DNA of 61,363 bases, filler included, from Kipferlia bialata (lineage: Eukaryota): assembly GCA_003568945.1 (NCBI GenBank). It is 4 parts of 4 records of this genome, joined end to end, with 100 filler letters (N's around TTAATTAATTAA, not from the genome) between each part and the next. Parts side by side here need not be neighbours in the genome. Positions count along the whole stretch, not along the records: positions 57,057 to 61,363 come from BDIP01000367.1; 3 more parts are not named here. The stretch is one strand, 5' to 3'. Made by a program: the position numbers and the translations under genes. The number at the start of each line of letters is the position of its first letter. Within the stretch, counting starts at the first letter, position 1. Positions 1 through 61,363 of the stretch are shown here, piece after piece. The notes beneath the pieces are model-generated. The model had not been told where the DNA came from. It saw only the letters and a list, made by a program, of their open reading frames with translations, and ran no database searches.

Positions 1-50
<50 letters not shown>

Positions 51-468
51 TAAGAGGAGCCTAAAGAGTAGATCTTAGATGACCTCCACTCGATTGAACC
101 TGAACCCTCAGTCTGACCATCATAGATTCACTGGATGTCTCTTTCTGTATGATGCACCTCCCCTTCTTTGTTCCCATTTTGAGGAAGCGTTGTTCCGTGC
201 TATGTGCATAGGTTCATGACTGAGTGTGATTGCTAGGGCACGGCCAGATGGCCAAGAGATACCTTCAATTCATTGTGAGAGATCCTCTTCCCTCACACAT
301 GGTATCTTGCCTGGTATGTTGACGTGATCACACCTGCGCACTGGGGCTCTCTCCCTTCTAGAGCTGGTTTCATATAGAGCTGCAGGGAGTGACCCAGCCA
401 CAGATACTGCTAGATCTTGGTGGATTGATTGGAGTCAGATACTCAGAGTCTGAGTGCTCTAGTGCTCT

Positions 469-3400
469 ATGCACAGGAGGTGGTCTAGCTCTCACCTCCC
501 CCTCAGACCCCAATATGGAGTCAAGGATGGGTGTGTGGATGGGGTGGAGTGTGGGGGAATAGGGAGAGAGGCCGGACAGAGCTCCAGGACACACCGTGCC
601 AGGGCACAGAGTGTGAGGGGTAGCAGGGCAGTGGACCTCAGGTATGGAGTGGATGTATATATGCTCCCAGGTGTGTTCTTAGACAGCATTGTATAGGAGA
701 CTCTGTATGCCAGGTGCTCACCCCCCCCCCCCCCCTTTTCAGTCCCCTGACTGTATGAACTCACATCTGATCCAATGGTTAATTCTCTCTCCCTGTCCCT
801 CACTGACCGTCCTCCCTCTCACCCCAGCCATGTGCGTCCCCTGTCGCCCCGTGCTCCTGTTGTCATGGGTAGACACGAGACTGTGTATAAGGGCAGGATA
901 CTGCCTTCTGTCCACGTGCCCAAGGTGAGACCCCCCTTCTCTCCTCTCCCCTCTTCTCTACATATGTTTAGTTCTCCAGAGGCCCTAGTGTCTCTCTCCT
1001 GTCTCACCCCAGTCTCTCCCTAGGTGCTCTTCTGCCAGACAGAGGAGTCAGAGTGCCTGTGGTGGGGACAGGGGTGTGTCCAGAGGCCCCCCCCGGTGTC
1101 AGACAACCTCTCTCAGTAGGGGGAGGGGGAGGGGTCGGCTCTCTGATCTGAGCGATGTCCCTGACGCCCCTGGGGTCGTGGTGGATGGGGTGTATAGGCC
1201 TAGGGGGTCAGGCCGGGCCAGGTCTGTGTCCAATACCCGTCTCAAGCTGCGGGTACCTACAAGGCTAGAACAGAGGGTTCGGGCCAACACCAACCAGCGT
1301 CCACCCCGCCCCTCCTACCCCTCCTCAGATGGGGCCGGGTGTATGGGTCTGAGGGGTGGCACTGGGGGCATGCTGGGTGTGCAGATAGACAGGGCAAGGG
1401 TGGTGCAGAGACTAGAGGTGGGGCCTGTGCAGGAGGGAGGCACATCATATGCCGGATGTGGAGTCTCTAGGGGCAGTGTCCGGGAGAGGATGGGGGCTGA
1501 CAGAGACGACTCTGGTGTATTCTCTCTCACTGCTGTGGCTGAAGGGGAGGGTGCCTTGGAGGAGACGGGTTCTGTCCTTGAGGTCTTGCCCCCCCGAAGA
1601 GACATTCCAGGAGTGCCAGGGCCCGTAGCACAATCAGTGGTAGATAACGGTATCAAGCTCCGTGATCCATACACCCCGATGGTTATCGACTGGGTGCGAG
1701 GGGCTAGTGAGAGAGAGCAAGAGAGGCAGCGCCGTGTCATGTGTGGATACACTAGACCTCCTCACACCCTGGACGATGGTGCAGCATGGGTACCAGTCAA
1801 GGTGCTAGAGGTGCTCTGGGTCACAGGTGGGGTATGCGTATATATACACTATATCCATGTATATGTCAAGACTTCGTGGTGTTGCATAAACTGTTTAAAC
1901 AGTTGCTTCACTCACTGTCAGGGAACTTGAGAGTGGTGTCTCTTGGAAGCTCCCTTGGGAAGACAGTCTCTGACGCTCAGTCATTTGTCATTCCAACGTC
2001 CTGTTTCATCCGTGCCAGCCCTGGAGACCTATATGTAGAGTTGTCTCTTGATGATGTCCCCTTCTATGACCAGTCTCCACGTGTGCCCGCTCCAGACACT
2101 GAGGTATCAGAGAGTCCTGGGTCTCCAGAGGTCCTAGATGTTGACATGGACCAGTGTTCAGAGTCAGACACTGGCCCTGACCTCATTCTGCAGGGTGTCA
2201 CGCTGGAGAGACTCCAGATGACCCAGGAGAGGCTGGCCCTCCACACCCCTGCTATCAGGCCTGAGATACTCCCTCCTCCTCCAGTCCCAGTGCCTATACA
2301 GCCGGCTAGGGTGGCGAGGTATGCCTCCATCGTGGCAGGGCGTGTAGCGTCGCTGGTCGGAGTACCTGTCAGTGACCTACCGGATGACTGTCTACAGGAG
2401 TTGATGCGGCCCTATGAGTCCCTAGACACTGCCTGCAACATACCCATTGTGTACCGACCCTCTGACAGTATAGAGTGCCGCATAGGTGTGAGAGAGTTCC
2501 AGAAGAGACGTACCTGGCTCAACGAGCAGATGCAGCTGGATCCACCCACTGTGACTGCCGTTCTCAGGTTCCAGCGGCTGCTCGACGTGGTATGTGACAC
2601 GATCGGCCTCATATCGGCTCAGGTATAGTGTTCTGGTCCTTGTATCATTGTTGCACAGGACAGTTGGATTGTTTGTCTCTGATTCCAGTCATTGTTCTGT
2701 GCCCCAGACACTCTGATGGCGTTGATTGATAGTGTCACGAGCCAGCTGGAGGGAAGGTGTCTCACCAGCATAGAGCTGCCCGAGAAGATAGAGCCAGAGT
2801 TGGTAGAGTACTCCAATGCCACGTCAGTGGACTGGCTGAACGGGAGGGTGACAGCACTCCTGGCTGTGGTGAGGGGCCGTGTGCAGGAGACCCTCTCTGA
2901 GTGTATGACTGGGTGGGTGCACCGGAACACAGAGGTGTCTCTGGTATCCCAGCAGACCCAGGCACTCAAGGCCATTGTGGATACAAAGACCAGGATTGGG
3001 GAGATCCAGGTATTGTGCTTTGTGCTACCCACTGTGTAGTGTAACCTACTCCTCTCATCTCAGACTGTGTCAGTTGGGAAGAGTGATGTGCGAGGCAGAG
3101 AGTTCGCCGCCCTTCTGCCCCAGGCCGGCAGGCTTCTGCGGATGTTGGATGTTATGGTGGGTCGGTCTAATCTACATATATTTCGAGAATATATATCAGT
3201 CACGTATCTTTCTGGTGCCTTGGCCTGTCAGTGACCTCAGGTCTGTGCCATGCTGAGTAGAGCTGTGGTCCGACCCTCTGCTTCTGTGAAGGAGTGGATG
3301 GCAAACAGTCCTGTCTCCACATTCTGCACTGACCCATTCAGTGTCATCCATGGACAGAGATTGCTATATCCTGTGGGTCAGCAACCCACTAGTTGGCAAG

Positions 3401-6400
3401 AAGTGCACTCGCTGAATCCCACTCCCCTCTCCTCACTCTTGCGACTGTGGCCCCATAGACAGGGGTCCCATGGGCCCGGAGACATACCACGGTACCCCAT
3501 ATGTGCATCTGTGGTATCTGTTCACAGGGTAGCCGGGCCAGGGTCGGTGGATCTGTGGGTACTCGATGAGGCATTGCCAGAGAGGAAGAGACCCCCCATG
3601 ACTGTGATGCGAACTCTCTCTGAGTGGCCATGCACTTACAACCCCGTTACAGACAGTGACTCACTCCGAAAGCACTTTGTCTACAGCGGCCTCAACACGC
3701 TGTCAGACACCGTTGAGACGACTGACCTCGCCCCTATGGCTACTGCTGTGTCCAAACTCCAGATGCTGCGAACTTATGTGGGTCATCTCTGTGGGTGTCA
3801 GCTCGGTGTGGGTGCGGAGCGGACACAAGAGTTGGTGGGATACAACGGCCGGGCTGCCGTATGCGCCAGTGTTTCTGTCACAGCTGCAGTGGGTACTAAG
3901 GTCAACCCTCAGCCACCCTTCGCTGTCCACACTGTAGACAGGGGGCAACATCTTTGCGAGATACCCACTCTCATCAATGAGGAATGGATTGTGATTGAGA
4001 AGTACCACTTTGAGGTGGAAAGGCTTCCCTTACACGCCCATATGGGTCTGATTGTAGTGCATCTGGACCAGGTGAAGACAGCTCTGAGGGATAGAGAGAG
4101 ACAGGCCATCCAGAGCCTGAGGATGCAGGACACACTCCTCCTCAAGACCATGGTGGAGTCCACACTAGGGGGGGCAGATGCATTAGTGGACTCATTGCAG
4201 AGACCCATTGTCGTGGTGGAGGACTGGCTGGCTCTTGGGGATCTGATTGCACAGACAAAGACTGCAACAACCCAGTGGGAAGAGACTATTGCGCTGATTG
4301 AGTCAGTGGTTGGTGTTGTGCTGTCCCACGGTACCTTCATCGATCTAGATACCCACCTCAAGACCGTGAGGCTCAAGGTCTTCCTCCGGAGCCTGCCGTC
4401 TCTGCTGATATCAGTAGCAGGAAAGAGAGAGATGGCGACTAAGAGGCAGGGTGATCAGATGCAGGCACTGGTGTGGTGGATGAACTCCCTTGTCACCTCT
4501 ATCAACTCTGCATTTGTGGGATCTCTGAGTCTTTGTGACACTACAATGCACAACATACAGACCAGGGGACCGGAGTACAAGCGGTATGAGGACTTCTCCT
4601 TCCTGCATAGAGCCACGGACTTTCCTCACTCTCTTCACATATATGAGCTCCTGAGACCGGTCGAGCCCTTTCTCAACCTAGTGGAGGAGAGAAGAGGAAG
4701 TGACGCATCGTTAGAGCCATTTGATCCGACTGAGTCTGCAAAGACTGTGTACCTGAGTTGTGTGGGAATGTTGCTGGCATTCCAGCGCAGTGTTGGACTC
4801 CCCATTATGCCAGGGGACGCCAAGTACAGACGCATGGCCAGAGATCTTGCGGATGATATGGAGGAGTACACTCATGTTAGCGAGTGTATCCCATACACCG
4901 CCTATGAGAGACCTCCTCTAGCTGAGCTTGACCTCCGTTACATCTTATCGGATCTACTTGACCTTTCGCAGAGAGCTTCTGATGGGTGTGATCTCTTGGC
5001 CTCTTGGTATGTGCGCCGGCAGGCCACGGGAGGGGAGTATGTACCCATTGTGAAGGCAGTAGGCAATGTGGAACTTCTCTACAGGTGCGTCCAGTTGAGT
5101 GTGGCATCCACTGAGACCGAGGTTCTCCTAAACGACACGTGTGTGGAACATGTGCCCATTGACACAGTACAGCAGCACGTAGAGGCTGTGCAGCAGTGTT
5201 TGGCTGATATGGACACTGCCAGGGCCAAGTGTGTCTCTGGCGGTAGGGAGACTGTGGATGGGGTCACTGAGGAGAACTATACGTTCGCAACCCGTCTCAG
5301 AGAACAACTAGACGCCTTGACTCCATCCGTTACCCTGCTGATGCTTCTGCGGACACCCAGCCTGCGATCAAGACACTTTACCGCCATATTTAGCCTGACA
5401 GGTACTCACACCCATCGTATATAGTAGCCAAATATATGTGCCATCGTTCCGTGTGTCTTCACCTCAGGTATCCCAGTGTGTGACTTGGATCAGACCACCA
5501 TTGGCGAGCTGTTGTCCAAGGTAAGCTGGGTGTCTTTGAGTATCCTGTCCTATGACGATACAGTTAACGTTAGGGAGGCCGCGACCTGGATCACGTTGAT
5601 GTGATCAGACAGGTGGTTGAGAAGTCAGAAACGGAGGCTGCGGTTGAGAACACTATCACAGAGATGAATAAGGTATGTGTCATTGTTGTTCCGGTCAGTC
5701 AGTTACCGTAAGTACAGCATACTTACCTCAGCGACTCAGTGGGTTCCGTCTTGTGGTCGACGCCAGTCCTAATCTGTTCAAGGGGGTTGAGATTCCGTCC
5801 GACTTCTTTTCTTCCCTTCGTTGCATCTATTTGTACCTTCAGAGAGAAGTAGCAGACCGGTATCCATCAGAGATTCAATCAAAGGCTAGGTACCCTGCTG
5901 TTATTATAGACTTATCACGCTGTCACTACTGCCTGACTATAGGAAGCTGGAAGCTCGGGTACTATGGTGCCTCCATGGAACCAGCCTCATACGCTACACG
6001 ATGCAGTACCTAAGTATTGGACGTCACCTTATAGCAGACACCCATGTTACCTTCACTCAACTGCTTGATCGGTGGTACCAGGTACGGTATTCTCAGAAAC
6101 TCTTTTGATCAGTTTGATATGTGATCCACATTCAAGTACTTGCTCATTGTAGCTCCGTCGCAGTTGGGTTCCAGGGTCCAAGTCTGGGAGTGCTCGTGTA
6201 GTTGATGTCTGTGGAGATATGGGACTCCCAGAGTGCCTTCAGAGTGTCCTGCTCCGCCTTGTACCCCTCGTTAGACTCTTTAGCCGTACTAGTGGTGTCT
6301 CTACCCCAGCAAGAGGAAGGCCGTCAAGGCAGAAGAAGCCAAGGTACTTTGCGTGACCCCACTTCATCTATAAGGAACACTAACCAGCCAGGCTATGTAT

Positions 6401-9400
6401 GCTCGAGACCCATGTCCCACGGCCCCTCTCAGCCTCTCATGCACCAGAAGCCTCCACAGCACCTCTCTTCAATGGGGTTCGAGAGGGTGAGAGGTTGATT
6501 AGGGTGCCTTCATCAATCACCTTCAACGTTGATGCACTTGTTGTGAAGTCACGACCCCCAGCCTCTGCTAGTGACGGTGACACCTCTTCGGTATCCATCA
6601 TGGCGGTTGTGTCAGGATATGTCCACGGGGATTGGCGGACAGAGACCCTTCGGCTGCTGCATCCTGTTCCCCTTCCCAATATGGTGGGGCTGTTGCCCAA
6701 CCTGCTGAGAGAACCCATTCAACTGGCTCTGAAGCAGGGGGTGGAGAGTGCCATCAGGCAGTTGACAGACAACAGGATGGAGCTCTTCCGAGAGTCTCCA
6801 TTCCATGTCCAATTCCTGGCGTTGTCATACTTCATACCCCACCAGATCAAAGAGACATTCATGGAAAAGAAGGGGCCGGAGAAGCTGCCTGCGAGGGTCA
6901 AGGCTCTCTGTATCCAGTTTGCGATTCCACAAGCTACTGCTTCCCCCAATCCCAAGATGGTGCTTGTTTGCCATCTCGCCCGGAGTCTCATTCGACAGCT
7001 AGTGCCAAAGGCGACGGGGCCGCTCAACACAGAGACCCTTCTCTCTCCGTTGCATATCTCTCGAGTCAAGTTTCAGAGAGATGGGGACCTCTGTGTGTCA
7101 GCACTCGGAGCTCAGGTGCGAAGAGTCAACTTCGACTGGCCTGGCTGCCTGCATGGAATAGAACTGGCCTGTTTGCAGCAAGGTCCACCGGGGCGTCCTG
7201 GTATAGCAGAGAGAGGTGACATGGCCCCTCCCAGACTTCCAATGGTGTCTGTAGTTCCAAAGGCGCCTGCATTGGGGTCTGGTGCGTGTGCCTTGCCTCC
7301 TCTTGTAGCATCTGCCACGAGTGTCCCTTTTGCTGAACCACCAGATGAGTCGTCTTCCACGGCCTGTGATGTAAACACTCTATCTGCACTGCTGTCAGAG
7401 GGACTGAGTGTAGGTATGTGTTACTCATCAGGCAGCCCTGCTTTTGCGATGGCCCCTCTTCTCTACCAGTTGTCCCGAGTCTTCTCTATGACCATTGTCA
7501 TGGTATCACACAACCCCGGTGAGCCTGTGAGTCATTTTGCCCATCGTCTGTCTACTGCCATTGCAGACGGACATATAGTGACACTGCTAGGTTATGAGAG
7601 GCTCTCACATGATGCCGCTGCTATGGTACATGCCATTGCGTGTTCCTTGAAGACAGGCGGGGAGTTGCCGTATACCGAGAGCGCCTCTTTGATGTTTGGT
7701 GGAGTATGCTCAGAGACTGGTTTGGTGAAGAGAGGTATGGCGTGTATGTGTGGTCAATAGTTGAGTCAGGCGACTCTCACCCCAGGAGCAGACACAAGTA
7801 AGACGGGGACTAGAGTGGGTTTCCTTCTCATGTTTCTACCTGTTCTATCCGGAGGGGATTCGACTATACCAGCCGATCTACCAGATCACCCGTTTAGGTA
7901 CACGGACATGCGAATGCCTGAAGCCGGGCACTACCCAGGGGGATTCATAGACAAGTGCAGTGAGCTAAACACGTTGTTAAGACCCACTGGTATGCAACTA
8001 GCGCCGGCAGACTTGAACCGAGCTCTTGACCTAGGACTTGAGGGAGACGGGGAAGCCCAAGCAGTATTCCGGTATGAGATGCGAGTATATATGTGACATC
8101 TCTTTCAGAACTTGTTTCCATATCCTATACTGACTGACCAGGTACCTCTCTGTGTCAGCTCCACCTGCCGCCGAGGAGGGGCTGAGGGTGGCTGTGTCCA
8201 CGAGCATGAGTGGGGCAGTCATTGGGGACCCCCACACAGAGACTGATACCATTCTGACCAGCAGTGGAGTGTATGCCTCTAGATGGTTGGCCCATATAGT
8301 ATCCGCACCTGAGGTTACGTCAGTGACTGTTGAGACTCCTATGGTCTCAGGGGCCTTAGTGCTGATTGTTAGTGCTCTCAAAGCCGCTGGTATTCCATTT
8401 GTTCTGATGAACCACCCCATCAAGGTACAAGGACATTCATAACTGTCTGATCTACGTCGATACACTGTCATAAAGGCATTCTTATCCCAGGTCATGTCGT
8501 ATATGGACAAGATGGGAAGCAGTCGAGAATCAGGGACACCACCAAGCCGCTTGCCTGTGTTTGTGGTTGACATGAATGCTGATCCGGAAGGTGGGGCTGT
8601 ACATGTTTTGTAGAGAGCTATTGTATTATACTTTTACACTGACCTTCAGGAGAAGCTCAAAGTACCATGTCTGATACATATATGTGCTCCAACTTCAACA
8701 AGCTTCCGCCCGAAGCACCAAAGTTCATCAGAGTGGTGAGGTCTGCTAGGGACATGTGTGTTGGGTCTGACACACCTCCCCTCATCTTCAACCCGGCATG
8801 GCTCTCTCATCAGAGCCTGTGCTCCCAGATTCTCACAGGGCTATTGGGCGTGTCTCCTAGTACTACGAGTTCCGACATGGTATGTATCTAGTGAGGTTCA
8901 GACAGCGGTCTTCTCTAAGAGTCACACTAACTCCAGTGCAGTGTGTTTGCTGGTTCCCTGATCCGGTTTTCGCAATTGGTTGTCACTCGTACTAGTGTTC
9001 AGTATCTGCGTCTCGCCATGGGTATAATTGCGTGGCAGCTACTCGAAATGGGACTGATGACACTTACACCCGTCTCAGCATCTGACCATTGCGTGGGGTT
9101 AGACGGACCTGCTGTGAAGGAGTTTTGGGGGTACGACCAAGTGGGAGAGTCACAGGGTTCTACTGTCTTCCATAACGTTGGTGTCTCCGTTAGACTCTCT
9201 CTAGGCAGCGAAGAAGTGAACGCATTAGGTGGCTGTTTCCATGTGTTCTTCACGGCCTTTGCTATTGTGTACACTGCATTCTCTCTAGCTGCTGCAGTGC
9301 AGGGACACGATACTGATGGTATGTACTACCACATGAGAAGGGGAGTACTTCGGCCAAGGTCCTTGGATGTTATGGCCAAGAGCCATCCAGAGATGGCCAA

Positions 9401-12400
9401 TAGAGTCCACTTGAAGGCAGTATTCCCAAAGAACCTCAAGCCAAGACCCTTCCAGCCCCTTCGATACAGTTCCTTTCGCATGGCCCTGGAGATGTATCAT
9501 ATGCGGACGCCCAATTCTGAGTCTGAACAGTCACGTCCCAGGTGGTCTTTCCATCATTGTATAATAGTATCATAAGCAGAAAGCAATTTCATGTCTCACC
9601 CAGGTGGTTCCAACGGACTGTGTACACTGATCCATTTCTGGGCATGGCACATGCGCTCTCCACATGTATGTTGTTCGCCTTTTCAGCAGCTGTGAACAGC
9701 GACACAGTCTGTGGCAAGTCGTTGCTTATCGATGCTGCCGAGAGGCTTCTCCCACATTGTGCTAGAGTGGTTAGGGAAACAATCGTAGAGTGCCCGTTAA
9801 AGCCGGCAATGACATGCTTACAGTCTGAGTTGTGCCTCAATGGAAGAGGAGTCATGGTGCCAAAGCGGTCGAGTGTTCTCACCCTGGCTCTTGACTGCGT
9901 CTCTACCCACTCGGAGTTCTTGACAGGCAGCATGCTCCTCCAGCTACTAATTGCTAGGGTCGGCACGACACCGAGGGTACAAGATGACCCCTCGGGTCTC
10001 TCTGGGTATCAGGTATGGTGGCTGGTTACATACGCATCATGGAGTTGAAGCAGTTGCACATATACAGTCTCCTGACACAGGCTGAGGTGTCCATTGACAC
10101 TGAACAGGACGACCACTTTGCAGCAGATAGAGAGCTTGTAGATATGCATGGTGTCTCTGTCATACTGGAGACACACTTGAGCAGTGAGGTGGGGTATTGA
10201 TAACACACACATCGTATGGACCGCAACTCTTACCTCAGCATCTGGGATCCCTCCCCCACATGTGCTTGGTGTTCGATGCCTCTCTCTTATGTGGCAGTGA
10301 GTGTGTGGATGCCCTGTTGGAGGGGGCTGACTGGGATCCAGAAGCGTCTGACCGTTTGAGGTACAGGACAGGCAAGGTATGGGAGTGCTGTGCTTATATT
10401 TCCGCTACGCGTCTCATAGTCTACCTCGTACTCATTCTCAGGCGTTCACTGTTTGCTGCAAGGAGTACCACGTGTCCCCTTTCACTCTTCTTCACAATCT
10501 TCGGCAGCTTGAGTTGGTGTCGTCCCCAGCAAACCAGTCTCTCAAGTACATTTGTCCTAGGACCATCATAGACGCAGCACTCAGATCATGTTCAAGCTCA
10601 CCAGCGTCTTATCCACTCGTCGCATCAAGTGATCAGAAGGTATGCCTTGAGTTGTGTTCTTCTAAGTCCAGCTGAAATGCTCACATATGATTCCTTTCTA
10701 ACCGTCAGTTTTTGCAAGAGCTCCAGGTGGTACTGGGAGAGTCGCTGATGGAGTCTATTGAATACCTTCAAGGTGGGGTGACGGCCCCGGAATCTGCTGA
10801 ATGGAAGTCTCTTCTAAAAAGCATCCTGAGCCGAGGCATGCCATCACTGCAGAGTGGGAATTTGAGGTATCGGTAATGTATATTGTAGAAGAAATAGTAA
10901 TGTATGACCATCTCCTGCATGTGCAGATGCATAAAGATAGGTATCAGTATACCTTCTGAATCATTAAAATATCTTATCCACAGTCCTATTCTGCTTTCGA
11001 GATATCCAATGGAAGATGTCCTCAGTAGGTTAGCCGCACTTCCCGCCTGGACCGCTTCATACACTGTCCTGTCCATTCTTAAGGTGGGTCATGTCTTCCA
11101 GGATGCGAGTTTATGATTGACCCTCTCATCCCAGGTAGAGCAGTGGAGCATGTCGAATAACTTGAAGGCCGCCACTTGCGACGACGTTATCAATAGTGTT
11201 GGAGAGGTGCCTGGAGCAGAGGCTCAATGTCGAGTACCGGCCGTGCAGCTTCAGTACCGAGACGCAGATCAGTACCTAGTACCTGCAGCTTTCCGTGCAC
11301 TCACTACCGCTCTTCAGTTCTCAGTGACCTTGCAGGATCTCGCAGATAGCTCCTTTAAAGCCTACCAGTTCAAGGCAACTCGGAACGCATTTCAAGTGCT
11401 TGCTGGACAGGGCTTCACAGATGGAGAACCGTCTGATCTACTGTCAGACACGAGTTCTTCTTCCACCATGTCTCCAGAGAGGTCTCAGTACTCCCTATTC
11501 GAGTCTCCTGCCGGTACAAGATTCGGTACCATATCACGGAGGAGTAGTAGTACAGCGCCACTGGATCAAGGCCACACATCGTATCTACCCAGGCTGCTGG
11601 TTGACCTTCAGGTAGACATTTAGATCCCAATCCTTTCTATTCGTGTGTCTGTTCATATCAGGTTCTGAAGGCAGGCCACCTTGGTGTTCCAGAGGCTCAC
11701 AACACTCCCTTACAGTCCTCAGTCTGGGATATCATGTGAGTACCCAGTGTATTAGTTTAGTGCCTGAGCATATATAGACATTCTCTCAATCGAGATCTTG
11801 GAAATGATTCTTTGTCATCTCTGATTCCCAGGCAGCTAGATCAAGGAGAACGAGCTGCCTCACTGTGTCGCCTAGCAATCCTGCTGGCTCTCGGTCTGCC
11901 CCCTGCTCTTGCTGTCCCACAGGTCGACAAGGTGGCTCCACCAGGGACTCCGATAGAGAGTTGTGTGGCTCCTTATGCAGTGTCTCCAGAAGGTACCGGG
12001 TAACTAGATATACAGCCTGTTGCATTAATTCTCTACCTGACTCTGAGGCCTGGTGTGCAGTCCCATATGCAGCAAGTACCAGGGTGACCCAGGCACATCT
12101 CACTTCTCCAGAGTGCTGCTACACATACCAGGTAACTTATTGCTGGTTGGTGATTGTTACTGTATTTGCCTTTTGAGATCACCGACTAGTGTCTAACCTC
12201 CCAGGACAAATGATGGAGGAGTACCCCACTATGAGGTTGGTGTTTCTCTCATTTCGCAGGGGAGCGTTTCCCTCTTGTCTGTTCAGCCCTGGGCACATGG
12301 GTCAGTTGCTGCAGGTGTTAGGAGAACGCTATGTAATGCCACATCCTAGTGTTAGGTCCTTGCTTGATAGCCTGGCCCAGAGACTGGTAGTGTGTTGCTC

Positions 12401-15400
12401 AGGGACTGCGTCTAGTGGAGTATTCCTGGGAGGTAATTCAATTCTCTATGGCTTTTGTTGAGACTACAATACAGTAGCTAAACCTGAGAGCTGACAGTAC
12501 GATGTTCTCATTACCTTCTACTTCTGTGTCGAGGGCGGCTCTCAGTAGGCCTTTAACGCCAGGAAGTAGCGTGTGCTGCTGTCCAAGGGAATCAGAGCTG
12601 GTGATGGCTGGGCTCTCGCAGCTGCAAGTTGAGACATACTCTCGAAGGTATCCTGTGTATCTTGCTCCTTCACGGTGTTGCTTGCCTGGATTTAGAGTTC
12701 CTAACAGTAAGGTACCTGCAAGAGTGGCCTCATGGTCTTGGAGACAACAGAGAAGCCATGATTAGGGGCGTTTGTAGCAGTTTTAAGGACATGTGTAGAA
12801 CAAGACCTAGACTTGGCGGAAAGAGAGACCAACACTTCAAGGTACTACTACATTGTGTTTCTCTCATGCTACTGATCTCATCTCAGATGTGTGTGTCACT
12901 CACGCTTGCTGCGTATCGGGCTAGCCAACAATGTGTGAGTGTAAGGAAGCAGATAGCCAGCGACTGTGGCAAGTGGTTTGGTCTCTTTGCAGCCAGCGAC
13001 CAGCAAGATAGTTGTGATCGAATTGCGATGCTCCAAACGATGACTGCAAACAACGTCTTGACAAGCAGTATTGTTGATGAGAGCATTGAGTCATTGTCGC
13101 TTGGAACTCTAGTTGCTACCCTGTGTCAAGCACCTGGATCTACAGACCAGGACATCTTGGACCAGGCCGCCTCGCACATACCTATATTGGGGGAAACAGA
13201 GGTGATTCTGGATTGTGAGGACCCACAACACAACCCAAGCTCAGCCAATGCGCTGGCGGCTTCGTTGCTCTCCATTGCATGTGGTGCTGTGAGTGTGAGT
13301 AGCCACCCCATCAGACCCTTCCTGTGGATGTACTTGTCGCTGATCCCACCTGTTGGGCGCTTGATGCGTGCCGCTGTGTCGGCCTGTGTGTACCATTCTC
13401 TGGTGCCTGAGTCCATCATAGCATTCCCAGGGGAGGGTGGGTTTGCCTTGGCCCAGTGGCACATGTTGTGGCTTGGAGGACATCTAGATGGTCTGTCCCT
13501 GATGGAGTCTCGCAAGACAACACAGAGGGAGGTTGGGGTTGCCAAGAGGTCTTTGAATCTGGTTGAGGTTAACATTGACAAGGGGTTAGAGCACACCCAA
13601 GCCGTCTTAGTAAAGGCACTTGAGGGTCCCAATGCATTATGCTTCACCCTCTCAAGGGCCCACCTATGGGAGTCTAATGGTGGGGCTGTGCGGGAAGTTC
13701 TTTCTCTCTACCAAGGCAAAGCAACTAGGACTGGGCAGATACTTCAGTTTGGAGTGGATAATGTCGTTCGGCTCAAGATCCCACTACACAAGCGGCGGTT
13801 CTATATCTGCTTTCCAGACGGGGTAGAAATTGGGGAGTCCTCCGTCATGTCAAGCTCTCTTGTGTGTGATTGTGTGTCTCCTCTAGAGGACTCTCACACA
13901 CTGCGCCTACTTGGTCTCATAGAGGCCTCAGTGTCAGATGGAGATGGACCCATATGCCGGGCTGCATACCTGGAGAACCAGTACCACACTGCACTACAGC
14001 AGGCACAGACCACACTCTCCCTGGTACAGAATGCACTTGGTGCGCTGAAGGAGGGTGATAGTGCAGAGGGGCTGGCTAGTATGGGAGCGTCGCTTGTAGC
14101 CTTGGACAACACGACCAGAGAATGCCTGACAGAGATGATTGGGATGTTCGGAGAGGGAAACTCCTGCATATCATCTCTGGTTGGTCAGCTCAACATTCAG
14201 CTGGGGGCACTGGTATCCTCCACTCAATTCTTCCGGTCACCTCAGATCAGGAGGTTGAAGAATGTTGACGTGGTGTTCTCCCATCTTGGCAGTGCTATAG
14301 CAACTGCATTGGAGGGATCCGTAGACGAATGGGAGTCTGTGTTAGATCCAACACGGTTACTGAGACAGACGATTCTCCATGTACTCTCTGAACTGCTTGA
14401 GTCCAACACTGCAGTGGAGGAGTACTCTGCATTCCTTGTACTCAGTGGGGTGCTGGATCTCACCATATCTGGACAGATATCTCGCCGGTCAGCCAAGGCA
14501 TTGATGGCGATAAGCGGAGGTCGCTTTGACGTCCTTTCCCATCTGGCTGAAGGTCTTAAGCTAGACACTCTTCACAGCCTGTGGGATGCCACAATTGCCG
14601 AAGTCTGTAAGAGAGCCGACTACCTCTTGGAGCCCTTAACCCGTTGCCTAGAATTGGAGGCCGCCACTGACCATCTGGACGGTCTCTGCGCAGGCATATT
14701 TGGAGTTGACAACATGCTGGCGTTTGCCATCAAAATATCATCAGACGCCGACAGTGGTGTTGCTGTGCTCTCGGCATTGGTAGGCAAGTCACAAATCAGA
14801 CCACTGGTCTTTGGCGATAGAGATATCACGACCAATATGTACCTACCAGCCAAGGTTCTTGGCTCGTGCATCACCGACCTCGCTGTACTTAACCACTTCG
14901 TAGTTGTCGCTTGCCTCAATCCCTCTGCGGCAACAATGGCCAGTGGGTCCTATATGCTGGCCAGGTATGATTAATAGACTACCAGTAACATTCTCCCCCT
15001 TGTGTGTATAGTCTCCATGATACTTACACCAGTCCCACTGGCACTGTTGGGATTCAGTTGATGTTGGACAAGCAACGCAATGACGCAGCTGTCGCCACCA
15101 GGAGACGTGCTGCTGGTATCACAGGAGACGTTGCCGCGCTCCAGTCAGCTATCTCCAAACTCAAGGTCACTGAGGGTGTGGGCGTAGTCGTATATCCCCA
15201 GAACACTGATGTACTCCATGTAGCACAGCAGGCATTTGAACAGAGTGGAGATATGCCAAGGTGGAGCGACGGGAGTCATATGACTGGTGCAGGTGGCACA
15301 GCTCCCGTCCAGCTGATTCCCCTATCTCTCCTGGAGAACCATTCTCCCCAAGATGCCCTGGCCCGTATCCAAGGAAATGGCATTGTTCTTGTTCCATATA

Positions 15401-17529
15401 ATACCCCAAGGAGTTCATGGCCAGTTGTTGACGCCCTGGTCCGAGTATCTACTCTGTGTGTGTCCTTGCCCCCGTCAGTCAACCCGATGGTGTCCGCCAT
15501 TCTTAGTGTGCCGCAGCCACTGATTGACTCTCTCTCGGAGTATGATACGGGCATGTCCTCATCACCTTGGTGTGCTCCATATGTGAGTCCACAGTTCTCT
15601 GATGCAATGCTGCGTCTTCTTCGTGGGTTTGTACGAACCTTTGGGATGCACAGTGATGTCCTTAGAAGCAACTGTGGCAACACCCAGGTAAGATAGTGAA
15701 AGTATCATTATTCGTGTATCCCTTAAGTCAATGACTCCAGGTGCAAGTCTCTCTGCTTGTCCAACAGATTGTGGCTCTTGCGCACTTCCTCTCCAGACAC
15801 TCTGAGGAGAGTACCCTGGCGTTCACCAATGTCCCTATTCGGCTAGTCCCCAGGTACCCTGGTACTACGTCTGCCCCAGTGTGGGAGGGAAGGCAGACAG
15901 ATGCTTGGTTAGGGGAGGGCTGTGCGAGGGATTCAGAGGAGCTGATCCATCCTATCGCCACCATTCAGTCCCTAGGGTTCGGCCTTTCATTTAGAGCCCC
16001 TGGAAGTGGTGCATTCTACTCCTCAATGGGAGTGCAGTACATGATGAGGGAGTTTGAGGACTACTCTCTATGTCTGGGAGCCCTTGCGGCTAGTCCACTC
16101 CATGAGATCGTGGTGGAGGTAAGGGGTACACTCTTATATGTTGGTATTCCATAACAGTCAGTGACTGGATGGTTTGACACTACCATTAACTTTAGGTACC
16201 GGGTAACAGCCATGTCTTCCGAAAGAGTGATGACCAGTTCAGTGTGGGTAGGCTGGGGCTGAGTCACAGCGGTAGCGGCAGTACGAGTGGCAGTAGATCC
16301 GCATGGTTCCGGTCTCGATCATGGTATGGGACCAGGTCTAATACATCTGAAGAGTCAGGCACACAGTCTATCAGGGGGGGAGTCCAATTGCGTGTTGGTG
16401 CCCCAAAGAGAACCAAACGGATGCTCTGCAAGACTGTTGTCAATGCAATTGAGCGGTCCTATGACTACGGCCCAGAGATAGTACTGGCATATCCCTCAGA
16501 GAGAGACTACATCATGAGTTCAGTTCCAGACTCGACATTTGCGTCATTCAACTCCTTGGAGCAGTTGGTACTATTCCACACACCCCACAGTACTCAACGG
16601 TGAGTTCTATACTATATCCTGTCACAGCCATGGTACCGCATGTATGTTCGTGTCTATTCCTCCACTAATTCAGGTGTCTGCTCGCCGACTTTGTCTCGCC
16701 CCTGAGTCTGCAGGTATCAAGGTCATCAAAGGGACTCAGGCAGTTCAGAGATGTATTGGGTCAGCTCTTCCCTCCAATTGGGAGCACCCGCCATCAGAAC
16801 AGGGATCCAGTGTCTGATTCTGGACCTATGGAGATGGCAGTCCTGGGCGATGGACTGGATGCCCCATCCTATCGGTTCATGCAGCTTTGCCTGCCACTTC
16901 TAGACAGGGACTCACTCTTCTCGGTACATGACCTGTTGCTCAGATGCCCTGTTTCGGCGTGGGTTAGTGGCGAGTATGGGGATATCACTTCTCTCTCCCT
17001 TGCTGCAAAGAGAGGTGTGCTAAGTGCCATGAGAGTCCTACACGCCTCAGAGGCCTCAAGTCAGCTGCACCACCACAAGCTGCAGTTCAGCACCTCTCCC
17101 ATCCCTGGGAGGGGTGTGTGCGTGGCACTGACAGTGACTATGGTGGGCTTCGTCGTGTCAGCCAGTGGGGAAGATGCACTCACCGAGTCCCATCTGCTGC
17201 CTAGCCAGTCCATCACCCTCTATGCTGCTGTATCAACCACAGGTGAGATGGCCCGGTGTCATACACCCCTTCATGTGAGGAGGTCCCCCGACGGTCAGGA
17301 CTTCATTGTGCCCCGTGTACCCATTCCCCTCTCACCCCTCTCTGGGGTGGGAGAGGTGCCACAGACACCGCGTCTACCAGTCAATCCTACCACATCCGCA
17401 GATGACACTAACACAGTGCACATGCCTGTCCTGCTAGAGGGTGACACGGTGGGGACTGTTTCTCTGCACACCCTTGTGCACAGAGCATACTGGTATAGCA
17501 CAGGGGCACACTTTGACATTGGGCTGTGA
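469..17529 (+). CDS. Multi-exon, highly divergent dynein heavy chain-like protein (5' end uncertain)
   Basis: Chain of + strand ORFs linked by short GT-AG introns. LLRTPSLRSRHFTAIFSLTG...TTIGELLSK...VIRQVVEKSETEAAVENTITEMNK (about 5340-5670) resembles the dynein linker (DHC_N2). STAIADGHIVTLLGYERL...GFLLMFLP...FRYTDMRMP (7550-7920) is collinear with AAA1. EYHVSPFTLL resembles the pre-stalk YVTPTSYL motif. C-terminal MPVLL...VGTVSL...AYWYSTGA resembles the dynein C-terminus. Overall size fits. Confidence 0.75.
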
Positions 17530-17629
17530 GGGTTACCACAATTAGTAAATGGGATGTTGTAGCTTGATTTATGTCTCTAATAGAGTCTGTCAGAGGGACA
17601 GTGACACACTTGGTTATCAATTCACACTT

Positions 17630-17907
17630 ATGGCTGTTGCCATGGTAATTGCAACCAATATCTACATACCATCAGATAAGAAGGCTAAACCCTCAAGTTA
17701 TAGTAGTAACTCAATCCAATCGTGTTCCTGTCCAACGCCTTTCGACATCTTTCATCCCCACCAGGTATCTCCCCGCTGTCCCCCCATTGTCCATGTGCTG
17801 CACTTTTCAGTTATCGTGGCCAGGATGTGTCTACTACAGTGTGTGGGTCTACTGTCCCCCGTACTGTAGTCGTATTAGATGGCCTCAATGATCCCAAGGA
17901 GAGTGCC

Positions 17908-17952
<45 letters not shown>

Positions 17953-20900
17953 GCCCCCCCCCCCCCCCCCATCCACGCCCTATGTCTCCCTCTGTCCACC
18001 TTCTCCTTAAGACAAGGATCATTGGTTTCTTTGCCACGTCTCTCAGGTCTTACTCTCAGGTGTGCATTTCTCTTGATGCTTCGGGGTCGATGGGCGGGTC
18101 AGACGGCTCTTCTGGAGGGACAACGAAGATGGAGGTGTGTGGTTGTACTAAATTGTACTGGCTGACGCATTGCATTCTGCCAGTGACACTGACTCTTCAG
18201 ACGGCCATTGTCACCAGCCTGGAGTTCCTTGACGAACTCAACGACGTGACCCCCGTCAAGGACAAGGCATCTGCCAACTACTGGGATGAATTTCTCATTA
18301 TGCGTGAGCCCACCACCCCAGGCCTTGTGGATGACTACACCGACATTAGGGTGTGTGTCATTCTCTTCTGTCATGATGTGTTGTATATATATATGTATAT
18401 ATATACATATGGATACGTGTTGCTGTATTGGAGGGAGTATTTCTACACCCTTCCTCTTTCTCACTCACCTCAGGCCATGATTGAAGACATCGTTGACGAC
18501 GGGTACACCAACCTCACTGTCGGTCTTGGGGCATGCCTCGCCGACTTCCAGGCAGTGGGTACCGATCCCAACCTGTTCAGCAAGGCAGTCATCTTCCTCA
18601 GTGACGGGAGGGAGACCAGGGGTCTTCCCTATTTCAACACAGGTGTGAGGTCTTTGGGAAACTGTCCTTTCCATTCTGAATCATTCTCTATATCTTACGC
18701 AGGCCACGACATTGCTGTTGCCCTCGGCGCTCTAGGGGTCAAGATCTTCTCCATTGGTCTTGGCAATAATGTTGGCGAAGGTATGTCAGTATATATATTC
18801 TACCCTTGATGCATTTCGATACCATAAAGAGTCAGATGTGATCAGAGACTTATAGTCCTTTTGTGTTCTAATCTAATCTTCAGCCGAGATGGACGACATG
18901 GCTAAATCTGGAGCTCCTGGGGGTATGTTCTTCGAGGGAGTGGACCAGGCCACCCTCCCAGCCATCTTTGCTGCCATCCTGGAGTCCATCACCATCGCGC
19001 TTGCCCCTTCTGACGTTGATATCACCGAGATCACCGAGCCTTACATCATCGACGAGCCCCCCTTCTCCCCTAACGCCCCTGACAACACCAGTGGTAGCAA
19101 CACCTTCGAGTGGGAAGACGTCAGCAACAAGCTCAACCCCCCTGACGACTACCTCACCGAGGACGAGTCCTACGTCATCACATTCGTCGCTAAGGTAACG
19201 ATGAGGTTTTCGTTTCCTATACTTTCCCGGTACTCATGTTATGACTGTATCCCACACCCAGGCGGATCAATGTGGCACTGACCTTCCCGTGGACGCCGCC
19301 GGTGCCGAGGTCAACTATATCGATGAGGATAACATCCCCCGGGTCGTGACCATTCCCCCTGGGTCCATCACCGTGCTGTGTGAGGACACCTGCGAGGAGT
19401 GTGTCCACATCGGCAAGGTCTGGTGCGTTAAGGCCGGCGACCACGACGACGAGTGTGTGTTCGAGAATGAGGTGGACGGCACCTGCATCGCCACATCCGA
19501 GACCAACCCCAACTGCGACTTCACCAACACCTGCCAGGCCTGCGCTGCCTTGGATGGTTACGTCTGGTGCCTGGATGTGAACGGCGACGGCGACTGCGTC
19601 GACAGGGACCTGTCTGATGGTTGCGCCTACGTGGTAGACACCCAGCACGAGTGTGACCTGGAGCCTCTTACTGATTGTGGTGACTGTATTGAGCTTGACG
19701 GCTCCTGGTGTTACCGCCTGTCCCCTGCGGAGGGTGAGTGTGTACCCGACGGTGACAGCCCGCCGGCCGACTGCAACGATGTCATCGAGGTCGATACCGA
19801 GTGTGATCCCGATGTCCCCATCAACTGTCAGGATTGTCTTGACCTGTTTAACACGGTGTGGTGTGTGTTGCCTGGTGACACTGATGATATCTGCCTTGAT
19901 TCCTCCGATACATGCTCAGGAATTGCCATCACTGACTGTGGCGCCCCCAACATGTGTGTAGAGTGTGTCGCCAGAGACGAGTACGAGTGGTGTGTTGTGG
20001 ATGACACTGGCTCCTGCGTGCTCGAGGGCACCGAGGCCTGCGACTATGTCATTGAGGACGCTGCTCTGTGTGGCGAGGACCCTGACACCTGCNNNNNNNN
20101 NNNNNNNNNNNNNNNNNNNNNNNNNNNNNNNNNNNNNNNNNNNNNNNNNNNNNNNNNNNNNNNNNNNNNNNNNNNNNNNNNNNNNNNNNNNNNNNNNNNN
20201 NNNNNNNNNNNNNNNNNNNNNNNNNNNNNNNNNNNNNNNNNNNNNNNNNNNNNNNNNNNNNNNNNNNNNNNNNNNNNNNNNNNNNNNNNNNNNNNNNNNN
20301 NNNNNNNNNNNNNNNNNNNNNNNNNNNNNNNNNNNNNNNNNNNNNNNNNNNNNNNNNNNNNNNNNNNNNNNNNNNNNNNNNNNNNNNNNNNNNNNNNNNN
20401 NNNNNNNNNNNNNNNNNNNNNNNNNNNNNNNNNNNNNNNNNNNNNNNNNNNNNNNNNNNNNNNNNNNNNNNNNNNNNNNNNNNNNNNNNNNNNNNNNNNN
20501 NNNNNNNNNNNNNNNNNNNNNNNNNNNNNNNNNNNNNNNNNNNNNNNNNNNNNNNNNNNNNNNNNNNNNNNNNNNNNNNNNNNNNNNNNNNNNNNNNNNN
20601 NNNNNNACAGTATGGTGTGTCCTGCCAGATGAGAACGATGATCTCTGCCTCGCTTCCGCCGCCGACTGCATAATCAACTACTCTGGCGTCCCCATAGAGG
20701 ACTGTGGCGCCCCCGACATGTGTGAGGCATGTATTGCTAGAGACGAGTACGAGTGGTGTTTTGTGGGTGACACTGGCTCCTGCGTGCTCGAGAACAGCGT
20801 GAACTGCGACTATGTCATTGAGGACGCTGCTCTGTGTGACGAGGACCCCGACACCTGCGAGGGCTGCCTTGCCCTCGGTAACACCTGGTGTGTGAGGGCT

Positions 20901-22233
20901 GGCCAGTTGGATGAGTGCCGCGCCCCAGGGGAGAGTGTGTCTGACTGCATTGTCGAACCCTCTGTACCTGCTGACACCTGCAACCCTAACCCTAACTGTG
21001 ACATCTGCGTGGCCTGGGACGACTACGTATACTGCCTGGACGAGAACGGTGTTGGCGAGTGTGTTCTAGAGACACTCTCTGGCGACTGCAGCTACGTTGT
21101 TGAGACGCAGGACGAGTGTCTGTTAGAACCCCTGGATGACTGCGGGGATTGCATTGAGCTCGACGGCTCCTGGTGTTTCCGCCTCCCTCCCGCTGAGGGT
21201 GAGTGTGTTCCAGATGGAGAGCTTCCACCACCCGACTGCAACAGTATCATTACCGATGATGAAGACTGTGACCAGGGCGTGCCCGAAGACTGTGATGCTT
21301 GTCTGCGGCTGGAGGGCACTGTCTGGTGTGTCGGTGAGGGCCTAGACGACCAGTGCACATCACGGACCCAGTGCGCTATACTACAGGGGACACCCTACGT
21401 TGAGTGTACTCCACCTGATTGCTGTCCCCTCTGCCTAGACTGGGATGATCACTTCTGGTGTGTCAACGACGGTACTGGAGAGTGCAGAGAGAGCCCTACC
21501 AGTGATGAGTGTGACTACATTGTGAGGGACATCGATGAGTGTGACATTGGAAGCGGTGCTGCTACATGTGACGTATGCGTGGATGTTGGTGGAACCTGGT
21601 GCCTCAGGCTGGATGGGGACGATGAGTGCCTGTTCCCAGGAGACGACGACACAGGTTGCAACGGTCTCCTCTCTGTTGGAGAGTGTGATGACACCTACGA
21701 TACGTGTGATGACTGTTTCACTCTGGTTGACACTGTATGGTGCTACACCTGCCTGGGAGGAGAGTGTAGAGATACTCGCGACAGAGATGGTTGTGATGAG
21801 GTTGTGCTATCAGACGCCGGCTGTATCGACGTCCCTCCTGAGACCGAGTGTGATGAGTGCACTGCTCTTGGCTGGTACTACTGTGTGAGGCTGTTTGGCG
21901 ACAGTGAGTGTGTCCAGCCCGGACAGCAGTGTGACTGTGATCTTGTTGTCAAGACCCCAGGTGACTGTGACGATGTTCCTGAGTTCCCTGAGGTCTGCGA
22001 GGACTGCCTGGCTGCCGACTACACGTGGTGCGAGACCCCCTTCGGTTACCTCTGTGTGGGAGACGTCGATTACTGTGTCATCATAGGCGGTCTACCCGTT
22101 ACTGAGCCTGAGGACTGTCCAAGGGGCAACCCCACCCTCCCCTGCCCCAAGTGCGTCAACAACGGGTACCTCTTCTGTGCCAGAGGCGAGGACGAGGAGT
22201 CTTACTGCACAGACTCCGAGCTGGAGTGTCTGG
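17630..22233 (+). CDS. von Willebrand A domain protein followed by many Cys-rich CxxC-x(5-6)-WC repeats; probable surface or secreted protein; truncated at contig end, start uncertain
   Basis: MIDAS motif ISLDASGSMG (about 18065-18095), then GYTNL, VIFLSDG and VKIFSIGLG. From about 19390 a long acidic Cys-rich repeat ORF. Confidence 0.85.
19500..21290 (+). repeat. Internal coding duplications of the Cys-rich modules
   Basis: 19933-20092 is nearly identical to 20700-20858. 19640-19800 (LEPLTDCGDCIELDGSWCYRL) matches 21110-21270 (LEPLDDCGDCIELDGSWCFRL). Confidence 0.85.
20093..20606. other. Scaffold gap (N run) inside the repeat region
   Basis: Run of N. Confidence 0.99.
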
Positions 22234-22333
22234 NNNNNNNNNNNNNNNNNNNNNNNNNNNNNNNNNNNNNNNNNNNNTTAATTAATTAANNNNNNNNNNN
22301 NNNNNNNNNNNNNNNNNNNNNNNNNNNNNNNNN
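22234..22333. other. Artificial contig spacer
   Basis: N run, TTAATTAATTAA at 22278-22289 (stops in all six frames), N run. Confidence 0.97.
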
Positions 22334-22383
<50 letters not shown>

Positions 22384-22539
22384 GACAGAAGGAGAGGTGA
22401 AGATGAGTCTCTCAAAAGAACGCTGGAACTCCTAGCCGCAACCAAGTGACTCATAGACACATCAGAATCAATGACATACTGATACAGATATGATTAGAAG
22501 TGAAATGGGTTGATCATCCCTATCTATAGACCACCGGCC

Positions 22540-22705
22540 CTACCTTAGTGTTGTTGGTGTGCCTCTGTGTGTGGTGTGTCATGCGGCCTGACTGGGCCAC
22601 TGCCACCTCCCGCATGTCTCTCCTCCTTGTCATGGCAGACAGAGACACGGTGGGGGGGGCAGCCATGGCACCCGCCCGAGGGGTGGCCTGGGGGGTGTGG
22701 GACAT
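22540..22705 (-). CDS. Possible first exon of a gene running off the contig end
   Basis: GC-rich ORF MSHTPQ...NNTK ending at AAG/gtaggg; no recognisable homology. Confidence 0.25.
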
Positions 22706-23060
22706 GGGTCGCTCCCTTCTTATGAGTGTGTATCAGCCAAGGTCAATCAGATGATGGTCCTGTGCACACGTTGACGATGACTAGCCTGTCGAGAGAGAGG
22801 TTACGGGCTACGACTGGACCCTTCAATTGTAACATCAAAAACACTGGATCTCAGTGCCTACACAGTGTAGGCTACACTTTGTTGTGACATAGTGGGACGT
22901 ATTACTATTATCCCAGATATGAATATTCGCGACAAGAGGGGACGTAGAGTACTAAATTAGTGCTCAGAGCACCATTAGTAACTAATGACATGTGGTATTG
23001 TCCCAGATAGGTCTTCTATGTCTGCTAATACCACACTCCGAAATATTAATAACACAAGGT

Positions 23061-23609
23061 CTAGTAGCCGGAGCACCCGCACTTCGTCTGTCCAGTAAAC
23101 TGGCAAGACCCGCCCGTACCATAGCAGGACCCGGCGCAGGCGTCTGGGTGAGAACTCGAGATGGGGGAAGTCTGAAACACTGGATTGGGGAGATGGAATG
23201 AAAAGAGACATATACGTCCTGGATGAGATGTGGGGGGGGGGGGGTTATGTCCATACCAGTTCCTCACCGTAGAAGTAGTCATAGGCACAGTCACTGCAGC
23301 GGCAGCTGGGCATGAGACGGGCATCAGTGTCCAGAAAACGAAGAGGCAGGAAATAAAGTAAGTGTGAGAGCTACTGTTTACCATACCTTCCGGGTGACAC
23401 CATCATGCACGTGGTGTCCATGGTGTGGGAGGGGCAGGTGCCTGGGATAAATAATCGCCAAATATTTGAATGGGATTGGAAGTAATCAACGAAGACAAAA
23501 CTGCTCGACACTAACCTACACACATCCTGTGGTGGGGGTCCAGGTGGCAATCCTCGCCTGCCATCACGAAAATGACACACAGTAGCGCAAACAGCAGAGT
23601 CGAGAGCAT
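23061..23609 (-). CDS. 89-aa secreted peptide with two tandem 6-Cys defensin-like (CxxxC / CxC) modules; 4 exons
   Basis: Exons 23609-23516, 23441-23387, 23305-23268 and 23143-23061, all GT-AG and in phase, give MLSTLLFALLCVIFVMAGEDCHLDPHHRMCVGTCPSHTMDTTCMMVSPGSCRCSDCAYDYFYDACAGSCYGTGGSCQFTGQTKCGCSGY*. Confidence 0.8.
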
Positions 23610-23908
23610 ATGCTAGAAGAGACTTGTGTCTGGATATTTGAACAGGCACCTAAAAAGGGTTCTCGCACTGTTGCGCAAAAACTCTCGGTGCAGTAGCCGC
23701 CAATGTAACAGCCTGTTATACGACCTGGTATTAAAAGGTCAGCTGTTATCAACAGCTCAGCCTCTTGTTGACTGTCTATTGAGTATCATAGACCGAAATT
23801 GTATTGAAAGGTTGCAGAAAAAGGACAGCGACACTCATTGACATTGCCCAAGGGTATTAAACTGAACATATGAACCTATATATCATCTAATAGAGGAGTA
23901 TGCATCTC

Positions 23909-25121
23909 CTAAGCCACCTGGCAGATGTCTTCCATCTGGCCAGAGTCCTCACTCTCTGTATCTTCGTCTGATACGCCTGGCTCTCGATCAATATCCCAGG
24001 GGTGGTACGCAGGTGCCCATTCCAAGGACTGCACCCCATGGCACTCATCACTACAGACACCCTCAAACAGACACGTGTAGACGTGCAACTCCCTATAGTC
24101 CTTGAACCCCAGCACTAGGTGCATATCCTCCCACACACAGGTGGCAGAGTGAGGACGGGTGCGGGTGATGCCTCTCCGTAACAATGCCCACTCACCTGAG
24201 ACAGGGCTGAACAGCCATACCCTCCTTCGCAATCTGTCGAAACAGGAGTCATATGCAGCCACATACCTGGATCCCAGTCTCTCTATCACGCTTTGGGCAG
24301 ACAAGGGAGTGGGATACACACCCAATGTGTATGAGACAGGTCCCCCCTTAGACACTGTGGGTGTGGGGCAGAATGCATACATCAGAATGGCATGATCAAC
24401 AGCACTCCTTGTCAGCAGATAGGCTGTGTCACCTAGAGTCACAGTGTCAATGATTTCACAGACACTCTCCTTGTGTATCCTTGGGAGGGGTGGTCCCTCA
24501 CACCGCACCCACCCCAGGGATGGGTCTCTGGTGTCGAAGCAGGCCACACTCAGGGGCTGGGGGCCAATCATTGGCCAGTCAAAGGACACGTGATATACCC
24601 TATGTCCCACACAGATCACAACATCGCCACTGGGGGATGAGGAAGAGACATCATGTATCCAAACAGTAGCATGAGGTGTATAAACATTGTTGCGGTCATA
24701 CGCTACCACATGGTGACTGTAATGATACGCTGTTGCAGAACATCATGTGGTATAGAGAGGGGAGACATAGATACGCACACAAATACACATACCCACGCCA
24801 CCGCAGAGACGGGTGCCTTCCCTGGTACACTGTGTGCCACTCGAGGGTGTCCAGGGAGAGGCCTATCACAGAGGAGCCGGGAACACACGCATACACAACC
24901 CCATCGATACAGAACAGAGAGGCCTCTCTCAGATGGGTCAGCCACTGCAGGGTGTCCACATCGCTATCGATTGATACAGATCCGTCCCTGTCGACACTGA
25001 GGATGGAGCACAGACGACTGGCCTTGGTACGGCATGCCGACTCTCTGTTGAAGTGTTCTCTCTCTACAGCAGTCAGCAGCAGCACCCTGTTACCGCCCAG
25101 GGGCACAGCCTGTGTGCCCAT
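23909..25121 (-). CDS. Divergent kelch/beta-propeller-like protein (two ORFs joined by one intron; start uncertain)
   Basis: ORFs 24696-25121 and 23909-24709 with blade-like motifs (LSLDTLEWH, CVGHRVYH, FDTRDPSLGW, LGDTAYLL, FSPVSGEW). Confidence 0.55.
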
Positions 25122-25651
25122 CTCCCAGGGGTCACACCCGGCAGTGGAGACATTGAGGGAGGGAGACAGACCCCGACAGTGAGGGAGGAGAGGGGGGGAG
25201 GGAAGGGGGGGGGGGTAGAAAGTGTCACACCAGAATGGCCAAGAATTAGAGGAAGTAAATGGACGAGTCAGGCTTGGGCTAGTCAGAAGATAGCTGAAAT
25301 GAGACCCATTGTGGAATTCATTCTCAAAAGTATCCTATCCATTCCTACACGTGCATAACCCACGCAACAACTTGGTAGTTCCAACACACACCTTATTCAT
25401 GCATTCCGTGTTGTTTCAAATACTCCAGTCTTGGATAGAGGAGAGCGAGAGGAAGTGACCATCATGAATTTGGCATGTCCCTGAACCCTCAATCCGATAG
25501 ACCTAGTAATTCACAGTCTGTGAATCACAGACACAATGTCACAGGCCACTCTATTGTTGGACTAGAAGGCTACAGGGGACCCAATGTGGGGGTGTAAATA
25601 CAAAATAATAAAGAAATAACCCTCTGCCTCTCACCACTAAACAATACATGC

Positions 25652-28600
25652 CTATAGACCCTCATACTCACTCTCATCACTCTCATCACTCTCAGGACTC
25701 TCTGCCTCTGACCCTGACTGGTATCCGCCACCATGCTCTGCCTCTGGATCATCGGCATCTGATGATAGTACCTGGAACGCAGTGGCGGGTGTCCCCTTGA
25801 GGGATATGCTGAGGCTGACACTGGCGTCAGACGCCCCTTCACCCTCAGCATCTGAGTCTTGGGGGCCTGCACCCCCAACTCCTTCTGCATCTGCCTCTGT
25901 CCCAGGCCCCAGCCACCTGACCCCCACGGGCCATGCAAACGGTCTCTCTATGGCAGCACAGACCTCTGCCACGACCCCTGCCTCAGTGCCATACAGGGCA
26001 CCTATCACGGCAGAGCACAGGGCGTGTGCCACCTGCTGCGCCTCCTCCAGCCTCGAGTCCATCTCGTCCCTCAGGGACCCAGAGCACGGGGTGGCCAGGC
26101 AGGCCGTGGTGGACACTATACCCATGATGTCCCTGACTACAGAGGCAGTGCAGGGGTAGTACTGCCCAGCCAGCAGCTTGACTATGACAGAGCTGACATC
26201 CGCTGCCAGGGGCACCACCTCCCAGTAGTTGGGTACCCTAGCTAGGGTGGATACTGGGCTGTACCAGTTCTGGATGATGGGCAGGTATGGGCTGGCCAGA
26301 CATGATAACATGGCCAGGGCAGCCACCAGCTGGTGACAGGGTGGGAGGGGTGCATGGGGGCATGGGGGCTGGATGAGGCCTGGGTGGGTGGGTGCATGTA
26401 CATGGGAGGGGGAGGGCCATGTCTCCTGGGCCCCATCCTCCTCCTCCTCTGCCTCGGTGTCTCCCTGCAGCCTCTCCACCCTATCACAAGACAGGGCAGT
26501 CAGGCTAATGGACACACCCCTGTCATACACCCCACTCGATGACTCCACTGGGTCTCTGCCATCCCCCTTGGGTATGTCGCCCTCCTTGACTCTGACGTGC
26601 ATGCAGAGAGAATCAGCCTCTGCCACACCCTCCTTACACTGCATATAGTGCAGGGCCTCCCTGACATCCCCCACCCTGGCTATGTATGGTCTGCATACCC
26701 ACTGCTCTGCTATGTCCACAGCCATGTACAGAGGCGTGTCTGCCTCCAGCAGCACCTCCCCCACCATGGCACTGACAGAGAGGGGGGTGTCCATCACAAC
26801 AGTGCCCATCCTCCCTACCTCCAGGGCACCACTCTTAGACCCACCACCGGTCTCACTGTACACAATACCCTGGTACTTCTTCTTGTACCATGCGTTGCTG
26901 TATGGGAAGATGTCGTCCTCCTCCTCTGCATCGGCCCCTTCCTCCACGCCCTCTCCTTCTCCCTCTGCACCCTCTGTCTTGACTATGTTGACGTCACTGG
27001 GTACCAGCAGCTGACCGAGGTCGATGGGGGGTAGCTTCACAGACAGGGGGCTGCTCTCACCAGACCCACTCCCATCCTCACCCTCCCCCTCCTCCCCCAC
27101 TGATGACACATCTGCTGCCCACTCCTGTGCCGCCTCTCTCTGCAGTGCAATGGATGCTAACTCATACTGCTCCTGCCTCCTCTTGTCTGCCTCCCACTGT
27201 CGCCTCTGTCTACCTAGCATACGGCTGTTGCTCCTACCAACCTCCCTCACAGAGAGGGAGAGGGTAGAGGTATCTGCGTCATAGCCTGTGGCTGCTGAGA
27301 AGGCGCACTGGTGTCTGTAACAGAACTCCCTGACCTCCCTGCTGGCACACCACCCCTGGTCGCCAAAGGTGTCGGTGTGGGGTATGAACACCCCCTCGTC
27401 AGGCACTGATTCCTCGGGTAGCTGGGGCAGGGGTTGTTGGGTGTCCCCACCATCACCCACCACCAGCATATCGATGTCCCCACTCCCCTCTGTCTCCTGC
27501 TGTGTGTCCTCTCCCTCACCCATGTTCATTACCTCAGACATCCACTCAGCATACTGGTATGACCCCACAGTGCTAGGCTTGTGTCTCCTGTGATACAAAG
27601 TGACTGTCTCATTGTCTGCCTTGCCCTTGATGGCAGCTACTATAGACGTATCTACTAAGGGCAGAGTGGGACTGTGCCTCAGTATGCCACACCCATCCGG
27701 CACATAGAGAGAGGGCATGTCCGACATACCACCCTCGCTGATGGCCAGGTGGGTCAGGGAGGGGGAGAGCAGGAAGTCCAGATACCACTGGGACAGGGGG
27801 TTGGGGTAGCACCCATACGTTTCACACGCATCGCTCTGTACCAACCTGTCCGCCTCCCTACCCTCCCACTCCCCCTCGCGTACATCACTCACACAGACGG
27901 TGGCCTTTCCGACACATATCTGGTGCCCGTACTGTGTACCGTGCCCATCCATGTCGTGTGTCATATCCACTAGGTCCAGGGTGACATCAGTGACTGTGTA
28001 TACACACTGGGCAGGGGGCGCAGGGGGCAGGTCTCCCTTGATCAGACCCAGGGCAGACATGCACTCCAGACACCGCTGTCTATCAATGGGGTCGATGGTC
28101 ACCCTCTCCCCCACCACAGGGGTCCAGGGCAGGATACGCTCCACACCTGGGGCAGGGCAAGCCAGGAGTCGCCTCACTAGCCCTGACCCCCTGACCAGGT
28201 CTCTGACATCTGAGGCATCGCCAAGCAGGGCCTTCCTTGATCTGCCCCTCTGCCTCAGCCGGTGGTACTGGGCCACCAGCCTGTCCTCCTCAGCGGTGAA
28301 GGGAGAGGGGTCTACAGTGTCTGTGGGTCTGAGCCTGGGGTACTCCTCCAGGGCATAGGGCACAGTGCTGCCAGGCGACATGGCCACAGGGGACTCGGCC
28401 TCGTAACCTGCACTCTCACCCTCACTCGCACTCTCGCTCTCACTCTCACTCTCTGAGTCCACTACAGTCTGGCGTCTGGTTCGCACCGTCCTCCGTCTGG
28501 TCCTCCTAGTCTCCCCACCCCGTATCCTCTGGGCCTCTCTGATCAGACCGGTCGACTCAGCAAGGCGCTCTCGGGCCTGGGTCAGTATCCACATACAGTA

Positions 28601-31600
28601 CAAACACACGGTAATGGAAATACTGATACATCTATACACATACCTGCTGACTAGCTGTGCGCTGTGACCGTCTGGCTGGGGTGGGAGGCGCCCTGGCCCT
28701 ACTCCCGTCTCCGCCCCAGGGAGAGTCTGCAGACTCATCCGCCGACTCTGACTCTGGCTCTGACCCCCCACTCTGCATGTCAGCCTCCTGCACCAAGGGG
28801 TCATCCAAGGGGTCATCAAGGCCATCACTGTCGCTGCTGATGTCATCCGGGTCGAAGGTCTCCCTCTCCCCCACCCTCCTCAGTCTGCGTCTGGTTAGGG
28901 CGGTGGGTGTCCTTGGGGCCTGGGGCTGTCTGGGCTGGGTGGGTATGGGGTTGGCGGTGTTGAAGGGCAGGGGGGCCTCTGTCTCTCCATCATCCTCCTC
29001 GGCATCAGCCAGGGCACGGGTGGGGGGGCCCTCCTGTGCTACCTGGGGATGAGGTAAAGGTATAGAGACACAGTGTCATTGGGGACTGATACTAAGTAGT
29101 ATCATCATCTACCCCACCTGGTCTCTGGTGTGTCCGTCATGGAGGCTCCACTCATAGGTGACTGATCCATCGTTGTCCATCCTGACGCACCAACAGTCAG
29201 GGAGGGTGCTGGGGGTCAGACTCCAAGAGTACTGTTACAGTAATGAGTCATGGGAGCATATCCCCTACATATACAGTGCATCCCCACCTGCTGTCCATAT
29301 CCTCCAGTGTCCACCCCCTGCCGGGTATCATGCCTCCATATGGGGGTAGATAGAACTCAGGTACTACACGTGTCTGCATGGCTGGGGTCAGACATAGTGA
29401 CACAGAGACTACCATGAGGTGTACACACACACCGTACCTACTATCCTGTGTCTGAGTGTGGCTATGGCCTCACTCTCCCCCGTGTGTGATGCCGCCTCTC
29501 CCTCCATGTCTAGGGATGGGTCATACTCCGGTATGTCCAGAGTGTATGCATTTCCCATCTGGTCCCCAACCTCGGAGCTCCCTAGATACCCCTCAAACAG
29601 TAGGGGGGGCTGGGACTCAACGTCAAAGAACTGAGGTGAGGCACAGTCTACAAAAACAACGCGACACCCTTTACACAAATTGAGCCCCCAACCTGTTCCT
29701 GTGGGGCTGCCAGGTACTGTGCCCTGTTCCCCCTACCCACCAGTACCACATAGCCGGTGCCTGCGATGTCAGTATCACTGGAATAATACTCCACTCTAAA
29801 TGAGAACTGCACCTGTGCTGATGGCCATGTTGGGCCCCGGGTGACTGGTGTTCCAGGTCATGTCGTTGACACCTGGGGGGTCAGTATGTGGAAACACATA
29901 ATACTCATTACACTCATACTCATTTAAACATATACAACGGTGTTAGCACAAACGATACAGGGTCGGCTGCCTGGTCCAAGGGAACGCCGCTTTGCAAATG
30001 TATGACCCCACCTATCCCGCTGTATGGGGGCATGGCCAGGACTGACTGGGGCAGACCGAGGTGGTTGAGGAACAGCACACCTGGGCCAGGCAGGGCAAGA
30101 ACAACACCTGGGGGGTGAGGACATGCAGTATTAAATTCATGGTGTACGTGATTGTCATATAACAGAAAGACACCTGCCCTATGCTTATAGCAGCAAGAAT
30201 ACATGACACCAATACCCACCTGCCCTGTGCCTGGGCATGGACTGCCACCCGACTGTGGCCATGCCACTGGCACACCCAAACACAGGCAGACAGTAGGCCA
30301 GCCTGGGGAAGGGTACGGTCTGCACGCTCTGTCTGGCAGAGGGTGTACCCAGGATGGACGTGAGGTCATAGGCCAGACAGTACCCCTTGCTGATCTCAGG
30401 CTTCAGTCTGTGCCTTGCATCGACTAGGGTGTTGGGGGCACCCCCCCTCACCAGCACGTCCATGTACAGTAGGGTGTTGTCAGACATCCACCGCACCTCA
30501 CTCCGGCCCTCTATCACAATGGGCCTCTCAGCAAAGGAAGGCGGGAGGTGGCGGAGCAGGAAGGGCCTGGGGGTGACACATGAACATACAAATAATACAG
30601 TATCCATGACACTAAGACGCTAAGGATCATATAACAATGGAACTACCCCCGTACCTCACAGCCAGGTTAGCCACCACCCTGTGTGTCACTCTGCTCCTAT
30701 AACACCTAGCCAGCACACTCTCCCCCTCTAAGTGAGCATCCACAGCACAGCTCATGGCACTCCGGGCCTTTCTGTCCAGCACAGGCATCGTCCCGTAGGC
30801 TATGCGACAGGCCACAATGACACCCTCGCCTGAGGTGGTCTGGATGCCTGGGGTGAACACACAAAGAGATAAGGAGATAATTATGAACTTCCTAATGGAG
30901 AGTGTCCAAAGATATAAGGGAGTGCTAAACCAACCTAGGTAGTGTGGGAGTGCCCTGCCGGCATTGGAGTCGAGCCCCTCTGCCTCCTGCTGCCCCTGTC
31001 CCTCTGTCGCCATGACCCCCACCCCAGCTGGGGTGGAGCCAAAAGCAGCACCGGCGATGACAGCACCGGGGACACTCACCTGGGGGGAGGGGTTGGAATA
31101 TAATAGTAGACAGATCCAAAACACTGAGACGACACATCTACACCCTATACCCACCCACCTTTGTGGCCCTGCCCATGTCGACTGGCAGCCCCCTCAAGAG
31201 TGGCTCCACGGGGTGTAGCATCAGGCCCTGGCTGGACAGGGTGAAGAGCATCGAGAAGTCCCCATCGACATCGAGGGAGGTGAGGGAGACACCGTCGTAG
31301 CTGTTGGGGGGCCTGGGTATGAGCTGCCCCAGCACCTGGCACCTCACCCTTCTGAAGCACTCGGGGTTGGTGGCCAGAGACCCTGGGGGTGGGTGAGATC
31401 AGGTATGTGGGACAGACGAGGATATACATGCACTGTAGTGTAGCCCACCTGGGTGTCTTGGGAGGTCCACCCCCCCTCCCTCTGGCACGACCACCTCTGA
31501 CCTCAGCGACACCCTGCCTATGGTGCTGTCTGCACCTACCAGCAGGATGGAGGGGTCCCTCTCCCACGCAGAGACAGAAGGGACAAGGGAGTACAGGATC

Positions 31601-32771
31601 TTCTGGCTGCTGTGCACCTGGGGGTAAGACAAGTGATACATATACATGCATGTTTATGTACATAGACCCACCTCCTGTCCGAATGTTGCCTCAGTCAGAC
31701 ACCCATACAGCCTGGAGAAGAACACGAGTCTGGGCGAGGAGGGGGGGTGGGGCCGGAGGGAGGGGGCACTGCAGAGCAAGGTGGGTGTGTTGGTACTGAC
31801 CCCCAGGTGTGGCTGCATGTCAAAGACCAAGAGGTAGTCTGGATACACACTGCACACAAGGTGTCTGCCGTCAGGAGCCCACTCCAGCTGCGTGGTCATG
31901 TGAGGGGGGTTGGAGGCGGGGGGAGGGCCAACGTCTGAGGGTGAGAGGTATAGCCATGGAGGAAGAAGAATGTGGGAGGGGGGGGGGGGGTCGCCCACAG
32001 GTTCTGCCTGATGGAACACAGAACATATACGTCTCCTCTCACCTCTGAATGAGCACAGCACGTGCAGGAGCAGGCCTGTCTGGCTGTCCCACACCTTGAC
32101 CACCCCCTCATCACACCCAGTGGCCAGGTACCTAAGGGTAAGAGAGAGTAGACTGATACTGATACTGATACTGATACTGATCACACCCAGTGGCCAGGTA
32201 CCTGGAGGTGAGGGAGGGGCACACTATACAGGGGTTGTATAGTACTATATGAACATACTCACATGCCGTCTGGGCTGAATGAGCTGGCAAAGACCGCCGA
32301 TCTGTGCCCCTTGAGCATGGCCAGGGGGACATGCCCCGAGGGGGAGGACGTACACACAGCCAGGGCCTGCGACACATCGGGGGAAAAGGTGAGCTCTGCG
32401 GCACACAGGATGCGGCTGGTGTGGGGGAGGGGGGACGGCATCCCCAGGCGCCTCCACAATACCCCCGACTGCAGACACCGGCTGGCATGCCTCTGTGTCT
32501 CCATCTGCTCTATCTGCCCCAACCGATATGCCTCCAGGGCAGCTGCCAGCTGTGCCACTGACCACTGTGTGGGGGTGTCTCGGGATGCCCTGTCTGACAC
32601 CATCAAGGTGTCCCCAGACTCAGACCCACCCTCATCGCTCGCAGACAGGTCAATCAGGTGCCGCAGAGACCCGTCCTCATCAGACACAGCTCGAACCAGA
32701 CCACCCAGCCTCTCGAGACCAGCCGAGAGAGAGAGATGGGGCGAGACTGGGTCTCCCCCACCTGGGCCCAT
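25652..32771 (-). CDS. BRWD/PHIP-like WD40-repeat and bromodomain protein, multi-exon
   Basis: N-terminal LKGHRSAVFASSFSPDG/RYLATGCDEGVVKVWDSQTGLLLHVL is a WD40 repeat like BRWD1/PHIP. PWTPVVGERV resembles YVPQMGDEV. C-terminal YSPVSTLARVPNYWEVVPLAADVSSVIVKLLAGQYY is bromodomain-like. Confidence 0.75.
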
Positions 32772-33035
32772 CCACTCAGAGGGAGAGAGAGGGCCGCACT
32801 AGTCGGGCACAGTCAGGCACCAGGGGGTGGCTCTAGGATACAGAGGCGTCACAAGTAGTGAAACAGTCCAATGTCAATGTCTAAACGACCTTTTGGTGCA
32901 AGTATACCACTACGGGTGACTGAAAGAGACAATGCACTAGGTGCTGAGGCTTGAAACACTTGCCGCCAGGAAACGTTCAGACGTTCAACTGTGGAGGGCT
33001 TGGATTCAAGCGGCCCCCTCTCTCTCTTGCTGTCC
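32772..33035. promoter_or_regulatory. Probable short bidirectional promoter
   Basis: About 260 bp between the divergently oriented BRWD-like and helicase start codons (position-based inference only). Confidence 0.35.
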
Positions 33036-35955
33036 ATGGGCGATGCCCATGAGTCAGAGGATGCGCATGTACCGTCTGGTCCCCATCAGAAGAGACTGAA
33101 GGGGCAGAAGGGGCAGAAGGGGCAGAAGGGTAGGGGGTGGAGGGGGCACACACCGAAGCAGAGAAGGTACCCTTGGTTGACATGTCATACATCCTGTTAC
33201 ATAACCCAGTGCATATGTCAAGACTACATGCCGTCATGGATACAAGCACCACGGTTAGTTAATACGCACACAAGTGGAATCCCCCCTCCCCCCCGACTCC
33301 AGTACTCACCCTTCCGCAAGTGTCTCCTTTAGGCCTCTGGTCCGTGGTTCCACAGCGCATTTCACACCCTCTCCTCCCCGGGTTTACACCCTGAAGAGTT
33401 ACCAGAAGGAATTGGTTGCCAAGGTACGAGGTGTATATACAGTCATCCCACAGTATTACTGCTTGAGTGACCGATCCACAATGTGATCAGTGGTGTCTGT
33501 AGGGTCTTCTTTCTCTTACTCTTGTCATAACTATATTATACCAGACTCTACATCCCTTCCCACCACAGTACATCCTATGACTCTATGTATCTCTCCTTAT
33601 TCTCTCTCTTGCCCTGATTCTCCTCCCTTCTTCTGTGTTGCTGACCCTGTCTCCCACACCTAGGCCTCATGGCACTCTCTCCATAGACCCTCTGTCATGT
33701 ATATATACATCTATACTGTACACTCACCCCAGGCCATGTCCCACGAGGGTGCCTCCCTGGTGTCTCTGCCCACAGGCACCGGCAAGACATTTGTGGCAGC
33801 GGAGTGGATACACAGACGCATGGAGAGGGTGTACCAACAGTGTGACACCCAGACTGACATACCCTCTAGACCCACACCCTCTAGGGTGGCATGGTTCCTG
33901 GTGCCCACAGAGGCACTCGCACAGCAGCAGGTGGGGGTGTTACAGAGGAAAACATGAATATTGAATGCATAGTGTACAACACTTTCCCCTCCCCCACCCC
34001 AGGCTAGTGCCCTCCGAGACTACTACCTGTGCACCGGTGGGTACAGTGTGTGCCACCTACAGCACATGGGGGATGGGCCCCACCTGGAGTCTGTTCTGGC
34101 TGCACATGATGTGGTTGTGTGCACAGCTGGTACCCTCTGCAACATACTCAGTCTGCCCCGGTACAGACAGGTGTGCGTGTCCCTACCCCAGTGTATAGGG
34201 GTTGTGTTTGACGAGGTGCATCAGCTGAGGGGCCAGAGTGATATGGCCCTCATAGCTGAGGCCCTGGCAGCAGAGGCCTCCCCCTCCCCTGTCCTGGGTC
34301 TGTCTGCCACCCCCGCTGTATCATTCTCAGCTGATGCCACGAGGGTGTCCATACAGACACTCACACAGTCATTAAGGGCTAGGGTGCTGGTATGTGAGGA
34401 GGGGGAGAGCGCTGAGGAGCTGGCCTCTGTTTCTCAGAGTGTCTCCATCACCAGAGTATATCCATCGTGTCCTCTCATGCCTTATGAACATGTGCATATG
34501 AGAGAGGGCCTACCTGCGCTGCAGTATCTGAGTACCCTACCCCCTCTGATACCTGAGTCTGACACTGGTACCCTGGTGTCAGTCGTACGGGCTCTAAGGG
34601 ACTTAAGGTGATTGTTCCCTTCTGTATGTATAGAGTACTGATCAGTCTTGACACTGTACCGTATGGGCGTTACGTTCTATCGTCACCCCAGGTCTGCCGT
34701 GACCTCTCTGTTTCCCCAAATATGCATGTCTATTATGCAGCACAGTGTAAGCAGGGTGTGTATTGGGACTACCAATGGAACTCAGAGTACAGACACAGAG
34801 ACAGGGAGAGAGGTCGGGTCCAGTGTTGTGGCCGCCTCGTCACTATTGGGAGAGGGGCAACTGCTGTACTTCTGTGAGACCCAGGTGGAGGCATTGCTGG
34901 CCAGCTGCTGCTTCAATGCTCTAGGTGAGATATGAAAGAGCAGCCCCAATGTGTATATCGTGATAATGATGGATTTCGTCCACAAGTGATAGAACTACTT
35001 CATCCACCCTCACGCTCCAGGCATAACCTCCTCCTATATAGTTGGTAAGGCTCCCCGCAGGTCCTTCACTGCCCTGTCCTCTGCACTTGGCCTACCCCCT
35101 CAGTCCACGGCATCTGTGTTAGACAGACTGCAGAGTGGGGTATTGAGGGTGCTGTGCAGCACACCGGTGGGCAGGGAGGGCATCGATGTACAGTCACTCA
35201 CCAGGGTGGTGTTGCCATGCCAGGTGGGTCATCTGATGGATATACTGGTGGTGTATGTATAATATTATATATACTGTATATGTATATACCCACCCCAGGT
35301 GCAGCACCCCGAGCACTGGCAGCAGGCCATTGGTAGGGCTAGGCAGAGGAATAGCCAGGTGTATGTGATGGTCAATAGGGACACGGACAACGTGTCCCTT
35401 GCGGTGCAGTCTCTGACAGACATGTCACAGCACATACTGTCAATTGGTAGACAGGGCGAGCTCGGTCATGACAGGGACAACACCAATCCTAAGTCATGTG
35501 GCAGCCCTAACTCTGATCCTGCTGTCCGTATTGGCACCAAAGTTGTTGAGCTGAACCCCCGCACTGTATCGCAGTGTGTCAATGAGATGGTGGGCAAGGC
35601 TCCGGGTCTATTCCCCGGTGTCACCAGGTCCAAGGACTGTGTGGGACATGCAGAGCAGTCATCCACCCAGCCACCCCTGTGGAGAGTCACTGCATGCATA
35701 TGTGGGTGTGAGGGTGAGGGTGTGGCTCCCAGGAAGGCTGCTGCCTCTAACCATGCCCTGGTAGATGCACTGGTCAATGCCCTAGATGCTGGATGCATAC
35801 CAAGGGAGGTGGCACACTTGGATATGCCGCAGGGACACACCGAGGAAGGGGAACAGGAGAGTGCTGCTGAGGCAGGAGGTCCTTCTTCTCCAGATGCATT
35901 TGGTGATGGAAGGTTTGACTTGAATGACTTGTTAACACATCTTCCATTTCCTTGA
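33036..35955 (+). CDS. Dicer/RIG-I-family DExH helicase with C-terminal dsRNA-binding domain, no RNase III
   Basis: Q-motif LKSYQKEL, motif I LPTGTGKT, Ia FLVPTEALAQQQ, II DEVH, III SAT, V STPVGREGIDVQ, VI QAIGRAR. C-terminal PPLWRVTACICGCEGEGVAPRKAAASNHALVDAL fits the dsRBD consensus. Confidence 0.85.
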
Positions 35956-36185
35956 CACTACAATCTTCATAGCGTAAACGGAACCCACTGTTATCCGTTA
36001 TAGAGGTCTGTGTAGACTTTGTGTGATTTATCGAGTTGTTTTTGCTTCTTTAGCAAGAATAAGGGTTGATTATAAACCAAAAACGTGAAAGGGGTGTTGT
36101 CGCGAATTCAGCTTTCTGTCTCATACAGTGAGTGCCGCAATAGGCCCTGTGAGTGTGAGAGTGTGCTGGGCCTCCAGGGCAACAC

Positions 36186-39100
36186 ATGATATGCGGCGTG
36201 ATAGTGACTCGAGCCGGTGTGAAGCCTCGGTCCATCGTGCTTGAGGTTGATGCCGCAAAGGGCACCATCACAGCTGAGCTGGTGTCCAACAGACTGAGGC
36301 AGACCACCGCTGTGCCTATCCCAGCTGTCTCCATACCCACAGATGTGTTGGGGTCCCCAGGTGTCCATCTACTGCATGTCAACGCCGACCCCGTGACTCT
36401 GTGCATGCTAAGTAGTGAGGTACCCAAGGGCCTGGTCTCAGAGGTGGCCTCTCTCAAGTGCAGCGTGTCCTGTGCGTGCTTTATACTACTACTGAGGTCC
36501 CTGTCCATCCAGAACATCCCTGCCATCGACAATGTGGCTCTGATCTCCCCTGCCTCCCTGCTGTTGTTATTGGGGTCTCTGTCTGGGACAGGTCCCATGG
36601 CCACTGAGGCACCCACCACACACAGGGGCAGGATGCACAACGCCACGCTGCTGCTAGACACCCTGCAGGGCATACTGGGCCCAGAGGTCTCGCTGAAGCA
36701 CATCGATACCCAGGTGAGGGTCACTTCATATATATGTCCTGTAGAGTATACTGCTATATGATCTGCAGTTCCGAGGTGGGGGGGGGGGGGAGTTACACGT
36801 AGTATGACGGTCACTCCCTCCCCTCTCTCCAAGAGTGACACTCCAATATTCTCTCTTCTCCCCATACCTCATCTTCTCTCTGTCTCACCCCCCAGGCCCT
36901 GTGTTCCCGTCATCCCTTTGCCATACTGTGTGCATTCGACATAGTGTACTCTCTGTTCCATGGACGGTTCCCAGACCTGCCCCAGCTACCAGAGTACAGG
37001 TGTGGCCGTGTGGATACTCTTTACTCATGAGTGTGTGATAGTTATATACCCCCTATACTCAATTACATACTCCAGGTATGTATTTACATTATATTTACAC
37101 GTCAGTGTATGATATGCCCCTATATATGAAGTCTCACCCCAGTGCCGCTGAGTTCACGTACATAGCCAAGTCTCAGCTGGCACCATCAGGAGAGGGGGAG
37201 AGAGGGGAGAGGAGGGAGAGGAGAGCACGTACACCCCGCAGGGGAGACAAAGGGCGTAGGGATACCACCCATACCCCTCGGTCACCGAGGGCGGGTAGGG
37301 AGACACGGCGGCGAACCCTGACCCCCCGCACCACTGACAGTCAGAGTGTGAGGCAGAGGCACAGCACCAGAGTCAGACATGGGGGGCATGGGAGGCATGG
37401 GAGGCATGGGAGAGAGAGTCTGGAGAGGGTGGCCAGGCGGTCCAGGTCTGTGTCTCTGCCTAGGGCAGGGTCGAGGGGCAGGGGTGGCAGAAGGGGGGGT
37501 AGGGCGTACAGGGGTGTACGTGATAGGTCCCAGTCTGCCTCTGTCCACAGGCCTAGCATGGGTAGGGGGAGGGGTAGGGAGTCGCCCTCCCTGCCCCGGG
37601 GTGCCAGACGGTCCCAGTCCCTCAGACCCCACTCAGCCAGGGTCAGTGGGTCGAGGGAGAGAGGGAGGGGGGCAGTGCGTGGCCGGAGGAGTGTCTCCCA
37701 GGGCAGGGAGTCTCTATCCCTGCGGCGTAGGAGGCCCCTCTCTCACTCAGCCAGAGGGGAGGGGGAGAGGTTCTCTGGCAGGAGTGTGTCTCTATCCAAC
37801 CCGATGAGGAGGGGAGAGAGGAGCAAGAGCAGGGGGAGGGGTAGACGGGGTAAGCCTCGCAGGCGTGTCCGGCGTACTCTGCATATGCCTGAGGGTGAGG
37901 GTCTGATGGATGCGCACCATGCTGTGACAGGGCAGAGGAGGGGGGGAGACATGCCGTCTCTGCCTGTCCTGAGGGATGTACTAGTAAGGGGGAGCAGGGG
38001 GGAGAGAGAGAGAGAGAGGAGGGACAAGGTGAGCATGAGTGTGGAGAGTGCTGCTGGGCTAGGGGGTCAGACGGTGGATGCACCAGCCAGTGATGCTGAG
38101 GGGGGGCACTCCCAGTCGCCTGAGGCACAGGACCTGTTCTCAGCTCATCCCTTACCAGCAGAGGCATCCATCAGGTAGGGGTGGATTGGGTATAAGAGTA
38201 TTGTGATACTCTCATCGTGTCAGTACTCATATGCCGAGACCCTTACTGCAGCATTGCAGGTATCAGTGTCATCTGTCAGTATCCAACACTCTCTGTATTG
38301 TCAGTATGTGTGAGTCTTATGTAAAGTATCATACGCATATGTACATGTACGTGTTCAGACCCCAGGGCCCTGTGGGGTGAGACCACCACCCAGGTCAGAA
38401 GGCAGGGGGAGAGGGAGAGAGAGAGAGAGAGAGAGCGGTCGGTGTCCCTAGCCAGGTCCAGGTCACCCTCCCAGCCACTCACACACGCAGAGAAGGTTCG
38501 ACATCTACATACATACTCACACATACATGTTCATTTGTTCATTCATATACCTTATGCTACCTCTCCCCTCTGACCCCCCAGGTCCAGCGAGCCAAGGACA
38601 GACGCATGCAACAGGACGTGGCCAGGTACAGGAAGAGTCTGCTGCTGGCCAGACAGAGTGCGGCTGAGCACCTGTACACATCACTCCTGAGGGAGGGGCT
38701 CAAGGTACAGAGTATATATATGTATGTATATATATATATACTGAGGGAGGGGCTCAAGGTATCGTCTATTGTTATATGTATATACCCTGAGGGAGGGGCA
38801 CAAGATGTGTTGCATGTTGTAACATAATGGTAGAATAGGTTGGAATATGTTTAGGATATGTGTCATAAATTTCTGCGGGTGAGGGGGCTCCAGGTGTTTT
38901 GGATGGAATGTTGATGCCAGTCCCACTCATCTCTCACACCCTCAGGTTGAGCGGCAGAACCTTGTGGACGAGGCCCACTGGTACAAGGATGAGTATGAGG
39001 AGAGGGAGAGAGAGACCCGGGTCAAGAAGGAGGCAGAGACCAAGAGAGAGAGCGACATCCTCAACATGCTACAGGAGACGGTGGAACAGGCCAGGTGGGT

Positions 39101-39714
39101 ATTAGTATGACGGTTCAACGATACATCTTCTATTTGGTAGTGCACAAGATAGGTATCCATAAGTATGTGTGTACCCTGACCCCTTAGGAAGGAGAAGAGA
39201 CAGGCCGAGAAGGAGGCCATCAGGGCAGAGAGAGAGAGGGCAGCTGAGCTCAGGAGGCAGTCTGACCTGAGGAGGAGGGACTTTGTGTCTCGCATGTCAG
39301 GGATGGACATGGGGGACGTGCCCCCGCTGCCTAGGTATGTGGGTGATCATGTGGGTGTAGCTCAAGTATATAATCATTACCCACCTCCTCCCTAACCCCC
39401 AGGGTGCGTGATGTGAGTGATGCTGTTCTTAACAGACTCAAGGAGTATAGGTTGGCAGAGACACTCCTGCCAAGGTACCGGGTGTTGGGTGCATACGATT
39501 CCGTAAAATGCTTCAGTCTCAACATCGATTGTCGCTCCTATACATCTCCCCCACCCCCAGGTATGTGCAGCAGTCTGTCCTCCCCGAGCTTCCCTCCATA
39601 TCCCACCCCCGTGCATCCAGCAGAAGGCACACCCTGTCCCCACATAGACCCAGGCGGGACAGGGTGGCTGAGTCAGACCACCACATGTACGACGCAGTGG
39701 ACTGTGACGGATAG
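36186..39714 (+). CDS. Hypothetical multi-exon protein with Arg/Ser/Gly-rich low-complexity centre and charged coiled-coil C-terminal exons
   Basis: ORFs 36186-36761 and 37078-38178 plus short exons flanked by ccccag/gt (38582, 38946, 39188). Confidence 0.55.
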
Positions 39715-40447
39715 ATGTGGTAGTGTATTCATGTTCATGTGTTCATAGGTGTTTGAAAACACTTGCTTGAATGCAAGGCTGTTTCATTATTACAGTGTTG
39801 CGACATAGCGATAGGTCAGCTGGCAGTCTCAAAATGGCCCATCAGATGTGAATGGCTGAGTATGAATGTGCTCAATATGAATATATTGCTATATATATAT
39901 ATTGCTCACGGAATATACAATAATAATACCCAGTGCCCAACAAAGAATACCCCAGCACCTATTCAATAATCTACGGCATCTCATCAGTGGATTTCAACAG
40001 GCTGAATGCAATTCACTGCTGAAGAAAGTGTATGCCAGTCCCAACTAGGAAAGCATGGGATGTAAGAGAATGATGTAAGAGAGATTGTCTCTCATCATCA
40101 GATACAGGGTAAGATCGCAAGTAACTACCGTGTTCACAGGGTTACATACACACATGTTGCATGATGCTAAACGACACAACGTTTCCTCTTCACTGCGCAC
40201 ATGGTGCGTACTGAGAAGAAGACTCTCAGACTCGGACGAAATCACGACCAGACAGGAAGCAGCTCTCCAATGAATCTGATCACGGAATATAGGACACGGG
40301 GCTCTGGGTAAATCATGTCTCGAGAACACGCCAGAGCTGGCCATGCTCATCCCAAAGGGATCACACAACTGGGAGAGCCAAGTGCCAGCCAGCAGCACAG
40401 CTAAATGTACCTGTGCAGGTGCATGATGTATGAAGCTACACATTGCA

Positions 40448-42056
40448 CTACAAGCAGTGTCTGAGCATGTGCAGGGGATGGGCTGATGTCCACACCTCAG
40501 ACTCACACAGCATGCACTTGGCCTTGCCCTTGGTAGAGGTAGAGGTAGTGGTAGGGGCAGGGGGTGATGCTTCTCCAGCCCCCTCCGCTTCCTCCTCCAC
40601 ACCCTCACCACCCTCTCTGCCACTAGTCCCTGTGACACAGTCAGAGCCAGACACCGCGACATCAGCTGGTGGGTGCTCTGTCTTGATGTGTGCCAGCAAC
40701 TCTGACCCACCCCCCACCCACCCACACACACAGCACCGCACAGAGGGACAGGTCACCCGCGTCACATCCCCAGAGTGCCAGATCTAAGGGGTGAGACACG
40801 GGTGGATTGATATGTCTGTAAGGTATATGTATGTGTATTTAGACATAGGTGTCTGTACCTGGTGCATTGTGATGAGCGGCAGGTACCCCTCGAGGGCATC
40901 CACCCTAAGAGACAGAGTATCTGTGCCCATCTGGGTGTGGTTGTGAGGCCCCCTCCTGTTGAGGTGTATGGGCAGGGTAGACACCTCGAGTGTCTGTCTG
41001 AGTGTGTGCAGCAGGGGGTGGGAGTGCATCAGTCCAGCCACGGTCAGGGCTGACAAGGACAGGCTGGACAGGACAGACCCATAGGACACCCAGGTCCTGA
41101 AGGTATCTAGGACAGTGGTGCATGGGTGAGGGGGGGGGGGGGGATATGGGATACACAACAGATGAGGATAGACACATGGAGAGAGAGTAGATGGGGAAGG
41201 CATCGAGCACAATGGGTCATGAGCCAGTGGTAGGGGTGAAGGGTACACCCCATGTACTTCTCTACGTCATGTCGATGTACCTGCTGTGTCCAATGTAAGG
41301 GTGTCCAGTGCCGGGGGTGCCTGATAGTCAGGTGTCAGTATACAATAGACTATACGATATGGCTACATACAGATACATACCTGTGTGGCCGGTGCCCTGC
41401 TGTATATATGACCCAGGACAGGGTGGGACGGGACAGGGCCGATCTGAGGTATTAGGGTATGTTCCCAGTATTGAAGAGTTGAGGCAGAAATATATGTAAT
41501 ATACCTAATACAGTGTATTATGGTATATGAAGAGTAGAACATCTCATAGTGCATTACATATTCATCAACACATTGATTGAGAGTGTATATAGGCTCATGA
41601 CATAAACAGGTACACACTCCCAGCCTCTTGTACAAGGCAAACCAGAACACCACTACCCACCTTGAGAGTGTGTGGGGATGTGATGAGCCTCTTGATCCCT
41701 GTGTCTCTGATGCTGAACAGCCTGGGGCACTCCACCACCACCACCTCGGTCTGGGTGGATAGCACAACACGTGCAGGCCCCATACCCACCTGGGAGGGGG
41801 GGACAGGCACCCCCCCACTCTCTCTGGCAGAGAGCACAGCCATACCAACCACAGGGAGAGAGAGGGCGTTGGATATGATGGGGGCAGCCTGCTTGAGAGG
41901 CACACACACGATGTGCAAAGGGTAGGCAGGAGAGGCTGGGGTGGCGGGTATGGGGTAGGAGGCGCCAGTCACATAGGCCTCGCACCTATCCAGCAGCCCA
42001 GACACAGGGATATGCCCCCCCACATACACCTTCTGCCCAGGGGTTAGTTCACGCAT
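40448..42056 (-). CDS. Hypothetical multi-exon protein with C-terminal zinc-finger-like motifs
   Basis: ORFs 41595-42056, 40784-41248 and 40448-40765; CCVCGW...LLAHIKTEH and CMLCE...HMLRHC resemble C2H2/C2HC fingers. Confidence 0.45.
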
Positions 42057-42238
42057 GAAAACACCAGTGTAGGAAGGTGACCGGTACCGGTACCGGTCTG
42101 TGGGCTGAGTAAAGGGTTCTGGTTGATGGAGACAGAAACACAGGTGCTCACCTGTCTAAGTGCATCTCTTCTGGCACTCACCTTGACGTTGACCCTGACC
42201 CTATACCCCTGGTACCCTATAGACAGACACATAGAGAC

Positions 42239-43796
42239 ATGAGTGCCAGTCAGCAGCAGGCGGCATTCTCGCTGAAGGCCCCCCCTGCTGGGGAGGTACC
42301 TGAAGGAGAGGAAGGGGCAGATGCCGAGCAGGCCAAGATGGACAAGCTGAGGAAGAGGCTGGAGATGACAGGGGAGCCCGAGGAGGGAGGTCCCAAGCGG
42401 AGGGGACCCAAGCAGGTGTGGGGTTGGATGCAGTGGGGTGTTACTAGTGCCAATACCTATAGTGCTCATACTCTATAATGTTAACCATCCCATACATATA
42501 CACCCACCCCCAGGTGGCAGAGGAGGAGAGGATGGTGCTCAAGGCCAGAGACTTCGAGATTGACTTTGACCAGCACATCGGTATGTATGTATATATATAT
42601 AGTTGTCGGTATTTGTTTCACTTTGTTACACAGTCATCTCTTGTGTACCATGTGTACACCACGTTCCATCATCATTGCATATATAGAGATGTATTTGTAC
42701 TTCGATTTCGCTGTGAATGTGTACGTCTCTCTCTCTCTCTCTCTCTCTCTCCCCCCCCCCAAAAAAAAAAACCCGAAGCATATTGTATATATTATCAGCA
42801 TCTCTCCTTCTGTGTGCATATCTATCCCAAACACCCCCATTCACCCCAGGCCGTGCCGAGGCCCTGTCCCTGGCATCCAGTCAGCAGCACAGCGGAGGAT
42901 TCAGGTGGGTGTCTATGTGTATGTGCCTTTGTGAGTATACATACACACATTGTCATCTCAGTGTTTGTATACTACTACGTATTCAGTGTGTTAGCCCTTC
43001 TGTCCATCCCTCCCATATCTCCCCCGTTGTCGGGTGTGACTGTCATATATACATATCACATCTCTCTATACACCCCTCTCACCCCCAGGTGCAAGGTGTG
43101 CAGGCTGACCTTCAAGGACAGTGCATCATACCTGGACCACATCAACTCGGACGAGCGTACGTGGATAAGTCCAAGTATATATATATATACCCAAGACTCT
43201 ACCCGTAGATGCCTCTCTTATCGTTCTCTTATTGCCTCTATGGATACATACATGTGTATAGTCCTCACCCCAGACCAGGGTGCTCTTGGTTTCCAGACCA
43301 CGGTGGAGAGAGTGTCTGCGGAGAAGGTATGTATTTGTGTGTGTATCTATATACAATGTATGACACATATGCTGTTTATTGTGTGTGCAGTGCTGATATA
43401 TGCTGACCTCAGGTCATATCCCGTATGTAGAGATCACTTACATGACATATGTATTCTATTACACATATCAATTATACAGTATCCAACCCCCCAGGTCATA
43501 GCCCGTGTCTATGATATACCCTATCATTACATACGTATACTAGTATTCATTGTCTTTGTATGCTGACCCCTTAGGTCATTGCCCGTATCAAGTACCACGC
43601 CAACCGGAAGAGGAAGGGCAAGACACTCGAGAGGAAGCTGAAGCAGATCAGGTGGGTGGATAGTGTATATATATGTATATCTATACATATAGATGTATAT
43701 ATATGTATGCTCAAGCAGATCAGGTGGGTGGATGTATGGATATATATACAGGTATATATATACATATATACAGATAGGTGTGTATATATATATACT

Positions 43797-43832
<36 letters not shown>

Positions 43833-44561
43833 ATATGTCCATATATACAGGTAGATGTATATATATGTATGCTCAAGCAGATCAGGTGGGTGTATATATA
43901 TATATATATACTGGAATATATATGTATATATATATATTTTATTATTCTCGATATATGTGTATGTATGCTCAAGCAGATCAGGTGGGTGAAGGCTTGTATG
44001 TGTGTATCCACTCCCCTAATAAGTGTATATATATGTATGTATATATGTTTCAGCATACTACCACAGTTCTCTTTTGCACAGCCCCTCACCCCCAGGGCCG
44101 ACGAGGAGGCCACCGTTATGAAGGCCACCTACTCGCACGAGAGAGAGAGAGAGAAGAGGCGGGACATGATCAAGTACCACGAGGCCAAGCTGAGGAAGAG
44201 AGAGGAGGACGAGGCGGCGGCCCTGGCCATCGCCAGCAGACCCGCCCCCGTTCCCCCCCAGAGGCCCCAGACCTTGCCCCCGATGGTCCAGCCGATGATG
44301 CCTGGCCTGGTGGATGAGACTGTGCCCATGGTGCAGCCGATGATGCCGCAGGACGTGTATGCCCCTCAGCCCCTGATGCCCATGGCCCAGCCCACCCCAG
44401 AGGACATAGAGAGGGAGATGGTCGGGATGGCACAGCCACACGTGCAGGCACAGCCCCTGATGCCTACTGGGCCGGGGGTGCCCATGGGTGGGGTGCCAGT
44501 GCAGCCGTACCCTGTGGGGGAGGGGTACCCCCAGGGACCACAGCCACCCCAGAGGATGTAG
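42239..44561 (+). CDS. ZMAT2: Zinc finger matrin-type 2 / Snu23 spliceosomal protein with Pro/Gln/Met-rich tail
   Basis: Spliced [15 protein letters not shown]...[25 protein letters not shown]...[18 protein letters not shown] matches the ZMAT2/Snu23 signature. Confidence 0.85.
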
Positions 44562-44562
44562 A

Positions 44563-44662
44563 NNNNNNNNNNNNNNNNNNNNNNNNNNNNNNNNNNNNNN
44601 NNNNNNTTAATTAATTAANNNNNNNNNNNNNNNNNNNNNNNNNNNNNNNNNNNNNNNNNNNN
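44563..44662. other. Artificial contig spacer
   Basis: TTAATTAATTAA at 44607-44618 within an N run. Confidence 0.97.
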
Positions 44663-44921
44663 CAAAAACACCCCCCCTCCCCCCCCCCCCCCCCCCCCCC
44701 CTTGTTATCACGTCTCTGTACTATTCCACAATAATTCGAAAGCTAATCTCAAAGCTATATGTGCTCATACCATTCAGTATCCACCTTCTGCCCCCCCCCC
44801 CACCCCCTTCGTCAGATACCCGACTGTAGGCCCTTGCTTGAGTCTCTCTCTCTCTGTCTCACTATATCTCGATTGTATATAACTGATCCAGGACGACCCT
44901 GCCTGTACGGTTGGGTCTCTA

Positions 44922-45241
44922 ATGAGTGACTCAGAGACATCTGAGGTATGTATGTATCTGTATTAACATATGGATATGTAGGCTGACACATGGCCCTCCT
45001 ACTTCTCTCTCTCTTTCCCTCTCTACGTATCCATCACTATATATATGTATATATAATCAATTCTGTATACTTATACCAGGACACCTCAGAGGATGACACC
45101 TGACTTTCCCACTTCTCTCTATGTGTGTCCATATCTATAGATCTCTCTCTCTATACATACTAACTCTAGGATACCTCTGAGGACGACTCCTGGTCCCCCC
45201 ACAACGCTGTCATTGTGACATTCGACGATGACGGTACGTAG

Positions 45242-45276
<35 letters not shown>

Positions 45277-48200
45277 ATCTGTCTCTCTCTCTGCCTCTCT
45301 GACAATGAAGGTGTTGTTGCAGACAAGGAGTGGTTCACACTCGACATAGGGATACAGGTACAGATATATATTTCTATATATATGTCTTTGTATTTTTCAA
45401 TTGTATATAGAGGCTGATATCGTGTGGTTCACTTTCTACAGTATGATCATACTCACCTCAGAGGAGTGACATGGAGCGTATTGTTCACAGAAAATTCCAG
45501 TTCACGTTCACTATCATCAATGCACTATGTCTATATTACTATATTCATTCTTATATGTGTGATCTTTCGTTACTCCCCAGAGGAGTGAGCACATCGATAC
45601 GTATTTTGTATTTTGTATTATATACTATATATTATATATAGATACGTATATACATTTGCTTTCATATCGGTTATTGTATGCATATATACACAGAATAGTC
45701 ATACTAAATCCAGAGATGCACTATATATACATACATACATACATATATATATGCTATATATACATACATATACACACTCACCCCAGAGGAGTGACATGGA
45801 GCACATCTATCTAGTATGCACTATATTTATATATACTATAGATATATATATATGCTATGTATTGATGTATATATACATCCTTATTCCAGAGGAGTGACAT
45901 GGAGCACACTGTCAAGGGCTACTCCATCGATGAGACCCACGTGATGCTGATGTGCATATCATGGTGGGTGGTGATATAGTAGACCCATACACTGACTCTC
46001 TATATAGATACCTATATGTATATACCTTATGTGATGCTGATGTGCATATCATGGTGGGTGGATGTATGTCTAGGGAGTGTATGCATGTAAAGTGACTCCA
46101 CTTCACTTTGTTCATATTTTATACTAGTTTCTTGATTCTATTAATGAATTATTATATCATTAATTCACTTCTTTGTCCCCTCTCTGACCAACCGCTACAT
46201 TATTATGTTCCCCCGCTCTGTCTCTCTCTCTCTCTCTATTCCTACTCACCCCTAGGCACAACTACTCTCTGACCAACCACTACATGTACACGCTGTGCCT
46301 GGACTCACTCGAGTGCCACAGGTATATATATACCAATAATCGATATATACACACACAGTTACTACTGAGAATGATATGTATTACATACAGTGGATCATCT
46401 AGCATTGTGCCTGGACACCCTGGGGTGTCACAGGTATACAAGTATATATATGTGTATGTATGTATATACTACTATATGTATGTACATACATGTCTAACCC
46501 ATAGACACACTCAAGTAGTCCATGCCGAGGGTGTATCTCAGCCCCAGCAGGAGAGACTGGGGAAGAAGGAGGGAGAGGGGGAGGGGGAGGGGTACCAGAG
46601 TGTCAACATGTGGAAGGGACAGCCCACACAGTTCAGGTATATAGAGTATATATACATACATAGATATATACGTATATATATATGGACATGTATGTGATAC
46701 TGATACTGATACATGTGGAAGGGGCAGCCCACACAGTTCAGGTATTGTTGTTTCATATGTATATACTACTATATGGACATGTATACTCTCTCCACTGTTC
46801 TTTCCCTCCTTCTCACCCCCTCAGGCTTGGTGACCGACTCATCCTGCTGGGCTAGACATACATATAGTACAGCACACACATATATATGTATATATGTGTG
46901 TATGAGTATGTATGTATGAGTATACTGAGATACTTACCCAGGCTTGGCGACAGGCTCATCCTGCTTGGCAACAGACAGCCCAGGTTCTCCGTCAAGGGAG
47001 AGGTACGGAACAGTAAGACGGTTTAGATATCAGTATAGGAATTGATATAGTGGATATTGTGACCACTATACCCCCTTTGTGGCACCACTCACCTGAAACC
47101 TTCCCTCTCATATCTCTCTCTATTCATTGATGTGTGTCTGTATATACTCTCGCTCACTCTATCTCTGCCTGATAGCTCACTTTCCCATTATCCTATTCTC
47201 TCTCTCTCTCTTATGCTAGAGCACCGTGAACTGGATATAGTAGCACCCTCTTCTAACAACAGCTCTGCGTGATGGCCCACTATCCCCCTATCCCAATCTA
47301 TCAACTCACTGAACATGTATACAACATGTATACTTGACCTATATCTGATATATCCAATATCAGCTCTGCATGATGGCCCACTGTCCCTCAGACGACACGT
47401 GGGAGAGGCTCACACCCCCACCTAAGGTAGGTGCACAGTGTATGATACATATGAGATATTTTTGAAAGTGTACAGTATTTATGCATTGATCCTATGATAG
47501 AGTCTGTGCAATGAGATTCGGTATATACACACACACTCTCTCTCTTTCCGAATATATATCGATGAAAGTACATGACCCTGACCCCCAGGCCATTATGGAG
47601 TCTATCAATGGCTATGGGTACCACTCCTCCTCACACTTGAGGTATCGGCATTGTCTCATATGTATGTATATCACATGAGGTATATGTCACTAAGGATCCT
47701 CAGAGTCTATTATGTGTGTTATATACACTAAGAGTGTGTACTGCTTGGCTATGGGTACCACTCGTCCTCACACCTCAGGTATCGGCATCGTCTTCTCACA
47801 GTATACATGTAGTATGATATCAAATTCAGGTAAGATCTCTCACTTCAGTGTGGGTGTGGTCGGTGACACCGCCTACTTCATCAAGAAGGAGAGTGACATG
47901 GGATACAGGTATGGTTTCAATACTTAACCTAAAAATGTATTGACACTATTGTATACACTAAATACAAGTAGTAATATATACTACATTCAGATGCACATTG
48001 AATTCTTAGTGAATATTTGATTCTCTTACTGTAGATACTCCTTTGATGAGGGATGGTCTGAGCAGTCTCTGTCTGGGGTCGGTCTCAAGCTGGAGAGGAG
48101 GAGTGGGTTCTTTAGACGAAATGGGGAGGTTAGTGTGGGTCCTTGTTAGTATGTAGCATCATTATGTGGGTATGTATTATCTTACATGTGGGTCAGTATT

Positions 48201-49052
48201 ATCCCAGAATGGGGACCCACCTGCCTAGACCCCCTGCTGACTCCCAGTATGCCCTCAATGTCATGGTGGGATTGCCACAGCACCTACTGCTACAGGTATG
48301 GGGACTGTCTACACTATATAGAGTACATCAAGGAACCCATCTCTATTTGCATTGTCGCCCTTATTTCGTTGTTTCTGTTTGGTATAGTCAGTCAGTATTC
48401 TGTTGTTGTCTCACCGTCAGAAGGCCGATTGGATCATCGCAGACCCCACCGACTACTACTCATGCCCATGGGAACAGCACTTGCACACATGGGACACGGT
48501 GTCTGAGGTATATACATATATATATATACATATGGTTAATAGTATCGGAGATTTGTAATATATGTGTGCTAATACCCTATTAATCCGTAATATCTCCATA
48601 GCACTTGTACACATGGGACACGGTGTCTGAGGCATTATTCTGCAATATAGTATCCCACACCTCTCTCCCTCTCACTAATGCCTTAGGCTTGGGCCGAGAT
48701 ACCCTTTTTGAAGGAGGACTATATGTGTCTCTGAGTGTGTATATGACTACATCTCTTCCTAATTAAGATGAATCACTGAGTGAACCGTGCTCCTCTTTGT
48801 ATAATGTACATAGACATTTATTGATTGCCAAACGGATTTCCTGATTGATTATAGGAATGGACCGAGATCCCCTTTGTCGGAGCGGACGGTGTCACCAAGG
48901 CCGAGTGTCCCCGTATGTCCATGGCTGTACCTCTGCAGCCCAACGGAGGTGCCGACTGTAAGTGGATAGTGTACAGGAATAACAGCTATGATCAGGGGAA
49001 TACCCAGAGTTCACCAGCTCTGTCTGTTATGGAGTTCTGGGAGAAGGAATAG
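44922..49052 (+). CDS. Kelch/beta-propeller-like protein encoded by many short exons
   Basis: ATG 44922 (MSDSETSE/DTSEDDSW...). Exons with MYTLCLDSLECH, VGVVGDTAYFI, YSFDEGWS, HLHTWDTVSE. Last exon 48857-49052 EWTEIPFVG...MEFWEKE*. Confidence 0.65.
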
Positions 49053-49267
49053 ACACACAGACTGTAGGTGTCAATGCGCTTAGACTGGTCACTGTATTTG
49101 TCATTAACTGTGTAGTATAATCTGTATGCTTTACAGTAATAGTAGTACTACTAACAACATGCCTACACACAACTGATACCCTCAAGAATAGAGATGACTG
49201 CAGTTGGTGCACACACCCTAGTAGACTGGCTCAACTCTGTAGTCCATCATCACACTGCCAACCACAC

Positions 49268-50257
49268 ATGTCTGATACAGTCCCAGTCCCCCTGTGGCAG
49301 GAAGAGCAGTGTGACTTTCCTCTCTCTGTCTTCCCCTTCAGCTGCTCTGGGGCCATCAAGACAGGGCACAACGAGGTGCTAGTGGAGTCATATGATGAGG
49401 ATAGACACCTAGTACTTGCCCTGGTGCGTCTACTCTCAGGTGGCACAGTTGAGAAGGAGCTTATTCAGAAGCCAGACCCTCAATTCAACACAGCCAAGGT
49501 GTATGGCGTGTGTCACTGGGGGGAGGTCTACATGTACACTCGTGATACGGACAGCACCCTCTATATACTTGATCTTGCTACACACAGTTGGCGCTCAGTT
49601 GATGCCCCATTGCACCTCGGACAGAGTGACAGGGTACAGAGGATACGGCAAGTGTCTCTTTGGCTTGGCCAGGTATGCCTCTTGAGTGACGGAGCAGATG
49701 TCGTGGTGGTTGGCATCCAGTGTGACCGTAGCACTAGTGACGGCTATATATACACAGTAGGCATGTGGTACTATAACCCTGAGAGAGGAGCAATGGTCTG
49801 TGCAGGAGGAGACACACACACCTATGAGGATAGGCCACCTTCACCCGTATTGTATTTACTAGATGGAGTCCGGTACCTTAGAGCGGGCACAGATGTGTAC
49901 AGCTACTGCGACATTGGGCAGTGGACACTAGTACCTGAGTCTGAGTTAACAAGCGGCAATGGATTAGCTGGTTTGTACCCAGTACGCGATTCATGGGGTA
50001 AGTCTATAGTTCTGGCTCCCCTAGAGAGACGCTTCTCAAGGGGCATATTCTGTGCAGCCTTTGATACAGTGTCATCTCAATGGAGTCTGTTGGGACATAC
50101 ACATGAGGATAGATACGTCCTTTTCACCCCCGCTAATGCACTCTGGTGTGGGGATAGGGATGGGTCTGTGATGCGGTATCTGGACGGTGGCCTAGTATAC
50201 CCCCACGAGTCACGTCTGTGGGCCACAGATCCAGGCAACAGCCGACTCTTGGAGTAG
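49268..50257 (+). CDS. Intronless kelch-like beta-propeller protein, 329 aa
   Basis: Single ORF with motifs GEVYMY...LYILDLATHSW, YYNPERG, FDTVSSQW. Confidence 0.6.
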   Translation: MSDTVPVPLWQEEQCDFPLSVFPFSCSGAIKTGHNEVLVESYDEDRHLVLALVRLLSGGTVEKELIQKPDPQFNTAKVYGVCHWGEVYMYTRDTDSTLYILDLATHSWRSVDAPLHLGQSDRVQRIRQVSLWLGQVCLLSDGADVVVVGIQCDRSTSDGYIYTVGMWYYNPERGAMVCAGGDTHTYEDRPPSPVLYLLDGVRYLRAGTDVYSYCDIGQWTLVPESELTSGNGLAGLYPVRDSWGKSIVLAPLERRFSRGIFCAAFDTVSSQWSLLGHTHEDRYVLFTPANALWCGDRDGSVMRYLDGGLVYPHESRLWATDPGNSRLLE

Positions 50258-50739
50258 CCTGGTTTCAATGGACACTGTCAGTGTTAGCCTAACACTGTTA
50301 GGGATATAGTATGTGATATATATACTGAAGAGTAAAGACCTGAAACCAGCGCTTCAGGTACAATTAGTAGAACCGAACTACTCACCAGTACTGCAGCGTC
50401 TGTTGAATCAAGAGTAACAACGTCAGTACTTGTTCAACCTCTACCCATTCTCTAAAGGGGGACCTGCAGAGAGGGTTATGCTATTTCCGATAATCTTTTC
50501 ACAATACGATCTCTTGCAGAGCTATATAACAATCATTGCTTTTCTCTTTCAGTTCCCAGCGTCTGAATTACGTGAAGAGCAGACGTGGTCTCTCTCAATA
50601 ATTCGTGTGATTCGCCGTGACACATTTCTAGAAGATTGCTATGTATCCATTCCACAATGGAATCTCTACGTGATCATATCAGCTTTCACAGCTCTGGCTC
50701 TTGCCTCTCTGCTTGCTGGGATCGGGAAGAATGAAGCTA

Positions 50740-50927
50740 GGAGTCGGATATATGACCAAGGGTGTACGTGCCTGTCCCTAACAGTACCCCTGCAGCATAA
50801 GGGAGGTGCTGAGGCAGCTGACTGTAAGTGCATAGTGTACAGGAATAGCAGCTGTGGGCAGCAATGCACTCAAGGCTCGCCAGCGCTATCTTTCATGGAG
50901 TTCTGGTATTCAGAAGCCACAGAATAG
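50740..50927 (+). pseudogene. Paralogous fragment of the last exon of the 44922-49052 gene
   Basis: Protein-level similarity to exon 48857-49052; no upstream exons seen. Confidence 0.5.
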
Positions 50928-51717
50928 AGACACAGAGATTATGTGAAGTCATTGCATATGCAAAGTATACAGTTTGCACCAGCTTTAAGACTGATACCCT
51001 CACGTCCAAAGGGATGACTACAGTTGGTGTTGACTCTCTACTAGACTGCCTTAGCTTTCTTAGATTGATACAAACACATCACTACACCCTTTTTCTTTTA
51101 CCTCCGGTGCAATGGGGAGGGGGGGGGGGGTCACTATATGTAGTGTCGGGAAGGAGGGGGAGAAAGGGGTGGGGGAGACGCTGACACTCTTATGGACCCA
51201 CAAGAGGTGATCTGATATCTGCGGTGGGGATGGGACAACAGGACATCTAGGAGTCCAATCACACGGTGTAGAGACTCACATCAAGTTCTGAACCTATACA
51301 CATTCGAAAGCCCGGAACATTCTAGGAATCGTATCAGAGTAGATACGGCTTCTTGTCTATGCTCTAGAGTCTATGGTATTGTCCACGCTGTGTTGAACTA
51401 GCAGTTGTATAGTATAGGGTATCCCGTGTATCTTTCCTCACGACTGAAAGGTTTGATTTTACTCCTTTACTCACTCCGTCTACACGGATTGGTTATGGCA
51501 AGTCTCACTCTTGAGCCGCCCACTAACACTACTTGGGGTTACTGAGAGAGTATTTTCGCTGTCCTGGGCAAATATCTCATGTAGGTGCAATTTCTCAGCG
51601 AGAAAAAGGGTTTTCGAGCATCCACACAACTGAACAGAGCTCCACTTGCACGTTGCGTGCATATGGAGCCTGAGAGGAAAGACTCGGTTCCCGATGCGTC
51701 TCTAGGACTCACATAAG

Positions 51718-52363
51718 ATGGCTAACAAGGTATAGTGCAGCTGTATACACGGAGACTAGTGGTGTGTATCATGGAGTATCACGCAATGAGCATGGTACAC
51801 ATTAATGAGCCCCCTCATATCCTGGTTTGGCAGACCCTTTGCTTGCCCCCCCTCCCCCTCCCCGTCCCATCCACTGTATCTATGCTACCACTCACTCTAG
51901 AACAAGGGACCCACCAAGAAGGAGAAGCTTGCTGCCAAGGCCGCCAACGCTGACAAGGCAAGGAGATAGCACTCTCACCCTCGATATTGACTGCTCTTCA
52001 GTATTTGAAATTGTCTATTCCTGCGACAGAGAGATATAAATATAGCAGAGATAATAATAGAGAGATGCAAATATAACAAAATCTGCCTGTCATATCTCCT
52101 ATATGTCCCTCACCCCAGACCCCCAAGGGAGCCAAGGAAAAGAAGGCCGCCAGGAAGGCCAGTAAGGTACTGTCCCTCTGTTTCTCCCCCCCCTTCCACC
52201 ATCCCTCCCCTATCGATGAATATGCTCCTCAATCCGGTTAAGTTGTCAACATCTACTCCAATGCCACCCATCCTCCTTTTCTCCCCACCTTTGCTTTCTG
52301 TTGGCTCCCCTGACCGTCTCACCCTAGGCTGCCCAGGCTGCCAAGTACGCTGCCCCCCAGTAG
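51718..52363 (+). CDS. 50-aa Lys/Ala-rich basic protein, 4 exons, one GC-AG intron
   Basis: Exons 51718-51729, 51901-51957, 52119-52166 and 52328-52363 give MANKNKGPTKKEKLAAKAANADKTPKGAKEKKAARKASKAAQAAKYAAPQ*; strongly biased AAG/GCC codons. Confidence 0.7.
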
Positions 52364-52903
52364 ACTATACCACCGTGTCTCCGTATGGACATGATGCACC
52401 CGTAAGGACACTACCCCCTCATTTGAGAGAGCTGTGTATGTAGTGTATTGCATTGGGACTGCCAATTTGGCAGACATCCAAGGAAGTAAATGACTAGTAT
52501 TCAGTCAATGGGTCCACATGCGATTTTTCAATATATCTATTAGCAGACACTGGTGTATATCAGTGTGCAAGTCGCCCCTGTTCTGCCCTAGACCCTAAAT
52601 ATTGCATGTCGTATCAGTAACAGAAATGTTGTCTGTTCCTCTCCACTGTCAAATGAAACCTATACATAGCGACTAACGTAGCAGCTGCAGATAGTATTAG
52701 GGCCCAGTGACTGATAACTATCTGTGTTTTGTCATGGCACGTCTGAAATATTTGCAGAGCATTTGACTGAGAGGAGGTCTCTCTCAAATAGGGGTTTAGC
52801 TGTGATCTCTGTGACAAGTCTACAGCTGAATACTACACGCATTCTCTTCGTGATCATCACATCAGGCCTCATACCTCTGTTTACCTTGCTAGTATAGAGT
52901 ACG

Positions 52904-54340
52904 ATGGAGGTAGCAGTGGCTGCTCTGAATGCAGACATTGGTGGAGGGCCCAGTGAAGTGGAGGTGAGTGGTGTGTACGAAGAGGACTCAATATAGGTCT
53001 GATACGTCATGTATTGTTCGTCACCCCCAGTCACCGTGTTGTCTCTGTTACGACCCCGACTCTGACCCTCTGACTATGGGGTGTGGCCATGTGTTCTGTC
53101 TGGGGTGTATGACAGCATTGCTGGAGGGGAGGTACGGGGTCTGACTCAGATAGTATACATACACACAAAGTCATAACACAAATCTCCACATTGGATTTGA
53201 TAGGTCCTGCCATGTGTCATATACACAGGTGACCAGAGTCATCCTTCACAATTGTTGAATCAACATAGGCTCTCACATTGTATTATACAATGATTGTATA
53301 TCTATCTTATATACACAGGTGGTATGGCCGGTCGGGTGCCAGGATCAGCTTTGGCTTCATGGGGTGTCCCATGTGCCAGAGTGATATATCAGGTCACCCT
53401 GTCTTGGATACACTGATGGCACCCCTTGTCACACTCAGAGAGAAGGTGCACAGGATGGCAACAATGAGACAGGTGTGTATACGTATATCCTGTATATATT
53501 GAGTAATGCATATGTTAACGAGATAGACCTGAGTACATCATATTACTCAATATTTTGAGACAAAGAAGAGAATATGTCTCCTTGTCACACTATTACACGG
53601 TGTAAATAGTGTATACATTAGTGCAACATACACTCTATAGGCAATACGTCACTGTACGGTTACCCTAACCCGTCAGCAGATGGAGCATGGCAGTGGGTCA
53701 GTGTCCGATGCCATCAGGGAGTATGCATACTACCAGTGCCACAGGTCGGTTGCAGTAGAGTAGGGTAGTGTTATTGTAGTATCTCTTTGAGCATCCTCCC
53801 GGAGGACCCCCGCGATCCACAAGCATTATATGTAGTAACTGTAGGTGTGCTGAGCCCTACTATGGAGGTGCAGTGGAGTGTGCCGCAGGGAGTGAGACAG
53901 AGTACAACCAGGATGACCTCACATGCCCTAGGTATACATACTGAATCTAGTAGATCAATAGTGTCTATATTCTCAGTGTATTACTACCTACTGGCCGCAG
54001 AGTCATCACCTAACACAGGTGCACCCGTCTTCAGTCCCCCACCTCCCTCCCTGACACCTGTTCCTCCCACGGCACAGACTACATCCAGTGGAAGTGCAGG
54101 TACTGCTGCAGTATGGCAGTGTTCTTCTGTTTCGGCACCACCCACTTCTGCGTCGAGTGCCACAACAACTACAGCAAGTGTCAGGCAGCAGAGAAAGCGG
54201 GTACCCTACCCCCATGCCCTGCTGGCCCTGTACTAAATGGCCTAGCTGGAGAGTGTCCATTGGGATGTGCCCACCCCCCCACAGGCAGTGAGTTCTGCAT
54301 GGGGTGTGCAGAATGCAGACTGAAGGAGGAGGACTACTGA
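52904..54340 (+). CDS. Small MYCBP2/Highwire/RPM-1-type RING-Cys-relay E3 ligase domain protein
   Basis: Spliced CCLCY...GCGHVFCLGC...ARISFGFMGCPMC (RING), then YAYYQCHRCAEPYYGGAVEC...HGTDYIQWKCRYCCSMAVFFCFGTTHFCVECH...HPPTGSEFCMGC, closely matching the PHR-family C-terminus. Confidence 0.9.
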
Positions 54341-54573
54341 GTATAGCACTATTTTTCATACACAATAAATGATAGTCCATAATGGACACGAATACGTTCA
54401 ACACTTGGAGAATGACACATATACGGAACGGGATGTACCGAGTGCAGACTCAGGGAGGAGGACTACTGAATAGTAATAGAAACATGATACACTAACCACT
54501 GGATAAGTGACCTATACGGATCATTCTATTACATATCTACATTTCATTTCATCAACACACACTCCTAAGGGGC

Positions 54574-55959
54574 CTAGAGGGGCATCCCATCAAGTGCCAC
54601 GAGGATAGACCCCAGCACCTCTGCCCTCACTCTCTGCACCTCTGTTCTAGTGGTACCAGGGCTCAGGAGAGAGAGGACCTTCTCAGCACATGCACCTAGC
54701 AGGGAGAGAGGGGTATGGGCTGGGAATGCCCCCACTGCCCATAGCAGATGCTCCACCACAGAGGGTGGCAGGGAGGGTGTCTCACCCTGGGTGCACACAC
54801 AGAGGGAGAGAGAGAGACTACCGCAGCACAGCATGTCCACACACACGCCATCAGCTGAGGAAGGGGCCGCTCTAATAGCACCCCTAGTCTCGTCCAGCTG
54901 CATCTGGGCCATGCCCTCAGCACAGTACTCCACGGCACCCCCTGCTAGGCATAGACATGCCAGTGCGTACGTAGTGGCGTGTGCCCTCTTCCTGTACAGC
55001 CTCTGGTGCGGCACCTGCAGGGCGAGGGCTGCCAGGGCCCCTGCTCTAGAGGGTGTCTCTATGGTGTCTGGGAGGAGCACACACCTGCGCAGGGTGCGGC
55101 CTAGGCTGGCCGCATCTACACTGGACTGGGGGGTCTTTAGGGGGTGGGACAGAATGGGCTGGGTGTAGTGGGAGGCCACGGAGAGAGAGCACGCAGAGGG
55201 GGCCGCAGAGAGAGAGAGGAGGCCGGTCACGTCGGTGTACCTGGGGGTGAGGGGTTAGTGAGAGAGCAGCCAGTCTAATAATACAGCTCTATACTCACAC
55301 ACAATATAGACACATACCTCCTCATTGGTTGGGCACTGCCTATGGGCTCTGCGAGGGGTGTCTCGAAGAGTGCGTCCAGGGAGAGTAGGAGGGGTGATAG
55401 GGAGGGAGCCACCCCATCCAAGCACAGAATGTGCTGGAGCAGGGCAGAGGTACCCACACCTAGGGACACAGGTGCATCTGTGGCGTTGGTAGTCGCATAG
55501 GTACCAAGCTCCCTTGAGAGGTACTGCACCACCTTGGTGCACAGTGTGCCCTCGGAGGGTGTGCGTGTACGGCTGCATGCCTGCTCTACTGCCAGGGCTG
55601 ACAATAAGGGTGTACCGAGAGAGAGAGAGAGAGAGAGAGAATGTGCACCATGACCATACCTGACACCAGTGCCGAGGGGAGGGAGAGAGAGAGGGAGGCA
55701 GGGGTGGAGACAGCGGGGACAGAGAGGGAGAGGTCCACCTCCCCACTGAGCACGGCCTCTGCTATGACAGACAGGGGGGTCAGGGTCAGGGAGTAGGCCA
55801 TGAGGCGGAGGACTGGGGGGTGAGGGAAGGCAGGGGGATGACACTTGTCTCTATTAACGGTGCATCCTATATGCACAATACCTGCTGCCAGCAGCCTGTG
55901 CATCTGGGGCATGTGGCCATGGGAGGGGAGGGCACGCACAAGGGCATGGCCCACCTAGG

Positions 55960-55994
<35 letters not shown>

Positions 55995-56956
55995 ATGATC
56001 CACACTCACCGCAGCCAGGGCCTCTGCCAGAGGCTTAGGGAATGGTGTCAGGGCATGGCCAGCAGCCAGTGCCTCAGTGAGTGAGAGGACTGCCTGTGCC
56101 CCCTCCTCAACAAGTGAGGCATGGAGGGGGGTGTCGATGCTGCCACACAGGATGCCATCCACCCTGGGGTGAGAATGAGAATGACCACATACAATATTAA
56201 GGAATACTAAGGTAAAATATAGCAGGGTAGGTATAGCCATACCTGTCGTAGACCTCCAGCAACACTCCCCCTGCCACACTACAATACTATACTTACGCTG
56301 AAGACAGCAAACATGTACTAGGGAATGTGTGTGCAGCCATACCTGTCGTAGACCTCCAGTAGCACTCCCCCTGCCACACACACAATGGAGGGACAGAGGG
56401 GGGCAGAGTCTACGGACACAGATGCCCTATCTGCTGTCTGGGCCAGTGAGACCAGCTCGGTAACCCACCCAGCGGCATGGAGGGGGGCAAAGTGGCCTGG
56501 TATATAAGAGAGAGTGACGACACACATATGTATACAACACATTGCCACAAAATAGAGATCTACATAAATATACACGTATGTATATATATCATATAAACTA
56601 CTCTACATACACACACATACCGGGGGCAGGTGCCTCTGGGAATGTGCTGAATGGCAGTGTGAGTCTAGACACTGATAGGGCAGAGGAGAGAGAGAGGTGC
56701 ACGGGGATGCGGCTGGCAGGGATAGACATGACACGGGAGATGAACTCGCCTGGGGGTTAGGGATGCTGTCAGAGTGGCCTACTGACCACCGCTGTCTCTC
56801 CCTCACTTTCTCTATGTATATATTCCACAGCTGTATAGACATACTTCTCCATTACCTGAGTCTGCTGCAAGTGCTGTGAGGGTGGCCACCACGGCTGTCC
56901 TGAGTCTGGCATCCACATGGGGGGCAGACAGGACAAGCCTATGTATTAGACATGAG
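54574..56956 (-). CDS. Hypothetical multi-exon, Leu/Ala-rich helical protein; 5' end cut by contig edge
   Basis: GC-rich exons flanked by ctcacccccag acceptors and gt donors; last exon within ORF 54574-55230. Confidence 0.5.
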
Positions 56957-57056
56957 NNNNNNNNNNNNNNNNNNNNNNNNNNNNNNNNNNNNNNNNNNNN
57001 TTAATTAATTAANNNNNNNNNNNNNNNNNNNNNNNNNNNNNNNNNNNNNNNNNNNN
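56957..57056. other. Artificial contig spacer
   Basis: TTAATTAATTAA at 57001-57012 within an N run. Confidence 0.97.
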
Positions 57057-57108
<52 letters not shown>

Positions 57109-57123
57109 CCCTCTGACCCCCAG

Positions 57124-60100
57124 GATAGTCAGGGACAGGGCAGTGGCACTCTATGTAGACATGCACGGACACTCTAGGTATTGTACAGATCAGTGTATGT
57201 ATTATGTTCAATACCAATGAAGTGGAGTGTTATCGCCACAGCAGACGTGTTCCTCTCTCCCTTACTCCAGGCGCAAGAACGTCTTCATGTATGGGTGTGA
57301 CAACAAGAGAGACCCGGCACTGCTGCACTACGAGAGGGTTCTTCCCAGGTACATTTAGTAAGTATATGTAGTATATATAGAGGATTGAATATTCACATGT
57401 TGATATCTCATCTCGCTGTCTCTCTGTCTCTCTCTCATTCTCTTTCTCTCTGCACCCTTACCCTAAGGATCCTCGATGACTTTGGCCCCTCCTTCAACTA
57501 CGAGGATTGCACGTTCAAGGTATATACGACTAGTCATCAATAATATATGTATATATGTATGTATGTATGTATATTAACTACCTAGTATATATGCTATACT
57601 CTATAGATACATCCTTCAACTACGAGGACTGTACATTCAAGATATGGGTATGTGTGTATATACTAAGTGTATACTATACTCTATATTCTTTCCTGCATAC
57701 TAGTTCTAAGACATATATCTAATACATATATCTAATACATATTAATGCAGCGTAACAAGGAGGGCACTGCCAGGCTGGTTGTCAACACTATATATTATTC
57801 CTCATATATGTCACATATATATAGTATTCTATATTAGATGCTAGTGTAATACGTATGCTCATACCAGATGCAGCGTAGCAAGGAAGGCACCGCCAGACTG
57901 GTTGTGAGTATAGGATATACACTCTTCATATATTCTTATGTATATGATATACTATCCATACTAACCCTCTAGATGCAGAGGTCTAAGGAGGGCACCGCCA
58001 GACTGGTTGTTAGTGTGTATATATATATATACATATCCAACATGAGTTGGATCCAATATACTCTGTACTGTATACTATGTATCATCTTCTTATACCAGAT
58101 GCAGCGTAGCAAGGAGGGCACCGCCAGACTGGTTGTGAGTATATACATATACATACTCTCCTCTCCCTATTTATTAATGTATGTATATAAATATATACCC
58201 ATACCAGATGCAGCACTCTAAGGAAGGCACCGCCAGACTGGTTGTCAGTATATGAGTATATACCATACTATCCAATACCATATGTATTATGTATATATAT
58301 ACTAACTGTAGATGCAGCGTAGCAAGGAGGGTACAGCCAGACTGGTTGTGAGGAAGGAGTACAACGTGGTCAACTCCTTCACCATGGAGGCATCGTTCTG
58401 TGGGACAAATCAGGGTATGTATACCCTCAATGTATTCTATTTGTGCTGCGTATGTGTGTGTACTCCGTGTTGTGACTCTCAGGCAAGTACTGTGACATTC
58501 AGTTCAACGAGGCTGATACATGCATATCCCGATACAACGCATATAGAGACATACTTACTGTATATTATGAGCATAAGTGATTATATACTAACCCCCCAGG
58601 CAAGTACTGTGACGTCCAGTTCAACGAGGCTGTTATTTGTATATATACCTATATCAAATAGTATATACATATATATATATATATAAGAATACTTATACAT
58701 CTATGTACTTATCATCAGGCAAGTACTGTGACATCCAGTTCAACGAGGCTGATGTACATATACATTTAAATAGTTTTACTGTTATAGTAATATGTGTGAA
58801 TACATACTCTAACTCCTAGGCAAGTACTGTGACATCCAGTTCAACGAGGCTGCCCTGATGGAGATGGGGGCGGCATTAGGTATATATAGTGTATAACTAT
58901 AGTATAAATATATAGAATAGTATACAATAGTATGTGGATCATTATTTCTTAGATCTATTTGTATATATATTAGAGGCTGCCCTGATGGAGATGGGGGCGG
59001 CACTAGGTACAATATGTATTGTACAAAGAATAGTATATATAGGGAGAGAGAGATAGAGAGAGAGTGGCCCTGATGGAGATGTGGACGGCACTAGGTATAG
59101 GGATACAATCTTTCACATATTGTCAGAATATTCAATTCTCTCTCTCTCTCCCCCCCTGTACACCCTAATATACTAGGCAAGGCCATTCTGCACTCCTTTC
59201 CTACTCCGTCCTTCTCTCTCTCTCTCTCCCTCTCTACACCCTTTAATCAATCAGGCAAGGCCATCCTGCACTCCTTTGCCACTGACACCACCCCCGGTGA
59301 TGCTGCCACTGATCTATCACACCCTGGTGTGCCCCCTCTAAGTGAGGCTGGTCGAGAGGTATGTACTAGTGTATTGTATATATTAATATTATATAATGTA
59401 TGTAGCATATATATACACTGACCTCTCCCACCCTGGGGTACCACCCCTGTCTGAGGCTGGTAGAGAGGTATACATACTATGTATATAGTATAAGTATACT
59501 ATAGTATAGTATATATATAAGAATAGTATATATGTATATATATATACACTGACCTGTCGCACCCTGGGGTGCCTCCATTGAGTGAGGCTGGGAGAGAGGT
59601 ATGCATATATACTAGTGTATATATATATTTTTACATTTATAAGGTGCCACCATTGAGGGAGGCTGGTAGAGCGGTATTGACTCTCTTTCTCTCTATCTCT
59701 CTCTCTCTCTCTACACTCTTTACCCCAGGTTCTCAACACCATCCGGACTGAGCTCCAGCGGACAGCAATGAGGAAGGAGGAGGAGGTGTGTATAGATTTA
59801 TATATGTGTGTATTCTAAAGTGGGTATTGTTTATACTGTGTATATACTATTATGTATGTACTACTATACATATGGAATATATAACTCCAGCGGACAGCTA
59901 TGAGGAAGGAGGAGGAGGTGGGGTGTATAGATTCATTAATATATGTTTGCTTCCTATAGTGTCTACCATACTCTTACTCTCTAGGTTGAGCCCATCGATG
60001 ACTCCGACTCAGAGTCTAGTATGTATATATATATCCTATATATATGCCAGGTTCCTATCTATATATCTATATATACATATATATACATATATATACATAT

Positions 60101-61363
60101 ATATATACATATATATACCTGTATATACCACTCATACTAGGTAGAGCCCATCGATGACTCCGACTCTGAGTCTGATGAAGAGCCAACAATCAGAGACCAG
60201 ATCAAGGTATATATACCCCAGAACGCTAAACGATAAACTTTCTATACTAAACGGCAGAGACCAGATCAAGGTAATAGGTATATATGCCCCTATATATACC
60301 ATGAAACGCTAAACGCTAAACGCTAAACGGCAGGGCAAGAAGGGCAATACCCCCCCACCTGATGCTGACACCCCTGCTGATGATGTCAACCCATACGAGG
60401 TGCTGGACAGTCTATCTTCCCTGCAGGTATGTACAAGGATGTATATATATATATATTCGTACTTTACAGTATATAAGTATATATATATACCCCTGCTGAT
60501 GATGTCAACCCCTATGAGGTGCTGGACAGCCTGTCCTCCTTGCAGGTATGTACATACACATATATATGTGTATATATGTATGCATTTGCTGGACTGTAGA
60601 ATCTACTGTAGTTGTATTGTTAGTGGCTACTTACTCCCTAGGTGGCCCTCAAGAGAGATTATATGTATAATAGTGAGTACTATAATGTATACTCTATATA
60701 TATGTAGTATAATAGTGCCTATTCTAACCCTAGGCCGCTCTCAAGAGAGACACGTCCAAGGACAAGTAATATTTTATGATATATACACACGTGTGATATA
60801 TTTAATGCTATTTCTGACTCTCTAGGCCGCCCTCAAGAGAGACACGTCCAAGGACAAGAAGATTGTATTCACAATAGTGTCTATTATATTATATACTGTG
60901 TATGTAGTATATTAGTGCCTATTCTGACACTCTAGGCCGCCCTCAAGAGAGACACCTCCAAGGACAAGAAGAAGAAGAAGAAGGCAAAGAAGGAGAAGGT
61001 ATCTATTGTACAATGTATTATACGTTTATAGTCACTTGTGTCACTGTATATTACATACGCATATTCTCTCTCTCTCTCTCTCTAGCCCCTTATTGTCAGG
61101 CTGCCAAGAAGAAGAAGAAGGTCAAGAAGAAGGAGGAAAAGGAGAAGGAGAAGGAAATGGAGGTATGGGATATATAAGTAATATGTATATATGTATATAT
61201 ATGTGTGTAGAGAGAGAGAGAGGGAGAGAGAGATAGAAGAAGGTGAAGAAGAAGGAGGAGAAGGAGAAAGAGAAAGAGAAGGAAATGGAGGTATGGGACA
61301 TATATGTTAGTATATATCTATAGAGAGAGGGGGGGGGGGGGGGGGAAGAGGAAGAAAAAGAAA
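57124..61363 (+). CDS. Cytosolic carboxypeptidase (M14D, CCP/AGBL/Nna1 family, tubulin deglutamylase type), partial; Lys/Glu-rich tail
   Basis: Spliced LYVDMHGHSRRKNVFMYGC...ERVLPRIL...FNYEDCTFKMQRSKEGTARLVV...NSFTMEASFCG...FNEAALMEMG shows the Zn-ligand HGH and catalytic FTxE motifs of CCPs. Confidence 0.92.
57610..61300 (+). repeat. Intronic tandem copies of exon edges in most introns of the CCP gene
   Basis: ATGCAG...GTTGT x6 (57745-58350); GCAAGTACTGTGAC..CAGTTCAACGAGGCTG x4 (58483-58852); GCCCTGATGGAGATG x3; GAGGCTGG.AGAG x4; GCCCTCAAGAGAGA x4 (60640-60965). Confidence 0.95.

Follow-up and report, generated by a model that had tools for sequence, protein, structure and literature searches.

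Intronic copies of exon edges in Kipferlia bialata differ from their exons at silent sites and may be remnants of diverged alleles

Introduction

Why should an intron contain a piece of the neighbouring exon that has changed as if it still encoded protein? Copies that are not translated are expected to decay at all codon positions, and untranslated sequence that looks protein-constrained is a puzzle in itself. The question arose from a stretch of 61,363 nucleotides (hereafter the window), a string of contigs of Kipferlia bialata joined by N spacers, in which exon starts and exon ends recur, with their splice sites, inside the adjoining introns. We refer to these intronic copies as echoes. K. 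bialata is a free-living fornicate for which the available part of the genome paper describes a short-read assembly with about 125,000 GT-AG introns (PMC5874029), and the accessible portion of a study of the spliceosome states that snRNA candidates were not found in Kipferlia (PMC6679479). Here, we catalogue the echoes of two genes, a kelch-like gene (gene K) and a gene for a relative of cytosolic carboxypeptidase (gene C), and weigh explanations for their origin. All echo counts refer to this window.

Results

Echoes are copies of the exon edge that faces the intron

Gene K lies on the contig at 44663-56956 and corresponds to KIPB_002259 of K. bialata; a protein search with its last exon returned one match, which was 100% identical. 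Our 14-exon model agrees with the public record except for two acceptor choices, and our model of gene C equals KIPB_002289. The gene K protein had no match in Pfam. In the ESM Atlas, it reached a feature score of 0.94 to DUF1668/Kelch clusters and TM values of 0.5-0.6 to kelch propellers, with a pLDDT of 0.57, and it is this atlas alone that suggests the kelch-like label.

When exons were searched against introns, matches were found in 11 of the 26 adjacent pairs of gene K and in 1 of 156 non-adjacent pairs (Fisher p=6e-10), and 13 of the 14 adjacent matches lay on the exon edge facing the intron, with 0 on the opposite edge. The corresponding figures for gene C were 12/21 adjacent and 3/100 non-adjacent pairs. 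In gene K, introns upstream of an exon carry the acceptor and the exon start (5' echoes), and introns downstream carry the exon end and the donor (3' echoes), the only exception to this geometry being the interior piece at 46180. Across both genes, echoes are 16-57 nt long and each derives from one exon edge; none is a whole-exon copy. Gene C has, among others, five 5' echoes for exon 4 (57745-58248) and, for exon 6, three 3' echoes (59416-59673). Five exons have both 5' and 3' stubs, which overlap by at most 7 nt and leave gaps of up to 32 nt. We considered whether such pairs are complementary products of one break, with which they are consistent, but the lengths alone predict as much and we did not count this as evidence.

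The echo pairs of gene K that an earlier note had listed were all recovered by re-reading the sequence and by search, and those at 46180, 46406 and 47263 are additional to that list (Table 1). A motif that the note had reported four times is present at 45462 and 45787 as well as in exon 4 at 45890, whereas at 45581 the 9-mer has one base altered and the match beyond it is poorer. The impression that echoes stand at almost every junction was overstated, since they occur in 8 of the 13 introns of gene K and at 10 of its 26 splice sites, to which the one interior piece is added.

Table 1. Gene models and echoes in the window, with positions counted along the window
Feature	Position	Strand	Compared with	Remarks
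Gene K, whole span	44922..49052	+		14 exons, 13 introns
Gene K (kelch-like), exons 1-7 of 14	44922-44945, 45170-45233, 45311-45357, 45890-45963, 46256-46321, 46505-46636, 46942-47002	+		own model
Gene K, exons 8-14 of 14	47364-47426, 47589-47641, 47849-47908, 48035-48128, 48248-48295, 48421-48507, 48855-49052	+		own model
5' echo of exon 2, with its own AG	45080..45102	+	exon at 45170	3 silent, 1 non-silent
5' echo of exon 4, farthest copy	45462..45477	+	exon at 45890	sequence match
5' echo of exon 4, degenerate middle copy	45581..45601	+		by eye; below detection threshold, uncounted
5' echo of exon 4, nearest copy	45787..45805	+		19/19 identical, flank 63% alike
3' echo of exon 4, with GT	46031..46053	+	45941	identical
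Interior echo of exon 5, upstream of the exon, without AG	46180..46200	+		sequence match
3' echo of exon 5, with GT	46406..46433	+		3 silent, 2 non-silent
3' echo of exon 6, with GT	46711..46741	+	46606	1 silent; loose end of RNA contig has the exon codon
5' echo of exon 7, with AG	46825..46852	+	46942	4 silent; RNA has the exon version
5' echo of exon 8, with AG	47263..47286	+		2 non-silent; RNA joint jumps over echo
3' echo of exon 9, with GT	47746..47778	+	47609	3 silent; RNA joint jumps over echo
3' echo of exon 13, donor now GC	48600..48631	+	48476	1 non-silent (His>Tyr); RNA has the exon version
Decayed, weak 5' echo of exon 14	48687..48707	+	48855	1 silent, 3 non-silent; RNA runs into exon 14
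Gene C (KIPB_002289), cytosolic carboxypeptidase-like, partial, 11 exons modelled	57124..61284 (model 57124-61162)	+		23 echoes
Two 3' echoes in another gene	38741..38804	+	exon ending 38704	
Two 5' and three 3' echoes in another gene	43413..43988	+	exon 43575-43651	
3' echo of a minus-strand exon	56235..56279	-	exon copy 56335-56379	compared codons differ silently
5' echo of a minus-strand exon	32180..32203	-	exon copy 32110-32133	identical
Echo of the last 13 codons, stop codon included, of a cysteine-rich gene	54431..54469	+	exon copy 54302-54340	no splice site

Echoes are present in the DNA and are spliced out in an RNA contig of gene K

Of 444 31-mers sampled between 44900 and 49100, a share of 0.99 was present in a separate contig set made from a public DNA run, which may itself be the source of the assembly. 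Since no exact repeat between the copies of gene K exceeds 31 nt and these 31-mers are present, the unique joints between echoes and spacers must be contained in the reads. Aligning the DNA run to the stretch gave matches at microsatellites only and no piece spanning it, an outcome that, because records in this search are filtered, speaks for neither side.

The earlier note had proposed a cDNA alignment as a check, which was carried out for exons 7 to 13. A 740-nt RNA contig with a depth of 22 joins these exons with 0 differing letters, bridging six introns at GT..AG with the echoes spliced out, and at its loose ends it continues into exons 6 and 14, again with the sequence of the exon and not of the echo. 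Each echo, together with both of its spacers, is removed as one intron, and two joints jump over an echo that has an intact splice site. In all six testable pairs, those covered by the contig that differ between echo and exon, the mRNA has the exon version, a count that stems from one contig of one gene in one sample and from a kind of assembly that drops rare isoforms. Because the RNA contig splices past the echoes and has the exon version, we regard the echoes of gene K as intronic. The share of words found in the RNA run (0.14) was near the 0.17 expected from exons alone, and the public models of genes K and C also skip the echoes. The acceptors of skipped echoes score like real acceptors.

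Differences between echo and exon are enriched at silent sites

To count codon differences, we used a strict set that omits four rows, namely two borderline matches, the interior piece and one misregistered repeat. In this set, gene K has 16 silent and 11 non-silent differences (pS 0.31, pN 0.05), and gene C has 71 and 9 (pS 0.41, pN 0.015). The resulting pN/pS ratios of about 0.17 and about 0.04 constitute a signature of purifying selection in the echoes. With all rows included, the counts are 18 silent and 19 non-silent for gene K (p=0.03) and 77 and 10 for gene C. As null, we took a duplicate arising in cis, in which the echo is neutral and the exon changes silently, with an expected silent share of about 0.33-0.37. 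This null is rejected both for gene K (16/27 silent, p=0.004) and for gene C (71/80, p=1e-21), and also when only the nearest echo on each exon side is used, which limits non-independence (50/61, p=1e-13).

The silent-site bias that the earlier note had described as the same in both genes is thus significant in gene K, but it is weaker there than in gene C (Fisher p=0.0015), as would be expected if it mirrors the constraint on each protein, an orphan kelch-like protein on the one hand and a conserved carboxypeptidase on the other. Two of the eight examples given for gene K, at 48600 and 48687, differ mainly or only at non-silent sites.

Two 17-codon echoes of gene C keep the peptide exactly despite 10 and 11 silent changes, and they differ from each other by 8 silent codons and 0 non-silent ones. 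Serine codons of the AGY and TCN types alternate along the five exon-4 echoes of this gene and occur in all combinations with two types of flank. Silent changes show no drift towards AT (27 to AT, 36 to GC).

Intron flanks of echoes are unlike those of their exons

The intron sequence flanking an echo had a mean aligned identity of 0.65-0.66 to that flanking its exon, with a maximum of 0.83 (33 echoes), compared with 0.58-0.61 for non-cognate flanks; the acceptor side was slightly more alike than unrelated sequence (0.66 vs 0.58). Even identical echoes adjoin unlike flanks. Among echo-echo pairs, the exception lies at 43692-43988, where three echoes (43710-43988) share up to 39 nt including spacer. 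Taken together, the silent excess, the unlike flanks and the alternating codon types indicate that every echo most probably stems from a working copy of its own.

Successive copies lie 64-156 nt apart with a median of 109 (a period of roughly 110 nt). The spacers measure 45-147 nt (median 76), apart from one of 302 nt that contains the uncounted echo. They are similar in size to the 19 echo-free introns (median 66) and never short, and intron length amounts to about 110 nt plus 105 nt per echo, an estimate that is partly circular. A search within 450 nt and reading by eye found no repeated spacer element in the window.

The farthest echo was more decayed than the nearest in 7 families, less decayed in 1 and tied in 3 (p=0.035), a tally in which one family was scored in the wrong frame, another was shifted in register and two depend on borderline matches. 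In distal copies, splice dinucleotides have been lost and non-silent changes have accrued. As farther echoes tend to be more decayed, old stubs seem to be pushed outward.

At their broken ends, echoes showed no splice-site or intron-end signature relative to random intron positions (p about 0.2), nor did these ends clearly resemble the distant end of the cognate intron (p=0.06 and 0.40). These comparisons do not support the idea that a spacer represents an entire intron, splice sites at both ends included. Recursive splicing was rejected because 5' echoes mostly have no initial GT. Four exon-4 echoes of gene C and one exon-8 echo do precede a GT-like donor.

Echoes occur in several genes but are patchy

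The earlier note, which put forward no mechanism, held that the process is not gene-specific, and echoes were indeed found in 7 genes on 3 contigs and on both strands. Their distribution is patchy, however: 15 of the 23 complete introns of genes K and C bear echoes, and none was seen in 19 introns of the first contig's long gene that were inspected by eye. No echo pairs were found in the first two contigs of the window. Introns of echo genes are richer in TA (0.14 vs 0.08, p=4e-5), whereas within genes K and C, AT content fails to separate echo-bearing from echo-free introns (0.58-0.70 vs 0.52-0.73).

In the cysteine-rich gene, the echo of the stop codon lies 129 nt past the gene end and differs by 3 silent codons and 2 changed residues; it was the sole match among 6 stop codons tested. 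This echo, which has no splice site, ties the anchor to the border between coding and non-coding sequence, where conservation stops, rather than to splicing.

Discussion

How could an intron acquire pieces of exons that evolved under selection elsewhere? Each echo very probably descends from a separately evolving copy that was once under selection for its protein. The copies differ as alleles do, at silent sites and in their intron flanks, and it seems somewhat probable that they were alleles or haplotypes of diverged strains with a silent divergence of about 0.3-0.4 and introns that can barely be aligned. On the whole, we therefore favour, with reservation, the reading that echoes are stubs of diverged, once-functional alleles left behind by offset recombination anchored in short exons.

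In such a process, strongly diverged homologues would match only in their short exons, and rejoining could occur about one intron out of register. A break within an exon would leave a stub of 15-55 nt, too short for pairing; the broken end would pair via the next exon instead, and the unpaired tail, consisting of the old intron plus the stub, would stay unclipped. Synthesis would then copy the intron and exon of the donor, so that the old stub would be pushed into the intron and the donor exon would take over. Existing echoes might act as decoys for unequal exchange, giving rise to arrays with one shared end point, and selection would spare only half-exons with one splice site. The repair step itself, in which the unpaired tail is kept while donor intron and exon are copied in, is doubtful, and as the broken ends have no signature, the junctions lend it no direct evidence. 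Fornicates are reported, in the available part of one study, to have two Dmc1 paralogues and to be without NHEJ and Rad51A (PMC8516963), and the accessible text of another describes Dmc1 as stabilising or tolerating mismatched base triplets (PMC6719624).

Several observations sit uneasily with an origin from alleles. For recombining alleles, 0.3-0.4 would be an extreme degree of silent divergence, the bias in gene K is modest, with 11 of 27 differences non-silent, the shared end points within families require the added step of unequal exchange, and the decay gradient is weak. Traces of a second allele or strain were also sought. The RNA contig had 0 other letters over the exons compared; a metagenome scan with the carboxypeptidase gave 4 loci out of 587 candidate stretches, all 49% identical and none from a Kipferlia strain; and protein searches revealed no second strain or paralogue, matches outside Kipferlia being at most 66% identical.

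The main competitor is tandem duplication in cis, in which slippage or a flap error doubles about 110 nt spanning a coding border. The silent bias would be added afterwards by a much higher mutation rate in exons than in introns, error-prone conversion from an mRNA template being one example, while selection filters the exon. Such duplication would account for the narrow unit size of 64-156 nt and would suit the TA-rich introns of echo genes (0.14 vs 0.08); it makes hyperdiverse alleles unnecessary, and the 39 nt shared, spacer included, among the echoes at 43710-43988 imply that echo units do expand locally. In its plain version, however, it is rejected by the silent share, no echo has a near-identical flank (at most 0.83) as likeness of whole units would entail, and differences between echoes are mostly silent and alternate rather than nest by distance, so that we consider this origin unlikely. 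Slightly less likely still is that echoes are functional alternative half-exons, used under other conditions or through non-canonical splicing and showing silent bias from present selection. The near-zero pN of gene C, the normal-scoring splice sites that many echoes retain and the GT-like donor after four exon-4 echoes of that gene and after one exon-8 echo would fit such a role. Against it, the half-exons are skipped in the RNA contig (6/6 pairs) and in the public models of both genes, and their broken ends are not splice-like, which means that canonical splicing cannot join a half-exon to the remainder of the exon; moreover, distal copies lose their splice dinucleotides and one echo lies behind a stop codon.

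The recombination step could also remain as proposed with a different source of donors, namely paralogues or homeologues in the same nucleus, from old polyploidy or a hybrid, which were lost later or are absent from the assembly. Near-saturated silent change and switches between serine codon families suit long-separated copies. We nevertheless judge such donors improbable, given that the protein set searched contains no second copy of gene K or gene C, with one Kipferlia protein for each (cluster size 1), and that up to five versions per exon edge would demand many copies. An artefact of assembly or library, in which alleles of a mixed culture were strung together, is the least credible explanation and very improbable. 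The assembly is indeed described as short-read in the available part of the genome paper (PMC5874029), and the DNA run that contains the stretch may be the source of that assembly, yet nearly all sampled 31-mers (0.99 of 444) recur in a separate contig set, the longest repeat in gene K is 31 nt, the RNA has one allele, and echoes that have decayed and lost their splice sites cannot represent live alleles.

How does the favoured origin from diverged alleles compare with known systems? In yeast genetics, unequal exchange and gene conversion are established for diverged sequences that carry a non-homologous tail. As in yeast, pairing would be confined to short homologous islands and duplication would occur at the border of homology, but such events are known there as experimental or rare, whereas in Kipferlia they would form a recurrent architecture in which an intron accumulates as many as five or six allele stubs. 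Introner elements and transposon target-site duplications likewise leave exon-derived direct repeats at intron borders. Unlike these, the Kipferlia repeats are 16-57 nt long and silently different, their spacers are unique, and no repeated element was seen between them in the window.

Closer in appearance is the minisatellite in intron 7 of human F7, which spans a splice site and contains silent downstream copies of the donor, of which only the first is used, according to the accessible part of the report (PMC1557585). Here too the repeats begin in the exon and carry unused copies of a splice site. F7 is one locus with near-identical 37-bp units, in contrast to Kipferlia, where echoes occur in many genes and at donors as well as acceptors, likeness is confined to the coding part and the differences are silent in the frame of the exon. 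The gain of introns through tandem duplication, as the available text describes it (PMC2891723), similarly leaves duplicated coding sequence inside an intron. It involves a doubled AG/GY site and the birth of a new intron (PMC2891723, same text), whereas in Kipferlia an existing intron lengthens, the broken ends are not splice-like and the copies differed from the outset. Exons that are tandemly duplicated and spliced in a mutually exclusive manner share with the echoes the neighbouring exon-like copies and the signature of purifying selection, as far as the available portion of the source shows (PMC8373072). Mutually exclusive exons, in the same portion, are whole, have two splice sites and reach the mRNA (PMC8373072), while an echo is half an exon, has a single splice site and is skipped. 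Our literature search, which covered openly available papers, returned no description of this echo pattern, and the pattern was not found in the available parts of the genome paper (PMC5874029) and the spliceosome paper (PMC6679479). Unequal exchange between diverged sequences is a known process for which we found no report as a recurrent feature of gene structure.

In practical terms, echoes can mislead gene prediction and read mapping, and they offer thousands of natural competition assays between near-identical splice sites. If the origin from alleles holds, one assembly would provide direct evidence of genetic exchange and of very high silent diversity in a free-living metamonad, for which sex is still in question, and the effect of Dmc1-only, NHEJ-less repair on gene structure would become visible. 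We tentatively suggest, as a possibility that falls somewhat short of probable, that the introns of Kipferlia are an ordered archive of past alleles, produced by mismatch-tolerant repair with Dmc1 alone between hyperdiverged strains, with exons of 50-100 nt as anchors and, as a routine event, the swap of an intron plus exon that drives the old stub into the intron. If this is true, a single genome would disclose cryptic sex, a silent diversity near 0.3-0.4, the order in which alleles were replaced and a new route of intron growth.

Echoes and other genes across the window

Echoes, the short intronic half-copies of a neighbouring exon edge that carry its acceptor or donor side, were absent from the first 10 kb of the very long multi-exon gene at the start of the window, where the 19 introns read are short (median 66 nt) and less TA-rich. 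The introns of the helicase-like gene, in which Walker A and DEVH motifs are recognisable by eye, also lacked echoes. Judged by eye, an intronless, repetitive, cysteine- and aspartate-rich reading frame resembles a surface protein. The linker TTAATTAATTAA, present in 3 of the 4 N runs, marks artificial contig joins.

Positions of features in the window
Feature	Position
Very long multi-exon gene	1-20092
N runs	20093-20606, 22234-22333, 44563-44662, 56957-57056
Repetitive reading frame	20607-22233
Helicase-like gene	33670-35955
Three echo units with shared sequence	43692-43988
Putative propeller-type reading frame	49150-50257
Degenerate copy of last exon of KIPB_002259	50770-50910
Cysteine-rich gene	52900-54340
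Apparently doubled intron	60207-60333

Three echo units have up to 39 nt in common, TA-rich spacer included, suggesting a recent local expansion from a pre-existing echo. In a single case the whole intron seems to have been doubled: an identical 11-nt acceptor-like sequence precedes both the echo and the next exon, as do short 7-nt repeats. The cysteine-rich gene, which bears an echo of its last codons including the stop, has a putative MYCBP2/Highwire-like C-terminus. Behind the kelch-like gene KIPB_002259 lies an intron-poor reading frame, by eye another propeller-type gene, and what appears by eye to be a degenerate copy of the last KIPB_002259 exon lies ~1.9 kb downstream.

Splice-site choice in KIPB_002259

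In the region 48197-48295, exon 12 would gain 17 codons from an in-frame upstream acceptor, but both the 740-nt RNA contig and the public model take the acceptor at 48247. The echo acceptor at 47263 scores 7.9, like real acceptors, and is passed over in splicing for the downstream 47364; likewise, the echo donor at 47746 (score 6.8), downstream of the used 47641, is left unused. Together, the skipped acceptor and the unused donor hint at exon definition, or at NMD clearing wrong products, in a short-intron organism.

Follow-up and report, generated by a model that had tools for sequence, protein, structure and literature searches.

The gene end of KIPB_002260 and the copy behind its stop codon

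A tandem copy of a gene end is found behind a stop codon in Kipferlia bialata, within a 61,363-nucleotide stretch of DNA (assembly GCA_003568945.1) that was analysed as a whole and is referred to here as the window. The window is made of several joined pieces, as indicated by the N44-TTAATTAATTAA-N44 spacers at 22234-22333, 44563-44662, and 56957-57056. Such a diverged copy of a coding edge, lying next to the edge that it resembles, is termed an echo below. The locus carries the following features.

52904-54340, plus strand: MYCBP2-like RING and tandem-cysteine gene, KIPB_002260, 263 aa in 6 exons
54301-54343, plus strand: working gene end, of which the echo is a copy
54341-54429, plus strand: spacer, which likely forms the working copy's 3′ UTR and includes a putative AATAAA element at 54364
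54430-54472, plus strand: echo, in which the last 13 codons of the MYCBP2-like gene, its stop, and 3 nt recur in diverged form
54514-55500, minus strand: 3′ part of a convergent gene, covered by an X2 contig (a run that we presume to be RNA) with one CT..AC joint

The last exon of KIPB_002260 (54019-54340, 322 nt) matches the tandem-cysteine region of MYCBP2 with E = 1e-29 and shows 100% identity to the K. bialata entry KIPB_002260, whose end coincides with the first stop. The original prediction had described a repeat of this gene end after the stop, carrying three silent and two replacement changes and with no intron involved, and on each of these points it is borne out. The echo and the working end are identical at 36 of 43 positions at a spacing of 129 nt, a pair that self-BLAST returns with E = 2e-4, and a degenerate motif of the shared core occurs at exactly two places in the window, two matches being reached in 0 of 100 shuffles. 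Translation yields GCTECRLREEDY for the echo and GCAECRLKEEDY for the working gene end. The silent changes fall in Gly, Glu, and Leu codons, and the replacements are A>T and K>R; both cysteines are retained, and TGA is intact in both copies. The six base differences across the codons of this echo are by themselves without statistical power. The gene model has no intron at the stop edge, and none of the five introns of KIPB_002260 contains an echo.

Beyond the shared tract, the two copies part ways. The 90 nt located 3′ of the gene end and of the echo align no better than shuffled sequence (24% of 1000 shuffles reached the score), and these non-coding flanks are not microsatellite. A single contig from the DNA run X1 covers 52400-55500 unbroken with 0 differences, which argues against a joining error, although X1 perhaps derives from the same source DNA and is then no independent sample. 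The repeat after the stop codon is confirmed as genuine. On the other strand, the X2 contig of the convergent gene extends to 54514, which is 45 nt past the stop of the echo; the MYCBP2-like gene and the echo lie outside the coverage of the X2 contigs, which have no bearing on their expression.

The echo is unusable as an alternative last exon: the stretch that separates it from the stop has three AGs, and after each of them the echo's frame meets a stop codon. A branch-like motif is absent from 54341-54430, a motif that is itself present in only 17 of 34 modelled acceptors. The echo would be silent DNA and no exon. As a single case, the copy behind the stop shows that a splice site is unnecessary for echo formation, and it serves as a control for splicing-independence.

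Echoes at coding edges across the window

The K. bialata genome is described as containing 124,912 canonical introns, with k-mer evidence for diploidy (PMC5874029). The word stems 'duplicat', 'allel', and 'heterozyg' have 0 occurrences in the main text of that paper, whose supplements may bear on the matter, and the part of PMC6679479 that concerns Kipferlia deals with spliceosomal proteins only. A nucleotide scan of the window retrieved 53 filtered local repeat pairs, with 0 in three shuffles. Four genes were modelled by hand, each with an open frame (the models of genes A, B, and E are our own), and an edge-anchored scan of these genes identified 42 echoes, spread over 25 of 74 coding edges, while cross-gene control scans gave an echo in 3 of 1968. 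Two of the 42 were dropped as doubtful (48778 and 61257) and a third as low-complexity and out of register (61284), leaving 39 echoes at 24 of the 74 edges. The other genes of the census, and one echo outside it, are as follows.

42239-44561, plus strand: gene A (Snu23/ZMAT2-like), 4 echoes at 2 edges
44922-49052, plus strand: gene B (unnamed), 12 retained echoes at 10 edges
57124-61162, plus strand: gene E, which from its motifs we take to be carboxypeptidase-like, 22 retained echoes at 11 edges, in arrays of up to 5
56235-56279, minus strand: donor-side echo of 56335-56379 in a minus-strand gene, outside the counts

Confirmation of the family of gene E was not obtained from the one exon used. 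The minus-strand echo at 56235-56279 has two differences from 56335-56379, one in a Leu codon and one at a silent site. Echo length ranges from 15 to 57 nt; over all 42 echoes, its median is 30 nt, and the repeat unit has a median of 105 nt. Donor-side echoes lie downstream of their own exon and acceptor-side echoes upstream of it. Echoes represent head-to-tail copying across a coding edge. Many echoes keep the GT or AG and adjoin real splice sites, and arrays of 3-5 copies end on one common inner base.

Echoes are concentrated in TA-rich introns. The 17 introns with an echo measure 127-792 nt, and 17 echo-free introns measure 67-269 nt. Bases 1-42000 hold just two echo families despite many acceptor-like motifs, and few (TA)n runs occur there; these families, at 32107-32216 and 38686-38804, each adjoin an intron edge and are uncounted. 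The same part of the window contains a Cys-rich coding region (19385-22035), internally repeated and broken by a 514-N gap; some of the window-wide repeat listings omit the cysteine-rich repeat gene at 19300-22300.

Several arrays and neighbouring sequences have features of their own. At 57745-58352, five acceptor-side echoes are found, four of which end at one base directly before a donor-like GT; if included in the mRNA, these echoes would be micro-exons. In the unit at 60207-60333, 13-16 nt from the end of an exon are followed by an entire diverged intron, with a common CAG at the joint; the unit represents a potential frameshifting micro-exon. The only two (ACTGAT)n arrays found in the window (32152-32181 and 46695-46712) each touch an echo at its inner junction, perhaps as a result of iterative synthesis at the joined end. 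Downstream of gene B, an intronless ORF of 329 aa without a Pfam match occupies 49268-50257. The last exon, stop, and 3′ flank of gene B (48878-49267) also have a diverged copy at ~50740-51087, some 1.86 kb further downstream, in which indels break the frame and the non-coding flank is alignable; unlike the short echoes, this looks like an ordinary older segmental copy.

Extent of similarity, codon positions, and alternative origins

Similarity between an echo and its exon extends a median of 4 nt beyond the coding edge (at most 10 nt in 32 of 39 echoes, and 3 nt for the stop-side echo). Mean identity is 0.91 in the coding part and 0.67 in the flank, compared with 0.63 for unrelated flanks, and flanks overall display a slight excess of similarity (p = 0.003-0.02). 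In eight echoes with no more than 1 mismatch over at least 28 nt (97-100% identical), flank identity is 0.68 versus 0.65 for unrelated flanks, and 2 of the 8 flanks lie above the 95th percentile of the null. A young plain duplication would bring a near-identical flank with it, so near-identical echoes with unrelated flanks argue against such an origin. Conserved coding sequence, diverged silent sites, and unalignable non-coding sequence are what two diverged alleles or orthologues display when compared.

Among the alternatives, a head-to-tail duplication between sister chromatids, by slippage or end joining, with the exon end later replaced by allelic gene conversion, fits the narrow unit length around the 105-nt median, the preference for TA-rich introns, the intron similarity that some units retain (e.g., 60642-60826 and 60270), and the inner ends common to members of an array. 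It further posits that the edge-straddling copy survives, that the population is very diverse, and that non-coding sequence turns over very fast. We judge it unlikely: flanks must become unalignable while second codon positions change by just 3%, the stop-side flanks, which are not microsatellite, align no better than shuffles, and diverged alleles are still required.

The distribution of mismatches over codon positions bears on a simpler alternative, in which tandem duplication is followed by neutral decay and the silent bias stems merely from selection on the working exon. This is the simplest known process, it requires no alleles, and some echoes do look decayed, having lost GT or AG at 57641, 48631, 57745, and 47163. 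For a dead copy beside a selected exon, however, the rate at position 3 can be at most twice that at position 2. Across the 39 echoes, mismatches at codon positions 1, 2, and 3 number 26, 12, and 81 (397, 396, and 391 sites), or 6.5%, 3.0%, and 20.7%, and the 375 codons contain 80 silent and 23 replacement changes. The resulting ratio of position 3 to position 2, 6.8, exceeds the 2:1 ceiling (p = 6e-6). Echoes inside one array are not independent; with the nearest echo per edge only, the counts are 14/6/46 (p = 3e-4 against the same ceiling). Simulation of neutral decay under the same detection rule does not reproduce the observation either, giving a ratio of position 3 to positions 1+2 of ~0.75, with a maximum of 1.9 in 1200 runs, against an observed 2.13.

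Other properties of the mismatches can be set beside these counts. All 42 echoes together give dS 0.48 and dN 0.044, with transition bias uncorrected. Two-step silent switches across serine codon sets are present among the echoes, including one in a 17-codon echo that has 10 codons altered and 0 residues changed. GC at third positions shows no erosion (290 in echoes vs 277 in exons), within introns that are AT-rich, and the replacements found in echoes are milder than random (p = 0.016). Two arrays display three states at several third positions. Differences of echo versus echo (12/9/29) exceed pure neutrality (p = 3e-4) and do not exceed the bound for time-stamped snapshots (p = 0.16). Neutral decay is already contradicted in the window, the unrelated flanks of near-identical echoes included, and we hold it to be improbable as an origin. 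Simple decayed duplicates are excluded by the silent-biased mismatches together with the abrupt end of similarity where coding sequence ends; decay of the exon as it now stands does not account for the echoes.

If echoes were what is left of duplicated exons that once functioned (as mutually exclusive or alternative last exons), having diverged under selection before being truncated, or if they are still in use, a low dN/dS and unalignable flanks would follow directly. No usable acceptor stands ahead of the stop-side echo, however; echo lengths (15-57 nt) and unit lengths are unrelated to exon length (322 nt here), and arrays of 3-5 copies stop at one inner base, all of which renders this origin improbable. 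An artefact of assembly or library from mixed haplotypes is very unlikely. In its favour, the only DNA run that covers the echo, X1, may be the window's own source; against it, the separately built X1 contig runs through the two copies without a difference, and its depth of 481 resembles the 443-492 of other long contigs.

Two further candidates were rejected. A cDNA-templated origin was set aside on inspection, as the DNA after an echo consists of splice signals and intron-like sequence, not of the next exon. Selective load via echo-to-exon conversion was set aside by argument, as conversion that frequent would erase the silent differences.

Proposed recombination between diverged alleles, and related systems

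The origin that we consider probable is that echoes are the coding ends of diverged alleles, which would have been placed or refreshed by a recombination in which only exons pair, and completed by end joining. The stop-side echo, of some 40 bases, is likely to derive from an allele of KIPB_002260 that had diverged strongly. Under such a mechanism, alleles would differ at roughly one third of silent sites, with introns and UTRs unalignable; the required silent divergence (about 0.3-0.5) exceeds the within-species values of most eukaryotes, a point against this reading. A broken end would invade the other allele inside an exon, copy about 100 nt, and thereby cross the edge into non-coding DNA where no match remains. 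The second end would then be unable to anneal, leading to end joining of the microhomology type, and the outcome would be two allelic versions of one edge arranged head to tail. Later out-of-register pairing between exon and echo could multiply or refresh echoes, and the survivors would be only those products that keep one intact exon. Such exon-echo pairing fits the arrays that share a common inner end yet have three third-position states.

The copied tract has the signature of a diverged coding template, and similarity ends where homology to such a template would end, as a one-sided invasion or template switch would have it. Microhomology at the junctions appears, by eye, at a few sites (60270 and the 58312 array) and not at most. 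A predicted rise of decay with distance from the exon was not seen among the echoes, nor was a predicted excess of replacements at inner ends (14 of 194 codons in the outer parts and 9 of 181 in the inner parts). No donor allele was found by searches that cannot prove absence. Among contigs at 80% likeness, which show presence and not absence, no second diverged contig covers the last exon, and no candidate emerged when K. bialata was searched for a second, short copy of the protein end. A metagenome scan for the shared core of the echo gave 0 matches, and a protein scan identified one distant locus (L001, 59%) without a comparable repeat at the match.

Features of the repair machinery fit diverged-allele recombination. 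In the part of PMC8516963 drawn on here, metamonads are described as lacking canonical end joining and fornicates as lacking Rad51A, and the repair genes listed for K. bialata include PolQ, Dmc1, Rad52, and Msh2 and do not include Ku70. Yeast repair can switch to a template that is 72% identical, and the passages of that source on yeast give an average of 23 bp for repair-associated duplications and a requirement of about 200 bp of homeology for template switches (PMC12891019). Such a length exceeds what most exons here provide, which counts against the diverged-allele reading.

The preference in the original prediction for a DNA-level, homology-anchored origin over a splicing-dependent one holds insofar as no splice site is needed and the signature of a diverged coding copy is present, with the reservation that no donor is seen. 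Its further proposal that the process targets coding edges is not demonstrated: in the modelled genes, an echo stands at 1 of the 2 stop edges and at none of the 3 start edges, and window-wide scans contain no second short stop-adjacent echo. Position at an edge needs no targeting, given that an edge-straddling copy alone is both harmless and recognisable: copies within exons would mostly be lethal, copies within introns would not stay recognisable for long, and homology between alleles stops at the coding edge in any case. The strong evidence for a homology-anchored mechanism is the silent bias combined with the sharp end of similarity, and not position by itself.

A broader proposal, which we put forward tentatively, is that Kipferlia introns and gene ends form a fossil archive of other alleles: in a cell without Ku and Rad51, alleles would recombine although their divergence lets nothing but exons pair, and each failed capture of the second end would leave a scar of 100 nt with an exon edge from another allele. 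If diverged-allele recombination held genome-wide, a single assembly would evidence that very diverged alleles recombine in a metamonad and would allow its hidden diversity to be estimated, and introns would have a further way to grow. According to the relevant part of PMC8516963, no direct observation of sexual processes has been made in metamonads. Were the archive reading true, one genome would record sex or parasex together with extreme diversity, and scarring would be a major source of Kipferlia intron length. Echoes with an intact GT or AG beside real sites also raise a question about splicing.

No description of the echo pattern was found in the literature searched, which did not extend to subscription papers, but several known systems are related. 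In the AGGT model of Rogers, introns are reportedly gained by tandem genomic duplication, and the likeness lies in a short tandem duplication that involves exon sequence. Kipferlia makes no new intron, the copy standing after a stop or in an existing intron, and intron gain was rejected for the present locus because the copy lies behind the stop and AGGT is absent from 54301-54343. A second related system is one-sided invasion, or aborted SDSA with end joining, as reportedly set out by Belmaaza and Chartrand in 1994. This process and yeast template switching would share with the echoes, as interpreted here, a homology-anchored copying of a diverged template and a second junction that is non-homologous or based on microhomology. 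The yeast work concerns induced breaks, and a genome-wide archive at exon edges is not described in the part of that source drawn on here (PMC12891019).

A structural parallel is intron 7 of human F7, where a 37-bp VNTR has its first unit across the exon-intron boundary, as described in the relevant part of PMC1557585. Both systems consist of head-to-tail copies of an exon end; in F7, these include the donor, the intronic pseudo-sites are silent, and the first donor is used. The F7 pseudo-sites, as presented there, are of identical sequence in a regular minisatellite at one site, whereas Kipferlia copies differ by silent changes. In further contrast to F7, Kipferlia echoes have unrelated flanks, affect donor and acceptor sides as well as a stop, and occur at a third of modelled edges; neither the similar non-coding part nor the neutral decay of an F7-type plain duplication was found. 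Duplicates of exon edges have been known as curiosities, but those described here bear a pattern of silent changes such as coding alleles show after evolving separately. Kipferlia echoes are tandem copies across a boundary, which likely preserve other alleles.

Follow-up and report, generated by a model that had tools for sequence, protein, structure and literature searches.

The stretch of DNA analysed here (the window, 61,363 nucleotides including filler) joins four contigs of Kipferlia bialata, a fornicate protist and free-living relative of Giardia. The gene at its 3′ end encodes KIPB_002289, a cytosolic carboxypeptidase (CCP), whose relatives are named cytosolic carboxypeptidase 2 and carry PF00246. 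Translation of the spliced 11-exon model yields a protein identical letter for letter to residues 1-264 of P0001. The exons through 60427 lie within one spliced contig without a single difference, and the last two exons are based on P0001 and splice signals only. All four contigs of the 61-kb window were scanned for echo copies, i.e. copies of exon edges. A Pfam scan of three proteins gave no significant family.

The CCP gene contains 23 exon-edge copies, which lie in 7 of the 10 complete introns and in the region 3′ of the last exon (Table 1); introns 57178-57270, 57349-57467 and 60999-61099 hold no copies. With one to five copies per edge, this agrees with the earlier note, which had claimed such copies for most introns of this gene. 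Also as claimed there, all 13 acceptor-side copies are located upstream of their own exon and all 10 donor-side copies downstream of theirs, and the splice site said to be attached is kept in 12/13 copied acceptors and 9/10 copied donors, so that 21 of 23 are intact. Each copy represents one edge only and comprises 16-57 nt of exons that are 52-104 nt long, with an identity of 77-100%.

Table 1 Exons of the CCP gene and exon-edge copies in the window. Exon numbers in the CCP copy rows start at 0 (exon 2 = 57468-57519, exon 10 = 61100-61162)
Feature	Position	Strand	Remark
CCP gene fragment, 11 exons	57124..61162	+	translation = P0001; relatives named CCP2, holders of PF00246
CCP exons, first six	57124-57177, 57271-57348, 57468-57519, 58312-58414, 58820-58879, 59255-59358	+	
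CCP exons, last five	59729-59785, 60141-60206, 60334-60426, 60936-60998, 61100-61162	+	
Exon 2 end, donor-side copy	57612..57641	+	3 silent changes; GT lost
Exon 3 start, five acceptor-side copies	57745..58248 (57745, 57868, 57973, 58099, 58208)	+	in cis in X1 contig
Exon 4 start, three acceptor-side copies	58483..58751 (58483, 58600, 58719)	+	each 33 nt, common end base
Exon 4 end, two donor-side copies	58973..59094 (58973, 59067)	+	outer one with 2 replacements
Exon 5 start, acceptor-side copy	59177..59200	+	intron flank visibly homologous to real flank, 55/69 bases
Exon 5 end, three donor-side copies	59416..59673 (59416, 59547, 59644)	+	
Exon 6 end, donor-side copy	59885-59917	+	
Exon 7 start, acceptor-side copy	59985-60017	+	
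Exon 7 end, donor-side copy	60255..60270	+	CAG joins copy to second version of same intron
Exon 8 end, donor-side copy	60489..60545	+	19 codons: 6 silent, 0 replacement
Exon 9 start, three acceptor-side copies	60642..60862 (60642, 60734, 60826)	+	shorter going outwards
Exon 10 end, donor-side copy	61235..61290	+	extra in-frame Lys-Glu; aligned by eye
12 copies in 8/13 introns of unnamed gene 44922-48734	45080..48631	+	open frame and splice signals are the sole basis of the exon model
Five copies around exon 43575-43651	43413..43981	+	
Copy of a gene's last 13 codons and stop codon, past the stop	54430..54469	+	3 silent, 2 replacement

Break points are shared inside the CCP arrays by 4/5, 3/3 and 2/3 copies. 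The common end base of the exon 3 copies is found in four of five; AGC is changed to TCT in two of them and CGT to AGG in one, four lie between AG and a donor-like GT, and the outermost one is without AG. The inner donor-side copy of exon 4 starts within the same 7 bases in which the acceptor-side copies of this exon end. At the end of exon 5 the copies 59416 and 59547 differ from the exon in 10/17 and 9/17 codons, all silently and including an AGT to TCT change, and the outermost copy (59644) is shorter and carries 2 replacements. The exon 7 copy at 60255..60270 could form a 13-nt micro-exon, which is skipped in the spliced contig.

Two further data sets were available, X1, a short-read assembly which may stem from the source sample of the window itself, and X2, which is presumed to be RNA and contains one plainly spliced record. 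A 1,143-nt contig of X1 covers 57586-58655 (1,070 bases) without differences at a depth of 456, with neighbours at 428-453. Seven copies are thus present in cis in a 1,070-base unitig of normal depth, and the earlier note's concern that alleles had been concatenated does not hold for this region. Unbranched X1 contigs of single-copy depth and without differences also cross the junctions at 58823-59062 and 59724-60050, and X1 has no cover at 60071-60352 and 60917-61320. The spliced X2 contig contains only the main exon copies, joined past all echo copies up to exon 8 with 0 differences. This finding of normal splicing refers to one contig, with rare forms, which assembled contigs drop, and the last two exons outside its coverage. 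X2 has no cover in bins containing only copies, which by itself is not evidence. The main exons are whole in the spliced contig and in P0001, and the contig shows no new intron or exon.

Over 22 of the 23 CCP copies (250 codons) we counted 61 synonymous versus 8 replacement codon changes, corresponding to pS 0.374, pN 0.026 and a ratio of 0.069; the uncounted exon-10 copy has 3 more silent changes by eye. The changes are overwhelmingly silent, as had been stated in the earlier note, but not all of them are. Three sequence examples given for this bias were found with all their changes, two of them starting 1 nt away from the position given: GAT TGC ACG at 57490 versus GAC TGT ACA at 57612, six changes at 60370/60489, all silent, and GTA/GTT and TCT/TCA at 60141/59985. 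Nine silent changes alter two or three bases of a codon, among them two independent AGY/TCN serine switches, and thus speak for long selection instead of point decay. The end of exon 5 differs from the copy read at 59417 by 10 silent changes and from that at 59548 by 9, the two copies differ from each other by 8, and replacements are 0 throughout. The implied silent divergence is 0.37 raw and 0.52 corrected. No direction towards GC or AT was found among the silent changes (27 vs 22, p 0.57).

The whole window holds 44 counted copies over seven genes, with 81 silent versus 19 replacement codon changes. Excluded from the counts were the exon-10 copy (in-frame 6-nt insertion), the coding repeats 19934/20700 and 44280/44325, and a third, decayed copy close to 38845 with a 3-nt deletion seen by eye. 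A simulated null of neutral duplicates leads to 75 expected replacements and one of sister duplicates to 61 (minimum 46); none of 2000 runs reached the observed 19 in either case. The nearest copies alone give 47 silent versus 10 replacement changes (null minimum 23), and unique variants alone 59 versus 19. These simulations together with the pN/pS of 0.069 support the earlier inference that the copies were recently under protein-level selection. Outside the CCP gene the silent bias is weaker (20 vs 11), and exons and copies were told apart there by open frames and splice signals only. Some copies in gene 44922-48734 have replacements only (47263: 0 silent, 2 replacement). The three donor-side units behind exon 43575-43651 (array 43710-43968) are plain, near-identical tandem repeats (87/100 bases) with one common silent change. 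The copy at 54430..54469 possibly represents, judged from its sequence, a coding/UTR edge in place of a splice edge.

The intron flanks of the copies retain splice signals, yet as different variants, and past the first 5 bases their identity to the real flank is 0.2-0.5. Intron pieces of the same edge are weakly related (p 0.002, with pairs that are not independent). The junctions at 59885 and 60255 are suggestive, with acceptor-like scores of 7.6 and 9.3; overall such scores were not above a matched null, the donor side giving p 0.56 and the acceptor side a weak p 0.04 from non-independent data. A model in which every unit corresponds to an entire intron closed by a junction resembling a splice site was rejected, as its donor side fails the matched null. 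Scoring microhomology at the junctions requires the template sequence.

Replacements were found in 8/66 codons of the outermost copies versus 2/166 elsewhere (Fisher p 0.0008 in a comparison devised post hoc, after the data had been seen), while the silent rate is similar by rank (12/66 vs 41/166). Lost splice sites and replacements are located in outermost copies, and inner copies with a replacement occur in 2 of the 5 CCP arrays. Because replacements cluster in the outermost copy, the copies appear to age outwards. Outside the CCP gene the same contrast (2/19 vs 0/26) is not significant on its own (p 0.17). If the break lay within the intron and the copy were the foreign sequence, the youngest copy should be farthest out; the observed order is the opposite, and this model was discarded.

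As a chromosome offers a single position for each exon, two versions of an edge can, as we reason, both have been constrained at the protein level only if they were alleles or paralogs or if the copies were translated. We see about an even chance that each copy once functioned as an exon edge in a strongly diverged allele or a sibling lineage and was pushed into the intron by recombination, probably by one-sided invasion and joining by polymerase theta. Since no second allele was found, we infer both source and mechanism. Of the models proposed in the earlier note, this displacement by a diverged allele fits best, with replacements and lost splice sites in the outermost copies; a cassette reservoir and unusual splicing find no support, given a spliced contig that uses main exons only and outer copies that decay. 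A source of two haplotypes in an ancient asexual was rejected, because the end of exon 5 exists in three or more versions that have all diverged silently from one another.

In the proposed sequence of events, strains differing at about one third of silent sites would meet in one nucleus, and because their introns would be barely alignable, only exons could pair. After a break within an exon, one end may invade the other allele, aided by the mismatch-tolerant Dmc1, and copy the foreign exon edge together with its splice site and a further 45-120 intron bases. The new strand would not anneal in register and would be joined to the untouched end by microhomology, making the foreign edge exonic, while the old edge and its splice site would come to lie in the intron. 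Survival is expected only for events crossing a boundary, since these preserve the frame. Repeated events and out-of-register homologous exchange between copies on different alleles could enlarge the arrays and spread a single junction through them, hence the common break points. Decay would then be greatest in the copy most distant from the exon, as observed, and the spliceosome would pick the outermost pair of sites, i.e. the real ones, as seen in one contig. The copies themselves would be functionless.

The repair enzymes expected for this route are listed in the literature: as given in excerpts of PMC8516963, metamonads are without Ku and DNA-PKcs, and Fornicata have lost Rad51A and retain Dmc1; an excerpt of its Supplementary Data 2 lists PolQ, Spo11, Msh2 and four Dmc1 gene models for K. 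bialata. Literature abstracts describe Dmc1 as tolerating mismatches, and in a Schizophyllum cross with 14% divergence crossovers favour exons (PMC4209137, excerpt). At 85% likeness, X1 and X2 contain no alternative letters that would indicate a donor allele. No second Kipferlia protein occurs among proteins of 147-469 residues, where the next match has 51%, and a metagenome scan for a close strain found none, 4 of 587 candidate stretches being relatives, all at 49%. The silent divergence exceeds the highest within-population value that we found measured, 0.20 (excerpt of PMC4576712), which counts against alleles. The genome paper interprets the k-mer peaks of K. bialata as diploid, an awkward fit for a hyperdiverse outcrosser that shows no heterozygosity here, and the literature consulted contains no demonstration of sex in this species.

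It is rather unlikely, in our view, that the copies go back to old duplications by slippage or unequal exchange, the inner ones having later been overwritten with exonic sequence by out-of-register conversion or crossover between alleles. The same pool of diverged alleles would be required; one-sided invasion and polymerase theta would be unnecessary. The common break points, the plain tandem repeat at 43710-43968, the relatedness of same-edge intron pieces and amphioxus clusters, which according to published excerpts turn over and spare the outer unit, are in line with this. However, the single copies 57612, 59885, 59985 and 60489 have already diverged by silent changes only, beside a different intron version, and whole copies would have to be overwritten frequently up to the junction; by eye, junction ends show no accumulation of replacements. 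Tandem duplication within a single lineage followed by neutral decay, with the bias due to selection on the real exon alone, is the usual reading of mirages (see below) and would suit the replacement-only copies in gene 44922-48734. It predicts a pN/pS of about 0.5 or more, and the CCP value together with the simulations rejects it for this gene; moreover, the copies differ silently among themselves. As a general explanation we hold it to be very improbable.

If the copies were translated somewhere, in rare splice forms, another life stage or by programmed swapping of DNA cassettes, selection on the protein would keep them. The nearly perfect amino acid sequences of the inner copies (2 replacements in 166 codons), the intact splice sites, the AG and GT around four exon 3 copies and the loss of rare forms from assembled contigs would fit. 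Still, this is improbable: the spliced contig corresponds to the main copies up to exon 8, no GT-AG route for an edge swap exists, with donor-side copies mostly lacking an acceptor and exons lacking a matching inner site, outer copies decay, and one copy includes a stop codon and sits past the gene end. Diverged paralogs elsewhere in the genome, acting through ectopic conversion, would explain silent-only divergence without sex and could hide in a fragmented assembly. At least three protein-identical paralogs would be required for each of seven unrelated genes; no protein above 51% was found among those of 147-469 residues, none above 66% among those of 73-2000 residues sharing exon 3, and no variant exon contigs at 85%, which makes paralogs a highly improbable source. 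An assembly that strung together alleles or strains via (TA)n tracts is conceivable insofar as only short reads exist, contigs break at repeats, X1 is possibly the same sample and two stretches have no X1 cover. We regard its chance as close to negligible, as the second assembly of public reads crosses junctions unbranched, at single-copy depth and without differences, and the junction sequences are unique and so require real reads.

Contrary to the earlier note, which knew of no description of such a pattern, tandem copies of exon-intron boundaries that leave splicing undisturbed have been reported as mirages in amphioxus Adh3, the globins BflGb6/BflGb9, troponin C and PGBD5 (excerpts of PMC3087553 and PMC3902484). 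Excerpts of PMC3087553 describe units of 10-160 bp on either exon side, many of which keep AG/GT and the outer of which is most different, and call the origin unclear. The number of mirage units can vary among haplotypes or cells. The CCP gene resembles them in units spanning the boundary (23), duplication of both 5′ and 3′ boundaries (13 acceptor-side, 10 donor-side), mostly kept AG/GT (12/13, 9/10) and normal splicing of the host mRNA (one contig up to 60427). In contrast, mirage units are 81-100% identical overall and evolve in concert, an identity like that of minisatellites which only the 43710-43968 array reaches in the window, whereas the Kipferlia flanks have an identity of only 0.2-0.5 past the first 5 bases, as many as 10/17 codons of the exon part are recoded without amino acid change, and copies occupy 7/10 introns of the CCP gene and occur in seven genes within 61 kb. 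The layout itself is known, and the Kipferlia case differs in copy density, near-saturated silent recoding and barely alignable intron parts. A silent bias or a link to alleles is not remarked upon in the excerpts of PMC3087553 and PMC3902484; our literature search for a description in Kipferlia or for such a bias returned the amphioxus papers only, and the original mirage paper (Canestro 2002) may discuss it. In the part of supplement 4 of PMC3087553 that shows the BflGb6 alignment, mirage units D3-D5 have 6 codons that differ silently from the exon and none with a replacement, and at 3 of these 6 they carry the exon state of the other haplotype (both by eye).

In intron gain by internal or tandem duplication (the Rogers model; Gao and Lynch; summary in an excerpt of PMC3087553) the duplication is likewise intragenic, takes in a splice site and is masked when the transcript is spliced, but in Kipferlia the duplicate is absorbed into an existing intron, the copies are not sisters and the exon structure is unchanged. 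Mutually exclusive tandem exons duplicate the whole exon with both splice sites, and either copy enters the mRNA; the Kipferlia copies have one edge, and the contig contains main copies only. One-sided invasion or aborted synthesis-dependent strand annealing with end joining, and templated insertions by polymerase theta, are known from induced breaks and cancer genomes. There too, an end that copies a template and is joined out of register leaves a short direct duplication with template-derived sequence; the Kipferlia case would differ in that the process would recur in the germ line, at the edges of exons, and use a diverged allele as its template. Co-conversion during homing of group I introns brings a foreign exon edge with silent changes together with foreign intron sequence through break repair, but that process is driven by an endonuclease and overwrites the old edge, whereas in Kipferlia the old edge is kept and no mobile element was seen.

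We tentatively suggest, with less than even confidence, that the introns of Kipferlia serve as a continuing archive of alleles, in which a cryptically sexual population with a silent diversity of about 0.3-0.5, above the published values we found, stores old edges genome-wide and in time order by a Dmc1-only, Ku-less repair, and that mirages as a class are traces left when highly diverged alleles recombine. If the allele reading is wrong, the silent bias demands translated copies, which would be stranger still. The gene also offers a natural splicing experiment, as many as four consecutive intact acceptors being passed before the real one in an organism whose spliceosome is reduced to 87/174 proteins (excerpt of PMC6679479). 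If the allele reading is right, mirages would have a testable cause and are predicted to track allelic diversity. One genome would then sample, for each exon edge, a number of alleles in order of age, and sex, diversity and repair mode, which are hard to observe in Fornicata, would therefore become readable without a population sample.

The CCP gene lies in the last (57057-61363) of the four contigs, which are joined by N-linkers in the window, and holds the main finding. An 11-exon model yields a translation that agrees exactly with residues 1-264 of P0001 (268 residues), the Kipferlia bialata protein KIPB_002289 in NCBI naming, whose relatives go by the name cytosolic carboxypeptidase 2 or have PF00246. 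The genome of K. bialata, a free-living fornicate, contains 124,912 GU-AG introns, and the accessible text of the genome paper makes no mention of intronic exon copies (PMC5874029). Each exon was scanned against its flanking introns, which revealed 23 copies of exon edges, 13 of exon starts and 10 of exon ends. All 13 starts lie upstream and all 10 ends downstream of their exon, and copies are present in seven of the ten complete introns, in line with the earlier note, as well as in the stretch past the last exon. The exon part comprises 16-57 nt and the attached intron piece 45-123 nt (median 72); the copied splice sites are intact for 12 of 13 acceptors and 9 of 10 donors. Exon-edge copies in this gene are thus confirmed.

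A 1,143-nt contig of X1, a public DNA sequencing run, contains seven copies and exon 3 and matches 57586-58655 with 0 differences at a depth of 456; five further contigs are exact at depths of 428-453. Since this long piece is exact at the depth of its neighbours, the copies do not look like alleles concatenated by the assembler. No alternative letters are listed in the X1 contigs over the locus. These contigs leave 5 of 30 bins uncovered, the whole gene being spanned by no single piece, and X1 possibly stems from the same sample as the window, which makes it a second assembly and not a second sample. In X2, a run presumed to be RNA, a 1,645-nt record in eight listed pieces corresponds to the main exons up to 60427 with 0 differences. 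The exon pieces adjoin one another, and a 52-nt listing gap equals the length of exon 2. Therefore the transcript joins across the copies with main-copy codons, as seen in contigs, which hide rare splice forms. The CCP copies are real DNA and are spliced out.

Across 22 CCP copies, which total 250 codons, 61 synonymous codon changes stand against 8 replacements (pS 0.374, pN 0.026). A further 22 copies in six other genes, with frames taken from open reading alone, show 20 silent and 11 replacement changes in 150 codons. Two null models were run 2000 times with the base differences per copy held fixed: either every change was random and placed in the copy, or, for a sister duplicate, the exon accepted silent changes only and the copy any. 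All 44 copies, short, from seven genes and in many cases not independent, carry 19 replacements, compared with means of 75 (random) and 61 (sister duplicate) and minima of 59 and 46. The predominance of silent differences and the former protein-level selection on each copy, both put forward in the earlier note, are borne out by these counts. With only the nearest copy per exon (27 copies) 47 silent and 10 replacement changes remain (null minimum 23), and with each variant counted once 59 and 19. At the end of exon 5, a linker outside the protein part common to relatives, 10/17 codons of one copy and 9/17 of another deviate from the exon, all silently; between these two copies 8 codons differ, with no amino-acid change. 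In nine silent changes two or all three bases differ within the codon, including AGC>TCT, AGT>TCT, CGT>AGG and AGG>CGA.

A diagonal scan of the window identified six further genes with exon-edge copies, which lie between 32107 and 56379 and occupy both strands; by motif we take these copy-bearing genes to include a WD40-like gene, a Snu23-like zinc finger and a MYCBP2-like RING end, the last presumably being the RING/B-box-like gene in the table. If no intron follows the stop codon of this gene, copies would mark coding/non-coding edges and not splice sites.

Selected exon-edge copies outside the CCP gene
Feature	Position	Strand	Description	Gene
Terminal-codon copy	54301-54469		last 13 codons and stop codon, 129 nt downstream, silent-biased	RING/B-box-like
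Donor-side copy series	38687-38865		identical, then one replacement and GT lost, then 3-nt deletion (last by eye)	
Acceptor-side copy	32107-32216	minus	single copy, 0 changes in 7 codons	
Donor-side copy	56235-56379	minus	single copy, one two-base silent Leu change	

The same scan found no exon-edge copies in 1-19,700, where a very long gene (800-17530) has, by eye, some 30 short introns that are not of the (TA)n type, and few TATA runs. Per 2 kb, TATA occurs 3-11 times in this gene and 55-105 times in genes rich in copies; the genome thus harbours introns of two styles. The following gene (18000-22233) has a VWA-like start, many cysteine-rich repeats (CxxC-type, by eye) and a 159-nt coding repeat spanning an assembly gap; it possibly encodes a surface protein. 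Ahead of the 47263 copy, a possible extra short exon-like stretch (47221-47290) that follows the acceptor at 47220 was left out of the gene model there. Dispersed similar stretches (48850-49110 and 50760-51060, by eye) bracket an intronless 378-codon ORF (49121-50257) resembling intronless, presumably kelch-like ORFs at 23909-25334; the segment is possibly mobile or recently duplicated.

Once out of the exon a displaced copy is neutral, so in a single lineage its neutral time is at least as long as its silent-only time; for single-lineage duplication pN/pS should not go much below 0.5. If both versions were constrained, both were exons simultaneously, as alleles, paralogs or translated copies. 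Paralogs of the CCP exons were not found in DNA contigs, RNA contigs or protein databases. Translation of the copies finds no support, and the spliced X2 contig with its main-copy codons speaks against it. In the intron flanks of the copies, branch-point and AG or GT signals persist as different variants; beyond 5 bases the identity of these flanks to the real flank is 0.2-0.5, and kinship among intron pieces of one edge is weak. Together, copies and flanks resemble the exon-intron junctions that distinct working alleles would have, with exon 5 pointing to three or more such alleles. At 60207-60333 a branch-point-like heptamer forms short internal repeats, and two diverged intron versions flank a 16-nt copy; this intron appears to be the clearest example of two of its alleles standing next to each other.

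In nine arrays of at least two copies, replacements affect 8/66 codons in outermost versus 2/166 in inner copies (p 0.0008), by a test devised post hoc on alignments already seen; silent rates are similar. The CCP arrays alone give 6/47 versus 2/140 (p 0.004), the others 2/19 versus 0/26 (p 0.17), and the sole lost CCP acceptor belongs to an outermost copy. This order fits an entry of new material at the exon that displaces old edges outwards. Intron breaks adding the newest copy farthest out are argued against by the concentration of replacements in outermost copies.

For the displacement we infer that, in a hybrid of diverged strains, a break within the exon would lead to one-sided invasion of the other allele, copying through the splice site and out-of-register joining via microhomology. 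Unequal homologous exchange would afterwards enlarge the arrays with junctions preserved, as suggested by break points common to several CCP arrays and by exon 4, where the end of the upstream copies coincides with the start of a downstream copy. Compared with a matched null, junctions resembled splice sites no more than expected on the donor side (p 0.56) and weakly more on the acceptor side (p 0.04, with copies not independent). The repair enzyme set would fit: according to the accessible text of PMC8516963, metamonads are without Ku and DNA-PKcs, Fornicata have lost Rad51A and retained Dmc1, and K. bialata gene models include PolQ, Spo11, Msh2 and four Dmc1 (supplement). Dmc1 tolerates mismatches (PMC8682777, PMC6719624, PMC7809202), and in a 14% diverged fungal cross crossovers were located in exons (PMC4209137). 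A plain duplication that exchange between alleles refreshed afterwards would explain the copies nearly as well as one-sided invasion; that one of these two allele-based readings holds appears quite probable to us. The repair from a diverged allele proposed in the earlier note is partly supported, by the allele-type divergence and the outward order; the donor allele itself was not found, a second allele being absent from the DNA contigs, RNA contigs, protein databases and metagenomes searched. The CCP locus must be haploid or homozygous. K-mers of K. bialata show two peaks, interpreted as diploidy (PMC5874029), and Carpediemonas is considered haploid (PMC8516963). The silent divergence implied by the copies (0.37 raw, 0.52 corrected) exceeds the value of 0.20 for Schizophyllum commune (PMC4576712); the donors could therefore have been sibling species or have been spread over a long time.

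Contrary to the earlier note, which knew of no description of this pattern, the layout has been described as amphioxus mirages, tandem duplications of 5′ or 3′ exon-intron boundaries (PMC3087553, PMC3902484). In the accessible text of PMC3087553, their units measure 10-160 bp and are 81-100% identical, splicing is unharmed, outer units escape homogenisation and the mechanism is called unclear. The Kipferlia copies share this tandem layout. Mirages, however, are alike over the whole unit, a similarity that the Kipferlia copies fail to show, which would make them a variant working like a mirage. A literature search, with the original mirage paper outside its coverage, returned neither a description of silent bias in copies of this kind nor any protist case. 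The layout was known already; the silent signature and the density are new. In the amphioxus globin gene BflGb6, units D3-D5 show 6 codon differences from their exon; every one is silent, and at 3 of the 6 the unit has the exon state of the other haplotype (PMC3087553 supplement 4, by eye), a hint that the allele reading may be general to mirages.

Follow-up and report, generated by a model that had tools for sequence, protein, structure and literature searches.

Silently diverged half-exon copies stacked in the introns of a carboxypeptidase-like gene of Kipferlia bialata and their possible origin in diverged alleles

Results

The carboxypeptidase-like gene

Kipferlia bialata is a free-living fornicate protist related to Giardia. 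The window, i.e., the whole stretch of DNA that was analyzed, comprises 61,363 nt of its assembly GCA_003568945.1; N-flanked TTAATTAATTAA linkers at 22278, 44607 and 57001 mark contig joins, and the genes flanking them are not necessarily neighbours. The gene considered here lies in the last part of the window (Table 1). Translation of its GT-AG exon chain agrees with P0001, which NCBI labels Kipferlia bialata, over all residues compared (264 of 264). Residues 4–120 are 56% identical to a Monocercomonoides zinc carboxypeptidase carrying PF00246/PF18027, and the other named matches of the fragment are mostly cytosolic carboxypeptidases; judged by these best matches, the gene is probably cytosolic-carboxypeptidase-like (CCP/AGBL, M14). 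A Pfam search of the fragment alone returned no M14 match, the window holding only the end of the domain. A profile search of 1.84 billion proteins yielded no close relative, the next sequences reaching at most 54% identity among the 150 matches listed, mostly over residues 2–125. With exon 4 as the query, a single Kipferlia bialata protein was matched and no present paralog was seen.

Table 1. Exons, introns and half-exon copies of the CCP-like gene, and the second copy-bearing gene, in positions of the window
Feature	Position	Strand	Remarks
CCP-like gene fragment	57124..61162	+	11 exons, 10 introns; opens just past a contig linker, ends near the window end
CCP-like gene, exons 1–6	57124-57177, 57271-57348, 57468-57519, 58312-58414, 58820-58879, 59255-59358	+	
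CCP-like gene, exons 7–11	59729-59785, 60141-60206, 60334-60426, 60936-60998, 61100-61162	+	
Live exon 6	59255..59358	+	final 51 nt are the reference 17-mer; exon chain matches P0001; in spliced contig
Intron 6	59359..59728	+	370 nt, GT..AG; holds copies 2–4; excised whole in spliced contig
3'-half copy of exon 3	57612..57641	+	3 silent; donor lost
Five 5'-half copies of exon 4 (57745, 57868, 57973, 58099, 58208)	57745..58248	+	18 silent, 2 replacement codons
Three 5'-half copies of exon 5 (58483, 58600, 58719)	58483..58751	+	1 silent, 1 replacement
Two 3'-half copies of exon 5 (58973, 59067) and one 5'-half copy of exon 6 (59177)	58973..59205	+	
3'-half copy 2 of exon 6	59417..59467	+	retains its GT donor; 10 codons changed, all silently
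3'-half copy 3 of exon 6	59548..59598	+	retains its GT donor; 9 codons changed, all silently
Copy 4 of exon 6 (shorter, farthest 3')	59644..59673	+	4 silent, 2 replacement codons
3'-half copy of exon 7	59885-59917	+	silent changes only
5'-half copy of exon 8	59985-60017	+	all changes silent
Short 3' copy of exon 8	60255..60270	+	identical to live exon
3'-half copy of exon 9	60489..60545	+	6 silent, 0 replacement in 19 codons
Three 5'-half copies of exon 10 (60642, 60734, 60826)	60642..60862	+	
3' copy of exon 11	61237..61290	+	extra in-frame Glu-Lys unit, silent changes; excluded from counts (low complexity)
Second gene, P0020	44922..49049	+	14 exons, no Pfam family; 13 half-exon copies, same polarity, no silent excess above the null

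Polarity and anatomy of the arrays

To locate exon-derived pieces in introns, an anchored scan compared exon ends with the introns adjacent to them. It took in 10 exons of the 11 in the CCP-like gene, all 14 of P0020 and four further exons chosen from a whole-window repeat scan; the remaining genes were covered by whole-window scans only, and all counts refer to this window. A looser version of the scan gave 12 register-shifted and two wrong-polarity matches, all at the Lys/Glu-rich exon 11, which was dropped, and the threshold raised, before the final counts. The scan then returned 42 copies at 25 exon ends, with 22 of them in 7 of the 10 introns of the CCP-like gene. All 42 obey one polarity, in which 5' halves precede the live exon and 3' halves follow it, and none is reversed; the control gave 2 matches in 387,680 non-adjacent intron positions. 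Tandem duplications whose two ends lie in the exon and in the intron, respectively, produce such strict polarity, which counts in favour of the capture of alleles discussed below.

Each unit consists of an exon end plus the adjoining intron end, repeated directly and adjacently at a spacing of 64–156 nt, and each copy has one splice site rather than an acceptor plus a donor. The three copy-free introns measure 93–119 nt, and six of the seven copy-bearing ones 355–792 nt. Inner boundaries, defined as the maximal match to the live exon, are common to the units within the exon 4, exon 5 and exon 6 arrays. Every exon 4 copy has its own acceptor except the farthest, where it is lost, and the copies show AGC/TCT and CGT/AGG swaps; the intron flanks of the three 5' copies of exon 5 are mutually unlike. 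The additional Glu-Lys unit in the exon 11 copy suggests a length-variant allele. At 60222-60328, short repeats of the AAACGCT type stand ahead of the exon 8 copy and again ahead of the live exon 9 acceptor, and nearly the entire intron is duplicated along with the exon end.

Three spellings of one peptide at exon 6

The 17-residue tail of exon 6 (59308–59358) sits behind the conserved portion of the protein, and its translation is identical in the live exon and in copies 2 and 3. A preliminary description of this DNA had reported that the peptide is written three ways with 10 and 9 codons changed, and a codon alignment reproduces this exactly: copy 2 differs from the live exon in 10 of 17 codons (11 nt), copy 3 in 9 (10 nt), and the two copies from each other in 8 (9 nt), all silently. 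The swaps among the versions include CTA/TTG as well as the Ser AGT/TCT and Arg CGA/AGA exchanges it had pointed out, and the shorter, decayed fourth copy was recovered where it had been placed. Both full copies do begin right after ATATAC with no AG at the join, and a GT then follows each.

Random recodings of the 17-mer with the codon usage of the window are expected to differ in 9.9–11.0 codons, against the observed 10, 9 and 8, and the versions are thus close to silent saturation. Single changes in the 17-mer are silent in 31% of cases; 11 silent changes out of 11 give P ~2e-6 under neutral decay of the copy and P ~3e-4 when the live exon may drift silently too, values that are approximate, the two-base Ser swap being counted as two silent steps. 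The earlier suggestion that the source sequences had long been under coding selection is upheld. Within the CCP-like gene, this tail is the extreme of a range that runs from 0 to 10 of 17 codons.

Two splicing routes through the exon 6 array were considered and rejected. Splicing in frame between a GT near 59297 and an AG situated 11 nt ahead of copy 2 would alter four residues, has no counterpart at copy 3 and is attributed to chance, and an AT-AC intron at the ATATAC join lacks a matching donor in the live exon.

DNA contigs and spliced contigs

Two contigs assembled from reads of run X1 place each of the exon 6 and exon 4 arrays on one DNA molecule. The first (494 nt, depth 412) is colinear with 59243-59488 and 59555-59677 with 0 other letters; the intervening 66 bases were masked as repeat in the comparison. 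The second (1143 nt, depth 456) covers 57586-58655, including the five exon 4 copies. A chimeric assembly, which the preliminary description had considered, is contradicted by the former, a single read-derived contig that spans all four versions; run X1 may be the window's own source, and it excludes a chimera without serving as a second sample.

A contig of run X2 (1645 nt, depth 259) aligns, again without any differing letter, to eight live exons among those listed, joining 58414 to 58820 and 58879 to 59255 at GT..AG; this run is taken as RNA solely from such joins, no run being recorded as RNA. It passes from exon 6 (59358) directly to exon 7 (59729), skipping copies 2–4, and the evidence for skipping is the joins across the copies, not missing X2 cover on them. 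In line with the preliminary description, the copies are hence not ordinary cassette exons, nor are they spliced in as a protein repeat, only the full exon being used; in keeping with this, P0001 contains the 17-residue peptide once, so the copies are not translated in series. The contig employs the original donor and acceptor, and the duplications have therefore created no new intron. At 80% likeness, contig comparison found one spliced contig over the exons and no second expressed version, on the understanding that contigs drop rare isoforms and that "0 other letters" does not prove homozygosity. The gene's DNA is present in one sample only, and the absence of a diverged DNA copy is weak evidence, part of exon 4 being uncovered in one DNA comparison and covered in another.

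Excess of silent changes

Across its 22 copies and 251 codons, the CCP-like gene shows 60 silent versus 9 replacement codons (42 versus 9 as distinct changes). Against a neutral copy combined with a silently drifting live exon, P is ~1e-9, ranging from 5e-11 to 3e-8 with transition bias. The excess persists when the three exon 6 copies of the original observation are removed (37:7, P <=1e-7) and when only nearest copies are taken (30 silent versus 2 replacement, P <=1e-7). Position-blind mutation bias was rejected as its cause: 13 of the silent swaps, AGC/TCT twice among them, require a change at the first codon position or at more than one base.

Per site, silent changes amount to 0.28–0.35 and replacement changes to 0.015–0.017. 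A neutral dead duplicate would show replacement changes per site of at least about half the silent value, a proportion found in the five other copy-bearing genes and not in the CCP-like gene. After subtraction of post-demotion decay, the silent divergence is ~0.32 raw and ~0.42 corrected. It is heterogeneous among copies beyond a single rate (P=0.004), the behaviour expected of alleles that coalesced at different times. It shows no trend with distance from the live exon. These values hint at a silent diversity near 0.3–0.4 without measuring it, the copies not being independent random alleles.

Splice ends, flanks and decay

Outside the exon parts, the copies are largely unlike. In comparisons of 40-nt intron flanks, 1 of 13 donor and 5 of 29 acceptor pairs (6/42) scored above the 95th percentile for unrelated flanks; one exon copy that matches perfectly over 33 nt scores 1 in its flank. 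Nevertheless, 11 of 13 copy acceptors retain a variously spelled branch-like motif, versus 34 of 270 other intronic AGs; among live acceptors the figure is 25 of 28, one live coordinate being off by one. GT or AG is kept in 20 of the 22 copies of the CCP-like gene. Each unit has thus brought its own working splice end, and the silent excess, the kept splice signals and the unlike flanks make each copy a working exon end until recently. Slippage in the (TA)n-rich introns could also scramble flanks without selection, which speaks against the capture of alleles.

In raw counts, the farthest copies of the arrays carry 14 replacements in 78 codons, versus 8 in 175 for nearer ones, and lost splice sites are likewise concentrated in the farthest. 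On a plain reading, the copies had diverged before demotion and decayed afterwards.

Other genes of the window

In five other genes, 20 copies show 18 silent versus 19 replacement codons, for which the neutral null suffices (P 0.06–0.4), and this counts against the capture of alleles. Thirteen of these copies belong to the family-less P0020 gene, whose alleles may differ in protein; two weak copies there (47163, 48778) were retained and lean the result toward the null. The duplication process is therefore general in the window, and the strong silent signal comes from one gene.

The four further genes carry same-polarity half-exon copies at 43413-43981, 38741-38804, 56243-56279 (minus strand) and 32177-32201 (minus strand). 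One of these genes has a C2H2 zinc finger, and the sole difference in the minus-strand copy at 56279 is a CTA/TTG Leu swap. Copies cluster in genes with AT-rich, (TA)n-rich introns (42000-49000 and 56000-61363), and the repeat scan found no half-exon copies in the long-exon genes of 1-18000. At 50763-50915, a nearby paralogous or decayed piece has 61% identity to the C-terminus of P0020.

Discussion

A proposed mechanism for the capture of alleles

On balance, we consider it somewhat probable that the copies, which are spliced-out junction-spanning tandem duplications, are demoted halves of different, long-diverged working alleles captured during break repair from a divergent homolog. The sources would be working versions of the gene that were not seen in the present sample. 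Extreme allelic diversity or long-separated haplotypes had already been put forward in the preliminary description, and this also remains the best interpretation here; the corresponding second haplotype was not found, degenerate-pattern scans of metagenome contigs giving 0 matches each, a blank that is uninformative on diversity.

The mechanism we infer would start from alleles so diverged that only exons still pair, their introns being unalignable. A broken end would invade the homolog within an exon, copy back through the splice site into the intron of the other allele and then be joined by microhomology end-joining instead of being re-annealed. The incoming exon half and its splice site would become live, and the resident half would be left about one intron length away. 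Once an array is present, mis-registered pairing with an old copy would add units of the same inner boundary, and the copies would decay neutrally as newer ones push them outward. The copies themselves likely have no function, the arrays being a record of recombination.

Msh2, Msh3, Msh6 and XPF/Rad10 normally reject or trim mismatched joints. All of these are listed for Kipferlia bialata in the accessible part of a repair-gene inventory (PMC8516963), which counts against the mechanism. The same part lists Dmc1, Spo11, PolQ and Rad52 for this species and neither Rad51A nor Ku70, describing fornicates as lacking Rad51A and metamonads as lacking Ku70-Ku80 (PMC8516963), and this set of genes fits the capture mechanism. 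As far as the accessible sections of the respective papers go, Dmc1 stabilises mismatched triplets (PMC6719624), tandem duplications arise from polymerase-theta end-joining of aborted strand-annealing repair (PMC8654963), and crossovers favour exons in the hyperdiverse fungus Schizophyllum commune (PMC4209137).

More tentatively, and at what we would put as rather below an even chance, Dmc1-only, mismatch-tolerant recombination in an outcrossing fornicate may leave a displaced-allele half-exon at many exchanges. The genome would then be a dated sample of alleles, with a silent diversity of 0.3–0.4 and with sex in a free-living relative of Giardia. If true, this diversity would exceed the published eukaryote records compared, of which Schizophyllum commune reaches 0.20 (PMC4576712, portion available); that the implied Kipferlia value lies above it also counts against the capture of alleles.

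Alternative explanations

The same capture mechanism could have drawn on a few deeply split source lineages, through repeated hybridisation of cryptic species or through homeologs or paralogs lost since, rather than on alleles of a single hyperdiverse population. The saturated 17-mer and the AGC/TCT Ser swaps suit species-level time, and a lost source would escape the protein and contig comparisons; yet a single array holds at least five silent versions and divergence in the gene runs from 0 to saturation, where two or three fixed lineages would give few discrete classes, and contig comparison showed no second expressed version at 80% likeness or above, leaving this a real but minor possibility. 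Recycling within one genome, in which unequal recombination or conversion exchanges copy and live exon and replacement-bearing copies are purged in the live slot, would account for the shared inner boundaries, for exon 4 copies that are mosaic for acceptor type and Ser codon, and for conserved exon parts beside diverged intron flanks. Exchange fast enough to purge replacements would, however, presumably erase silent differences too: silent saturation needs exchange at about the mutation rate, and purging then needs a population so large that it would be hyperdiverse anyway. We regard recycling as possible at a rather low probability.

Use of the copies in mRNA, now or lately, as mutually exclusive or minor alternative exons or by some other route in a reduced spliceosome, could explain why splice sites and branch motifs are kept, and contigs that drop rare forms would hide it; Kipferlia bialata retains only 87 of 174 spliceosomal proteins searched, according to the available part of PMC6679479. 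It is unlikely, given that the spliced contig joins across the copies, that no GT/GC-AG swap preserves the frame at 12 of the 22 copies and weak GC-donor routes are all that 8 of the remaining 10 offer (in the two full exon 6 copies, these would be confined to the final 4 codons), that truncated whole-exon duplicates are expected in both polarities as opposed to 0 of 42 reversed, and that identical peptides leave no reason for alternatives. Sister-chromatid tandem duplications decaying neutrally beside a silently drifting live exon fit the 20 copies of the other genes (18:19), the identical copies and the age gradient, and the excess would then reflect chance or selection of the best example; for the CCP-like gene this is rejected at P <=3e-8 on distinct changes, also without the copies of the original observation, and is very unlikely there. 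An assembly chimera of haplotypes or strains would find some room in the possible identity of run X1 with the window's source; the read-derived contigs of ordinary depth (412, 456) that span the arrays without differences make it extremely unlikely.

Relation to known systems

Tandem exon duplication can give mutually exclusive exons, with exon-like homologues in adjacent introns and silent-biased divergence, as seen here. The CCP copies differ from these in being halves with one splice site, strictly polar, of the same peptide, and skipped. Rogers-type intron gain by internal tandem duplication, in the available text of PMC3443670, likewise involves short head-to-tail intragenic duplications that are spliced out with the protein unchanged, and junction-spanning tandem duplications are thus a known kind. 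In contrast to that type, the CCP units straddle existing junctions without creating an intron between duplicated AG|GT sites, form stacks of up to five, diverged silently beforehand and use a different intron end. Duplications joined by polymerase theta give the geometry of the CCP arrays, in a species listed with PolQ and without Ku70, but those in the accessible part of PMC8654963 stem from an identical sister template in worm repair mutants, whereas a divergent homolog would have served here, in a natural genome. Schizophyllum commune resembles the present case in that exons are islands where divergent alleles recombine; it differs in that the available portions of PMC4209137 and PMC4576712 report no duplicated half-exon scars and a silent diversity of 0.13–0.20, versus the ~0.3–0.4 implied here.

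A search of the open-access full-text literature returned no account of stacked half-exon copies with silent-only divergence, and the accessible parts of the Kipferlia bialata genome paper (PMC5874029) and of PMC6679479 do not mention the duplications.

If the copies are captured alleles, one genome would reveal diversity, recombination between homologs and the positions of breaks without population sampling, and would bear on possible outcrossing in free-living fornicates and on the upper limit of neutral diversity. The arrays also offer a natural test of splice-site choice, in which the live site is chosen over as many as five nearer decoys that look intact. In annotation work, the arrays enlarge introns three- to eightfold and can pass for exons.

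Two minor observations concern other repeats of the window. The P0020 intron after exon 9 starts like the next exon (47642-47655, 47779-47792, 47849-47861), with SIGIV at the intron start versus SVGVV at the exon start and one extra G, and may have been born from exon duplication of the Rogers type. A Cys-rich protein encoded at 19205-22289 contains silently differing internal coding repeats (19673 versus 21138), which look like an ordinary translated repeat.

Follow-up and report, generated by a model that had tools for sequence, protein, structure and literature searches.

Introns of a carboxypeptidase-like gene of Kipferlia bialata carry half-exon copies that differ from their exons mostly by silent changes

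How does an intron come to hold five partial copies of the exon that follows it, four of them with an acceptor, and why do these copies differ from that exon mostly by silent codon changes? This question is raised by a 792-nt intron (57520..58311, + strand) of KIPB_002289, a gene of Kipferlia bialata, in the last part of the window, that is, the whole stretch of 61,363 nucleotides that was analysed. The window is composed of several pieces with N44-TTAATTAATTAA-N44 spacers between them (22234-22333, 44563-44662 and 56957-57056); these are likely contig joins, and the pieces flanking them are possibly unlinked. A gap of 514 N lies at 20093-20606. The last piece (57057-61363) holds the 3' part of KIPB_002289, whose visible portion (57125..61177, +) is a cytosolic carboxypeptidase-like (CCP) gene of 11 exons with its 5' end cut at the N linker. 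The spliced product of this gene matched the annotated protein at 268/268 aa, and over 123 aa it shared 44% identity (E 8e-35) with a Rhizophlyctis protein annotated as cytosolic carboxypeptidase 2, which carries both PF00246 (Peptidase_M14) and the N-terminal PF18027, including DxHGH and FTMEASF. Note that the 5'-truncated KIPB_002289 protein alone matched neither PF00246 nor PF18027 at E<=0.1, so that the M14 label is by homology only. By this homology, exon 4 probably falls within the CCP-type M14 region, as an earlier reading made from the DNA alone (hereafter the sequence-only reading) had proposed. Pfam searches with two single exons and a PDB sequence search with exon 4 gave no matches, the queries being too short.

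The limits of the 792-nt intron are given by the RNA contig of run X2 and by the protein mapping. Upstream of it lies exon 3 (57468..57519, +; donor G|GTATAT), which is supported by a 52-nt RNA-contig gap, bin depths and an exact protein fit, and downstream lies the used exon 4 (MQRSKEGTARLVV...FTMEASFCGTNQ; 58312..58414, +; 103 nt), which is supported by the RNA contig with 0 differences and by the annotated protein. Six exon-fragment copies lie between them. One is a 30-nt copy of the 3' end of exon 3 (57612..57641, +), with three silent and no replacement changes, whose donor GT has decayed to AT. The other five are copies of the 5' part of exon 4, and they start where the sequence-only reading had put them, ahead of the true exon at 58312: copy 1, the outermost (57745..57782, +; three silent changes and S>N; acceptor lost); copy 2 (57868..57908, +; three silent, no replacement); copy 3 (57973..58013, +; five silent, including CGT>AGG and AGC>TCT, no replacement; CTAAC branch motif); copy 4 (58099..58139, +; two silent, no replacement); and copy 5, the innermost (58208..58248, +; five silent and R>H). 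As that reading had also stated, four copies have acceptors, copies 1-5 being preceded by TTA (none), CAG, TAG, CAG and CAG, respectively, and the codon variation is mostly silent, with 18 silent and two replacement codons over the five copies. Its 36-nt unit, on the other hand, was too short: exon homology reaches 41 nt in four of the five copies, which represent the first 38-41 nt of exon 4. Specifically, copies 2-5 match through GTN AG, i.e., Val13 and the first two bases of Arg14, and each array unit consists of a 64-86-nt intron-like spacer followed by the copied exon start. The silent codon variation is the main anomaly of the locus; it had been recorded earlier, yet its weight was missed.

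A single DNA contig from run X1 spans 57586-58655 with 0 other letters, 0 gaps and a depth of 456 (neighbours, 429-460). Because this contig crosses the array unchanged at neighbour-like depth, the array is no quirk of assembly and exists in genomic DNA, as had been supposed. Note that run X1 may be the source sample and is not a second individual. A tandem concatenation of alleles by the assembler would suit short-read data and the silent-only differences, which resemble alleles; such an artefact is nevertheless scarcely credible, since the X1 contig is k-mer-based and shows no difference from the assembly, and since a single diploid has too few alleles to account for six different versions.

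The sole reason for treating run X2 as RNA was that its contig shows splicing at GT-AG sites, so that its nature as RNA is a guess. Its 1645-nt contig covers exons 1-9 of KIPB_002289 without differences and joins 57519 directly to 58312, with an RNA depth of 0 over 57633-58208. Crossing eight introns, it skips all 19 copies in them, and no other RNA contig was found on any of these 19 copies by the listed pieces and bin depths; in the exon-4 array, copies 1-4 had a depth of 0, and copy 5 had no depth other than that of the main contig. The annotated protein likewise omits every exon-4 copy. These RNA data are one contig set, and contigs drop rare isoforms, so that they describe the main product only; for that product, the claim of the sequence-only reading that the spliceosome skips four acceptors holds. 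At 90% likeness no variant letters were found in the X1 or X2 contigs, which represent one sample.

Why are the copies skipped? We compared their splice signals with those of 23 introns in the two fully modelled genes, KIPB_002289 and KIPB_002259 (44922-49050); three further genes were seen in part. The exon structure of KIPB_002259 is taken from its annotated protein, and RNA support concerns the CCP gene only. Used donors have G at -1 in 23/23 introns, with a consensus of mostly G|GTAT (8 RNA-supported, 15 from annotation), and a branch motif YTNAY lies at most 16 nt from the AG in 21/23. A second donor type, G|GTGGGT, also occurs among the 23 introns. The sequence-only reading had regarded gtgagt, gttagt and gtcagt at the copy ends as good donors. 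However, these are the exon's own Val codon, with its wobble base varying, followed by AG, and the G at -1 is missing: the base there is T if the copy is cut at 36 nt, or A if it is cut at 40 nt, a cut that shifts the frame. No candidate donor scores above 1.5 bits, the median of used donors being 11, and the true exon 4 carries the same GTT|GTGAG as the copies. Copy acceptors, by contrast, were comparable to used ones by position matrix (p=0.34; medians of 5.5 and 6.8 bits, respectively), and a branch motif accompanies most of them. The mirror-image 3'-half copies described below have donors somewhat weaker than used ones (p=0.02). Thus, 5' copies keep acceptors and have no G|GT donor, and 3' copies are mostly without a good acceptor upstream; two CCP 3' copies with a strong acceptor would form exons of 13 and 27 nt, the shortest used internal exon being 47 nt.

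These signals bear on the three roles that the sequence-only reading had proposed for the copies, namely decoys, mini-exons or recursive-splicing steps, of which decoys remain and the other two fall. Alternatively included 36-nt mini-exons with both splice sites, preserving the frame as 12-codon units, would profit from acceptors of normal strength in four of five copies, an in-frame GT after codon 12 and a real coding constraint. We judge them very unlikely: no donor of the organism's type follows any copy, the -1 G of all used donors is missing, and the RNA depths given above show no inclusion in the main product. Inclusion would also add repeats rather than replace the exon half, because exon 4 has no in-frame internal acceptor, and 3'-half copies without acceptors show the same constraint, which mini-exons leave unexplained. 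Joining of a copy to an internal acceptor of exon 4 was considered and rejected, no AG being present in the needed frame at the break. As for recursive splicing, the even spacing of the acceptors (104-126 nt) would suit stepwise removal of the 792-nt intron. However, in the part of PMC8605326 that defines them, recursive sites have the acceptor directly before a donor, whereas none of the four copy acceptors is AG|GT; all four read AG|ATGCAG. The ATG directly after the acceptors means that no donor is regenerated, so that recursive removal is excluded for the array; a copy once used could not be removed, and recursive use would not conserve amino acids. As a role for these copies we therefore give recursive splicing almost no credence. 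Reading on from any copy acceptor of the array leads to a stop within 16-83 codons, and decay of mis-spliced RNA could hide some use of the acceptors as decoys. The skipping appears to fit exon definition together with selection against duplications that form a usable exon.

The array is not peculiar to exon 4. A frame-blind census of every exon against every intron in KIPB_002289 and KIPB_002259 found 35 copies, 22 in the CCP gene and 13 in KIPB_002259, and all 35 lie in the intron adjoining their own exon and in the same orientation. Those upstream of their exon represent its 5' half, of which 18/21 start at the exon 5' end and 18/21 keep the AG, and those downstream represent its 3' half, of which 14/14 end at the exon 3' end and 12/14 keep the GT. 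A splice-anchored repeat search of the window gave 42 pairs, against 0 in each of 20 local shuffles. At least one copy is present in 14/23 introns, and copy-free introns are 77-162 nt long; intron length follows 111 + 107 nt per copy (n=23, rho 0.94), a relation that is partly by construction. In the CCP gene, the exon-4 intron is followed by three copies of the exon 5 5' part, each with an AG acceptor (starting at 58483, 58600 and 58719; 58483..58751, +), two copies of the exon 5 3' part with donors (58973 and 59067) and one of the exon 6 5' part (59177; together 58973..59205, +), three copies of the exon 6 3' part (59416..59671, +), and seven more beside exons 7-10 (59885, 59985, 60255, 60489, 60645, 60734 and 60826; 59885..60862, +). 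In the inner two exon 6 3' copies, 10 and 9 of the 17 codons are changed silently and none by replacement, the swaps including Ser AGT>TCT and Arg CGA>AGA; the exon 6 3' end falls outside the alignable catalytic region. Hence the sequence-only observation is largely real, and the feature is wider and stranger than first described: the same pattern, including the mirror-image 3'-half copies with a donor and no acceptor, is present at most introns of the gene and had been overlooked. The first piece (1-22233) has intron-like motifs and only one splice-anchored repeat pair, so that copy density differs strongly between loci; it seems to be tied to TA-rich introns. The copy counts concern two fully modelled genes in this window only.

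The 22 CCP copies differ from their exons by 60 silent and 7 replacement codons (dN/dS 0.049, pS 0.37), and mismatches by codon position, in 19 of these copies, were 16/233, 5/231 and 53/229. For the five exon-4 copies dN/dS was 0.081, and for KIPB_002259 it was 0.21 over 12 of the 13 copies, or 0.29 with an over-extended 13th. If a copy was born in place, with one working exon per pair, no constraint acts during half or more of the time that separates the two, and therefore at most 41% of changes should be silent. As for distinct codon variants, 42/49 were silent in the CCP gene (p=2e-10 against this bound) and 9/11 in the exon-4 array alone (p=0.008); in KIPB_002259 they were 10/22, which is compatible with duplication in place. 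In simulations with the same detection filter, 0/1200 each reached the observed silent share when the copy was silent for 100%, 50% or 25% of the time, and the observed 60/7 was matched at about 5%, showing that protein-level constraint acted on the copy lineages during ~90-95% of the period that followed their split from the exon lineage. A simple internal tandem duplication, with the copy then decaying neutrally where it arose, accounts for adjacent head-to-tail units and for decay of the outer copies, and KIPB_002259 alone would allow it, but the CCP counts and simulations make it highly improbable; the silent sites of the exon would, moreover, need a rate of change about 19 times that of the same sequence placed in introns. 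A faster silent evolution of the exon was rejected on this 19-fold difference. Selection to diverge from the copy was also rejected, as it would act at all copy sites.

The copies also record an order of events. In the seven arrays with at least two copies, damaging changes (replacement or splice-site loss) numbered 11 per 59 codons in the outermost copies and 4 per 154 in the inner ones (p=2e-4), and in the CCP gene only, 5/44 and 2/140 (p=0.009). Silent changes were not higher outside (10/59 outermost, 38/154 inner). Expressed as a correlation of rank with damage, the trend reached only p=0.06, and some changes of KIPB_002259 lie at alignment ends. In the set of six exon-4 sequences, the Ser (AGC/TCT) and Glu (GAG/GAA) codon sites show all four gametes, as in recombining alleles, a pattern that inter-copy conversion or repeated mutation could also give. 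Taken together, the damage gradient, the flat silent differences and the four gametes indicate that silent divergence came first and silencing and decay later.

Divergence before silencing could have taken place in long-diverged full-length paralogues or homeologues rather than in population alleles, the units being overlaps left by imprecise crossovers that fused them. Such fusions would likewise escape the bound set for duplication in place and account for the high silent divergence. We hold this to be unlikely: about 22 fusions would be needed in 4 kb, serial fusion should leave the earliest copies saturated with replacements, whereas copy 1 has one, and the protein collection has no paralogue. 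In fact, no second K. bialata protein with exon 4 was found among four candidates (cluster size 1).

The reading that we prefer, and hold to be moderately probable, is that unequal DNA repair at short homology took up most of an intron, together with the half exon next to it, from diverged haplotypes, and that the resulting unspliced duplicates are skipped for want of a partner splice site. Two copies on one chromosome cannot both work, and each would therefore have served as a working exon in a haplotype of its own while they diverged, until both came to lie, recently, in one chromosome. Short conserved exons lie between fast-changing AT-rich introns, so that a repair template may align in the exon and fail to align in the intron. 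A break in the exon would be repaired off the diverged homologue, with synthesis running past the splice site into the unalignable intron, and the ends would be rejoined at microhomology, leaving a tandem unit of intron plus half exon. Going by the damage gradient, new units would arrive beside the exon and push older ones outward to decay. The spliceosome would likely ignore them because no partner splice site lies across an exon-sized span, and only duplications that cannot be defined as exons would survive selection, which would imply exon definition in a short-intron protist. At the breakpoints only 1-8 nt of arguable microhomology is present. The spacers of one array show only a weak relationship to each other: in 5' arrays their mean score is 5.7, compared with 1.5 between arrays (p=5e-4), and in 3' arrays p=0.11. 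Donor-like motifs at 5'-copy ends were not significantly enriched (7/20 vs 21% background, p=0.10), and we therefore do not claim that the units are entire introns with an exact cut at the donor, or that an RNA lariat was the template.

Capture from diverged haplotypes predicts frequent outcrossing among very diverse K. bialata lineages. Silent-site diversity is about 0.15-0.2 in the most diverse species, and the pS of 0.37 needed here exceeds this, so that exchange among cryptic species may be required. Dmc1 tolerates mismatches. According to the repair-gene passages of PMC8516963, metamonads are without Ku/NHEJ, and fornicates are without Rad51A and have two Dmc1 paralogues; the k-mer passage of PMC5874029 judges the published K. 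bialata genome diploid from k-mer peaks. A donor haplotype was not found in the X1 or X2 contigs at 90% likeness. A metagenome search with the KIPB_002289 protein (at least 587 stretches) gave four relatives and no Kipferlia-like locus among the matches listed; these four were all 49% identical, uninterrupted over the match and of 39-44% GC.

Alternatively, the copies might be selected in place as silent cassettes or back-ups, which recombination (conversion or single-strand annealing) swaps into the working exon. The dN/dS of 0.05, the copy-versus-copy differences (42 silent to 14 replacement) and the strict adjacency and orientation of each copy to its own exon fit such a system, and repair in metamonads and fornicates must, as far as the passages of PMC8516963 on it go, use homology-based routes. 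Nevertheless, we consider it rather unlikely. Swapping often enough for selection would homogenise the sequences, yet up to 10/17 codons differ; by estimate, a product of population size and mutation rate of ~0.1 or more is needed, the same regime as for capture; silent variants yield no protein diversity; and the outer copies decay. No chimeric or contracted form of the array was found among the DNA or RNA contigs, which is a weak test. The genome-wide version, in which introns are banks of synonymous exon halves serving as silent cassettes for housekeeping genes in a eukaryote without end-joining, we rate equally doubtful.

How do the copies compare with known systems? Internal (intragenic) tandem duplication was reportedly treated by Gao and Lynch in 2009. 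Spliced-out duplications of this kind and the Rogers model of intron gain, in the portion of PMC3265369 that presents them, likewise involve a short head-to-tail intragenic repeat that leaves the protein unchanged. In the Rogers model, however, a duplicated exonic AGGT makes a new intron, whereas here the unit spans an existing splice site and lengthens an existing intron: the used donor and acceptor come from the pre-existing intron, and the duplicated stretch is without AGGT. Compared with tandem-duplication relics, direct adjacency is found in 35/35 copies, but half-exon copies recur at 14/23 introns and differ almost only silently, and neutral decay (dN/dS of ~0.5 or more) is not seen in the CCP gene (0.049). 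Pseudoexons and decoy sites are also intronic exon-like sequences with plausible splice signals that are skipped, and ordinary pseudoexons are without coding constraint; the present copies, on the other hand, can each be recognised as half of the adjacent exon, carry one real site and bear a coding signature. Dscam-type tandem mutually exclusive exons are adjacent arrays of similar whole exons with both sites and low dN/dS, and they are present in mRNA. The copies resemble them in forming adjacent similar arrays, but as half exons they cannot replace exon 4 and keep the protein, and they were not seen in RNA contigs. Silent conversion cassettes (pilS, vls, VSG pseudogenes) encode different amino acids and serve antigenic variation. 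They are alike in being partial untranslated coding-sense copies near an expressed gene; here, however, the same peptide is encoded, the host is the introns of a housekeeping-type gene, and no conversion was found in the contigs of one sample. Recursive ratchet points and RS-exons, as outlined in part of PMC8605326, share the intronic upstream acceptors, whereas here AG|GT is absent and the intron is below 1 kb. In sum, the copies resemble spliced-out internal tandem duplication, yet they do not show neutral decay and do not share what defines recursive sites and mutually exclusive exons.

The intron and repeat passages of the 2018 K. bialata genome paper, which counts 124,912 introns, are silent on such copies, and the string 'duplicat' is absent from its main text. 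A search of main texts, largely of papers outside subscription journals, found no description of half-exon intron copies, and the list of known intron gain mechanisms in PMC13685798 does not include this one. If the capture reading is true, one genome would be a readable archive of past alleles kept in introns, and would point indirectly to outcrossing and very high diversity in a free-living member of the fornicates, a group whose sexuality is unsettled. It would also represent a new route by which introns lengthen, by ~107 nt each time, in the only fornicate of the 2018 paper that is rich in introns. The copies furthermore form a test set for splice-site choice, since acceptors of real strength before the same exon start are skipped, contrary to 'nearest site' models for short introns. 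The spliceosome passages of PMC6679479 describe a reduced spliceosome, with 87/174 searched proteins and no snRNA candidates found.

Several further observations were made in the window. KIPB_002259 (44922-49050, +; 356 aa, hypothetical) has its 13 half-exon copies in 8/13 introns. In a zinc-finger-like gene (43413-43981, +), the exon at 43575-43651 has two 5' copies and three 3' copies; the latter share a silent CTG>CTC in the predicted frame and similar spacers, and the 5' copies read AG|GTCAT, an accidental recursive site there. A minus-strand gene (56243-56379) has a 3'-half copy with a donor and a silent CTA/TTG change in the predicted frame, and a further diverged pair (54301/54430, within 54301-54472) lies near a stop codon. 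In exon 5, a single GAGGCTG (58846-58852) marks both the end of the three 5' copies and the start of the inner 3' copy, as if one break site had fed both arrays; no such shared site was found in exons 6 and 8. A coding-like stretch (...VPLQ...GGA...DCK) is present in two similar but diverged copies at 48856-48960 and 50760-50900, ~1.9 kb apart, which lie outside the half-exon pattern. Finally, the branch-point region of intron 8 consists of an AAACGCT x3.7 repeat (60304-60329), which is found again in the upstream duplicated unit.
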